Source: Vairimorpha necatrix (Eukaryota). From it: 64,000 nt of DNA. Position 1 is the stretch's first letter; each line of letters starts with the position of its first letter. Position numbers and translations under genes: made by a program. The notes under the pieces are model-generated. The model did no database searches and was not told where the DNA came from. It was given only the letters and a program-made list of their open reading frames with translations. The stretch spans positions 558,001-622,000 of the forward strand of contig CP142733.1 of NCBI GenBank assembly GCA_036630325.1, given 5' to 3'. Positions 1 to 64,000 of this stretch are shown one piece after another.

Positions 1-1239
1 TTATAGGAATAACACAATGGAAATAAAATTAATTGTTTGATTTAAATATAACCATCTCAATTAGGGGTAAGTTGTTTATGGTCAATTACAATAAATTTTT
101 AGTATCGAACACTTCATGGAATCTGGAGAATCGGGACAGATTCAAAGATAATATATTCACGAGCTGAAATATATCCTGTTGAAAACGCAATGTCGCACTA
201 TGTATCATATTTGTAGACGTAAAATAATCAAATTGAAAGCATTATATATATTATACGTATTCATATGTGAAAATTCTTTCGATTTAACGTAAACTTTATT
301 ATGTATAAATGTAGATAATAAGTCAGAAAAAATACGTAGTTATATAATAGGCAATATAGCCATAAGCAAAGTAAATGAGAGTAGATATGTGATCTCTGCA
401 AACACTATGATTAAAAATATATTTTAAGGTATTATTAGATGCACATCTTCTAGATTCATATCAATAGAGAAAGCTGAAGATAAAAAAATCAAATCATACT
501 TTTCTGAAATAAATATTAAGAAATGTTTTATTTTTGCAAAAAACCTGGCATAATACATAATCATGAAACAATAATACCATATATGATGATATAAATGTAG
601 TGGTGTCCAAATATTACAATTAGTAAAAAAACGTCATTCTACGTATACATAATTTAAAAATTTTTAAAATAAAACTTTTTGTTTATCGAAGGTTCAGTGA
701 AGAAATATACCTTTAAGGAGATGAAGAGAAACAAAAACTATAAAATAACGTGAACAAGTCAATCTTAACTTTTATTAATCTACGTATGATTCAAACGGCT
801 ATCATTTCCCCCCTGTTTTATTTTATACCCAAAAAAATTGAATATTCGACAGCCGAAAGACCATGAATTTATGAATAACGATGCTTAAAATTATTAATAT
901 ATAATAACTTTATATTAAGTGCCGGTCTAAATATTTACAACTTCAGGATTTATCTACAAATATCTAAAATATGGTTGGATTGTTCGATTTCAATAAAAAA
1001 GTATTAATGTTTAATCAAATATAGTAAAAAAAATTAAATGATTAAATAAATATTACATCAATTATAATTATGTATCTTATGAATATTGAAAGAAAAATGC
1101 GATAAGATCTAATGACATAAAACATCATTAAATTAGTATATCTTCTTTTGCGTCACTAATTTATAAACCCCAGTATTTTACAGTGAATATTAGAAAACTG
1201 AAAACAATGACAACATTAGTACTTGTCCAAAAATGAATA

Positions 1240-2260
1240 TTTTTAGATAAATTTGCACTATTCTAAGACGCAAAGCGATTTTCCACTCCAAGAAAACTGG
1301 CTACACATATCTATCCACCATAGAAGGATATATAAAAGAGAAATATAAACTTAAGGAAAACGTAACTGCTAAAATATTAATAGAGGCTCAAACCGAATCT
1401 CTTTATAGCGATATAAAAATAAAAACAAACCATTCAAAGATATTTAGACCAAGAGACGATCCACTTATTGATATAAAACAGGCTGCCATGTGGCTCACAA
1501 AAGGAAATATGAGCCCGAGGGAGGAAGGCAATTTATGTGCATTACAGGACCGAAATATTTTCTTAGAGAAACGGATAAAATGCCCACACTGCCATAATAT
1601 GGAAAGAAAGTAGATCATATGGCCACTCAATGTGATCGTATGCTTTCACATGATTACTTAAGACGGCAAAATGAGGCACTGCGATGCACCCACCTACAGT
1701 TGTGTAAGACGTATTATCTATCCCATGCCAAAAGAATTAGAAATCATTCAGTCCAGGAGTGTGTAGCTAATGAGTATATTGAGATACGAGTCGACAGTAG
1801 GATACATTCAAGTATCAAAATAAAGTATTACAAGCCTGATATACTAATTGTAGACAAGTTGAGGAAAGAAGTGATCGTTGTAAAGTTAGTATCACAAGTT
1901 TTAACAACATCCATGCAGTAGAAACAGAAAAGAAACATAAATACGACTTGCTCGCAAATCATGTGCCTTCTCTCTATAAATACAAGCAGAAAATTATTTC
2001 TTATGTGATGACGTGTGATGGAATAGTAACTTATTTTCACCGTACGCATATCAAAGTGCTCAGATTAGAACCCAGAACGCCAGCATATATACAGCCAAGA
2101 GTCCTTAAAATGACTTTAGAAAGCCTTTTATGCCAGCCAGACATGGGCTTGATACAGATCAGGAAGGGGTTTTCGAGAGCCCAATGAGTGAATCTCAGAA
2201 GGAAGTCCTGGAACTGCCAGATGAGACTGTAAGCGTATCTTGTGACAAAAAATTAATAAG
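1240..2260 (+). mobile_element. Decayed, 5'-truncated non-LTR retrotransposon with zinc knuckle and restriction-like endonuclease (R2 group, R4/Dong-like); boundaries approximate
   Basis: Joined across frameshifts at ~1608 and ~1882 it reads ..WLTKGN..LCALQDRNI..CPHC..DHMATQC..YLRRQN..HSVQE..KPDILIVDK..VSITS..ETEKKHKYDLLAN..AYIQ. These are the CCHC, RH(N/D)-equivalent, PD..E and KxxKY motifs of RLE elements. No RT domain is present. Confidence 0.88.
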
Positions 2261-3723
2261 CTGAATATTATACCCAAATAAATTATATATTTATATATGG
2301 CAAAATTATTTAAGTGTCAAAAAATTCAGGGTCAAAATGATTTGAAAATTAACTCTTTAAACATATCATATAAGGAAAAATAGTGTTAAATTCTTAACGC
2401 GTAAATTATATTTTAAAGATAAAAAATGATTAATCTACAATAAAATTTGATTTTTTTGTAGATATAAAGCTTAACAATTATCACAATATGACAAAAAACT
2501 GTTAATGTTTTTGCCAGAATGCCTTTAGATATTATTAAATTTTTTTTATAATTTTTTTTTATATGTACCATGTTCTAGTATAAGTAGACATTGTTACAGA
2601 ACTTTGTTGTATATAATTTTTTTTATAAATTGAGATAAACTTGGAAGATAATATATGAAATAATAGAATCAAAACACACGAATTTAAATGGAAAAGTGGT
2701 AGAGACTCGATTGTTTTTCTATATTGCCAAAAATTATTATTAACATAGATGTCCGTCTAACTATTCACAAAAACTAAACACACTATCAGATACTTCGTAA
2801 TACTAATTATTCATTATAGATTTATATTTTTCAAATGAAATGTATATTCTTTATTATTCATGTTTACTATGATTACATTTTAATATATTTGACCTAGCTA
2901 TTATACGATATCGTTTTTTAATTATATCCTATATTACTACGTATTAAATAATATGATGACTTCATGTACCATATATGATTGATTCGGCTTCAAAAGATTA
3001 ATTTGCAGTTTATAAAAAAAAGTATGTTGAAAATAAGAATAGTTATTTACACATTATTCAATTAACTTTTATTGTGTGCTCATTTCATTGTCTTTAAATG
3101 ATTAAATAACAAATCTAAAACGTTTCTTTATTAAATTAAATGGCAGTTTTTCCTTATCATTTGCTTTTATTTCATAATTTGTTCTTGTCAAAAGGGGGTA
3201 TTTTTAAACAATTTTGGCCCTGAATTGTTCGCCATCTAATATGAATTTTTCCTTTTTATTTCATGGCATGCTGTAAATGTTCTAATACTTTACAAATAGC
3301 AGGTATAAATTTCTACAAGTGTTTATGTTAAAAGTTTAAAAATGATATTAAATTGGCAATATATTTAATTTTTATAAATTCTGATAAATTTGATAATTAA
3401 TCATATTAAACCTATTCTGCATATATAATTTATAGTTCAAAAGATGAATCCTGTTGCTTTAAGCATTAGTTTATGGAACGTCGAATACGAACCAGTTAAA
3501 TATTTTTTTTAAAGCATTAAAACTTAGTACAACTTAATCATTAAATGATATTTCCAAGCTACGTTGTATCATATTATCACGTTTAAAAAAACAACCCCAT
3601 TTTGTAACAAATTTAATTTGACAATATTAATTTTGCATAGTCGTTATAAGTTAATTTTATGATCTTAGGAACAAATATTTAAAAGTAATAAACTTTTAAA
3701 TGAATTGTTCAATATAAAAGTAA

Positions 3724-3764
3724 ATATATATATATATATATATATATGAAAAAAGTGAAACCCC
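3724..3764 (+). promoter_or_regulatory. (AT)12 tract plus CCCC immediately before the ATG of the 3765 gene
   Basis: (AT)12 at 3724-3747 and CCCC at 3761-3764. CCC-like motifs next to start codons are typical of microsporidian genes. Confidence 0.6.
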
Positions 3765-4340
3765 ATGATATTGATTCTTTTTAATCTGCAATATATTTTT
3801 TCTATTGAGGCCATGTTTATGGTACAAAGAGATGATAAATTCGTAGATGTTTACATAAGTTTAGCAGATGAAGAAAAAAACACTACCTATTCAATTTCTG
3901 AAATGGACGATGATTATAATTTTAAATCAATTAATACGTTCAATCATAAAATCCTTATAGGAAGAAAATATAAGACGCATTACTTTCTGCCTATAACATT
4001 AAAAGAGGGAATGTATATTCATAAAATGTTAAGTTCTGTTGCAAATAATAATGTCGAACTGATGAACATTATAAATTTGTTCTACAATGGTACAGATATA
4101 CTTAAAACTACTATTACAACTGAAGATAAAAAGGTATATTACTTAGAACATGGAAAATATAATTCTGTAATACCGGATGATGCTTTCATAGTAAATTCGA
4201 AATTACACTTTCACGAATCAAAAAGCTTATTTGAACTAGAATGGTTAGATATTTTTGATAAACGTGTTGATTATAAACTTCCAAAAAAATACTTTATAAT
4301 CCGTTACAGGAAAGTACTAGATACTAAAGATATTGATTAA
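3765..4340 (+). CDS. Hypothetical secreted protein, family A (191 aa)
   Basis: CCCC-ATG start and hydrophobic N-terminus. Shares VYIS, ILKTT, YYLE and LEWL motifs with paralogues at 17012, 23017 and 24894. Confidence 0.85.
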   Translation: MILILFNLQYIFSIEAMFMVQRDDKFVDVYISLADEEKNTTYSISEMDDDYNFKSINTFNHKILIGRKYKTHYFLPITLKEGMYIHKMLSSVANNNVELMNIINLFYNGTDILKTTITTEDKKVYYLEHGKYNSVIPDDAFIVNSKLHFHESKSLFELEWLDIFDKRVDYKLPKKYFIIRYRKVLDTKDID

Positions 4341-4889
4341 CTTGTACATTTATGATATAAAATCCTCTGTAAAATTTTTTTCATTATCACAATTGTAATG
4401 ATAGTTTATAAAATAGTTTTCAGACATAGGTGAAGCACCGAAAGTAAAGAAAAAAGTACGATAGGAATTTGGTTTAATTTACGTCAAATATTAGAAAAAC
4501 TAAATACATTAATTGTCAATAGTTACAAGCTAAAATTAATAAAAAATTTTAATTTTTTTTCAAGATGATTTTTTTTTTAATTTTCATTATCGCTAAAACT
4601 GATGAAAAGTATAAAATTTCAAATTTGTATATCAAGTTTATAAAATTAACTGATTATTTAATCCACGTAATTGATAGTTTAGAGAATGAAGAAAATAACT
4701 ATAAAAATAAACTAAGACGAAACTAACATTTTGTATCAAGAAAAAAAAATTTTGCAATTGTTTTGATATATTTTCGGGTTGAGATGAAATTTTTATTTCA
4801 TCAAAAAAAAAATAATTTGAAAAAATATGAAAGCTTGTAATATTTTTTATACGAAAAAAAATTCTACTCTTTTTTGATTGCATATAACA

Positions 4890-7800
4890 TCATCATCATA
4901 TATATAAAAGAATTTTATTTAATTTTTTACCCCTCTTTTTTATGATTTTGTAAAATCCAAACTTCTTATTATAGCTTATTGTGTTATTGTAATATCAAAT
5001 TTAAACTCAATGCTTAAATTCGATAATTGTAAGTGCGTATACTATATATTAATGCATTTTTATTCTATTTATTATTTTTAGAAAACTCAGTTCCAAAATA
5101 TCGTCAGAATCGTTTTTTAGAATTTATTTAACCCTTCTAGAAAAAATTCACAATAACATTAATCAAAGAAAAAGTTGAATATAAGTGTCAAAAAATGAGC
5201 TTAAAAGTTCCCAAAATTATCTTATTGAGATAATTAATTGTTTATAAACAACATTACTCCTTATATGTCACTAAAAAGTATTTTTAAAAATTATGTTTTC
5301 TCCTTATTAAATTCATTCATCCCAAAATGGAAACTTTACAAAATTCACCGAGGAGCGACATATTAAAAAACTAAACATTTAGATCCCGTTTTCAAAACGG
5401 GAAAGCATACGCTAGTCATATATATAAAAGAATTTTATTTAATTTTTTACCCCTCTTTTTTGTGGTTTTAAAAATTCTAAACTTCTTATTATAGCTTATT
5501 ACGTTATTATAATTGCAAATTTAAACACCATGCTTAAATTTGATAATTGTAAGTGTGTATATTATGTGTTAATGCATTTTAATTCATATTATTATTTTTG
5601 TAAAACTCAGTTCCAAAATATCGTCAGAATCGTTTTTTAGAATTTATTTAACCCTTCTAGAAAAATTCACAAAAATATTAACCAAAGAAAAAGTTGAATA
5701 TAAGTGTCAAAAATTGAGCTTAGAAGTATTCAAAATTATCTAATTATGATTTTTAAGTGTTTTACAACAACATTACTCCTTATATGTCACTAAAAAGTAT
5801 TTTTAAAAATCATGTCTAAACTCTGTCAAATTTAATCAGCCAAAAATGGAAACTTTACAAAATTTACCGAGACGGGACATATTATAAAACAAACACATTT
5901 ATCCCGTTTTCAAAACGGGAAAGCATACGCTAGTCATCATATATATAAAAGAATTTTATTTAATTTTTTACCCCTCTTTTTTGTGACTTTGAAATTTCTA
6001 AACGATATGTTTTGGGTCTTTTATGTTAATATAATATCAAATATAGATTTATTGCTTTAATTTGACTATTCTAAGTGTGTATGTTATCAGTTAATACTTT
6101 TTAATTCTATTTATTATTTTTGTAAAACTCAGTTCCAAAATATCGTCAGAATCGTTTTTTAGAATTTATTTAACCCTTCTAGAAAAATTCACAAAAATAT
6201 TAACCAAAGAAAAAGTTGAATATAAGTGTCAAAAATTGAGCTTAGAAGTATTCAAAATTATCTAATTATGATTTATAAGTGATTTTAACTTCATTTTACT
6301 CCTTATATGTCACTAAAAAGTATTTTTGAAAACGATGTCAAATCCTATCAAATTCTAACATTCCAAAATAGAAACTCACAAAAATTCACCGAGGAGCGAC
6401 ATATTATAAAACAAAACATTCAAATCCCGTTTTCAAAACGGGAAAGCATACGCTAGTCATCATATATATAAAAGAATTTTATTTAATTTTTTACCCCTCT
6501 TTTTTGTGACTTTGAAATTTCTAAACGATATGTTTTGGGCCTTTTATGTTAATATAATATCAAATATAGATTTATTGCTTTAATTTGACTATTCTAAGTG
6601 TATATGTTATCAGTTAATACTTTTTTATTTTGATTATTATTTTTGTAAAACTCAGTTCCAAAATATCGTCAGAATCGTTTTTTAGAATTTATTTAACCCT
6701 TCTAGAAAAATTACAAAAATGTTTAACAATAAAAATTTAATGACAATAAATGTCAACAATTGAGCTTAGAAGTTCCCAAAATTATCTCATTGAGCTTATT
6801 AAATATTTTAAAACAGCATAACTTCTTATATGTTGCTAAAAAGTATTTTTAAAAATCATGTTTTCTCCTTTATAAATTCATTATCCTTAAATGGAAATTT
6901 AACGAAAATTACCAATTAGGGACATATTAAAAAACTAAACATTTATCCCGTTTTCAAAACGGGAAAGCATACGCTAGTCATCATATATATAAAAGAATTT
7001 TATTTAATTTTTTACCCCTCTTTTTTATGATTTTGTAAAATCTAAACTTTTTTTTATAGCTTATTGTGTCATTGTAATATCAAATATAAACTCATTGAAG
7101 GATTTTGACTATTCTAAGTGTGTATGTTATTAGTTAATACTTTTTAATTTTGATTATTATTTTTGTAAAACTCAGTTCCAAAATATCGTCAGAATCGTTT
7201 TTTAGAATTTATTTAACCCTTCTAGAAAAAATTCACAAAAATATTAACCAATAATGATTTTGAAGATTATTGTCAAATTTTGAGCGTAAAAACACAATAA
7301 AGTTATCAAATTGAATTTTATAGAATAATTTGATTTGAATTCTGTATTCAAGTTTTGCATTGGAAATAATTTTAATGTTGTTAAAAATTGCATTTCCCCT
7401 TTCTTTTCAAACCAAATATGGAAACTTAAAAAAAAATTAAGGAGGTACATACCATAAACAAAACATAATAATCCCGTTTTCCAAAACGGGAAAGCATACG
7501 CTAGTCATATATATAAAAGAATTTTATTTAATTTTTTACCCCTCTTTTTTGTGGTTTTGAAATTTTTACACTATATATTTTGAACTTATTATGTTTAAAT
7601 AATATCAAATATAAACTCAACGAAGGATTTTGGCTATCATAGGTGCGTGTACTGTATGTTAATACAGTTTCATTTTAATTCTTTGTTTTGTAAAACTCAG
7701 TTCCAAAATATCGTCAGAATCGTTTTTTAGAATTTATTTAACCCTTCTAGAAAAATTTTAAAAACAATTGACAAAAGAAGAATGTTGAATAAAAGTGTCA

Positions 7801-8026
7801 AAACTTAAGCTTAGAAGTCCCCAAAATTATCTCATTATAATTATTAAATGTTTTTAGCTCAACTTTACTCCTTATATGTTACTAAAAAGTATTTTTAAAA
7901 ATTATGTTTTCGCCTTTTCAAATTCATTCATCCCAAAATGGAAACTCACCAAAATTCACCGAAGAGCGACATATTATAAAACAAAACGTTCAAATCCCGT
8001 TTTCAAAACGGGAAAGCATACGCTAG
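4890..8026 (+). mobile_element. Head-to-tail array of six non-autonomous Helitron-like units (4890/4896-5415, 5416-5933, 5934-6456, 6457-6977, 6978-7504, 7505-8026)
   Basis: Each unit starts TC(ATC)ATATATATAAAAG and ends with the hairpin TCCCGTTTT-C-AAAACGGGA, 9 nt, then CTAG. The array sits between A4889 and T8027 with no TSD. These are canonical Helitron termini. Confidence 0.9.
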
Positions 8027-10188
8027 TTTTATTTAAAATCATTTTTAAGAAATTTTTTGCTGGAGATTGTGTGGATTTTTAACAATATTAGTAACAAATC
8101 TTTTTTGTGTTAAATAGCAAATATAAAGCTTTTTGTCTCGTAATCGAATAAAAAGTTGTTATTAAAATTTTTAATTATATGGTACAAAACCAAAGGTGGA
8201 AAAGAATAATTACTTTTTTTTTTGAATTAAATTCTACGTTATTAGTTTTCTATCTAAAGAACAAAATTAAGATGTTAGTTTTTTAGCAAACAAAAACTGT
8301 TGAGCATAAAGTATCAAAAAAGCGGGAACGGTTCGATTTTGAAAAATTAACTGTAATACACCAACAGCAAGATGTTTCAGTTTGTGAGTAACTATATTTT
8401 TCCCCAAACTCGTAGTTTTATGTCGATAATGGATACCCTTTTATAAAAATTATGATTTATAGATTAAATGTGGTAAAAAAAAATCACTTGAATTTATAGA
8501 CTTATATCAGAAAAACTTTTGTTCATGGTATGGGTGTTTTTTAAGTAAATTGAAACAACATTATTCTATGGACGACAACGTTGCAGCTATTTGTAGATAT
8601 GTTTGCCATGTAGTCATATTTAGAAATTTGCATTTAAATAGAACAAAGCATTGACGATGTAGTTTTAGTCTATCAGATTCCTTAAATCTTTTCATTTAAC
8701 GCTATTACTTATTTAAAATCTATTTTAAGATTAAATAATTTCTGTTTTTTAAAATTCTATCTAGTTTTTAGCATTTAAAATATATTTTTCTGGAGGCTTG
8801 TAAATGGCAAATTAAAATTCAACTTTTTATAAAATCTATAGAAAAATAGTGGTAAAGCACGAATATGAATTTTATTATTTGCTATAACTTTAATCAATAT
8901 GAGTAAAGTATTAAACATTTATAAATGATTCTTTCTCGAAATACGATGTTTTTTTTATTGGCATAAGAGCTAATTACAAATATTGATGCATTTGACTAAA
9001 ATAGAAGAGTTAATTTAAAAAAAATCAAACATTTTTTACATAACATTAACTTCTTTGACAAACTTCTTAGAACAGCCTAATTATAGTAAATGTTAATGTT
9101 TTATATTAGTTAATAGACTAAATAAAAAATAGAACATTGTTAGGTGCACCCTATTGTTTTCTATGTATATACAAGTATGCGATAAATAAAAATGTAAGTT
9201 CTCATGAAACCACTCATATTGGGTCATTAAATAAAGATCGCAGTAATACTAAACACAGAGGGCTACACATCGACTTCTCCACAGAATTGGAGATTAGGAA
9301 GAAGAAAAAAAAATTCGTTGGTTCAATAAACTTCTAGATGTTGTGATGCTTCTGATTAATTAGATATTTAATAATATATGCTTGATGTTTCTGTACGCGA
9401 TAATGGTTATAGTATTCTTGATGCCTTTCTAACTTTAATTGAGTGAAAAGCTTTAGCATTATTATATGGAAATTCGATATTTTGCATCGATAAAAAGTAT
9501 TTTGCTTTTAATAAATAAGGAAATGACCACTATTTTGAGTTCTTTAGATATCTATATATTATGCTGCTTCGACTTTCAAGCAAGAAACAAAAATAGGATT
9601 GATAAAAATTATAGTACTTTTAATACGTATTTGTTTCTCGTACTAATTATAGGTACTTTTTACTTTTTATACTAATTAGAACAAATTTATAATTTAAATT
9701 TTTGATCAATAATGTGTATTTAAACCACATTTAATTATTCTATAACATGTAGTTGAATATGATTCAAATTATATTTACAAAATAAATAAATGCTTACCTG
9801 ATATAGAAAATTATTAGAAATTCGCGATACTAAGAACTTTAATTATAAAACTATTTTAACAAAATCTCCTCAGATTTGTAAATGGGTTTGACATTATACT
9901 TTGGAATTTATGTGTTTTTCTTGATATACTTTTGAACTTATTTAAGTAAATTTTGTTTTTATCTTAAAATGTCAAATATTTATATAAAAAATTATGATTT
10001 CAAATCATATCAAAATGCTTTTTATTCAGATATATCTAAAATATTTAATTAGTAAATTCGTAGATAAAAATTAAATTTGTTTTGACGTTTTTAATTTATC
10101 AAGTTTGAGAAATATGCCAAATGGTATATAAATACAATATTTTTTAATGATCGTATTTTAAATTTTATATATTATGGATCTATGGAAA

Positions 10189-10491
10189 TGACACAATCCA
10201 GAGGAGCTACCTCTGGACAAATATAGTTCTATTAAATTATACGTTTTATTTATTTGATTAAAGCCTCGTTGGGCATCCGTAATGGGATACTGGTCCCTGG
10301 CTCTGAGGCCCTTCCTTGGTCGTGGATTCCAAGGGTATTGATCTTTGTCTTGTCTCATAATTTTGTTGGGGTCAGGGCAAAAAGGAAATAAATAATTGAT
10401 TTTTGGAATAGACCGGTCGAATGGTCTATTTTCCAAAAAGGGAAAATTGATAAAATAAAAATAAATAATTTGTGGTATTTATAATACCACA
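10189..10491 (-). repeat. 3' LTR (303 bp)
   Basis: Direct repeat of 14098-14400, identical by eye, with TG...CA ends. Confidence 0.96.
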
Positions 10492-10504
10492 TTCTCCCCC
10501 CTCT
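10492..10504 (-). other. Polypurine tract
   Basis: Minus strand reads AGAGGGGGGAGAA, abutting the 3' LTR and overlapping the pol TAG stop. Confidence 0.9.
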
Positions 10505-13500
10505 AAAGTTTTATGTTCTTGACATGTATCCACTCAGAGATTCCATTAACCTTTACCCATTTTCCTTTGGATCCTAATTGCGTTACCTTTCTCTTTCTTA
10601 AGTACTTCCGGTCTAATTTCGTAGCTGTCAAATTCCTTACATATACTTCGTCGCCTAGCCTGAATTTGGGAGTAGTTAATGTTTTTTTTATATTACGCAT
10701 TTGTATTGCTCTTTCTAGTGGATCATAGTATTCTTTCCCATTTAACGCAGCATTGGGGGAACATCCTATTGATCTATTATAGTTATTATTGATCACCCAT
10801 TCGCACATATCAATGGCTGTGATTATATTTTCGCCTTTCATTATAGACAGTATGAAGGTTATAGTGCGGTTTACTGACTCTGATATACCATTTGAACTTG
10901 GGGTATATGTTGGAACGCGTAAGTGCTTTATGTCCACTTCGTTTAAATATTGTTCAACTTGTTTGCTTGTATACTGCTTTCCGTTATCTGATATTAGTAT
11001 TGTAGGTTTAGATTTTGTTAATTCAGTCCAATTGCTGATTGCGCTTATAATCTCTTCTCCTCTTATTTTATATGCTAAATATAGTTTCGTGTATCGTGTC
11101 TTTATGTCTGTTACTGTAATAATAAATCCTTTATTATGCTTACCCGCGTCCTTAAATTTCTCTAAATTAAATGGACCATATATGTCCGAGCTAATTCTTT
11201 CAAGATTGTTTTCGGCTGACATATGGGCTCCTACCCCTCTTTTGACATAAGTTACTTTGTAAGCTTTGCATTTTCGACAATCATTTACTATTTGTTTGAT
11301 CCTATGGAATAGATGTGGAACATAAAAAAAATTCTTTAGATTATTGTACATTGTTGTTATTCCTCTATGGCCTTGTTCATGATGTATTTTATATAACCAG
11401 TGTTTTACTTTGTTTGGTTTCATAAAAATTTTTCCGTCTTTATTCATTTTTATCCTTTGATTTTTGTCCTTTATCATTGCATCTTTGACCATTTTTATGT
11501 ATCCATCTTCATTGTTTTTGATAATTGTGAAGCATCTCGATAAACTATCTGCAATTACATTTTCTTTACCTTCTATGTGTATTAATTTATGGTTAAATTC
11601 ATTAATGATTAACTTCCAACGACACATTCTTGAGGTTTCTAGTTTCACGTTGTTTAAGCAATTTTTACTGTCTGTTCTGACTTCTACAAAATTTCCTTGC
11701 AAGATGCCTTTAAAGTGTATGAGTGATAAAAGGATTCCAAGATATTCCTTTTCTACAATACTATAATTTAGTTCAACCTTTCCAAATTTTTTACTAAAAT
11801 ATCCAATCGGACCATCCTCTTGGTAAAGTACACTACCTATCCCCATATCAGAAGCATCACATTCTAAGGTGAATGACTTTGTGTAATCTGGGCAGATTAA
11901 TCTCGCTCTATTTTTAATAAATTCGCTTATGTCCTTAATAATGTTCTTAACATGCTGAGTCGATTCTATTTTTGCTCCTTGCTGCAGCATGTTTGTCAAT
12001 GGGAGTAATTTTGTAGACAAATTTGGTAGGAATTTTCTATACCATCCAATCGTCCCTAATAGTTTTTGGACATCTCTTTTAGTTTTTAGTCTTCTCTCTA
12101 ATATTTCTTTAGGAATCAATTTGTTCGCTGGAAACACACCGTCAGCATTTATTGTATTTCCTAGTACCGTGATTTCATCTTTCATAAAGTTACTTTTTTC
12201 AAAGTTTATTTTTACATTTTTCTCTTTGAGTTTGTTCAAAACATTTACTATTAATTTGTTGTGTTCTTCCTTGGTTTCTGAGAATAATACAATATCATCT
12301 ATGTACACGAAGCAGTTATCCACTTCGTGTAATATTTCAGTGATGTATCTTTGGAAAATTTTTGGACCCGGTTTAATGCCAAAGGGTATACGTTTGTATC
12401 GGTATTGGGCTCCCATAATCATAAATGATGTCAAGTCTCTGCTTTCTTGCTGGATTTTAATCTGGTTGAATCCGTTCTTTAAATCTATTTGAGAAAAGTA
12501 CTTATTTCTTCCCATCCTTAGTATACAGTCATCTATTTTTGGTATTGAAAAAATGTCATCTTCGATGTGATCATTTATCTCTTTAAAATTTATGACCAGT
12601 CTTAATTCACCAGTTTTCTTTTCGATAAAATATCCTGGGCTTGCGAAAGTTGCTCTAGACTTCTCTATAATATCTTCATCAAGTAATCTTTTAACCTCCT
12701 TTCTTGCTCTTTCATAATATTTGAAAGCTATATTGTAGAATTTATGTCGCGTGATATTCAACTTCTTTATAACCGAAAATCGAGCTTCATCCATTTTCAT
12801 AGAGTAAAATTTATCATTTAGTTTCTTATAATTTTCAAGGTGTGAAATATAAATTTCCTTCGAAGCAGACACATAAAGTAAACTGTTTAATCGTTCATTT
12901 AACATCTCATCCGTGTTTGTTATCGCGTCCATAAAGGGAATTTCTTCATTGTTGATAACAAGTGATTGGTTAGCAAAATCAATTGTAGCTTTATTCTTCC
13001 TTAGCCATTCAGATCCTAGTAGTAAATCGACTGGGCAATTTTTAATAATATAGAATTCAATATCCATGATAATATTTGGAGACAACCTTATTCGTATTCT
13101 AGCTTTAGTGTTAATCATTCTTTCATCTCCATTTCCAAATATAGTAGTGAAGGGCTGACACGGTTCAGCTATATGATCATTCATGTTGACCACTTGTTCA
13201 CTCACAAAATTCAAGTGTGAACCTGTATCGATTAACAATAAGTAATTATTTGAGTCTAATATTCCTATTATTTTTACTTCTTTCTGATTACTTGTTGTTC
13301 CTAGCTGAATAACCATATTATTTCTTTTTGTTTTTTCTTCAAAATGTATCGTTTTATCTTTAGTATCTTTGAGATTGTTCCGAAGTCTACAATCTCTTGT
13401 ATTGTGCGAAAAGCTCTTGTGCACACTACAATAAGGATTTCTTGATTTGCAAATTTTGCTTGTTTCATTAGGTACATATCCATTCTCGTTTCGTCTTCCT

Positions 13501-14048
13501 ATTTGAGAAATAATAGTTGATTCTAAAGTCTTTAGATAAGCAATAACGTCTGAAGTGGTCCGCGTATTAACCTCATTTTTGCAAAGTTCCATCTCAGTTT
13601 GTTTACCTAGTCCTCTAAAAAATACTTCTGAAAATTTTCTCTCAGCTTCTTGCTTAGTTAAATTATTTGGGAAACTGTAGGCATCTAACTTTTGGGAAAT
13701 ATTCTTCACATAATCTTCCAGATATATGTGGTTGCACTGCCTAACATCTTCGAGCTCCTGTGCAATTTTAAATCTCATGTTTCTAGGATAGGCAATTTCT
13801 AATAATGCCGCTCTTAATTTTAAGTATGATTTACTATACTTGGCGTTTAAAAAGTGATCACCAACTAACATGGTCCCATATATTCTTCCCATCTGCTCAT
13901 CATTCCAGCCATTGGCCTCTGCTAGATTCTCAAATTTCTGTAGCTCCACCATTGAAATTTCTGATGGTTTTTTAATAATTTTTATTTTTTCTTTACTTAT
14001 CACATCTGTTCCAGTGATCTTCATGTCGAATTCTCTGTATTCGAACAT
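10503..14048 (-). CDS. Gag-Pol polyprotein (1181 aa from the first ATG after the LTR; frame is open upstream into the LTR)
   Basis: Gag knuckle CX2HX4HX4C; protease LIDTGS; RT IDLKNGF/PFG/YIDD; RNase H CDASD..EKE..TD..ADSLSR; integrase HHCC (H..GH..CRKC) and D,D,E (SDIYGP, SDNG, NGISE). No chromodomain seen. Confidence 0.95.
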   Translation of the reverse strand: MFEYREFDMKITGTDVISKEKIKIIKKPSEISMVELQKFENLAEANGWNDEQMGRIYGTMLVGDHFLNAKYSKSYLKLRAALLEIAYPRNMRFKIAQELEDVRQCNHIYLEDYVKNISQKLDAYSFPNNLTKQEAERKFSEVFFRGLGKQTEMELCKNEVNTRTTSDVIAYLKTLESTIISQIGRRNENGYVPNETSKICKSRNPYCSVHKSFSHNTRDCRLRNNLKDTKDKTIHFEEKTKRNNMVIQLGTTSNQKEVKIIGILDSNNYLLLIDTGSHLNFVSEQVVNMNDHIAEPCQPFTTIFGNGDERMINTKARIRIRLSPNIIMDIEFYIIKNCPVDLLLGSEWLRKNKATIDFANQSLVINNEEIPFMDAITNTDEMLNERLNSLLYVSASKEIYISHLENYKKLNDKFYSMKMDEARFSVIKKLNITRHKFYNIAFKYYERARKEVKRLLDEDIIEKSRATFASPGYFIEKKTGELRLVINFKEINDHIEDDIFSIPKIDDCILRMGRNKYFSQIDLKNGFNQIKIQQESRDLTSFMIMGAQYRYKRIPFGIKPGPKIFQRYITEILHEVDNCFVYIDDIVLFSETKEEHNKLIVNVLNKLKEKNVKINFEKSNFMKDEITVLGNTINADGVFPANKLIPKEILERRLKTKRDVQKLLGTIGWYRKFLPNLSTKLLPLTNMLQQGAKIESTQHVKNIIKDISEFIKNRARLICPDYTKSFTLECDASDMGIGSVLYQEDGPIGYFSKKFGKVELNYSIVEKEYLGILLSLIHFKGILQGNFVEVRTDSKNCLNNVKLETSRMCRWKLIINEFNHKLIHIEGKENVIADSLSRCFTIIKNNEDGYIKMVKDAMIKDKNQRIKMNKDGKIFMKPNKVKHWLYKIHHEQGHRGITTMYNNLKNFFYVPHLFHRIKQIVNDCRKCKAYKVTYVKRGVGAHMSAENNLERISSDIYGPFNLEKFKDAGKHNKGFIITVTDIKTRYTKLYLAYKIRGEEIISAISNWTELTKSKPTILISDNGKQYTSKQVEQYLNEVDIKHLRVPTYTPSSNGISESVNRTITFILSIMKGENIITAIDMCEWVINNNYNRSIGCSPNAALNGKEYYDPLERAIQMRNIKKTLTTPKFRLGDEVYVRNLTATKLDRKYLRKRKVTQLGSKGKWVKVNGISEWIHVKNIKL

Positions 14049-14097
14049 GGAATTTCTATCTTCGTACTTACTATTTAATTCGTCTTTGAATTCAAAA

Positions 14098-14400
14098 TGA
14101 CACAATCCAGAGGAGCTACCTCTGGACAAATATAGTTCTATTAAATTATACGTTTTATTTATTTGATTAAAGCCTCGTTGGGCATCCGTAATGGGATACT
14201 GGTCCCTGGCTCTGAGGCCCTTCCTTGGTCGTGGATTCCAAGGGTATTGATCTTTGTCTTGTCTCATAATTTTGTTGGGGTCAGGGCAAAAAGGAAATAA
14301 ATAATTGATTTTTGGAATAGACCGGTCGAATGGTCTATTTTCCAAAAAGGGAAAATTGATAAAATAAAAATAAATAATTTGTGGTATTTATAATACCACA
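14098..14400 (-). repeat. 5' LTR (303 bp)
   Basis: Direct repeat of 10189-10491, flanked by TSD GGAAA. Confidence 0.96.
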
Positions 14401-14469
14401 GGAAATATCATTTATTTTAATTTATTTCTTATTTTATACTATTAATAAATCCAAAAAACGACGAACCCC

Positions 14470-15107
14470 ATATTTTATTTTCTTTTCATCTATTAGAATT
14501 CCTATGTACTGACATACTTTTTATTATTCGAAAAGATGAAAATTCCGAAATTTACATTGGTACAGATAAAGAAATTAATGTCGAGCAACCATCATCTCAA
14601 TATATTTTTGAAATAACTGAATCAAATAAGTTTGATTTAGAGAAATCAGGAAGAAAAAATAAACATTTAATTCGACCCCCCAAATCTCGCAATTTTTTAC
14701 CACTGAGGTATGAGGATAGACAAGCATTTGATAATAAAGTATTAAGGATTGATTATCAAAGCGATGAAGAACTTTCTCTTGCTTTCAAACTTGTGAATGC
14801 TAAAGTTGTATTAAAAACTATATTTCCATACGATTTAAAAGAACAATTTTATATAACAGCAAAGAAAATATCACTTAAAAATACTCTTGAATATTGTTTG
14901 TCAAGTAGAAGACTTAAGCTAAATCCAAACAAAGATATATACGAATTAAGGCTATGTATAACCAATAAGGTTGATAGACAATTTATAATTAATCTCCCTC
15001 AGGTCTACAAGAAATACTTGGCAATTCAATCATATATAATGAGAAGAAATGAAGAAATTCACGAACAAGAAATAATTGCGTACCAAATGGAGTATTTTTC
15101 GATGTAA
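14470..15107 (+). pseudogene. Family A gene lacking a start codon (CCCC-AT-ATT; G of ATG apparently deleted)
   Basis: Frame is open from 14472 (ILFSFHLLEFLCTDILFIIRKDENSEIYIG..) into the 14793 ORF and is colinear with the 17012 protein. There is no in-frame ATG back to the stop at 14418-14420. Confidence 0.85.
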
Positions 15108-17011
15108 GAAATAATATAACTTGTGTTTATAAAAATTCGGGTTTTTTAAATAAAGTTTTTTGAGTATTATTTGTTTTATATAAAAAATCCTTCCCGTTTT
15201 TATAAAAAACCATTGAGAGGTTTATTTTTTAAATTTTTTTTTTCTGTGAATTTAATAGAAACTTATTAAAAAATGTTTTTTCGTATCAACTCAACCAAAA
15301 TTTATACTGCAAGAAAATAATTCACTTCAAATTAAAACAGAATTCAAAAATTATCTTAATATTACATTTTAGCTTTTTTTTCGTAGATTCTATTTTTATC
15401 TGTACATAAATTTTCTAAATATCGTATTATTTTGTCTTAAACAATAATTTTCAATAGTTTTGTTTATTAGCATATATCATCATTATTTTATGATATTCTT
15501 TATAAAATTTTCTGTTTTATATTTGAGTTAAAGACAGTTAGATGGTTATTTTTGTTCATTTTTTTCAAATTATGAAAGAAAAATTATATAAGGAAAAGTA
15601 ATATATACTGTGGCACGAGCTGCCTTCTGGTCGACGACATGTCATCAAAATTTGTATAAATATGTTAATTTAAAGATTTTTTGTTATTTTTTTCATCTTC
15701 AATTTCGAGCTTAAAAATGCCTTTTTTTATAGTTATATTTTTTCGCCCGATCACATGTTTCATCTTGTAGAAAGATGTTTATATAATTATTGATAAAAGC
15801 ATATTTAGAATGTTAAACATTGCTATAGTCTCTTGATTTTAACCATTGTTAGTTTACGATGAATCATGTATAAAAATAACATCTTAGTCATTTGACAATT
15901 ATGACTAAAGTATTAGCATTTTATGATACTCTACATCTCTAGAGTTCCTTAAGAATCTCATGTGTCATATATCGGTGTAAAATATATAAAAAATGTTTTA
16001 TAAGTTACTTTTTCGAATTCATATCACCCATGCTTTAACATGGTTATTTAAATAATTTCTTACGATTATTAATTTCCGTCCTTTAAATTTAGTCTAGCGG
16101 TAAAAAATGAGTTAGTCGAAATATTATAGAACAAAAATAGTGAGGATGCGTAATTTAACAAATTTATGTAATTGCAAACATTTGAAACACATTTTATACC
16201 ATTTCAAATTATAAATATATAAAAATATATATAATCTTACACATCGTTCTGAATATATAGTATGTTAATCCTATAATTAGTGTAGTATTTTTATATGGTA
16301 CTTAAGTTTTCTTTCGGAGTATTTCTGTACTTGCATACTATTTATTATTATCTTATGAGCAATTTTATCGAGGTTTAATTATATGGCAAAAATCGTGTAC
16401 ATTTGTTCATAATCATTAATGTTCTCATTTTGTTCAATAAAAACGAGTTTTCTGGAATTGACTAAACAAAGAAGCATAATTTCAATTGCTTTTAATATTT
16501 AAGCTGATACGTTTTTTATGTATTTTTGTTTGTAAAATGTCAAAAAATTTAATTAAAACTTCAAAGATATGATTTTACGTAAGTTTCTCATAAAATATTA
16601 TAAGACGATAAAAAAAAATAACTTTTTCATGTTTGTCGTATTGCAAAATCACTAGATTGTAATTTTTTCTTTAAAATTCTCAAGATATTTTGACTATTAT
16701 TTCCAATAAAGAACTTTAAAGAAGTTAATAACTATATTCGATTATTTTTGACATTAAAAACTTCATTCCTTGAATAAATGAACTGACCTTTGTTATAAAT
16801 TTTTAATTCATATTAAATAAAAATCAAGTGTAAAAAAATATTGACGTTTTTTAATTTATCAATCTAAAGAAATTTGGCAAACTATGTAAAAACTTATAAT
16901 TTATATTTTATATTATATATATGAAAAAAATTTAAATTTTTACATAAGAAATCAAATTTTAATTTAATATTTAATTTATTCTTTTATAAATGCAAAAAAC
17001 TTCAGTGCCCC

Positions 17012-17647
17012 ATGATGTTATTTTGGTTTCCATTTTTACATAGTCTTTGCACTGGCATTATGTTTATTGATAGAAAAGATGTCGATTTTGAAATTTACAT
17101 AGGTTTTAACAATGAAATTAACGGAGACAACTATTCACCTTATCATATTTTTGAAATTTCGAATTCCTATGAATTTTATAAAGCTAAACTTATTAGAAAT
17201 AACAATTACGAATTGGTTGTAAAAGATACTCAGCATCTTCTCACTCCGTTAATGCTCGACGATAGACAAATATTTGAAAAGGATTTGAAAAAAAGTTACA
17301 GTGAAAGTGATGAAGGTCTTTCGAAACTTGTTGAATTACTTTGCGATAGTCAAGTTATATTAAGAGCGAAATTTCCATTTGATATAAATGAAAGATTTTA
17401 CATAACATTAAATAAAATCTCTCCTGATTATAACCTTGAATATTGGATAACTAGTAGAAGTCTCAAGTTAAATCGAAACCGAAATATATACGAATTAAAA
17501 TTGCGAACTATTTCAAGCTTTGATAAAAACTTTTTTGTATGTATTCCTAGGACATACAGTGAACACATAAATAGTCAATTAGAAGAGTTGGAATTAAGCG
17601 CTAACTTTGTTCTATCAGAACTTGATGAAACTATCTATATGGAATAG
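17012..17647 (+). CDS. Hypothetical secreted protein, family A (211 aa)
   Basis: CCCC-ATG start and signal-peptide-like N-terminus. LCT..EIYIG, VILRAKFPFD..FYIT and SRSLKLN..IYEL are shared with the 14470 copy. Confidence 0.88.
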   Translation: MMLFWFPFLHSLCTGIMFIDRKDVDFEIYIGFNNEINGDNYSPYHIFEISNSYEFYKAKLIRNNNYELVVKDTQHLLTPLMLDDRQIFEKDLKKSYSESDEGLSKLVELLCDSQVILRAKFPFDINERFYITLNKISPDYNLEYWITSRSLKLNRNRNIYELKLRTISSFDKNFFVCIPRTYSEHINSQLEELELSANFVLSELDETIYME

Positions 17648-18065
17648 TAAAAATTTATTAAATTTTATCATTTTAAAATAATTTAGTTGTAAAAAATTTA
17701 CTTTCTCATTAATATTTACAATAATATAATATTTTGTCGTAGATTCTTTTATCCGTCTTTAAAATCAATTTGAACTTTTAATCGCACAATAGCTTTGTTA
17801 ATCTTTAAATAGAAAATCAATACCCGCTTATTATGTCAAACACGAAAAAATAATATTTTAAAAATAAATTCAAATTATTTTTTTAATCAATTCTAATTTT
17901 GACATTTAACGATTATGATATGTCCAATTTTAATATTTCTACAAAAAATTATTTATTTTTTGTTCAAACCGATTTTTTATAATAAAAATTAAATATTATT
18001 TTACCCATCAATATTTAATATAATTTTTTTAATTTAAATATATTATGGGGGTTCTTAGTGCCCTT

Positions 18066-19207
18066 ATGGTACCTTCATTCTTGTTTATATATGTTACAAT
18101 ATGTACTGATCCTTTGTTTATCATTCCAAGAGAAAATTAAAATGTATATCTATACATTTCATTGAAAGATGTACTTACCCAAGAAGTGTATTCAACATTC
18201 CTAATAACTGAACTGCTATGATGAAGACATTGTAGATGGAGTTGTTAGGTCCTACGATAAAAGATTAGAAAATGGAAGAAAGACTAAGCCTTGATTTTTT
18301 AAAACCGAAAAGTTAGAAGAAAAACAAAGTGTAAAGAAAACTTTATCAGATTATAGGATTATGCATTATAAAAAACCAATCTTGTCGATTTAGTTTATAG
18401 CGGCAATGTTATATTAAAAACGACATTTGTACTTGATGCAAAAAAGGCATATTTATTTGATTTTTTGAATATTACTAAAAGTCCAAATTGTTTTTTTATT
18501 AAACAAGTAAAAAAAAGATTTGACAGATCAAATAGGCTATATGAAATCATTTGGTTAGGTTTTTATAGTCCACCGACATTAGAAAAAAATGTTAGTGTTT
18601 CCTAGTTATACAGAGATAATTTATTTATACTAAATCAATTTATTAATTTAAAAGATGATTTAGAAATAATAAATAGTTATCTACAGTCAAAAATAGTTTT
18701 TGAGCAAAAAGAAAAAAACTTTGATGACTATGAGTGTATGTTGTCGATTACTAACGACAACGAAATAAATTGTCCCATCGCTACAGACAATTTTACAGAG
18801 AAAAAAATTTTTGTTAGAGAAAATAACGCGAGAAATAGTGACTTAAAACATTGTAATAGAATTACCCAACTGAAAAAAATATGAAAAAAATATTTATACC
18901 TGATGATATATCAACAGATAAAGATTTAAAATTTTATGAGCAAAATGGTAGTTCTGTTAACTCAAATGCCAAAGAGCTTGTTAAAGTTGTAATGCCAGAT
19001 ATAGCCTTTTCTCCTGAACGTGTTGAAAATATAAACTTTAGTGGAGAGAAAAATTCTACAAATGAAGACAAGAAAGAAGTAAAAGATAAAGAAAATAATA
19101 ATGTTAAAAATGAAGACGAAAAAAACAAACTAGAAAATGAAAAGAGTCATGTTAAACAATTTTTACTTGTATTTTTCTTATTCAAAGTTATATTAATAGT
19201 ATTTTAA
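18066..19207 (+). pseudogene. Long-form family A pseudogene with K/E/N-rich stalk and C-terminal hydrophobic tail
   Basis: CCCTT-ATG, then MVPSFLFIYVTICTDPLFII..*..LYISL; YDKRLENGRKTKP* (compare YDKRSKEGKSTKPY at 24894); VILKTT; IIWL. It has several stops and frameshifts. The 18881 ORF supplies the terminal QFLLVFFLFKVILIVF. Confidence 0.8.
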
Positions 19208-22200
19208 AGTTCTAAGATCTAATAAAAAGATATTTTAAAAGCTTTAAAATTTTTTTTAAATATTTTTATGCTATATACTAACATAATTTCACATTTAAGC
19301 AAAAACTTAGTCTCGGTACTTTTTTTTTATTTTTTTGCTTTAAAAAATATTCATGTGCTTTAGTTAACGATAGGGCCGTGTTATAAAAGAATAATGAAGA
19401 TGTATTTTTCAATAAATATATTCTATATTGCAATAGCTTGCCGATAAAGACTTCTGTTGCATTTCTTTATACATAATTCGTAATAAGCATTATGGTGAAA
19501 ACTCATTGGTGTTAATTGTCTTTTATAGATAAATTCTATCTTAATTTGTTAAAGAAGTTGAATGAATAAATATAAAACATAAATCAGGGTTTTACTAAAG
19601 CTATTTTTTATATAGATACAAACATTGTTTTTTTTAAAGAATACAAAAAAAGTATTTATATAAATAATCATATAGTGTAATATTAGTTTTTAATACGTTT
19701 AAACAAATAAAATTTGTCAATAACGAATTAGCACATGAAATTTTTTATATTATTTGATTAATTGTGACAAATAAATTATTCTTACTTTGATTTTTTTATA
19801 AACTTAATATATAATAGCAAATAATTTCGTGCTAACTTAAAAAAATTCTGTTATTAAATCTGTAAAAATTGTCGTATATAAAATAAAGGAAACGACTAAA
19901 ATATAAAATGTATTTGTGGAATATGCGATCAAATTTTTGAATAATTTCGGTCTTTTGTTATTATATCTTTTTTAGTTAGAACCCATTTGATTTTCTTTTT
20001 ATTTTGATTTTTGACTACAATTGCTTTACAACTCTATTCTTGGTGGCTAAATATACCAACTGTGTAGGCATATACTTAAGCTTTTTAGGTAATATTTTCA
20101 GACTATATATTTTACATATTTTATCACTGAATTGATTAATAAAAATGATGATTATTGAATAATAAACACGTTATATGAAAGATTATAAAAAGATTATCCA
20201 TACACTACTCATGGTTTCAAACAAAAAACGTAATATATAAGAAAATACTTATGCTTTAATTTTGACATGCAACTCTTATGGTGAAGAACAAATGTATCTG
20301 AGAAATTATTTTGTTTATACAACAAAATATTAAATCAAGAGTATCAATTGATCTTCTGAATACAACTAGGTCTTTGTTTGTTTAAAATTTTTAAAAGCAT
20401 ATAATTTCTATTTAAAATGATTTAAAATTTTATGATATAATCTGGTTGAACATAAAAAACTTTCTATTTGAGTTATAGAACTTTAAAGCAAAGAATAAAA
20501 TCAAATATTTCAGTAAGTTAACATTTAAGATTTGAATTATAATACTCAGATATTATACCAAGTTACGAAAATTGCAGATTATGTATGAATTAAAATTTCG
20601 TTCGTTGGTCTGTAGAAATAGTAAGGTGTTGTATACCAAGAATTGTTACAGAGATTGTGAAAAATTGAGAACATAATCATAAAACCTGATTATGCAGATA
20701 AATTTACATCGAGCTTTAATATTAAAATTTTTAAAAATAATCGTTTTTAATTTCTTTATGTAGATTTTCTAATAATATTAGATTTTTTTTTTATTACATA
20801 ATTTAAATCTGTTTAAAATAATACCGCAAATTTATTTTTCGTTAGTTTTATTAGTATTTTCTAAATTTTAGATGAACTGTATGTTTGATCAAATTTTTCC
20901 CTAAGAAATATTATTTTTTATCGAAATGCTTAAAAATACAAAATCGAAAATAATCTGGATGAAAAAGGGACAATATTTACATCAACTTTCAATATTAAAA
21001 ACAAAATAAATACTTGTTACTCAATTAACTTTTAATTCCCATTTACACATCATTTAATACATTAACTCTATATTAATTTTTATAAGAAATTAAATACTGA
21101 TAAAATTTAAAGTTTAAGACGTATTTGTATCATAAAATTTTTGTATATATAAAGCAATTATTTTATAATGAATCAATTATTTACATTATAAAAAAAATTT
21201 AAAAGCATATTGAATTATTATTATTACAGATAACGCTGACAATAGAAAATTATTGGATTAAAATGAGAAGTAATTACTGTTAATATATACTTCCTCATTT
21301 AAAATAGTTTTTTTACACACATATATACTAAAGAAAGGATCAAATATTTGAGGAAAAGTGCTGTTACTATAAAAGATACAAAACACTAGAAGCCAAATTA
21401 TTATGATTATTTGTTTAGATTTCAATGTAAAGAATTATATTAGTTACTACAACATTATTCGCTATATGTAATTAAAATATTAATATGTTTTAGTTGAGAT
21501 TAGATGGGGCGTTACAACTTTGACATAGAAAATTTTATAATGATTGTGAAATGCTTATGTATGATTTTAAATATAAAAATCAAAATTAAAACAAATGTAA
21601 ATTTGAAAATGCATGCGTAATTATAGCCAATTAGTAGTGATGTGTATATATTTTATAAAAACAAATTTTATAATTATTAGTATTTTAACATTATTTTGTT
21701 ATTTACAAACTTATGAAATAAAACATTATAAATCGTATTAAGAAAAAAATAAAACCATCCGTGAAAGCTATACTTGAAAATTCTTTAAGGACGAATTGAG
21801 CAAGAAATTTTCATTATATATCATAAATTTTGATCTTTTATATTTTTGGTGCAGAATAAAGGATTAATATGCACATATACATGCAATTGGTAACCCAGAT
21901 GGTTTCTCTAAATAAATTTTAATTAAAAAAGTATTTATTGTGATGCGTTGAGACAAATTTTGAGGAATTACATAGATTACAAACAATAAAGCTCTAATTA
22001 TAACTCAAAATAGAAGCATATTACAAATAAAATCTTAAAATGACACTATATAGATTAAATGTGTCAGGCGTATTTTATCTTTGCATTAAATAAAATGGTC
22101 CATTTGAAAACATAATAGTTAGAGTCATAATAAAATTTTCGCCTGAAACGCCAGAATTGAATACTTTCTGTCTAAGAAAAAGAAGAATAAAGTTTTATTT

Positions 22201-22405
22201 GTATTAACTCTATTTCTTTTAAATCGATTGTTTTATTCGTGGTAGCTGTATGTATTTATATAAGCATTAGAATTCCACTTTTTTAATTATTTATAAAAAG
22301 TATTGTTTCAATTTTATATGTTGTTAAAATTTAATTTAATGAAGTTTTTAGTTTATGCGCTGTTTCCAATATTAGATGCGATTCTTTTACATAAATATTT
22401 ATTTT

Positions 22406-23017
22406 TTATTTTTGAAAAAATTTAATTTTTTTTTCAAGTCTATAGGAATCATTAAAATAGGTTAGAAAAGCTCTAGAAGTAAAATCGTCGGAAAAGGTAC
22501 TATAATAATTTAACCATATTAGTTTTCCAAGATTAAACTCACCCCATAACGCAAAATTTACGCTTTTTGAATATTTACAAAATTTCATATTCAAGTCTTC
22601 ATGTATTCCAGCAATATATAAAATTTGCCCATGTAATTCGTTAATAGTAAATGTTGCTTTTAATATAATGTTGCTTTTTTCAAAATAATTTACATAATCA
22701 CAACATACTCTATTGTAATATCGAAGATGATCTATAAAAATTATAGTATTTTTTCTTTCTTCTGAAGTTATTGCCTTGAAATGATATATATATGGATTTC
22801 TTTCTCTTTCAAATTTTAAATCACAATTTTTATGTAATCTTTTATCGGTTTCTGGCATATTTAGCTTGCTGATTAAGCAAAATCTTGTGTACATGTCTTC
22901 ATGTGAAACATTATCCAAAGCTAAGTAAACATGACATACATCTTTTTTAGCATCTTTAGAAATATATAATATGTCGGAACAAAATATACATAATAATTTG
23001 AAGCAAAATAAAATCAT
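22406..23017 (-). CDS. Hypothetical secreted protein, family A (203 aa)
   Basis: CCC-ATG at 23017 (the ORF-track start at 23026 is TTG). Reads MILFCFKLLCIFCSDILYI, with VYLA, IILKAT and LIWL motifs. Confidence 0.85.
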   Translation of the reverse strand: MILFCFKLLCIFCSDILYISKDAKKDVCHVYLALDNVSHEDMYTRFCLISKLNMPETDKRLHKNCDLKFERERNPYIYHFKAITSEERKNTIIFIDHLRYYNRVCCDYVNYFEKSNIILKATFTINELHGQILYIAGIHEDLNMKFCKYSKSVNFALWGEFNLGKLIWLNYYSTFSDDFTSRAFLTYFNDSYRLEKKIKFFQK

Positions 23018-24893
23018 GGGCACCAAACGTCAAATTTTTTATATATATATTTAGTAAAATGGTTTTTGTCAATAGAAATTTATACTGAATCAAATGATCA
23101 TTTGCTTTTATTTTGATTAAAATTCTCAAAAAATTTTGACAGTATATTTCATTAAGTTGTTATTGGGGAGTATCTTTAAATTTTTAGAAAGAATTAAATT
23201 AATCATTGACACGAAAAATTCAAAAATAAACTTCAAAACAATTATAATAAGGTTTTTATCTCAATCCAATATATATTCATGTAATTCTGTTAATAAAATA
23301 ATTTTATTGATTAGTTTATTATTATAAAAAATTAAATTTTTTTATTCTGTGGTAGTGTTTTGAAGATCAATAAAAGTAAATGCTCTTTTTTTCTGTATAG
23401 ATAGATAAAAAATACACTTCGAAATAGTTTGGTTGTGAAATAATATTTATAAAGATGAATTTTTTTATTGTTTATTCCATAAAAATGCTTATTTTATCAA
23501 GTATAAGGTATTTGAAAAAAAAATTCACAAAGTAAAATAATTTTATCTTGAAATCTTTAATTTCAACAATAATAAGATTTAAATAAAATTCTCTGTTTCT
23601 TTTACGATATACTTATAATTCATGTTCTTAATTCCTAACTTTATAAAAACGTTATAAAACGCTTATTGTGGTGTAAACATACAGGTTTATTGTATGCTAT
23701 CTTAATTTTATAACACAAACCAATACTTTAAATGATTACTACCTGCTTATCACATAATTATCTGAATACACTAACACAATGCAACTATTAAGATATATAC
23801 AATTTAAAAGCATAATTTAATAGATTATTCAAATATTTATTTTAAAAATCTTTAAATTAATACATACGTCATAACAAAATCCCCCCATTTGTAATTACAA
23901 ATTTCAGATTCTACATATTTAACATCATAATTTAAATTATTTTCATTATAATCAAAAACGTTGAAAAGATCATGTAAAAATATTACCCAAATAAAAAAAA
24001 AATTGTATAGTATATATTCGTCTATTCTATCCGTTAGAAATTTTCGGGCGAAAAAACTCAATAAAATTATTTGTATCTTCATCTTTCTTAAATGTTAGAC
24101 AATAATAAATTTTTTTTTATTTTATCTTTTATATCCAACGATAAAATTGAAATAAAGCATTGAGAGAAATTTTTTTTTAAAACTATATCAACATAAAAAA
24201 AACTTATTCTTTGTGTTTAGTTTATAAAAAATACTTTATTTTTCCTCTTTAAAATATTTGTTGTTATGCCTATCGTCACTTAAGCTTATGTTTACAATGA
24301 CAACAGCAAATCCATACGAAAAATTTAAATATTTTTTATCTGCTGTTTTCAAAAGCACTCGATTTTTTTATTCAATTTATATTCTTCAATTGACGCAATA
24401 TGAAAATAGCTTTGAACAAATTAATATAGAAATTTAATATATTAAGCGCTCAGAAAAACCTTTAAGAACTTTACTATAGAACTTAATACAGAATCAGAAA
24501 TTTCATTCGATGACATTCAAAGTTAATGTTGAATTGTATTGTAAAAGAAGATAAAAAGAAGCTATTAAATAAAAATTATTTTATTTAACATAAAATTCCA
24601 AACAATAGATCTAATAATAGTGTAAGTTTAATGATTGTTTCCAATGTAAAATTTTATATTTTATGTATTAGTCAAACTTAAATCAGATCGCAATAAAATA
24701 TTTTATCGGCCTGTCATTATTCAATTATTAAAAGTTCCAATAAGATGTCAAATTCCAATATCTACTTCGAAATTTAAAATTTTAATTTTGTACCAAAAAC
24801 TTATAATTTCTCTACGTAAAATACTTTATTTAGAAAGAAAAATATTTATTAGAAATAACTTTTTATTATATTATGAAAATTTTTTATACCCTT

Positions 24894-25418
24894 ATGATTT
24901 GCTTTATTTTTTCATTTTTATACATAAATTGTTCTGACACTTTATTAGTGGTTCCATTGAACAATGAATATGTGAATATATACATCGGCATAGTCAAATT
25001 TCGCCAAAATGATATATATATATTTACTGAATTAATTGAAAAAGATTGTGTAGGTGAAATTATAAATACTTATGATAAAAGATCAAAGGAAGGAAAAAGT
25101 ACTAAGCCGTATAATTTTAAACTTATCACTTTAGATGATAAGCTAAATCTTTTTAAGATAGTACAATGCGATAGTAAAAAAATGCAGAAAAAATTATTTG
25201 ATAATTTTATATATAGTGATGTTATACTAAAAACAACCATTCAACTAGACATTAAAAAGACATACTTCATTGAATATATGGAATCTAGAAAAGGTATAAT
25301 AAAAAAATTTGCAACCAGTGAGAAACTTATATTTGATGGATCAAAGACGATGTCTAACTTAAATTGGTTAAATATAAATCACTTTCCTTGGGGTAAAAAA
25401 TCTATCTTATCTAATTAA
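24894..25418 (+). CDS. Hypothetical secreted protein, family A (174 aa; alternative ATG at 24873)
   Basis: CCCTT-ATG, then MICFIFSFLYINCSDTLLV, with IYIG, VILKTT, YFIE and LNWL motifs. Confidence 0.85.
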   Translation: MICFIFSFLYINCSDTLLVVPLNNEYVNIYIGIVKFRQNDIYIFTELIEKDCVGEIINTYDKRSKEGKSTKPYNFKLITLDDKLNLFKIVQCDSKKMQKKLFDNFIYSDVILKTTIQLDIKKTYFIEYMESRKGIIKKFATSEKLIFDGSKTMSNLNWLNINHFPWGKKSILSN

Positions 25419-26099
25419 ATAATACATTTGAAAATTATTTATTTAGTTTTTTTAATATTATCATGAGCCCATGAGAAAAGTCATTTCGTTTTTTTTCCGA
25501 TATTCCCTCTAATTACTTTAGCAGTCTTCTCGAGGAATTTATTGCATATACTATAGTCATATATAGTTGGAAAAAATTTATAGAGCATCATGAAAGCATA
25601 AAATTAAATAAATTTTTTATTAACCTTCAATACTTTTCAATCACGATATTGCCAAATCAAAAATAATTTTAGATCAAAGTAATTATAGTTCGCACATTTA
25701 ATAGATTATATTAATGTTTATTAGTTTCAAATTCTATTAATTAGCACATCAAATAGTATTAATTTAATAAATGTTAATTATTAAAAAATATGTTATCATT
25801 TATTTTAAAGCTTTCATAAAATTTTAATCTTATACAACTATGTAACCATTGCAATTTAAGTTTATATAAAACAATTTTACAACTCAAAAAGTATCAGCTA
25901 TTTTTGTGCTACCCCCAATGAAATATATACCTGGCGAAATTTATGTGTTTCTATGGTATGTTTATCTAAATCTTCGGTATCTTCAAATTCTTGTTATGAT
26001 AACACGAATTAATAAAATCTTGATAAGCAAATTATAATCATAACTCGAAATTTTAAATTTGAAATATAATTTTTTTTAAAACTAAGTTTGTTTTGTTTT

Positions 26100-26300
26100 C
26101 TTCAGTTTACATCCACTGCCATGCACGTTATCTGTCCACACACCTTCTAGCTGCCCCTTCTATGTTCTGGTTCCATATCTCTCTACATGTGTCCCTGTCT
26201 CTGTTTAAAGGAGATCCTCTCTTGTAAATTGTTATAATTCTCATTTGGATGTAAGCTTTGATATTAATCGATGGTCCATGACATTAACAAGTTGCTGCGC
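26100..26300 (-). mobile_element. Very short 3' remnant of an RLE-type non-LTR retrotransposon
   Basis: Minus strand reads IKAYIQMRII (AYIQ at 26245-26256), then ISFKQRQG and a purine-rich tail, like the remnants near 2080 and 31710. Confidence 0.5.
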
Positions 26301-27837
26301 ATATGTTTATACCTTGAAATACATCGCAGTTCCTAATTGTGATTATATTGTATAAAATTTAATTTTATTGTATATCAGATATTAAAAAAGCATCCAATAA
26401 TAATACATAGATTAAATTGGAAAGTAAAATCTCTAACACAACAAATAAGTCGATAAAATTTTGGTGTTGAAGTATTAATGAAGAATCAATATTATCTTTT
26501 TCTTTGAATTAATTTTAAGAAGAATAGTTTTAAACTATTATAATTATTATTATCTAAAAATAAATAACAAAATACAACTTATATAAATAATAACATATTT
26601 AATGTAACAATCATTTCACATGTTTAGTGGCCTTGGAAATGTGCAAATGATCAAGCCCGATTCGTAAATTTTTGGTAGAGAAAACAAAATTCGTATAATA
26701 CAGTAAAGAATCTGAAGACAAAAGATAGATAAAATATGTTGGTTTTGTTTCAAATCACGTAATTTTTAAGATAAAACTCTCAACAACTCAATCTGCAAAA
26801 AACAAATGTTTTTGAATTTAATAAAACATTCTGCGCATAATATAAACTTAAAAGTATTTGTTTCAATTATAATTTGTCGATATTAGAATATTTATTTGGT
26901 TTTTCGTCTTTTTCTTCAACATTGCTTGAAGGTAAAATATAAAAGTTTTATATTTAAACATTGAGAAATGTCAAACGTGTAAAATATTTAGCAGCTCTTG
27001 AGTCCTAATGATATAATTTATAAAAAACTTTTTTTCATGTTTTTGTATGATCAATAATTAGGTTTTTATAAACAACAAACAAACATTTCTTAATAAGGGT
27101 TAGCATTTTTGAAAGCAGTATAAATAAGAAATATAAGCTTCTCACAAAATAGTTAAATTTATGGAAGAGAAATTTTCATAAATCAGAGTGAATAGATACT
27201 TGAGTAGTTATGATTTGTTATGTATGTTACGTAATAGTGAAGTTTTAACATTGTAAATTATTTTGTTTATTGCTTTATTAATATTCCAATCTATGGGTTT
27301 ATTGTTTGTAAAAAACATATGAAAATTCAAGAAATATACATTCCCCAATATCATTCAGTAGACACCATATACGGTTACTAATATAGATTATATTTCTTCG
27401 AGAACTAGACAAAGCTCCTGTGCCTCTTTGTTACAATGTTTCATCCTTCACTCAGATATTGCTTTGATAACTCCTGTATTATATAAACTAAAATTCAATT
27501 AATTTGTGCATAGGAGTGAGGGAAATAATACTAATAATTTACTGATTAAAAAAATACAATTGAAAACAAGTTCTAATTAATTACCCCCAAGTTACACTTT
27601 GTTAAAAGATTTATACACAATAAAAAGATTGTGTATCAAATAATCAATAATTGACAATTTTATGATTTGATATACAGTTTATCAGGATCAATGTGATCCC
27701 CAAATCAAAAAATGAAAAAAATTTAATATTTAAGTATAGTTAAAAAAGTTATTCGAAAGAAATCTTTTGGAATTTGTTTGTATTCAAAACATTATTCAAA
27801 CAAAACATTCTATGTATCAGGAATAAAAAATTTAAAA

Positions 27838-27853
27838 TTGATAAATCACTAAT
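27838..27853 (+). promoter_or_regulatory. Conserved upstream motif TTGATAAATCACTAAT of family B
   Basis: Identical 16-mer at 35980-35995. Both copies end at position -98 relative to the paralogue ATG. Confidence 0.7.
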
Positions 27854-27950
27854 TTAATATTTAATTAATAATTTTTTAAAAATAGTATTTCTTACAATTA
27901 TAAAACGTTTCAGGATAATATATAAAAATAAAAAAATCACAGCAAACACA

Positions 27951-28439
27951 ATGTCAGCAATTTTCAAATTAGCTCTTTCACTCTTAGCATGGACGTTCGC
28001 TTATGCCTCTTCAGAAAAGGATATGAGTACAACTTTCCAGTATCAATTACAGGAAAATATTATCCAGAAAATATGTATAGTTAGGAAGGAAGATCTAGTA
28101 TTCATTGCTTTTTTTAATAATCCGAGAGATAAGACTGAAACAAAGAAACGAATCAATTCATCCGAAAGTGAATATATCAATATAGTAAGATCTAAAAAAT
28201 TCATCATTCAGAATTATATTAAATTGAGACATCTAATTTCTTGTGCATTGAAAAGCATTTCCTCTCGTATTTTCTCTGTTCTATTCAAGGTAAGATCAAT
28301 TAGTGCAACCATATCCTCTAATATCCTATTTATTTCTAAAAAGCTGATTAAAATACCTTCATACACATTTTGCCATCTTTATAATGAAAGTAAAGCGAGA
28401 TTGAGTAATCTAAAGATGTTTCTAAGGAATAAACAATAA
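27951..28439 (+). CDS. Hypothetical secreted basic protein, family B (162 aa)
   Basis: Clear signal peptide (..LLAWTFAYA). Colinear similarity to the 36093 protein. Confidence 0.85.
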   Translation: MSAIFKLALSLLAWTFAYASSEKDMSTTFQYQLQENIIQKICIVRKEDLVFIAFFNNPRDKTETKKRINSSESEYINIVRSKKFIIQNYIKLRHLISCALKSISSRIFSVLFKVRSISATISSNILFISKKLIKIPSYTFCHLYNESKARLSNLKMFLRNKQ

Positions 28440-30141
28440 AACTAAGTAATTAAATTTGTTGTCTTATGTTCTTATAAACTTTAATAATTGAGTTATACTA
28501 TAACATACATTTCATTATGGTTGAAAATTATATCAATTTAGTCTATGGAATTATTGCATTTTGTTTTTATCCTATACAAGTTTTCGACATTGAACTATTT
28601 ACTGTTTATTGTATTTTAAATGAGCATATAGTTGATTTGAAGATTACCACTTTAGAACGTAAATCAAATGAATTTGCATATGTAAAATGTAATTATTCAA
28701 TAATATTATGTATGTTCATAGATATTTTAGGAAATTTAAATGCAAATGACAAAGTTATAACAAAAAAAAAATATCATCTGGAAAAAAGTCTTAAAATTAT
28801 TACTAAATTAGGCAAAAATGTTTTTTGGTAAAGTTATATTAAATTAATAGGAACGTCAACATAAAAAAATAAAAATGATTTTTTTTTTAAGATTTGAATA
28901 TTTTTGCAAAGGACAGAGTAACCAAAGTACTGATATTACTTTTGAGGCAAAAAAAATATTCTACAAATCAGATCCTTCGTTTTTAGTAATGTTAAGGAGG
29001 AGTAAACGTACAGCATGTTCCGCCTATATACATGAAGGCCTGTCAATATAGAAGGACATGAAAGACCAAATAAACCTTTAACTTAATAAAATTATTCTCG
29101 GAATGCCAGAAAACTAGTAGTTATATGATTTTATTGCGTAAAGGTTTTTTGTAAAGAATAAGTTTTGATAGTCTGAGAGCCACTATCAAAAAATAATAAG
29201 CTGGAGAACACGGTACAACTTCACAGTTTCATAAAAATCAATAATATGCTTAGTGAGAAATTCTCAAAATAATATTTAAATATATTCCAAACTGATTTTC
29301 AATAAAACATATAGTGATGGTATAACGTGTATTTTCATTCTTGCCAAACACGTGATTAATATCCTTTTTTAAAAACTTTTTTTTAATTAATTAAGACGTT
29401 ATAATATTTAAATGTAGCGAATTATAAAGAAAAGTTCATAATTTAAACTGTATAAATCATCTATTATTGTGTCATATAGTACTAAAATTAGGTTTTAATC
29501 TTTTAAACTTGTGTTAAGTATAACTTGTAGTTAAAAGAAGCTAACATTTATATATAAAGAGAAGGGGACATAGGTGCTAAACTTAAAATATTTATTTTGA
29601 AAAATTAAAAAATTTTGTCGAGCCTGATTTGTTAATAACAACAGAACATTTTTACTTTGAAGACAAAATAATATGGTTTTAAAAAGAGATACCGTCATAT
29701 TATGGCAAAAAAATATTTTAAATAATCAATAAGTATTTTATGAGTTCGCCCATGACTCTTTATGAATGTATCCCATGATAGACATATGGAATAATTTAAA
29801 ACCTATCTTAAATCAAATATACAAGTAGTAAAACATGTAAAAGGATTTCAAATCATACACAATTTATAGTATTTAACGTCATGGTTCTTGTCTATTTAAT
29901 CAAAACAACAAAGGAAGTTTTAATATTTTTGAAAACACGAATTTGATACTATTAATAACCTTTTTTATTTATACGATGAATTGTTCGATCTTCAGGATTA
30001 ACGAGTTCGATGATATTCAATATTTTTAATATTGTATTTCTAATTTTAATTTCTAGAAAAATTTGAAGTTTATATTTTTAGAATTACAGTTACAATAAAT
30101 ATAATTAACATTTTTAAATTCAGTTTTATAATATCATTTAG

Positions 30142-30165
30142 ATATATATATATATATATATATAT
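30142..30165. repeat. (AT)12 microsatellite
   Basis: Seen directly in the sequence. Confidence 0.9.
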
Positions 30166-31369
30166 TTATATTGAATTTTTTTGTAAGGAATAACGGGTTA
30201 ACGATATTATGTAGCAAACTCTTATCATAGTTATATTATAGTATTTTTCGATAAGAAACATCTCATTTCGTATTTTCAATAATTTCTATATATGTAATTT
30301 ATCCAACATTATACATAATAATACTACAACTATAAATAATAAATGTTATTGTTTTTTACAGTTTTAAAAACGATCTCTTTTAATTTTGTTTTTTTTATAT
30401 TCAGTATAGTGATAATATTAGAAAATTCGTTTGTAATATAGTCAGCTTTTTATAACAAGTTTAATTTTTATTGAAATGCATTTAAAGATCTTATAGATAG
30501 TCAGATAAACATAAATTTATAATTGAGTTTTGTATAAAAAATTTGTATAAAAATTCTCGAAAATATTTTTTTTTATTTTAACCAAAAAACAATGAAATTG
30601 TGTTTTGGGTTGAATAACCCAATATTTAAAAATTACAATAATTTTATGTTTGTTAATAGTACGAAATTTGATATTATTACATAAATCTGAACATTTTTAT
30701 GGTAATAATTATATTCTTCAGATGTTTTTTTGTACGATTTTCACATTACACTTACTATATACAAAAATAACAATTTTTGAAATTTTCACAAAAAAAAGAA
30801 GAAAACGAATATAGATTTGTATAGAAATTTTTTTTATATGTTTAAATTAACGCGACAACATTAAAATGTAGAAAATATAACTTATTTTAGAAGCTTTTTT
30901 ATCAAATGGTGTATAGAAAGATATAAAAATATATAAATCATTTGAATTTTTCCAACATTAAAATCAAAATTTATCGGTATTATAGATTTCTGTATATTTT
31001 AACAATATCCAAACATTTTTAGTTGAATAATTCTATTTTGTTAACGTATTAATACTTTGTCGCTTTTATTGATTACATGACCTTTTCGGCGATCAAGAAT
31101 TAAATCATATGTTTATGCTTTTTAAAACAATAATATGTCTCATTCAAGTCAATTTATATAATTATAAAATGGTCACTTATATAATGATTATTTCATTTAT
31201 ATAATTATAATTTTTTACATATTTTTATTTATGGCATATAATTATGTTATATCACTAGGAATTCGGTGGATAATTTGGAGACAAAGTGCAATCAGATGAC
31301 GATTTTTCATTTTTATGAAAAAACACAACAAGTAGTAATGCATTCATCTATTAATTTGTATTTTATATG

Positions 31370-31800
31370 AGGTTAATTATCAGTACAATAGATCGTGCTA
31401 GATGATCATGCGGAAAAAAAGAAAATTTGAGAAACTCACTAATATAAGGGGTCACATTGACCCTGACATTCTTGTGTTTGACAAGAAGAAGAAATGAATT
31501 TATATCATTCGAGTTGGTATAACAACCAGGATCAAATACAAATCTAAAACGATTAAAAATAAGATGCAACATGTTTTTGCAAATGCTACGGAACTAATAC
31601 ATCTTTTCTCCACATTTATGTTTCTTATGAAAGTACATGGAATAAAGTAGTAACAAAAAAATACAGATAGTACATCAGAGAGCTATAAAATTTTTAACCT
31701 TACTTTAAGCATACATTCAGTCCATTGTGTTAATATAAAGTCTAGATTTCATCTCTTTAAAACGATGACAAGGATGCGTTAAGGGGTTGCGGTGAGGAAG
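31370..31800 (+). mobile_element. Heavily decayed RLE-type non-LTR retrotransposon remnant
   Basis: SVQ*IVLDDHAE (31380), PDILVFDKKKK*IYIIRVGIT (31462), FAN and AYIQSIVL (31709), in the same order as in the 1240-2260 remnant. Confidence 0.75.
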
Positions 31801-32514
31801 GGGGTGCTAGAGCTTTAATATCACTAGTCAATATGGTGGCTGCTAAAAAGTGATATCGCCTAAGGAGATTAAATCTGAAAATTTGGAGTTAAAACACAAG
31901 AACGATTATTCAGAAAGGATAATCTTTCAAAGCTGAATCCCATGAGCGATATAGAGACAAGCTATGCTAGAATATCTAAACTAAACGGAAAAACAACTTA
32001 ATGGACTTTTTTTTTAAATATATAAAATCTAACAACTGCTCCAAATGCTTCTTATTAAATATATATAGTTTAAAATTCTTTACGTACTCCCATAAGTTTC
32101 TAAGATGTATAAATAAAAATTACGCAAACCGTTTTTTAAGACTCTCACTATATCAACAATAAAAAAATAAAATTCGTTTTTAGAATGTAATTATTATCAC
32201 AAAATCCTCATATGTATACGGGGTTTTGTGTAAATAAGATATTTTACATATCATAAAATCTTTAGTCCTTATATTTAATATTATTAAAGTAAATATTCTT
32301 CAGATAATATTCTTACGTAATTTATCATACACTGATATTATTTTTATTACTTTGAAGAAAGTTCATATTTTTAATGTTTATGTTATGTTTCTTATAAATT
32401 TTTGTGCAAATTTTCAAATTAATTATTAACTATAAAAGTATTGTCGCATAATTTACCTGCATTTTAAATTCAACAAAATCACTTTAGAATGTTCATAGAT
32501 ATAATTTTAATGTT

Positions 32515-32930
32515 TATATTCTAGATGTAGATAAAATAAAGTTATTCGAATGGTTTGTGCTTGCAATACTTGTATTTTATAAAGATAAAAATACAAATAC
32601 TATAAAACATACTAAAATTACAGTTGCAATAAAGCCTCAATTTTTAAAAATACTTGTAATATTCGTAACCTCAGTGTCAATTGTATCGGAATCATTTTTT
32701 GTCTCGGAAGTTACTATCGCGGCATGTTTTCAGATTGGTTTTTTAAATTTTTGTATTTTGTTAATTACATTTGTATTTTTTTCTGTGTTTTGTCTTTGTT
32801 CTTTATTTAAATCAGTTGTAACAAAGTCTACAATACAATTTATACATTCTGCTTATAATAAACTATCACGATTCTTTTTTATGAAATCATATTCATAACT
32901 CACTCCGTCTTTCCATAACAAACATTAAGA
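32515..32930 (-). pseudogene. Probable decayed 3' part of a single-pass membrane protein gene
   Basis: One minus frame reads a T/N/E/K-rich stalk then GFIATVILVCFIVFVFLSL, interrupted by about 4 stops. Confidence 0.4.
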
Positions 32931-35900
32931 TTAGTTATTAGGCGTTTTCATTGCTTATAAACAGTGTATAGGAAGTTTGTTTTTTTGCACCATTTGGTAT
33001 AAAACATATATGTTGTCTAATAATTTCTTTTATAGTCTTTTTTCAGATACGGAATTGTTTAACATCTTTAATCATAACCGTAGTATGTCATAACTCTTCT
33101 ATTCTACATTAATTTTCTTTTATACATAATAATTTATTATCTAAATATATGATATCTTTCTCAGTATTCGGTTTGTTGATTTTCAAAAATAAAAAAAATT
33201 AATTATTTTATCGACATATTTTTATTATTAAAACTATGTTCTGAAAAATTTTTTAGCATTTTCAAAATATTCCATGGTTCGTAATTGTGTTCCAAAAAAA
33301 TAAAAAGTCTTATCTGACATTGGATTTTTTAAAGAGGCCGAGAAAGTGGTCGACAAACATCTAAACTGTTGACAATTTTTTAATGTAATTTACAAGATCT
33401 TAACTGGTTTTTATATTTTAAGATGAAATTTAAGAGCGTCAAGATTGGATATAAAAAAAGGCAGATAGAACATTAATTTATCCATTAAAAGAGTTAACGT
33501 AAAAAGTTTATTTTTTTTATTTTGTTTACTTTTCATATATTATGTCTTTGTATTTTCAAACAAGATGTTATTTATATAAGAATTGATAATAGTCATTGTC
33601 TTTGGTTTTTTAAGATTCATAAAGCTTTTGCTGTTCTTTATTAAATGAATTCGTTATAGAAAGCTTATAATCGATTGATATGGTTTACACAAAAATATTT
33701 TTTTCAAACATATACTCTTGAGGCCATTTAACATACCAAAGACCATCCATTAATATTTTAAAGAATACAAGAATGTATATTATCTTAAATCATAAAAATG
33801 AATATTTAAAAATAAATATAAACATAAAAAAAATCTTTAAGATTTTATCCGTTTCATAACAATATATAATAAACACTTAAACAACAATTTTCTCCTTTAA
33901 TATAAGCTCTTTAAGAAGCATAATATCCAAAAATGCAAGTGTTTTTGTATTTGAAGTTTCAAGTAGGTTCTTTGTGTATTTTTTTTTTTTTGTAAAATCT
34001 GTGTTTAAAATATAACAGTTTAAAATATAAAAAAATCATAGCACAATAAAAACCCTTAAGTTAATATATTTTTACAATTATGCCAATTTTTTAATATTTA
34101 TCTGGGGTTGTAGTATCAATTTATTTTTTTGGTAGTAATAAATTCTTTACATGAAATTTGCGTGATGATATTATAAATGGTGTAATATCTATAATAGAGC
34201 AATATCAAAAAGATTATTTAATGATCTTAAAATTTGTAAAGATATGAATGGTATAATATTATTAATTTCATTAGTAGTATATCAACACAGTATAAAGTTT
34301 TTGAAAGATTGAAATTTGTTTTTTTTAGATTATGAGGTAGAGAATTCTTTACATTAAATTAAATAAAAAGGACTAATCCTTCCTGGTATAAATTTGGTGT
34401 TTTTGTTACTATTAAGAATCAATTTACTATTTTCGAAGAAAAAAATCTCACAAGGATTATTGTGACATTGATGCAAACTATTAATTACGGTTAGCATCTT
34501 GTTATTCGAATATGTATTTTTTAGAGCCTTGTTTTTGCTAGAGGCAATACATTGTTGACTATATTATAAAACAACATGCATCTAATAGGAATAGCATTAC
34601 GTTAAAACAATACAGCCCCATTTCATTGACAGCTTAATGCTTGTCCTCAAAAGCCGCCCATGCAATAAATAAACGTATAGCATTTCAATTGTTCTATCTC
34701 TATTCTTTTTTATTTAGACTGCTTAAAAGACATCGAACTCTGAGGAGTGTTTAGGGGCTTTTTTATGAATATTACTTTACATACATATAAATAACAAAAA
34801 ATCTACATTATTGCTTGTCGTAAGGTGGCATTCAGACAAGGTTAAAATAACGTAGCTTTAAGACAACAAATAAATATGGCACTTCTAAAGCGAAACATGC
34901 ACAAGGTTCCATTTTATGCTATTTATCCTTGTATGAAAAATATAGACCAAAATAGTTTGTTTGTAGAAAACAAAGTTCTTGGTGTATGAACACAATGAAT
35001 TGAAATACACATAACAGAAAAATTCACACATGCAAACAATTCTGTTAAACCTTAGGAAAATATCAATATATCAAAATAGATCTTGTTAATATATAGTTTT
35101 ATAGTGATTTTATTAATCATGCATTTTTTGTTAATTCTAATTTTAAATTATACATAAAATATTTTTTTTATCTTATGAAGCTTAATATAAAATATATTTT
35201 TCATATTATGGTATATATGCCTAAATACACAAGAGTTTAATGATATAGTAATCAAATTTGTCATTATTTTTTATTTTAGTACAATAATAAGTAAATTATA
35301 TAAATTAAATGTTAACAGAAATTTATTTTCGTTAGAATATTTATAATTTTAAATGCAAAGCTCTGTTATTTCAAATATTTATATATATATATATATTATA
35401 AACTTAATAGTGTTTTCTAAATAGAATCATTTTAGGATATTACCAAAGTCTTAAATGGCTTCTGATGCATATATATTGGAAAAAAGTTTGTAATATCAAG
35501 CATTAAGCTTGCAATTTGTTCAAACAATTTGTTTTATTTTGTTTGTCTGTAAAATTCTATTATTAATTCAATGCAGAAAGATGAACTGCGAAACAATAAA
35601 AATTTATTCAGTTACATTGATAATTATGAAAGGTTGATATGTGATTGATTGTATACATGATCCTGAAATGTAATGTTAGAATCAATTTCATTGAAAATGA
35701 GTATTTTTTTTTGTTTGTTGATTCACCAACACATTGTCCAAAATACATTCTACATATTAAAATAAAGATTAAAACTTATTCGACTGATATGGACTTTGAT
35801 ATCAAGCATATCAAATCATTTTGACGGCTTAAAATTTTAAAAAAAATGTAAAAATTTTTTTTTTAAAAGTACATAAATTATATTGTTAACCACAATTTAC

Positions 35901-35979
35901 CAGTTTATTTTTTTGTGTTTACACCTAAACACACCTGAAACACTTGAATCATAATTATTAGAAAAATGAAAAATTAAAT

Positions 35980-35995
35980 TTGATAAATCACTAAT
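35980..35995 (+). promoter_or_regulatory. Conserved upstream motif TTGATAAATCACTAAT of family B
   Basis: Same 16-mer and same spacing to the ATG as 27838-27853. Confidence 0.7.
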
Positions 35996-36092
35996 ATGAT
36001 CATTATTAAGAATTTTTTATATATTTACTTCTGTTTTTGTACACAATTTGTTTCAGAAATAAATATAAATATAAAATTTTATGTAAATAAAC

Positions 36093-36587
36093 ATGTTATT
36101 TGCATTCCTCTATTTAAAAAAAACAGTCAGCATTCGGAAGCTTGCCTATATTCCTACAGACATAGGTATTGGGATAACTATTTTAGAAGTAACACAAGAG
36201 CACAAAGAAGAAGAAATAAGTGTGGTTAAATCGGGTGATCAAATGTATGTGCTTCTAGTTAATTTCCCATTAGATTGGAAGTCACCAAAGCCAAAGGACA
36301 AATTTACAAAGCAATTGTCTGAACACTTCATAAGATTACAAAAAGTCGTCTATGAGAATATTTCGAGGCTAAAAGATAGGATTTTTTCTGCAACAAGAAA
36401 TGTGTGGTCGAGTATTTCATCTATATTTTCCAAATTTCGATCAAAAATTTCGTTCTTGTTCACTAATACATTAGCATGGTCTTATAAACATATAAAAATG
36501 CGTTCTAAAACATTTGAATGGGTCTATAAAGTGTCCAAACATGGGTTTGAGAAAGTGTTAAAAGTTCACAAAGAAATCAGAGAATAA
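36093..36587 (+). CDS. Hypothetical basic protein, family B (164 aa)
   Basis: Aligns with 27951: ISVVKSGDQMYVLLVNFPLD vs ICIVRKEDLVFIAFFNNPRD, and SSISSIFSKFRS vs SRIFSVLFKVRS. Confidence 0.82.
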   Translation: MLFAFLYLKKTVSIRKLAYIPTDIGIGITILEVTQEHKEEEISVVKSGDQMYVLLVNFPLDWKSPKPKDKFTKQLSEHFIRLQKVVYENISRLKDRIFSATRNVWSSISSIFSKFRSKISFLFTNTLAWSYKHIKMRSKTFEWVYKVSKHGFEKVLKVHKEIRE

Positions 36588-38766
36588 AGCAATAACTTTT
36601 CTAATATTTCTTTATTTGCTTTTTTAAATTTATAAATTAAATTTCATTTACGCATGATTTCTATAATTTAGTACAGTTTTTATAAATTTTATTTTTAAAT
36701 TTTTTAATATAAGTTAATAAAATGAACAATAATATTTCAAGGATAAATTTTAATACGTGTGTATAAACTGGAGGTTAAAATATTTAAGTATGTTTAACAT
36801 CATTGAAAAAATAAAGCTCTTTTTTACAAAGTCAAATAATCAATAAAAATTGTAGTTTATGAAGCACATTTTTTCTCATTTATGCCTAATTTTTAGTCTT
36901 CATATGCATCTTTGTAAGTTTAGATTATTAGAATTACTTTTTTTTATCACTCACGAGATCTCCCGATCTTTTATATTCTAAAGATATACTTCAAGAACTT
37001 TGTCCAGAACAAGAAATAAAATAAATTCTTTTAATTTCGTACATTAAGACTTCATCGATGCATTTCATGGTTTGCGGTAACCAAGACGCTCCAGTCAAAC
37101 AACTATAATATTTAATAAATTTATGATATTGTGTAAAGTCATTATTGCAGTAAATATATGATGTACCTTTATGTAATACTCTTAAATTATATATATGCAA
37201 AAATTTAACTTCATGCATAAAAAAAATTTCTTTACGTCTTAGTTAATATTTTCAAGTATGTGACTATTGTTTTTAGCGTCAACTACTATCTCAAACAACA
37301 AATGCGGAAAATAATTAAGATTTTGAGTCAAAAGCTTACTATAATTTTTAGCCAAAAATTATATATACCTGACAATCTAAAGTTTTCGTAACATAATCAC
37401 TGACGCAAGTGCTTATATATAATATGATATTGTATTACAAATACTATTACAAAAGTTATGAATTGTTGCAATTGTAAAATATATAAAAAACTAACATTAT
37501 ATTATAACTTCGGGTACTTTATGATTTTTATAGGAATAACACAATGGAAATAAAATTAATTGTTTGATTTAAATATAACCATCTCAATTAGGGGTAAGTT
37601 GTTTATGGTCAATTACAATAAATTTTTAGTATCGAACACTTCATGGAATCTGGAGAATCGGGACAGATTCAAAGATAATATATTCACGAGCTGAAATATA
37701 TCCTGTTGAAAACGCAATGTCGCACTATGTATCATATTTGTAGACGTAAAATAATCAAATTGAAAGCATTATATATATTATACGTATTCATATGTGAAAA
37801 TTCTTTCGATTTAACGTAAACTTTATTATGTATAAATGTAGATAATAAGTCAGAAAAAATACGTAGTTATATAATAGGCAATATAGCCATAAGCAAAGTA
37901 AATGAGAGTAGATATGTGATCTCTGCAAACACTATGATTAAAAATATATTTTAAGGTATTATTAGATGCACATCTTCTAGATTCATATCAATAGAGAAAG
38001 CTGAAGATAAAAAAATCAAATCATACTTTTCTGAAATAAATATTAAGAAATGTTTTATTTTTGCAAAAAACCTGGCATAATACATAATCATGAAACAATA
38101 ATACCATATATGATGATATAAATGTAGTGGTGTCCAAATATTACAATTAGTAAAAAAACGTCATTCTACGTATACATAATTTAAAAATTTTTAAAATAAA
38201 ACTTTTTGTTTATCGAAGGTTCAGTGAAGAAATATACCTTTAAGGAGATGAAGAGAAACAAAAACTATAAAATAACGTGAACAAGTCAATCTTAACTTTT
38301 ATTAATCTACGTATGATTCAAACGGCTATCATTTCCCCCCTGTTTTATTTTATACCCAAAAAAATTGAATATTCGACAGCCGAAAGACCATGAATTTATG
38401 AATAACGATGCTTAAAATTATTAATATATAATAACTTTATATTAAGTGCCGGTCTAAATATTTACAACTTCAGGATTTATCTACAAATATCTAAAATATG
38501 GTTGGATTGTTCGATTTCAATAAAAAAGTATTAATGTTTAATCAAATATAGTAAAAAAAATTAAATGATTAAATAAATATTACATCAATTATAATTATGT
38601 ATCTTATGAATATTGAAAGAAAAATGCGATAAGATCTAATGACATAAAACATCATTAAATTAGTATATCTTCTTTTGCGTCACTAATTTATAAACCCCAG
38701 TATTTTACAGTGAATATTAGAAAACTGAAAACAATGACAACATTAGTACTTGTCCAAAAATGAATA

Positions 38767-39787
38767 TTTTTAGATAAATTTGCACTATTCTAAGACGCAA
38801 AGCGATTTTCCACTCCAAGAAAACTGGCTACACATATCTATCCACCATAGAAGGATATATAAAAGAGAAATATAAACTTAAGGAAAACGTAACTGCTAAA
38901 ATATTAATAGAGGCTCAAACCGAATCTCTTTATAGCGATATAAAAATAAAAACAAACCATTCAAAGATATTTAGACCAAGAGACGATCCACTTATTGATA
39001 TAAAACAGGCTGCCATGTGGCTCACAAAAGGAAATATGAGCCCGAGGGAGGAAGGCAATTTATGTGCATTACAGGACCGAAATATTTTCTTAGAGAAACG
39101 GATAAAATGCCCACACTGCCATAATATGGAAAGAAAGTAGATCATATGGCCACTCAATGTGATCGTATGCTTTCACATGATTACTTAAGACGGCAAAATG
39201 AGGCACTGCGATGCACCCACCTACAGTTGTGTAAGACGTATTATCTATCCCATGCCAAAAGAATTAGAAATCATTCAGTCCAGGAGTGTGTAGCTAATGA
39301 GTATATTGAGATACGAGTCGACAGTAGGATACATTCAAGTATCAAAATAAAGTATTACAAGCCTGATATACTAATTGTAGACAAGTTGAGGAAAGAAGTG
39401 ATCGTTGTAAAGTTAGTATCACAAGTTTTAACAACATCCATGCAGTAGAAACAGAAAAGAAACATAAATACGACTTGCTCGCAAATCATGTGCCTTCTCT
39501 CTATAAATACAAGCAGAAAATTATTTCTTATGTGATGACGTGTGATGGAATAGTAACTTATTTTCACCGTACGCATATCAAAGTGCTCAGATTAGAACCC
39601 AGAACGCCAGCATATATACAGCCAAGAGTCCTTAAAATGACTTTAGAAAGCCTTTTATGCCAGCCAGACATGGGCTTGATACAGATCAGGAAGGGGTTTT
39701 CGAGAGCCCAATGAGTGAATCTCGGAAGGAAGTCCTGGAACTGCCAGATGAGACTGTAAGCGTATCTTGTGACAAAAAATTAATAAG
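38767..39787 (+). mobile_element. Duplicate of the RLE non-LTR remnant
   Basis: Copy of 1240-2260 (+37527), with a SNP at 39724. Confidence 0.88.
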
Positions 39788-41291
39788 CTGAATATTATAC
39801 CCAAATAAATTATATATTTATATATGGCAAAATTATTTAAGTGTCAAAAAATTCAGGGTCAAAATGATTTGAAAATTAACTCTTTAAACATATCATATAA
39901 GGAAAAATAGTGTTAAATTCTTAACGCGTAAATTATATTTTAAAGATAAAAAATGATTAATCTACAATAAAATTTGATTTTTTTGTAGATATAAAGCTTA
40001 ACAATTATCACAATATGACAAAAAACTGTTAATGTTTTTGCCAGAATGCCTTTAGATATTATTAAATTTTTTTTATAATTTTTTTTTATATGTACCATGT
40101 TCTAGTATAAGTAGACATTGTTACAGAACTTTGTTGTATATAATTTTTTTTATAAATTGAGATAAACTTGGAAGATAATATATGAAATAATAGAATCAAA
40201 ACACACGAATTTAAATGGAAAAGTGGTAGAGACTCGATTGTTTTTCTATATTGCCAAAAATTATTATTAACATAGATGTCCGTCTAACTATTCACAAAAA
40301 CTAAACACACTATCAGATACTTCGTAATACTAATTATTCATTATAGATTTATATTTTTCAAATGAAATGTATATTCTTTATTATTCATGTTTACTATGAT
40401 TACATTTTAATATATTTGACCTAGCTATTATACGATATCGTTTTTTAATTATATCCTATATTACTACGTATTAAATAATATGATGACTTCATGTACCATA
40501 TATGATTGATTCGGCTTCAAAAGATTAATTTGCAGTTTATAAAAAAAAGTATGTTGAAAATAAGAATAGTTATTTACACATTATTCAATTAACTTTTATT
40601 GTGTGCTCATTTCATTGTCTTTAAATGATTAAATAACAAATCTAAAACGTTTCTTTATTAAATTAAATGGCAGTTTTTCCTTATCATTTGCTTTTATTTC
40701 ATAATTTGTTCTTGTCAAAAGGGGGTATTTTTAAACAATTTTGGCCCTGAATTGTTCGCCATCTAATATGAATTTTTCCTTTTTATTTCATGGCATGCTG
40801 TAAATGTTCTAATACTTTACAAATAGCAGGTATAAATTTCTACAAGTGTTTATGTTAAAAGTTTAAAAATGATATTAAATTGGCAATATATTTAATTTTT
40901 ATAAATTCTGATAAATTTGATAATTAATCATATTAAACCTATTCTGCATATATAATTTATAGTTCAAAAGATGAATCCTGTTGCTTTAAGCATTAGTTTA
41001 TGGAACGTCGAATACGAACCAGTTAAATATTTTTTTTAAAGCATTAAAACTTAGTACAACTTAATCATTAAATGATATTTCCAAGCTACGTTGTATCATA
41101 TTATCACGTTTAAAAAAACAACCCCATTTTGTAACAAATTTAATTTGACAATATTAATTTTGCATAGTCGTTATAAGTTAATTTTATGATCTTAGGAACA
41201 AATATTTAAAAGTAATAAACTTTTAAATGAATTGTTCAATATAAAAGTAAATATATATATATATATATATATATGAAAAAAGTGAAACCCC

Positions 41292-41867
41292 ATGATATTG
41301 ATTCTTTTTAATCTGCAATATATTTTTTCTATTGAGGCCATGTTTATGGTACAAAGAGATGATAAATTCGTAGATGTTTACATAAGTTTAGCAGATGAAG
41401 AAAAAAACACTACCTATTCAATTTCTGAAATGGACGATGATTATAATTTTAAATCAATTAATACGTTCAATCATAAAATCCTTATAGGAAGAAAATATAA
41501 GACGCATTACTTTCTGCCTATAACATTAAAAGAGGGAATGTATATTCATAAAATGTTAAGTTCTGTTGCAAATAATAATGTCGAACTGATGAACATTATA
41601 AATTTGTTCTACAATGGTACAGATATACTTAAAACTACTATTACAACTGAAGATAAAAAGGTATATTACTTAGAACATGGAAAATATAATTCTGTAATAC
41701 CGGATGATGCTTTCATAGTAAATTCGAAATTACACTTTCACGAATCAAAAAGCTTATTTGAACTAGAATGGTTAGATATTTTTGATAAACGTGTTGATTA
41801 TAAACTTCCAAAAAAATACTTTATAATCCGTTACAGGAAAGTACTAGATACTAAAGATATTGATTAA
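41292..41867 (+). CDS. Family A protein, duplicate of 3765
   Basis: Identical translation. Confidence 0.85.
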   Translation: MILILFNLQYIFSIEAMFMVQRDDKFVDVYISLADEEKNTTYSISEMDDDYNFKSINTFNHKILIGRKYKTHYFLPITLKEGMYIHKMLSSVANNNVELMNIINLFYNGTDILKTTITTEDKKVYYLEHGKYNSVIPDDAFIVNSKLHFHESKSLFELEWLDIFDKRVDYKLPKKYFIIRYRKVLDTKDID

Positions 41868-42416
41868 CTTGTACATTTATGATATAAAATCCTCTGTAAA
41901 ATTTTTTTCATTATCACAATTGTAATGATAGTTTATAAAATAGTTTTCAGACATAGGTGAAGCACCGAAAGTAAAGAAAAAAGTACGATAGGAATTTGGT
42001 TTAATTTACGTCAAATATTAGAAAAACTAAATACATTAATTGTCAATAGTTACAAGCTAAAATTAATAAAAAATTTTAATTTTTTTTCAAGATGATTTTT
42101 TTTTTAATTTTCATTATCGCTAAAACTGATGAAAAGTATAAAATTTCAAATTTGTATATCAAGTTTATAAAATTAACTGATTATTTAATCCACGTAATTG
42201 ATAGTTTAGAGAATGAAGAAAATAACTATAAAAATAAACTAAGACGAAACTAACATTTTGTATCAAGAAAAAAAAATTTTGCAATTGTTTTGATATATTT
42301 TCGGGTTGAGATGAAATTTTTATTTCATCAAAAAAAAAATAATTTGAAAAAATATGAAAGCTTGTAATATTTTTTATACGAAAAAAAATTCTACTCTTTT
42401 TTGATTGCATATAACA

Positions 42417-45033
42417 TCATCATCATATATATAAAAGAATTTTATTTAATTTTTTACCCCTCTTTTTTGTGGTTTTAAAAATTCTAAACTTCTTATTATA
42501 GCTTATTACGTTATTATAATTGCAAATTTAAACACCATGCTTAAATTTGATAATTGTAAGTGTGTATATTATGTGTTAATGCATTTTAATTCATATTATT
42601 ATTTTTGTAAAACTCAGTTCCAAAATATCGTCAGAATCGTTTTTTAGAATTTATTTAACCCTTCTAGAAAAATTCACAAAAATATTAACCAAAGAAAAAG
42701 TTGAATATAAGTGTCAAAAATTGAGCTTAGAAGTATTCAAAATTATCTAATTATGATTTTTAAGTGTTTTACAACAACATTACTCCTTATATGTCACTAA
42801 AAAGTATTTTTAAAAATCATGTCTAAACTCTGTCAAATTTAATCAGCCAAAAATGGAAACTTTACAAAATTTACCGAGACGGGACATATTATAAAACAAA
42901 CACATTTATCCCGTTTTCAAAACGGGAAAGCATACGCTAGTCATCATATATATAAAAGAATTTTATTTAATTTTTTACCCCTCTTTTTTGTGACTTTGAA
43001 ATTTCTAAACGATATGTTTTGGGTCTTTTATGTTAATATAATATCAAATATAGATTTATTGCTTTAATTTGACTATTCTAAGTGTGTATGTTATCAGTTA
43101 ATACTTTTTAATTCTATTTATTATTTTTGTAAAACTCAGTTCCAAAATATCGTCAGAATCGTTTTTTAGAATTTATTTAACCCTTCTAGAAAAATTCACA
43201 AAAATATTAACCAAAGAAAAAGTTGAATATAAGTGTCAAAAATTGAGCTTAGAAGTATTCAAAATTATCTAATTATGATTTATAAGTGATTTTAACTTCA
43301 TTTTACTCCTTATATGTCACTAAAAAGTATTTTTGAAAACGATGTCAAATCCTATCAAATTCTAACATTCCAAAATAGAAACTCACAAAAATTCACCGAG
43401 GAGCGACATATTATAAAACAAAACATTCAAATCCCGTTTTCAAAACGGGAAAGCATACGCTAGTCATCATATATATAAAAGAATTTTATTTAATTTTTTA
43501 CCCCTCTTTTTTGTGACTTTGAAATTTCTAAACGATATGTTTTGGGCCTTTTATGTTAATATAATATCAAATATAGATTTATTGCTTTAATTTGACTATT
43601 CTAAGTGTATATGTTATCAGTTAATACTTTTTTATTTTGATTATTATTTTTGTAAAACTCAGTTCCAAAATATCGTCAGAATCGTTTTTTAGAATTTATT
43701 TAACCCTTCTAGAAAAATTACAAAAATGTTTAACAATAAAAATTTAATGACAATAAATGTCAACAATTGAGCTTAGAAGTTCCCAAAATTATCTCATTGA
43801 GCTTATTAAATATTTTAAAACAGCATAACTTCTTATATGTTGCTAAAAAGTATTTTTAAAAATCATGTTTTCTCCTTTATAAATTCATTATCCTTAAATG
43901 GAAATTTAACGAAAATTACCAATTAGGGACATATTAAAAAACTAAACATTTATCCCGTTTTCAAAACGGGAAAGCATACGCTAGTCATCATATATATAAA
44001 AGAATTTTATTTAATTTTTTACCCCTCTTTTTTATGATTTTGTAAAATCTAAACTTTTTTTTATAGCTTATTGTGTCATTGTAATATCAAATATAAACTC
44101 ATTGAAGGATTTTGACTATTCTAAGTGTGTATGTTATTAGTTAATACTTTTTAATTTTGATTATTATTTTTGTAAAACTCAGTTCCAAAATATCGTCAGA
44201 ATCGTTTTTTAGAATTTATTTAACCCTTCTAGAAAAAATTCACAAAAATATTAACCAATAATGATTTTGAAGATTATTGTCAAATTTTGAGCGTAAAAAC
44301 ACAATAAAGTTATCAAATTGAATTTTATAGAATAATTTGATTTGAATTCTGTATTCAAGTTTTGCATTGGAAATAATTTTAATGTTGTTAAAAATTGCAT
44401 TTCCCCTTTCTTTTCAAACCAAATATGGAAACTTAAAAAAAAATTAAGGAGGTACATACCATAAACAAAACATAATAATCCCGTTTTCCAAAACGGGAAA
44501 GCATACGCTAGTCATATATATAAAAGAATTTTATTTAATTTTTTACCCCTCTTTTTTGTGGTTTTGAAATTTTTACACTATATATTTTGAACTTATTATG
44601 TTTAAATAATATCAAATATAAACTCAACGAAGGATTTTGGCTATCATAGGTGCGTGTACTGTATGTTAATACAGTTTCATTTTAATTCTTTGTTTTGTAA
44701 AACTCAGTTCCAAAATATCGTCAGAATCGTTTTTTAGAATTTATTTAACCCTTCTAGAAAAATTTTAAAAACAATTGACAAAAGAAGAATGTTGAATAAA
44801 AGTGTCAAAACTTAAGCTTAGAAGTCCCCAAAATTATCTCATTATAATTATTAAATGTTTTTAGCTCAACTTTACTCCTTATATGTTACTAAAAAGTATT
44901 TTTAAAAATTATGTTTTCGCCTTTTCAAATTCATTCATCCCAAAATGGAAACTCACCAAAATTCACCGAAGAGCGACATATTATAAAACAAAACGTTCAA
45001 ATCCCGTTTTCAAAACGGGAAAGCATACGCTAG
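42417..45033 (+). mobile_element. Array of five Helitron-like units (units 2-6 of the first array)
   Basis: Head TCATCATCAT is followed by the unit-2 body (gtggttttaaaaattctaaac). Same hairpin-CTAG ends. Confidence 0.9.
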
Positions 45034-47195
45034 TTTTATTTAAAATCATTTTTAAGAAATTTTTTGCTGGAGATTGTGTGGATTTTTAACAATATTAGTA
45101 ACAAATCTTTTTTGTGTTAAATAGCAAATATAAAGCTTTTTGTCTCGTAATCGAATAAAAAGTTGTTATTAAAATTTTTAATTATATGGTACAAAACCAA
45201 AGGTGGAAAAGAATAATTACTTTTTTTTTTGAATTAAATTCTACGTTATTAGTTTTCTATCTAAAGAACAAAATTAAGATGTTAGTTTTTTAGCAAACAA
45301 AAACTGTTGAGCATAAAGTATCAAAAAAGCGGGAACGGTTCGATTTTGAAAAATTAACTGTAATACACCAACAGCAAGATGTTTCAGTTTGTGAGTAACT
45401 ATATTTTTCCCCAAACTCGTAGTTTTATGTCGATAATGGATACCCTTTTATAAAAATTATGATTTATAGATTAAATGTGGTAAAAAAAAATCACTTGAAT
45501 TTATAGACTTATATCAGAAAAACTTTTGTTCATGGTATGGGTGTTTTTTAAGTAAATTGAAACAACATTATTCTATGGACGACAACGTTGCAGCTATTTG
45601 TAGATATGTTTGCCATGTAGTCATATTTAGAAATTTGCATTTAAATAGAACAAAGCATTGACGATGTAGTTTTAGTCTATCAGATTCCTTAAATCTTTTC
45701 ATTTAACGCTATTACTTATTTAAAATCTATTTTAAGATTAAATAATTTCTGTTTTTTAAAATTCTATCTAGTTTTTAGCATTTAAAATATATTTTTCTGG
45801 AGGCTTGTAAATGGCAAATTAAAATTCAACTTTTTATAAAATCTATAGAAAAATAGTGGTAAAGCACGAATATGAATTTTATTATTTGCTATAACTTTAA
45901 TCAATATGAGTAAAGTATTAAACATTTATAAATGATTCTTTCTCGAAATACGATGTTTTTTTTATTGGCATAAGAGCTAATTACAAATATTGATGCATTT
46001 GACTAAAATAGAAGAGTTAATTTAAAAAAAATCAAACATTTTTTACATAACATTAACTTCTTTGACAAACTTCTTAGAACAGCCTAATTATAGTAAATGT
46101 TAATGTTTTATATTAGTTAATAGACTAAATAAAAAATAGAACATTGTTAGGTGCACCCTATTGTTTTCTATGTATATACAAGTATGCGATAAATAAAAAT
46201 GTAAGTTCTCATGAAACCACTCATATTGGGTCATTAAATAAAGATCGCAGTAATACTAAACACAGAGGGCTACACATCGACTTCTCCACAGAATTGGAGA
46301 TTAGGAAGAAGAAAAAAAAATTCGTTGGTTCAATAAACTTCTAGATGTTGTGATGCTTCTGATTAATTAGATATTTAATAATATATGCTTGATGTTTCTG
46401 TACGCGATAATGGTTATAGTATTCTTGATGCCTTTCTAACTTTAATTGAGTGAAAAGCTTTAGCATTATTATATGGAAATTCGATATTTTGCATCGATAA
46501 AAAGTATTTTGCTTTTAATAAATAAGGAAATGACCACTATTTTGAGTTCTTTAGATATCTATATATTATGCTGCTTCGACTTTCAAGCAAGAAACAAAAA
46601 TAGGATTGATAAAAATTATAGTACTTTTAATACGTATTTGTTTCTCGTACTAATTATAGGTACTTTTTACTTTTTATACTAATTAGAACAAATTTATAAT
46701 TTAAATTTTTGATCAATAATGTGTATTTAAACCACATTTAATTATTCTATAACATGTAGTTGAATATGATTCAAATTATATTTACAAAATAAATAAATGC
46801 TTACCTGATATAGAAAATTATTAGAAATTCGCGATACTAAGAACTTTAATTATAAAACTATTTTAACAAAATCTCCTCAGATTTGTAAATGGGTTTGACA
46901 TTATACTTTGGAATTTATGTGTTTTTCTTGATATACTTTTGAACTTATTTAAGTAAATTTTGTTTTTATCTTAAAATGTCAAATATTTATATAAAAAATT
47001 ATGATTTCAAATCATATCAAAATGCTTTTTATTCAGATATATCTAAAATATTTAATTAGTAAATTCGTAGATAAAAATTAAATTTGTTTTGACGTTTTTA
47101 ATTTATCAAGTTTGAGAAATATGCCAAATGGTATATAAATACAATATTTTTTAATGATCGTATTTTAAATTTTATATATTATGGATCTATGGAAA

Positions 47196-50100
47196 TGACA
47201 CAATCCAGAGGAGCTACCTCTGGACAAATATAGTTCTATTAAATTATACGTTTTATTTATTTGATTAAAGCCTCGTTGGGCATCCGTAATGGGATACTGG
47301 TCCCTGGCTCTGAGGCCCTTCCTTGGTCGTGGATTCCAAGGGTATTGATCTTTGTCTTGTCTCATAATTTTGTTGGGGTCAGGGCAAAAAGGAAATAAAT
47401 AATTGATTTTTGGAATAGACCGGTCGAATGGTCTATTTTCCAAAAAGGGAAAATTGATAAAATAAAAATAAATAATTTGTGGTATTTATAATACCACATT
47501 CTCCCCCCTCTAAAGTTTTATGTTCTTGACATGTATCCACTCAGAGATTCCATTAACCTTTACCCATTTTCCTTTGGATCCTAATTGCGTTACCTTTCTC
47601 TTTCTTAAGTACTTCCGGTCTAATTTCGTAGCTGTCAAATTCCTTACATATACTTCGTCGCCTAGCCTGAATTTGGGAGTAGTTAATGTTTTTTTTATAT
47701 TACGCATTTGTATTGCTCTTTCTAGTGGATCATAGTATTCTTTCCCATTTAACGCAGCATTGGGGGAACATCCTATTGATCTATTATAGTTATTATTGAT
47801 CACCCATTCGCACATATCAATGGCTGTGATTATATTTTCGCCTTTCATTATAGACAGTATGAAGGTTATAGTGCGGTTTACTGACTCTGATATACCATTT
47901 GAACTTGGGGTATATGTTGGAACGCGTAAGTGCTTTATGTCCACTTCGTTTAAATATTGTTCAACTTGTTTGCTTGTATACTGCTTTCCGTTATCTGATA
48001 TTAGTATTGTAGGTTTAGATTTTGTTAATTCAGTCCAATTGCTGATTGCGCTTATAATCTCTTCTCCTCTTATTTTATATGCTAAATATAGTTTCGTGTA
48101 TCGTGTCTTTATGTCTGTTACTGTAATAATAAATCCTTTATTATGCTTACCCGCGTCCTTAAATTTCTCTAAATTAAATGGACCATATATGTCCGAGCTA
48201 ATTCTTTCAAGATTGTTTTCGGCTGACATATGGGCTCCTACCCCTCTTTTGACATAAGTTACTTTGTAAGCTTTGCATTTTCGACAATCATTTACTATTT
48301 GTTTGATCCTATGGAATAGATGTGGAACATAAAAAAAATTCTTTAGATTATTGTACATTGTTGTTATTCCTCTATGGCCTTGTTCATGATGTATTTTATA
48401 TAACCAGTGTTTTACTTTGTTTGGTTTCATAAAAATTTTTCCGTCTTTATTCATTTTTATCCTTTGATTTTTGTCCTTTATCATTGCATCTTTGACCATT
48501 TTTATGTATCCATCTTCATTGTTTTTGATAATTGTGAAGCATCTCGATAAACTATCTGCAATTACATTTTCTTTACCTTCTATGTGTATTAATTTATGGT
48601 TAAATTCATTAATGATTAACTTCCAACGACACATTCTTGAGGTTTCTAGTTTCACGTTGTTTAAGCAATTTTTACTGTCTGTTCTGACTTCTACAAAATT
48701 TCCTTGCAAGATGCCTTTAAAGTGTATGAGTGATAAAAGGATTCCAAGATATTCCTTTTCTACAATACTATAATTTAGTTCAACCTTTCCAAATTTTTTA
48801 CTAAAATATCCAATCGGACCATCCTCTTGGTAAAGTACACTACCTATCCCCATATCAGAAGCATCACATTCTAAGGTGAATGACTTTGTGTAATCTGGGC
48901 AGATTAATCTCGCTCTATTTTTAATAAATTCGCTTATGTCCTTAATAATGTTCTTAACATGCTGAGTCGATTCTATTTTTGCTCCTTGCTGCAGCATGTT
49001 TGTCAATGGGAGTAATTTTGTAGACAAATTTGGTAGGAATTTTCTATACCATCCAATCGTCCCTAATAGTTTTTGGACATCTCTTTTAGTTTTTAGTCTT
49101 CTCTCTAATATTTCTTTAGGAATCAATTTGTTCGCTGGAAACACACCGTCAGCATTTATTGTATTTCCTAGTACCGTGATTTCATCTTTCATAAAGTTAC
49201 TTTTTTCAAAGTTTATTTTTACATTTTTCTCTTTGAGTTTGTTCAAAACATTTACTATTAATTTGTTGTGTTCTTCCTTGGTTTCTGAGAATAATACAAT
49301 ATCATCTATGTACACGAAGCAGTTATCCACTTCGTGTAATATTTCAGTGATGTATCTTTGGAAAATTTTTGGACCCGGTTTAATGCCAAAGGGTATACGT
49401 TTGTATCGGTATTGGGCTCCCATAATCATAAATGATGTCAAGTCTCTGCTTTCTTGCTGGATTTTAATCTGGTTGAATCCGTTCTTTAAATCTATTTGAG
49501 AAAAGTACTTATTTCTTCCCATCCTTAGTATACAGTCATCTATTTTTGGTATTGAAAAAATGTCATCTTCGATGTGATCATTTATCTCTTTAAAATTTAT
49601 GACCAGTCTTAATTCACCAGTTTTCTTTTCGATAAAATATCCTGGGCTTGCGAAAGTTGCTCTAGACTTCTCTATAATATCTTCATCAAGTAATCTTTTA
49701 ACCTCCTTTCTTGCTCTTTCATAATATTTGAAAGCTATATTGTAGAATTTATGTCGCGTGATATTCAACTTCTTTATAACCGAAAATCGAGCTTCATCCA
49801 TTTTCATAGAGTAAAATTTATCATTTAGTTTCTTATAATTTTCAAGGTGTGAAATATAAATTTCCTTCGAAGCAGACACATAAAGTAAACTGTTTAATCG
49901 TTCATTTAACATCTCATCCGTGTTTGTTATCGCGTCCATAAAGGGAATTTCTTCATTGTTGATAACAAGTGATTGGTTAGCAAAATCAATTGTAGCTTTA
50001 TTCTTCCTTAGCCATTCAGATCCTAGTAGTAAATCGACTGGGCAATTTTTAATAATATAGAATTCAATATCCATGATAATATTTGGAGACAACCTTATTC

Positions 50101-51407
50101 GTATTCTAGCTTTAGTGTTAATCATTCTTTCATCTCCATTTCCAAATATAGTAGTGAAGGGCTGACACGGTTCAGCTATATGATCATTCATGTTGACCAC
50201 TTGTTCACTCACAAAATTCAAGTGTGAACCTGTATCGATTAACAATAAGTAATTATTTGAGTCTAATATTCCTATTATTTTTACTTCTTTCTGATTACTT
50301 GTTGTTCCTAGCTGAATAACCATATTATTTCTTTTTGTTTTTTCTTCAAAATGTATCGTTTTATCTTTAGTATCTTTGAGATTGTTCCGAAGTCTACAAT
50401 CTCTTGTATTGTGCGAAAAGCTCTTGTGCACACTACAATAAGGATTTCTTGATTTGCAAATTTTGCTTGTTTCATTAGGTACATATCCATTCTCGTTTCG
50501 TCTTCCTATTTGAGAAATAATAGTTGATTCTAAAGTCTTTAGATAAGCAATAACGTCTGAAGTGGTCCGCGTATTAACCTCATTTTTGCAAAGTTCCATC
50601 TCAGTTTGTTTACCTAGTCCTCTAAAAAATACTTCTGAAAATTTTCTCTCAGCTTCTTGCTTAGTTAAATTATTTGGGAAACTGTAGGCATCTAACTTTT
50701 GGGAAATATTCTTCACATAATCTTCCAGATATATGTGGTTGCACTGCCTAACATCTTCGAGCTCCTGTGCAATTTTAAATCTCATGTTTCTAGGATAGGC
50801 AATTTCTAATAATGCCGCTCTTAATTTTAAGTATGATTTACTATACTTGGCGTTTAAAAAGTGATCACCAACTAACATGGTCCCATATATTCTTCCCATC
50901 TGCTCATCATTCCAGCCATTGGCCTCTGCTAGATTCTCAAATTTCTGTAGCTCCACCATTGAAATTTCTGATGGTTTTTTAATAATTTTTATTTTTTCTT
51001 TACTTATCACATCTGTTCCAGTGATCTTCATGTCGAATTCTCTGTATTCGAACATGGAATTTCTATCTTCGTACTTACTATTTAATTCGTCTTTGAATTC
51101 AAAATGACACAATCCAGAGGAGCTACCTCTGGACAAATATAGTTCTATTAAATTATACGTTTTATTTATTTGATTAAAGCCTCGTTGGGCATCCGTAATG
51201 GGATACTGGTCCCTGGCTCTGAGGCCCTTCCTTGGTCGTGGATTCCAAGGGTATTGATCTTTGTCTTGTCTCATAATTTTGTTGGGGTCAGGGCAAAAAG
51301 GAAATAAATAATTGATTTTTGGAATAGACCGGTCGAATGGTCTATTTTCCAAAAAGGGAAAATTGATAAAATAAAAATAAATAATTTGTGGTATTTATAA
51401 TACCACA
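47196..51407 (-). mobile_element. Duplicate Ty3/Gypsy element (LTRs 47196-47498 and 51105-51407)
   Basis: Same flanks and GGAAA TSD, so it was copied with the segment and is not a new insertion. Confidence 0.97.
47510..51055 (-). CDS. Gag-Pol polyprotein, duplicate
   Basis: Identical translation to 10503-14048. Confidence 0.95.
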   Translation of the reverse strand: MFEYREFDMKITGTDVISKEKIKIIKKPSEISMVELQKFENLAEANGWNDEQMGRIYGTMLVGDHFLNAKYSKSYLKLRAALLEIAYPRNMRFKIAQELEDVRQCNHIYLEDYVKNISQKLDAYSFPNNLTKQEAERKFSEVFFRGLGKQTEMELCKNEVNTRTTSDVIAYLKTLESTIISQIGRRNENGYVPNETSKICKSRNPYCSVHKSFSHNTRDCRLRNNLKDTKDKTIHFEEKTKRNNMVIQLGTTSNQKEVKIIGILDSNNYLLLIDTGSHLNFVSEQVVNMNDHIAEPCQPFTTIFGNGDERMINTKARIRIRLSPNIIMDIEFYIIKNCPVDLLLGSEWLRKNKATIDFANQSLVINNEEIPFMDAITNTDEMLNERLNSLLYVSASKEIYISHLENYKKLNDKFYSMKMDEARFSVIKKLNITRHKFYNIAFKYYERARKEVKRLLDEDIIEKSRATFASPGYFIEKKTGELRLVINFKEINDHIEDDIFSIPKIDDCILRMGRNKYFSQIDLKNGFNQIKIQQESRDLTSFMIMGAQYRYKRIPFGIKPGPKIFQRYITEILHEVDNCFVYIDDIVLFSETKEEHNKLIVNVLNKLKEKNVKINFEKSNFMKDEITVLGNTINADGVFPANKLIPKEILERRLKTKRDVQKLLGTIGWYRKFLPNLSTKLLPLTNMLQQGAKIESTQHVKNIIKDISEFIKNRARLICPDYTKSFTLECDASDMGIGSVLYQEDGPIGYFSKKFGKVELNYSIVEKEYLGILLSLIHFKGILQGNFVEVRTDSKNCLNNVKLETSRMCRWKLIINEFNHKLIHIEGKENVIADSLSRCFTIIKNNEDGYIKMVKDAMIKDKNQRIKMNKDGKIFMKPNKVKHWLYKIHHEQGHRGITTMYNNLKNFFYVPHLFHRIKQIVNDCRKCKAYKVTYVKRGVGAHMSAENNLERISSDIYGPFNLEKFKDAGKHNKGFIITVTDIKTRYTKLYLAYKIRGEEIISAISNWTELTKSKPTILISDNGKQYTSKQVEQYLNEVDIKHLRVPTYTPSSNGISESVNRTITFILSIMKGENIITAIDMCEWVINNNYNRSIGCSPNAALNGKEYYDPLERAIQMRNIKKTLTTPKFRLGDEVYVRNLTATKLDRKYLRKRKVTQLGSKGKWVKVNGISEWIHVKNIKL

Positions 51408-51476
51408 GGAAATATCATTTATTTTAATTTATTTCTTATTTTATACTATTAATAAATCCAAAAAACGACGAACCCC

Positions 51477-52114
51477 ATATTTTATTTTCTTTTCATCTAT
51501 TAGAATTCCTATGTACTGACATACTTTTTATTATTCGAAAAGATGAAAATTCCGAAATTTACATTGGTACAGATAAAGAAATTAATGTCGAGCAACCATC
51601 ATCTCAATATATTTTTGAAATAACTGAATCAAATAAGTTTGATTTAGAGAAATCAGGAAGAAAAAATAAACATTTAATTCGACCCCCCAAATCTCGCAAT
51701 TTTTTACCACTGAGGTATGAGGATAGACAAGCATTTGATAATAAAGTATTAAGGATTGATTATCAAAGCGATGAAGAACTTTCTCTTGCTTTCAAACTTG
51801 TGAATGCTAAAGTTGTATTAAAAACTATATTTCCATACGATTTAAAAGAACAATTTTATATAACAGCAAAGAAAATATCACTTAAAAATACTCTTGAATA
51901 TTGTTTGTCAAGTAGAAGACTTAAGCTAAATCCAAACAAAGATATATACGAATTAAGGCTATGTATAACCAATAAGGTTGATAGACAATTTATAATTAAT
52001 CTCCCTCAGGTCTACAAGAAATACTTGGCAATTCAATCATATATAATGAGAAGAAATGAAGAAATTCACGAACAAGAAATAATTGCGTACCAAATGGAGT
52101 ATTTTTCGATGTAA
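51477..52114 (+). pseudogene. Start-less family A gene, duplicate
   Basis: Same CCCC-AT-ATT lesion as 14470. Confidence 0.85.
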
Positions 52115-54018
52115 GAAATAATATAACTTGTGTTTATAAAAATTCGGGTTTTTTAAATAAAGTTTTTTGAGTATTATTTGTTTTATATAAAAAATCCTTC
52201 CCGTTTTTATAAAAAACCATTGAGAGGTTTATTTTTTAAATTTTTTTTTTCTGTGAATTTAATAGAAACTTATTAAAAAATGTTTTTTCGTATCAACTCA
52301 ACCAAAATTTATACTGCAAGAAAATAATTCACTTCAAATTAAAACAGAATTCAAAAATTATCTTAATATTACATTTTAGCTTTTTTTTCGTAGATTCTAT
52401 TTTTATCTGTACATAAATTTTCTAAATATCGTATTATTTTGTCTTAAACAATAATTTTCAATAGTTTTGTTTATTAGCATATATCATCATTATTTTATGA
52501 TATTCTTTATAAAATTTTCTGTTTTATATTTGAGTTAAAGACAGTTAGATGGTTATTTTTGTTCATTTTTTTCAAATTATGAAAGAAAAATTATATAAGG
52601 AAAAGTAATATATACTGTGGCACGAGCTGCCTTCTGGTCGACGACATGTCATCAAAATTTGTATAAATATGTTAATTTAAAGATTTTTTGTTATTTTTTT
52701 CATCTTCAATTTCGAGCTTAAAAATGCCTTTTTTTATAGTTATATTTTTTCGCCCGATCACATGTTTCATCTTGTAGAAAGATGTTTATATAATTATTGA
52801 TAAAAGCATATTTAGAATGTTAAACATTGCTATAGTCTCTTGATTTTAACCATTGTTAGTTTACGATGAATCATGTATAAAAATAACATCTTAGTCATTT
52901 GACAATTATGACTAAAGTATTAGCATTTTATGATACTCTACATCTCTAGAGTTCCTTAAGAATCTCATGTGTCATATATCGGTGTAAAATATATAAAAAA
53001 TGTTTTATAAGTTACTTTTTCGAATTCATATCACCCATGCTTTAACATGGTTATTTAAATAATTTCTTACGATTATTAATTTCCGTCCTTTAAATTTAGT
53101 CTAGCGGTAAAAAATGAGTTAGTCGAAATATTATAGAACAAAAATAGTGAGGATGCGTAATTTAACAAATTTATGTAATTGCAAACATTTGAAACACATT
53201 TTATACCATTTCAAATTATAAATATATAAAAATATATATAATCTTACACATCGTTCTGAATATATAGTATGTTAATCCTATAATTAGTGTAGTATTTTTA
53301 TATGGTACTTAAGTTTTCTTTCGGAGTATTTCTGTACTTGCATACTATTTATTATTATCTTATGAGCAATTTTATCGAGGTTTAATTATATGGCAAAAAT
53401 CGTGTACATTTGTTCATAATCATTAATGTTCTCATTTTGTTCAATAAAAACGAGTTTTCTGGAATTGACTAAACAAAGAAGCATAATTTCAATTGCTTTT
53501 AATATTTAAGCTGATACGTTTTTTATGTATTTTTGTTTGTAAAATGTCAAAAAATTTAATTAAAACTTCAAAGATATGATTTTACGTAAGTTTCTCATAA
53601 AATATTATAAGACGATAAAAAAAAATAACTTTTTCATGTTTGTCGTATTGCAAAATCACTAGATTGTAATTTTTTCTTTAAAATTCTCAAGATATTTTGA
53701 CTATTATTTCCAATAAAGAACTTTAAAGAAGTTAATAACTATATTCGATTATTTTTGACATTAAAAACTTCATTCCTTGAATAAATGAACTGACCTTTGT
53801 TATAAATTTTTAATTCATATTAAATAAAAATCAAGTGTAAAAAAATATTGACGTTTTTTAATTTATCAATCTAAAGAAATTTGGCAAACTATGTAAAAAC
53901 TTATAATTTATATTTTATATTATATATATGAAAAAAATTTAAATTTTTACATAAGAAATCAAATTTTAATTTAATATTTAATTTATTCTTTTATAAATGC
54001 AAAAAACTTCAGTGCCCC

Positions 54019-54654
54019 ATGATGTTATTTTGGTTTCCATTTTTACATAGTCTTTGCACTGGCATTATGTTTATTGATAGAAAAGATGTCGATTTTGAAA
54101 TTTACATAGGTTTTAACAATGAAATTAACGGAGACAACTATTCACCTTATCATATTTTTGAAATTTCGAATTCCTATGAATTTTATAAAGCTAAACTTAT
54201 TAGAAATAACAATTACGAATTGGTTGTAAAAGATACTCAGCATCTTCTCACTCCGTTAATGCTCGACGATAGACAAATATTTGAAAAGGATTTGAAAAAA
54301 AGTTACAGTGAAAGTGATGAAGGTCTTTCGAAACTTGTTGAATTACTTTGCGATAGTCAAGTTATATTAAGAGCGAAATTTCCATTTGATATAAATGAAA
54401 GATTTTACATAACATTAAATAAAATCTCTCCTGATTATAACCTTGAATATTGGATAACTAGTAGAAGTCTCAAGTTAAATCGAAACCGAAATATATACGA
54501 ATTAAAATTGCGAACTATTTCAAGCTTTGATAAAAACTTTTTTGTATGTATTCCTAGGACATACAGTGAACACATAAATAGTCAATTAGAAGAGTTGGAA
54601 TTAAGCGCTAACTTTGTTCTATCAGAACTTGATGAAACTATCTATATGGAATAG
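54019..54654 (+). CDS. Family A protein, duplicate of 17012
   Basis: Identical translation. Confidence 0.88.
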   Translation: MMLFWFPFLHSLCTGIMFIDRKDVDFEIYIGFNNEINGDNYSPYHIFEISNSYEFYKAKLIRNNNYELVVKDTQHLLTPLMLDDRQIFEKDLKKSYSESDEGLSKLVELLCDSQVILRAKFPFDINERFYITLNKISPDYNLEYWITSRSLKLNRNRNIYELKLRTISSFDKNFFVCIPRTYSEHINSQLEELELSANFVLSELDETIYME

Positions 54655-55072
54655 TAAAAATTTATTAAATTTTATCATTTTAAAATAATTTAGTTGTAAA
54701 AAATTTACTTTCTCATTAATATTTACAATAATATAATATTTTGTCGTAGATTCTTTTATCCGTCTTTAAAATCAATTTGAACTTTTAATCGCACAATAGC
54801 TTTGTTAATCTTTAAATAGAAAATCAATACCCGCTTATTATGTCAAACACGAAAAAATAATATTTTAAAAATAAATTCAAATTATTTTTTTAATCAATTC
54901 TAATTTTGACATTTAACGATTATGATATGTCCAATTTTAATATTTCTACAAAAAATTATTTATTTTTTGTTCAAACCGATTTTTTATAATAAAAATTAAA
55001 TATTATTTTACCCATCAATATTTAATATAATTTTTTTAATTTAAATATATTATGGGGGTTCTTAGTGCCCTT

Positions 55073-56214
55073 ATGGTACCTTCATTCTTGTTTATATATG
55101 TTACAATATGTACTGATCCTTTGTTTATCATTCCAAGAGAAAATTAAAATGTATATCTATACATTTCATTGAAAGATGTACTTACCCAAGAAGTGTATTC
55201 AACATTCCTAATAACTGAACTGCTATGATGAAGACATTGTAGATGGAGTTGTTAGGTCCTACGATAAAAGATTAGAAAATGGAAGAAAGACTAAGCCTTG
55301 ATTTTTTAAAACCGAAAAGTTAGAAGAAAAACAAAGTGTAAAGAAAACTTTATCAGATTATAGGATTATGCATTATAAAAAACCAATCTTGTCGATTTAG
55401 TTTATAGCGGCAATGTTATATTAAAAACGACATTTGTACTTGATGCAAAAAAGGCATATTTATTTGATTTTTTGAATATTACTAAAAGTCCAAATTGTTT
55501 TTTTATTAAACAAGTAAAAAAAAGATTTGACAGATCAAATAGGCTATATGAAATCATTTGGTTAGGTTTTTATAGTCCACCGACATTAGAAAAAAATGTT
55601 AGTGTTTCCTAGTTATACAGAGATAATTTATTTATACTAAATCAATTTATTAATTTAAAAGATGATTTAGAAATAATAAATAGTTATCTACAGTCAAAAA
55701 TAGTTTTTGAGCAAAAAGAAAAAAACTTTGATGACTATGAGTGTATGTTGTCGATTACTAACGACAACGAAATAAATTGTCCCATCGCTACAGACAATTT
55801 TACAGAGAAAAAAATTTTTGTTAGAGAAAATAACGCGAGAAATAGTGACTTAAAACATTGTAATAGAATTACCCAACTGAAAAAAATATGAAAAAAATAT
55901 TTATACCTGATGATATATCAACAGATAAAGATTTAAAATTTTATGAGCAAAATGGTAGTTCTGTTAACTCAAATGCCAAAGAGCTTGTTAAAGTTGTAAT
56001 GCCAGATATAGCCTTTTCTCCTGAACGTGTTGAAAATATAAACTTTAGTGGAGAGAAAAATTCTACAAATGAAGACAAGAAAGAAGTAAAAGATAAAGAA
56101 AATAATAATGTTAAAAATGAAGACGAAAAAAACAAACTAGAAAATGAAAAGAGTCATGTTAAACAATTTTTACTTGTATTTTTCTTATTCAAAGTTATAT
56201 TAATAGTATTTTAA
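55073..56214 (+). pseudogene. Long-form family A pseudogene, duplicate of 18066
   Basis: Same stops and frameshifts. Confidence 0.8.
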
Positions 56215-59200
56215 AGTTCTAAGATCTAATAAAAAGATATTTTAAAAGCTTTAAAATTTTTTTTAAATATTTTTATGCTATATACTAACATAATTTCACA
56301 TTTAAGCAAAAACTTAGTCTCGGTACTTTTTTTTTATTTTTTTGCTTTAAAAAATATTCATGTGCTTTAGTTAACGATAGGGCCGTGTTATAAAAGAATA
56401 ATGAAGATGTATTTTTCAATAAATATATTCTATATTGCAATAGCTTGCCGATAAAGACTTCTGTTGCATTTCTTTATACATAATTCGTAATAAGCATTAT
56501 GGTGAAAACTCATTGGTGTTAATTGTCTTTTATAGATAAATTCTATCTTAATTTGTTAAAGAAGTTGAATGAATAAATATAAAACATAAATCAGGGTTTT
56601 ACTAAAGCTATTTTTTATATAGATACAAACATTGTTTTTTTTAAAGAATACAAAAAAAGTATTTATATAAATAATCATATAGTGTAATATTAGTTTTTAA
56701 TACGTTTAAACAAATAAAATTTGTCAATAACGAATTAGCACATGAAATTTTTTATATTATTTGATTAATTGTGACAAATAAATTATTCTTACTTTGATTT
56801 TTTTATAAACTTAATATATAATAGCAAATAATTTCGTGCTAACTTAAAAAAATTCTGTTATTAAATCTGTAAAAATTGTCGTATATAAAATAAAGGAAAC
56901 GACTAAAATATAAAATGTATTTGTGGAATATGCGATCAAATTTTTGAATAATTTCGGTCTTTTGTTATTATATCTTTTTTAGTTAGAACCCATTTGATTT
57001 TCTTTTTATTTTGATTTTTGACTACAATTGCTTTACAACTCTATTCTTGGTGGCTAAATATACCAACTGTGTAGGCATATACTTAAGCTTTTTAGGTAAT
57101 ATTTTCAGACTATATATTTTACATATTTTATCACTGAATTGATTAATAAAAATGATGATTATTGAATAATAAACACGTTATATGAAAGATTATAAAAAGA
57201 TTATCCATACACTACTCATGGTTTCAAACAAAAAACGTAATATATAAGAAAATACTTATGCTTTAATTTTGACATGCAACTCTTATGGTGAAGAACAAAT
57301 GTATCTGAGAAATTATTTTGTTTATACAACAAAATATTAAATCAAGAGTATCAATTGATCTTCTGAATACAACTAGGTCTTTGTTTGTTTAAAATTTTTA
57401 AAAGCATATAATTTCTATTTAAAATGATTTAAAATTTTATGATATAATCTGGTTGAACATAAAAAACTTTCTATTTGAGTTATAGAACTTTAAAGCAAAG
57501 AATAAAATCAAATATTTCAGTAAGTTAACATTTAAGATTTGAATTATAATACTCAGATATTATACCAAGTTACGAAAATTGCAGATTATGTATGAATTAA
57601 AATTTCGTTCGTTGGTCTGTAGAAATAGTAAGGTGTTGTATACCAAGAATTGTTACAGAGATTGTGAAAAATTGAGAACATAATCATAAAACCTGATTAT
57701 GCAGATAAATTTACATCGAGCTTTAATATTAAAATTTTTAAAAATAATCGTTTTTAATTTCTTTATGTAGATTTTCTAATAATATTAGATTTTTTTTTTA
57801 TTACATAATTTAAATCTGTTTAAAATAATACCGCAAATTTATTTTTCGTTAGTTTTATTAGTATTTTCTAAATTTTAGATGAACTGTATGTTTGATCAAA
57901 TTTTTCCCTAAGAAATATTATTTTTTATCGAAATGCTTAAAAATACAAAATCGAAAATAATCTGGATGAAAAAGGGACAATATTTACATCAACTTTCAAT
58001 ATTAAAAACAAAATAAATACTTGTTACTCAATTAACTTTTAATTCCCATTTACACATCATTTAATACATTAACTCTATATTAATTTTTATAAGAAATTAA
58101 ATACTGATAAAATTTAAAGTTTAAGACGTATTTGTATCATAAAATTTTTGTATATATAAAGCAATTATTTTATAATGAATCAATTATTTACATTATAAAA
58201 AAAATTTAAAAGCATATTGAATTATTATTATTACAGATAACGCTGACAATAGAAAATTATTGGATTAAAATGAGAAGTAATTACTGTTAATATATACTTC
58301 CTCATTTAAAATAGTTTTTTTACACACATATATACTAAAGAAAGGATCAAATATTTGAGGAAAAGTGCTGTTACTATAAAAGATACAAAACACTAGAAGC
58401 CAAATTATTATGATTATTTGTTTAGATTTCAATGTAAAGAATTATATTAGTTACTACAACATTATTCGCTATATGTAATTAAAATATTAATATGTTTTAG
58501 TTGAGATTAGATGGGGCGTTACAACTTTGACATAGAAAATTTTATAATGATTGTGAAATGCTTATGTATGATTTTAAATATAAAAATCAAAATTAAAACA
58601 AATGTAAATTTGAAAATGCATGCGTAATTATAGCCAATTAGTAGTGATGTGTATATATTTTATAAAAACAAATTTTATAATTATTAGTATTTTAACATTA
58701 TTTTGTTATTTACAAACTTATGAAATAAAACATTATAAATCGTATTAAGAAAAAAATAAAACCATCCGTGAAAGCTATACTTGAAAATTCTTTAAGGACG
58801 AATTGAGCAAGAAATTTTCATTATATATCATAAATTTTGATCTTTTATATTTTTGGTGCAGAATAAAGGATTAATATGCACATATACATGCAATTGGTAA
58901 CCCAGATGGTTTCTCTAAATAAATTTTAATTAAAAAAGTATTTATTGTGATGCGTTGAGACAAATTTTGAGGAATTACATAGATTACAAACAATAAAGCT
59001 CTAATTATAACTCAAAATAGAAGCATATTACAAATAAAATCTTAAAATGACACTATATAGATTAAATGTGTCAGGCGTATTTTATCTTTGCATTAAATAA
59101 AATGGTCCATTTGAAAACATAATAGTTAGAGTCATAATAAAATTTTCGCCTGAAACGCCAGAATTGAATACTTTCTGTCTAAGAAAAAGAAGAATAAAGT

Positions 59201-59412
59201 TTTATTTGTATTAACTCTATTTCTTTTAAATCGATTGTTTTATTCGTGGTAGCTGTATGTATTTATATAAGCATTAGAATTCCACTTTTTTAATTATTTA
59301 TAAAAAGTATTGTTTCAATTTTATATGTTGTTAAAATTTAATTTAATGAAGTTTTTAGTTTATGCGCTGTTTCCAATATTAGATGCGATTCTTTTACATA
59401 AATATTTATTTT

Positions 59413-60024
59413 TTATTTTTGAAAAAATTTAATTTTTTTTTCAAGTCTATAGGAATCATTAAAATAGGTTAGAAAAGCTCTAGAAGTAAAATCGTCGGAA
59501 AAGGTACTATAATAATTTAACCATATTAGTTTTCCAAGATTAAACTCACCCCATAACGCAAAATTTACGCTTTTTGAATATTTACAAAATTTCATATTCA
59601 AGTCTTCATGTATTCCAGCAATATATAAAATTTGCCCATGTAATTCGTTAATAGTAAATGTTGCTTTTAATATAATGTTGCTTTTTTCAAAATAATTTAC
59701 ATAATCACAACATACTCTATTGTAATATCGAAGATGATCTATAAAAATTATAGTATTTTTTCTTTCTTCTGAAGTTATTGCCTTGAAATGATATATATAT
59801 GGATTTCTTTCTCTTTCAAATTTTAAATCACAATTTTTATGTAATCTTTTATCGGTTTCTGGCATATTTAGCTTGCTGATTAAGCAAAATCTTGTGTACA
59901 TGTCTTCATGTGAAACATTATCCAAAGCTAAGTAAACATGACATACATCTTTTTTAGCATCTTTAGAAATATATAATATGTCGGAACAAAATATACATAA
60001 TAATTTGAAGCAAAATAAAATCAT
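59413..60024 (-). CDS. Family A protein, duplicate of 22406-23017
   Basis: Identical translation. Confidence 0.85.
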   Translation of the reverse strand: MILFCFKLLCIFCSDILYISKDAKKDVCHVYLALDNVSHEDMYTRFCLISKLNMPETDKRLHKNCDLKFERERNPYIYHFKAITSEERKNTIIFIDHLRYYNRVCCDYVNYFEKSNIILKATFTINELHGQILYIAGIHEDLNMKFCKYSKSVNFALWGEFNLGKLIWLNYYSTFSDDFTSRAFLTYFNDSYRLEKKIKFFQK

Positions 60025-61900
60025 GGGCACCAAACGTCAAATTTTTTATATATATATTTAGTAAAATGGTTTTTGTCAATAGAAATTTATACTGAATCAA
60101 ATGATCATTTGCTTTTATTTTGATTAAAATTCTCAAAAAATTTTGACAGTATATTTCATTAAGTTGTTATTGGGGAGTATCTTTAAATTTTTAGAAAGAA
60201 TTAAATTAATCATTGACACGAAAAATTCAAAAATAAACTTCAAAACAATTATAATAAGGTTTTTATCTCAATCCAATATATATTCATGTAATTCTGTTAA
60301 TAAAATAATTTTATTGATTAGTTTATTATTATAAAAAATTAAATTTTTTTATTCTGTGGTAGTGTTTTGAAGATCAATAAAAGTAAATGCTCTTTTTTTC
60401 TGTATAGATAGATAAAAAATACACTTCGAAATAGTTTGGTTGTGAAATAATATTTATAAAGATGAATTTTTTTATTGTTTATTCCATAAAAATGCTTATT
60501 TTATCAAGTATAAGGTATTTGAAAAAAAAATTCACAAAGTAAAATAATTTTATCTTGAAATCTTTAATTTCAACAATAATAAGATTTAAATAAAATTCTC
60601 TGTTTCTTTTACGATATACTTATAATTCATGTTCTTAATTCCTAACTTTATAAAAACGTTATAAAACGCTTATTGTGGTGTAAACATACAGGTTTATTGT
60701 ATGCTATCTTAATTTTATAACACAAACCAATACTTTAAATGATTACTACCTGCTTATCACATAATTATCTGAATACACTAACACAATGCAACTATTAAGA
60801 TATATACAATTTAAAAGCATAATTTAATAGATTATTCAAATATTTATTTTAAAAATCTTTAAATTAATACATACGTCATAACAAAATCCCCCCATTTGTA
60901 ATTACAAATTTCAGATTCTACATATTTAACATCATAATTTAAATTATTTTCATTATAATCAAAAACGTTGAAAAGATCATGTAAAAATATTACCCAAATA
61001 AAAAAAAAATTGTATAGTATATATTCGTCTATTCTATCCGTTAGAAATTTTCGGGCGAAAAAACTCAATAAAATTATTTGTATCTTCATCTTTCTTAAAT
61101 GTTAGACAATAATAAATTTTTTTTTATTTTATCTTTTATATCCAACGATAAAATTGAAATAAAGCATTGAGAGAAATTTTTTTTTAAAACTATATCAACA
61201 TAAAAAAAACTTATTCTTTGTGTTTAGTTTATAAAAAATACTTTATTTTTCCTCTTTAAAATATTTGTTGTTATGCCTATCGTCACTTAAGCTTATGTTT
61301 ACAATGACAACAGCAAATCCATACGAAAAATTTAAATATTTTTTATCTGCTGTTTTCAAAAGCACTCGATTTTTTTATTCAATTTATATTCTTCAATTGA
61401 CGCAATATGAAAATAGCTTTGAACAAATTAATATAGAAATTTAATATATTAAGCGCTCAGAAAAACCTTTAAGAACTTTACTATAGAACTTAATACAGAA
61501 TCAGAAATTTCATTCGATGACATTCAAAGTTAATGTTGAATTGTATTGTAAAAGAAGATAAAAAGAAGCTATTAAATAAAAATTATTTTATTTAACATAA
61601 AATTCCAAACAATAGATCTAATAATAGTGTAAGTTTAATGATTGTTTCCAATGTAAAATTTTATATTTTATGTATTAGTCAAACTTAAATCAGATCGCAA
61701 TAAAATATTTTATCGGCCTGTCATTATTCAATTATTAAAAGTTCCAATAAGATGTCAAATTCCAATATCTACTTCGAAATTTAAAATTTTAATTTTGTAC
61801 CAAAAACTTATAATTTCTCTACGTAAAATACTTTATTTAGAAAGAAAAATATTTATTAGAAATAACTTTTTATTATATTATGAAAATTTTTTATACCCTT

Positions 61901-62425
61901 ATGATTTGCTTTATTTTTTCATTTTTATACATAAATTGTTCTGACACTTTATTAGTGGTTCCATTGAACAATGAATATGTGAATATATACATCGGCATAG
62001 TCAAATTTCGCCAAAATGATATATATATATTTACTGAATTAATTGAAAAAGATTGTGTAGGTGAAATTATAAATACTTATGATAAAAGATCAAAGGAAGG
62101 AAAAAGTACTAAGCCGTATAATTTTAAACTTATCACTTTAGATGATAAGCTAAATCTTTTTAAGATAGTACAATGCGATAGTAAAAAAATGCAGAAAAAA
62201 TTATTTGATAATTTTATATATAGTGATGTTATACTAAAAACAACCATTCAACTAGACATTAAAAAGACATACTTCATTGAATATATGGAATCTAGAAAAG
62301 GTATAATAAAAAAATTTGCAACCAGTGAGAAACTTATATTTGATGGATCAAAGACGATGTCTAACTTAAATTGGTTAAATATAAATCACTTTCCTTGGGG
62401 TAAAAAATCTATCTTATCTAATTAA
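61901..62425 (+). CDS. Family A protein, duplicate of 24894
   Basis: Identical translation. Confidence 0.85.
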   Translation: MICFIFSFLYINCSDTLLVVPLNNEYVNIYIGIVKFRQNDIYIFTELIEKDCVGEIINTYDKRSKEGKSTKPYNFKLITLDDKLNLFKIVQCDSKKMQKKLFDNFIYSDVILKTTIQLDIKKTYFIEYMESRKGIIKKFATSEKLIFDGSKTMSNLNWLNINHFPWGKKSILSN

Positions 62426-63106
62426 ATAATACATTTGAAAATTATTTATTTAGTTTTTTTAATATTATCATGAGCCCATGAGAAAAGTCATTTCGTTTTT
62501 TTTCCGATATTCCCTCTAATTACTTTAGCAGTCTTCTCGAGGAATTTATTGCATATACTATAGTCATATATAGTTGGAAAAAATTTATAGAGCATCATGA
62601 AAGCATAAAATTAAATAAATTTTTTATTAACCTTCAATACTTTTCAATCACGATATTGCCAAATCAAAAATAATTTTAGATCAAAGTAATTATAGTTCGC
62701 ACATTTAATAGATTATATTAATGTTTATTAGTTTCAAATTCTATTAATTAGCACATCAAATAGTATTAATTTAATAAATGTTAATTATTAAAAAATATGT
62801 TATCATTTATTTTAAAGCTTTCATAAAATTTTAATCTTATACAACTATGTAACCATTGCAATTTAAGTTTATATAAAACAATTTTACAACTCAAAAAGTA
62901 TCAGCTATTTTTGTGCTACCCCCAATGAAATATATACCTGGCGAAATTTATGTGTTTCTATGGTATGTTTATCTAAATCTTCGGTATCTTCAAATTCTTG
63001 TTATGATAACACGAATTAATAAAATCTTGATAAGCAAATTATAATCATAACTCGAAATTTTAAATTTGAAATATAATTTTTTTTAAAACTAAGTTTGTTT
63101 TGTTTT

Positions 63107-63307
63107 CTTCAGTTTACATCCACTGCCATGCACGTTATCTGTCCACACACCTTCTAGCTGCCCCTTCTATGTTCTGGTTCCATATCTCTCTACATGTGTC
63201 CCTGTCTCTGTTTAAAGGAGATCCTCTCTTGTAAATTGTTATAATTCTCATTTGGATGTAAGCTTTGATATTAATCGATGGTCCATGACATTAACAAGTT
63301 GCTGCGC
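63107..63307 (-). mobile_element. Duplicate of the short RLE remnant
   Basis: Copy of 26100-26300. Confidence 0.5.
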
Positions 63308-64000
63308 ATATGTTTATACCTTGAAATACATCGCAGTTCCTAATTGTGATTATATTGTATAAAATTTAATTTTATTGTATATCAGATATTAAAAAAGCAT
63401 CCAATAATAATACATAGATTAAATTGGAAAGTAAAATCTCTAACACAACAAATAAGTCGATAAAATTTTGGTGTTGAAGTATTAATGAAGAATCAATATT
63501 ATCTTTTTCTTTGAATTAATTTTAAGAAGAATAGTTTTAAACTATTATAATTATTATTATCTAAAAATAAATAACAAAATACAACTTATATAAATAATAA
63601 CATATTTAATGTAACAATCATTTCACATGTTTAGTGGCCTTGGAAATGTGCAAATGATCAAGCCCGATTCGTAAATTTTTGGTAGAGAAAACAAAATTCG
63701 TATAATACAGTAAAGAATCTGAAGACAAAAGATAGATAAAATATGTTGGTTTTGTTTCAAATCACGTAATTTTTAAGATAAAACTCTCAACAACTCAATC
63801 TGCAAAAAACAAATGTTTTTGAATTTAATAAAACATTCTGCGCATAATATAAACTTAAAAGTATTTGTTTCAATTATAATTTGTCGATATTAGAATATTT
63901 ATTTGGTTTTTCGTCTTTTTCTTCAACATTGCTTGAAGGTAAAATATAAAAGTTTTATATTTAAACATTGAGAAATGTCAAACGTGTAAAATATTTAGCA

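Follow-up and report, generated by a model that had tools for sequence, protein, structure and literature searches.

Six Helitron copies of unlike sequence stand end to start in the window, the whole 64,000-nucleotide stretch of Vairimorpha necatrix DNA that we analysed (C8:558001-622000 of an AT-rich genome of 15.0 Mb in 12 contigs). We consider it probable, though not with high confidence, that the array was assembled by an active family whose members are stacked one copy at a time by their Rep-helicase (RepHel) at the heads of resident copies, with a bias towards the 5' side. End-to-start stacking of unlike Helitrons is already known in kind from maize, as described in the accessible part of the 2008 report (PMC2267711). 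What we regard as new is end-exact stacking on a genome scale, a target word that mimics the head of the element, and evidence of moderate strength for growth on the 5' side.

The window array and its duplicate

The array occupies 4890-8026 on the plus strand and consists of six ~520-bp units (518-527 bp) that abut without any spacer; every one of them starts with TC and closes with a 3' hairpin followed by CTAG. The coordinates bear out the preliminary description in this respect for all six units, and its TCA counts at the unit heads (3,1,2,2,2,1 for units 1-6 and 3,2,2,2,1 for a second array) were confirmed. The features are as follows.

4889, plus strand: host A of the A^T target; empty paralogous sites read ATAACA^TTTTA
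4890..5415, plus strand: unit 1, non-autonomous Helitron, 3 TCA; missing from the second array
4896..4934, plus strand: minimal 5' head of 39 bp (TC, TATA run, AAAAG), from nhmmer positions 1-39 and direct alignment
5082..5147, plus strand: conserved core in the middle of the unit 1 copy; family-wide conservation 96-99% (conservation profile)
5384..5415, plus strand: terminal 3' hairpin with CTAG, unit 1 copy; all six units have the same
5416..5933, plus strand: unit 2, 1 TCA
5934..6456, plus strand: unit 3, 2 TCA, mosaic
6457..6977, plus strand: unit 4, 2 TCA; best match 0.933, on C11
6978..7504, plus strand: unit 5, 2 TCA, divergent right-half lineage
7505..8026, plus strand: unit 6, 1 TCA; last unit, adjoins the host T; best match 0.874
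8027..8038, plus strand: host T of the target, then TTTAAAA at +6 (target-motif variant)
42417..45033, plus strand: second array, units 2-6 only, 3 TCA in front; near-identical segmental duplicate

The preliminary description had called the internal sequences clearly different, which holds in that pairwise identity between the six units is 0.72-0.86; however, a head of ~50 bp, a core of ~65 bp, and a tail of ~35 bp are conserved at ~99% throughout the family, and each variable half is a mosaic of alleles that other copies also carry. Unit 1 (526 bp) has a 100% match in the unit that heads an array on C11 (C11:144544-145069) and shows no private substitutions among 123 units. Its hairpin folds at -9.3 kcal/mol (z -5.55), which none of 200 shuffles equalled, and the central core folds no better than shuffles; an Rfam search for structured RNA gave one match, under its gathering score. 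Units on C9 and C11 match the right half of unit 2 at 100%, and the best match to the whole of unit 2 (0.958) lies outside the array. The right half of unit 5 is only 52-56% identical to those of the other five units and reaches 93-99%, window by window, with units on C4 and C6. Tandem Repeats Finder, with its period limit of 500, fails to report the array.

The second array is not independent of the first but the same array minus unit 1. Positions 5416-26993 equal 42423-64000 with no mismatch over 21,578 bp, and positions 1-4889 equal 37528-42416 with one mismatch over 4,889 bp, leaving the front unit as the sole difference between the two arrays of the window. Two empty paralogous sites, both on C8 (G000:C8:637423/637424 and 683171/683172), join the left flank (100% and 94%) directly to the right flank (96% and 88%) and read ATAACA^TTTTA with neither TCA nor duplication. 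Both sites agree with the earlier claim of A^T insertion without target duplication, and they imply that no TCA is derived from the host. The four paralogs of the window site carry 6, 5, 0, and 0 units. The insertion of a one-TCA copy at an inner A^T accounts for both arrays of the window, and the loss of unit 1 through recombination between heads accounts for them equally well. A recent event is favoured because unit 1 has its 100% twin at the front of the C11 array and lacks private substitutions. Unit 6, at the other end, we infer to be the founder of the array.

The family, its autonomous partners, and its targets

Allowing up to 2 mismatches, we located 232 3' ends and 236 heads genome-wide (controls, 0). 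Exact junctions of CTAG with a following (TCA)n-head numbered 78 for n=1 and 35 for n=2, with 0 for each reversed-pattern control, and exact junctions amount to at least 115 in all. A first census gave 103 chains and 230 heads, 16 of which were added from sequenced loci or BLAST. For the final census, we left out the duplicate array together with an inverted nested copy, merged two chain pairs, added six elements with unknown TCA number, and set one ambiguous head to unknown. The result is 99 loci with ~231 elements, where 47 of the loci are solos and the largest array has 10 units. More than half of the elements, 132 of 231 (57%), are stacked behind another copy. Of the ~231 copies, the sequence comparisons cover 128 short units that are complete, or 123 when the duplicate array is not counted, representing most of C1-C4 together with a similarity-biased sample elsewhere; the other copies were located by the coordinates of exact patterns.

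The genome contains 22 matches to Helitron_like_N (PF14214). Six full-length long elements were examined, which are 5,125-5,132 bp in length and mutually 92-98% identical. An intact ORF of 1434 aa is found in five of these six, and it carries what we take to be the HUH, two-tyrosine, and Walker motifs. By Pfam, the RepHel partner has Helitron_like_N and PIF1 domains, with no endonuclease family among 12 hits, and it matches the Helraiser structure 7LCC with 1233 bits. The autonomous elements, of ~5.1 kb, share with the short units only the 39 bp of the minimal head; their 3' hairpin and CTAG end is similar, not identical. The earlier suggestion to search for an autonomous Rep/helicase with the same termini was therefore fruitful. 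Of 17 placed autonomous elements, 13 reside in arrays with other copies (7 first, 2 internal, and 4 last).

Judged by their sequence, the units are non-autonomous canonical Helitron1 (HLE1) elements with intact RepHel partners. The 5'-TC, the 3' hairpin with CTRR (here CTAG), the A^T target without duplication, and the RepHel partner are all present, so that termini, target, and autonomous partners agree with the Helitron identity proposed earlier. Helitron2/Helentron (HLE2) was considered and rejected, as the target is A^T rather than T^T and the partner lacks an endonuclease family.

Dispersed copies at A^T sites, predicted by the preliminary description, do exist as the 47 solos. A T follows CTAG in all 52 independent 3' flanks, and only 3 ends genome-wide have a next base other than T. 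On the other side, the base before the head is A in 46 of 54 5' flanks; the TCAT prefix accounts for four more, G for three (two of these heads being degenerate or truncated), and C for one. Beyond A^T, ordinary targets carry an ATAAA just downstream, resembling the element's own head. In a range chosen after looking at the flanks, ATAAA starts at +5..+11 in 27 of 52 3' flanks, compared with an expectation of 6.4 for AT-matched A^T sites and of 7.4 for shuffled flanks (p=0.0005). Removing simple-repeat flanks and one possible decayed head leaves 26 of 48; the 5' control, read on the reverse strand, has 6 of 46. TATAAA occurs in 15 of 52 3' flanks versus 1 of 46 in the control. A fitted mixture places the word at +6 (45%), +7 (34%), and +8 (10%), and in the element's own head TATAAAAG begins at +8. 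The 3' flank of the window array scores at the 99.2nd percentile among 41,148 background A^T sites, being itself one of the 52 flanks that trained the scoring matrix.

The head site ranks between the 98th and the 99.8th percentile of A^T sites. Set against ~3.6 million oriented A^T sites, the motif alone predicts 0.3% of insertions at heads at a likelihood ratio (LR) of 50 and 6% at LR 1000, versus the 57% seen. A short target motif was accordingly rejected as a sufficient cause of stacking, being more than tenfold too weak. Head sites that leave 1, 2, or 3 TCA score 17, 1.8, and 0.2 with the matrix and 50, 8.6, and 2.2 with the mixture, which is the order of the junction counts (85, 35, and 6). 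The site that would leave no TCA has the top score in one model (72), yet it was used 0 times. Near-miss junctions with spacers of 4, 13, and 30 bp are also present.

Growth of the arrays

One TCA is the commonest head everywhere. Heads with one, two, and at least three TCA number 30, 8, and 9 among 47 solos, 27, 11, and 10 among 48 array fronts, 85, 35, and 6 among 126 junction heads, and 40, 10, and 0 among 50 last units. On these counts, we reject the earlier proposal that the element starts with TCATCAT. The fit of ten TCA to five units of two each in the second array is a coincidence, as two TCA per unit hold at 13 of 93 fully scored loci, with a mean of 1.48 (n capped at 3). Solos vary freely in TCA number, which the preliminary description had itself counted against its model: at least three TCA stand at 9 of 47 solos versus 10 of 48 fronts, and overall the two classes do not differ (p=0.53 and 1.0).

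Within arrays, TCA numbers are polarised. Fronts have an excess (p=0.001) and last units a deficit (p=0.002, within-array permutation), and the number at the front grows with array size (rho 0.35, p=0.013, 48 arrays); over all loci, TCA number and size gave rho 0.16 (p=0.13). The gradient is in favour of newcomers entering 5' of residents, and to this extent the idea that displaced TCA gathers at the front stood the test. Displacement does not create TCA, however: no junction without TCA occurs in the genome at up to 1 mismatch, so that displacement shifts existing TCA runs, and creation by insertion inside a minimal head was discarded. Ten heads carry at least four TCA, the six readable ones exactly four each. 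The number differs inside three of nine twin groups, indicating that it changes faster than the 520-bp body, and in two twin groups both sites have a head of 2 or 3 TCA.

The explanation that we favour runs as follows. The short units would be moved by the co-resident 1434-aa RepHel elements, and arrays would be built copy by copy from donors anywhere in the genome. RepHel might cut A^T 5-7 bases upstream of a TATAAA-like word resembling its own 5' end, possibly with one binding mode for donor head and target. A resident head would then be a ready-made target, because the head resembles the target word. After insertion, the host's A together with the element's T would restore A^T, and each extra TCA would offer another A^T. 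As at most a few percent can be put down to the short motif, most of the preference, about a hundredfold, presumably comes from RepHel binding specifically to the 39-bp head. A newcomer would enter 5' of the resident, leave it 1-2 TCA, and carry the remainder in front. Insertion would occur mostly at the array front and probably also at internal heads with at least 2 TCA; the last unit would be the founder, and the order would be 5'-biased with no strict chronology. Recombination between neighbours would now and then add, remove, or chimerise units. As for the source of extra TCA, we can offer the guess of a short 5'-end duplication in an aborted nick-extend-rejoin cycle, which the TCAT-prefixed heads and one 13-bp partial head would fit. 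A more comprehensive account, in which the RepHel 5' terminus is a preferred and self-renewing pad, target choice is relaxed left-end recognition, and the arrays are both front-grown logs marked by displaced TCA and recombination sites for re-mobilised mosaics, can be put forward only tentatively and is rather doubtful as a whole.

A stricter version, in which arrays grow at the front alone by copies with a one-TCA head and are exact chronological records, seems unlikely. It would account for the TCA excess at fronts and for the window arrays differing at their fronts, and fronts with a twin of at least 99% number 7 of 23, compared with 3.5 expected (p=0.038). In our simulations, front-only, any-A^T-head, and all-junction models fit the census alike, provided for the front-only model that loci differ in attractiveness; with equal rates at all loci, it reached the observed size variance in 0 of 1601 simulations, and the solo fraction gave p=0.0006. 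Internal heads with 3-4 TCA would require the use of poorly scoring outer sites, and neither member of one 100% twin pair is at a front. None of four proxies revealed an age gradient along arrays (first versus last paired, p=0.37-0.63, 18 arrays). Moreover, at least one insertion on C9 is nested within a unit body whose remainder is still there, and one array was enlarged by unequal exchange. The TCA gradient and the front twins are in favour of the strictly ordered record imagined in the preliminary description; the missing age gradient, the equal fit of the models, and the sequence exchanged between neighbours leave it conceivable as a chronology and no more.

Growth at the tail is less likely again. 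RepHel would nick CTAG^T of a resident and join the 5' end of the newcomer there, and TCA would accrue at the old fronts. Such a reaction is chemically plausible, as Helraiser cleaves RTS-LTS junctions (PMC5876387, accessible part), and the model was put forward by Du et al. in 2008 (PMC2267711, likewise in part). However, G precedes only 1 of ~52 intact genomic heads. At d<25, none of 7562 tail-only simulations was accepted, and the other models had acceptance rates of 0.8-1.3%; allowing in-place TCA gain brings tail growth near the census (best d 17.9 versus 12.5-14.0 for the others), with ~3-50-fold fewer acceptances than 5'-side models between d<20 and d<40. These are coarse simulations whose priors and scaling we chose ourselves, and none yields the 19% of solos with at least three TCA (best 7-14%). 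Twins point in the same direction: three of nine twin groups lack a last or solo member, versus one of nine lacking a front or solo member, and twin burial needs two later insertions under head growth and six under tail growth, a difference short of significance (p=0.15-0.18, 123 units).

The relatedness of units bears on the remaining alternatives. Identity is 0.779 within arrays (153 pairs) and 0.782 between arrays (7,350 pairs), with 0.786 for adjacent units (67 pairs). Only 2 of 100 units have their nearest relative within their own array, which answers in the negative the earlier question of whether units of an array are each other's closest relatives. Twelve twin pairs match over both halves, in phase, and all of them are in different arrays. 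Among the 123 units, no two-unit block is shared between arrays, by which block moves through read-through were rejected, and no circularly permuted unit spans a junction, by which circle integration via recombination at the core was rejected. The arrays are random assortments of the family, and the insertions are independent, as the preliminary description had proposed in preference to read-through or a satellite.

Sequence tracts nevertheless show that some local recombination occurs between units. The identities of left halves hardly correlate with those of right halves (r=0.18), as expected of mosaic units, and 3 of 19 half-twins lie inside one array, versus 0.4 expected. Identical tracts of at least 60 bp are found in 6 of 67 adjacent pairs versus 2.1% between arrays, and a three-unit array at C4:547623 contains an exact duplication spanning a junction. 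In the window, unit 3 is like unit 4 in its left half (96%) and like unit 2 just past the core (100%); both stretches are found at 100% elsewhere too, in a C2 unit and a C9 unit, respectively. Homologous recombination might thus be considered for the arrays as a whole, with circles integrating into residents or unequal exchange expanding arrays, and a crossover within the common head would mimic head insertion. We hold this to be improbable, marginally more so than tail growth: the absence of permuted twins against 12 in-phase twin pairs weighs against recombinational integration of circles, stacks combine autonomous with short elements that have only 39 bp in common, near-miss junctions have their spacers, and identity is no higher within arrays. 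Rolling-circle concatemers, or a satellite diverged in place, are very improbable: CTAG/TC is indeed the circle junction (PMC4778049), and tandem Helitron arrays of bats and plants have been so interpreted (PMC5876387, PMC2267711; all accessible in part), but the arrays here mix autonomous and short elements and 100% single-unit twins stand in unrelated arrays, and the rarity of nearest relatives within arrays with the lack of shared blocks and permutations excludes concatemers, satellite, and read-through as the main route.

Relation to known systems

Statements on published systems refer to the accessible parts of the cited sources. The family shares the TC start, hairpin with CTAG, A^T target, and Rep-helicase with Helibat1/Helraiser (PMC4778049, PMC5876387, PMC11417382; PDB 7LCC). 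Helraiser inserts at A^T with a preference for AT-rich 3' flanks, and precise CTAG/TC circle junctions are formed and cleaved (PMC4778049, PMC5876387). The preference described there is for AT-richness, with no spaced TATAAA-like word and no stacking on residents, whereas 57% of copies are stacked here.

The closest precedent is the single head-to-tail pair of unlike Helitrons in the maize r1 region (PMC2267711), which has the same CTAG/TC junction between dissimilar elements as the window array. Du et al. interpreted it as consecutive insertion, stated both a 5' A^T model and a 3' G^T model, and left the order open; their PCR survey found only the left element alone. Compared with one pair in maize, the present genome offers 115 or more exact junctions, arrays that reach 10 units, and the TCA marker, and the series of paralogs with 0, 5, and 6 units together with this marker tilts the case towards the 5' side. 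In Fusarium, FoHeli elements insert at, or 2 bp from, the 5' end of another copy, and repeated 5' termini of 31-85 nt were ascribed to self-insertion (PMC5148889, PMC13342296). FoHeli is of the Helitron2 type, with few cases and no census, and the repeated 5' piece here is the 3-nt TCA. Independent insertions at one site are also known to seed arrays as tandem TE dimers (PMC5932611), and Helitrons insert near other Helitrons according to Yang and Bennetzen 2009 as cited in PMC12477314; neither case is base-exact targeting of an element's own terminus.

Two analogies might be drawn with more distant systems. TrwC integrating into its own target works similarly, as an HUH nuclease with its nick site as landing pad, but belongs to a conjugation system, which the window family does not have. 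The likeness to polarised CRISPR acquisition lies in 5'-side growth only, and the polarity here is partial; CRISPR has Cas1-Cas2 and a repeat-spacer architecture, while the window array has neither, nor evidence of host function.

The maize paper of 2008 left open whether head-to-tail Helitron arrays arise as concatemers or by 5' or 3' insertion, and target choice beyond A^T is described as AT-richness in the literature examined. A family with intact transposases, at least 115 junctions, a TCA marker, empty sites, and a target motif makes both questions testable. Recognition of the head, if it holds, would suggest that a eukaryotic HUH transposase can have a landing pad defined by sequence, and that a transposon may in this way do less harm to a compact genome. 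If the reading of the head as the element's own landing pad is true, RepHel would be a eukaryotic enzyme for repeated, ordered, and scar-free insertion at a 39-bp pad.

The target is given as A^T only in the accessible parts of the wheat study (PMC13286980) and HELIANO (PMC11417382). In mainly open literature, accessible in part and without supplements, we found no description of a Helitron target motif that copies the element's own 5' end, and published figures and supplements with the Helraiser logos and its terminal sequence might be relevant here. As a minor observation on the insertion sites, made with possible targeting of host promoters in mind, ORF starts lie within 300 bp in 11 of 51 downstream flanks versus 4 of 49 upstream flanks.

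Paralogous segments and the flanks of the array

At least four paralogous segments, 34–45 kb each, follow one another on contig C8 of the genome (G000:C8, about 527000–718000), and window 1–64000 lies within this run. Window 32500–37527 is present in three copies at 100% identity, and window 26500–30000 is found in two copies together with one copy at 96%. The third segment copy shows 100% identity in the left flank, reaching the Helitron site, and 96% in the right flank. This pattern of flank identity could reflect a recent unequal exchange or a conversion tract with its end at the insertion. Alternatively, the run of segments on C8 could represent haplotypes placed in tandem by the assembly.

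Unusual family loci and the conserved unit core

Several loci of the Helitron family elsewhere in the genome have unusual structures:

C4:546069–547623, minus strand (L071): array of three units, the middle one chimeric
C3:222130–222158 (L061): array front abutting a 3'-end fragment from this Helitron family in inverted orientation
C5:159344–160426 (L024): two units in succession, each ending in CTA without the final G
C4:93569 and C4:97195 (L069), C3:12715–16316 (L059), and L062: odd bodies with family 3' ends

The middle unit of L071 carries the signature of unequal exchange: its left half is identical to unit 3 and its right half to unit 1. At L061, the inverted fragment is broken within its hairpin, and a 30-bp TATAA-repeat spacer precedes the last array unit. 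In L024, a two-TCA head follows the CTA ends lacking G. In the set formed by L069, L059, and L062, family 3' ends are attached to longer or unrelated bodies, and one unit has about 3 kb of other sequence within it; these are possible composite or capture-type elements.

All units share a central core:

Window 5082–5147 (in unit 1): 65-bp core, 96–99% conserved

The halves on either side are mosaic and 75–85% conserved. The core has weak similarity to the 5' region of the autonomous elements, and no notable fold was found when its folding was checked. It may bind a protein or serve as a hotspot of conversion.

Reading frames and retroelements in the window

Window 3759–4340, 14421–15107, 16925–17647, 22406–23029, and 24834–25418: frames of 190–240 aa with hydrophobic N-termini
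Window 10186–14400, minus strand, also 47193–51407: LTR retrotransposon
Window 1251–1613 and 38778–39140: short frame

The first of the 190–240-aa frames (3759–4340) had no match in Pfam; together, these frames have the look of a divergent multigene family. The LTR retrotransposon has identical terminal repeats of 306 bp and a single 1294-aa frame with Pfam matches to protease, RT, RNase H, and integrase, a domain order that suggests Ty3/gypsy. The short frame presumably resembles part of a protein encoded by a non-LTR retroelement.
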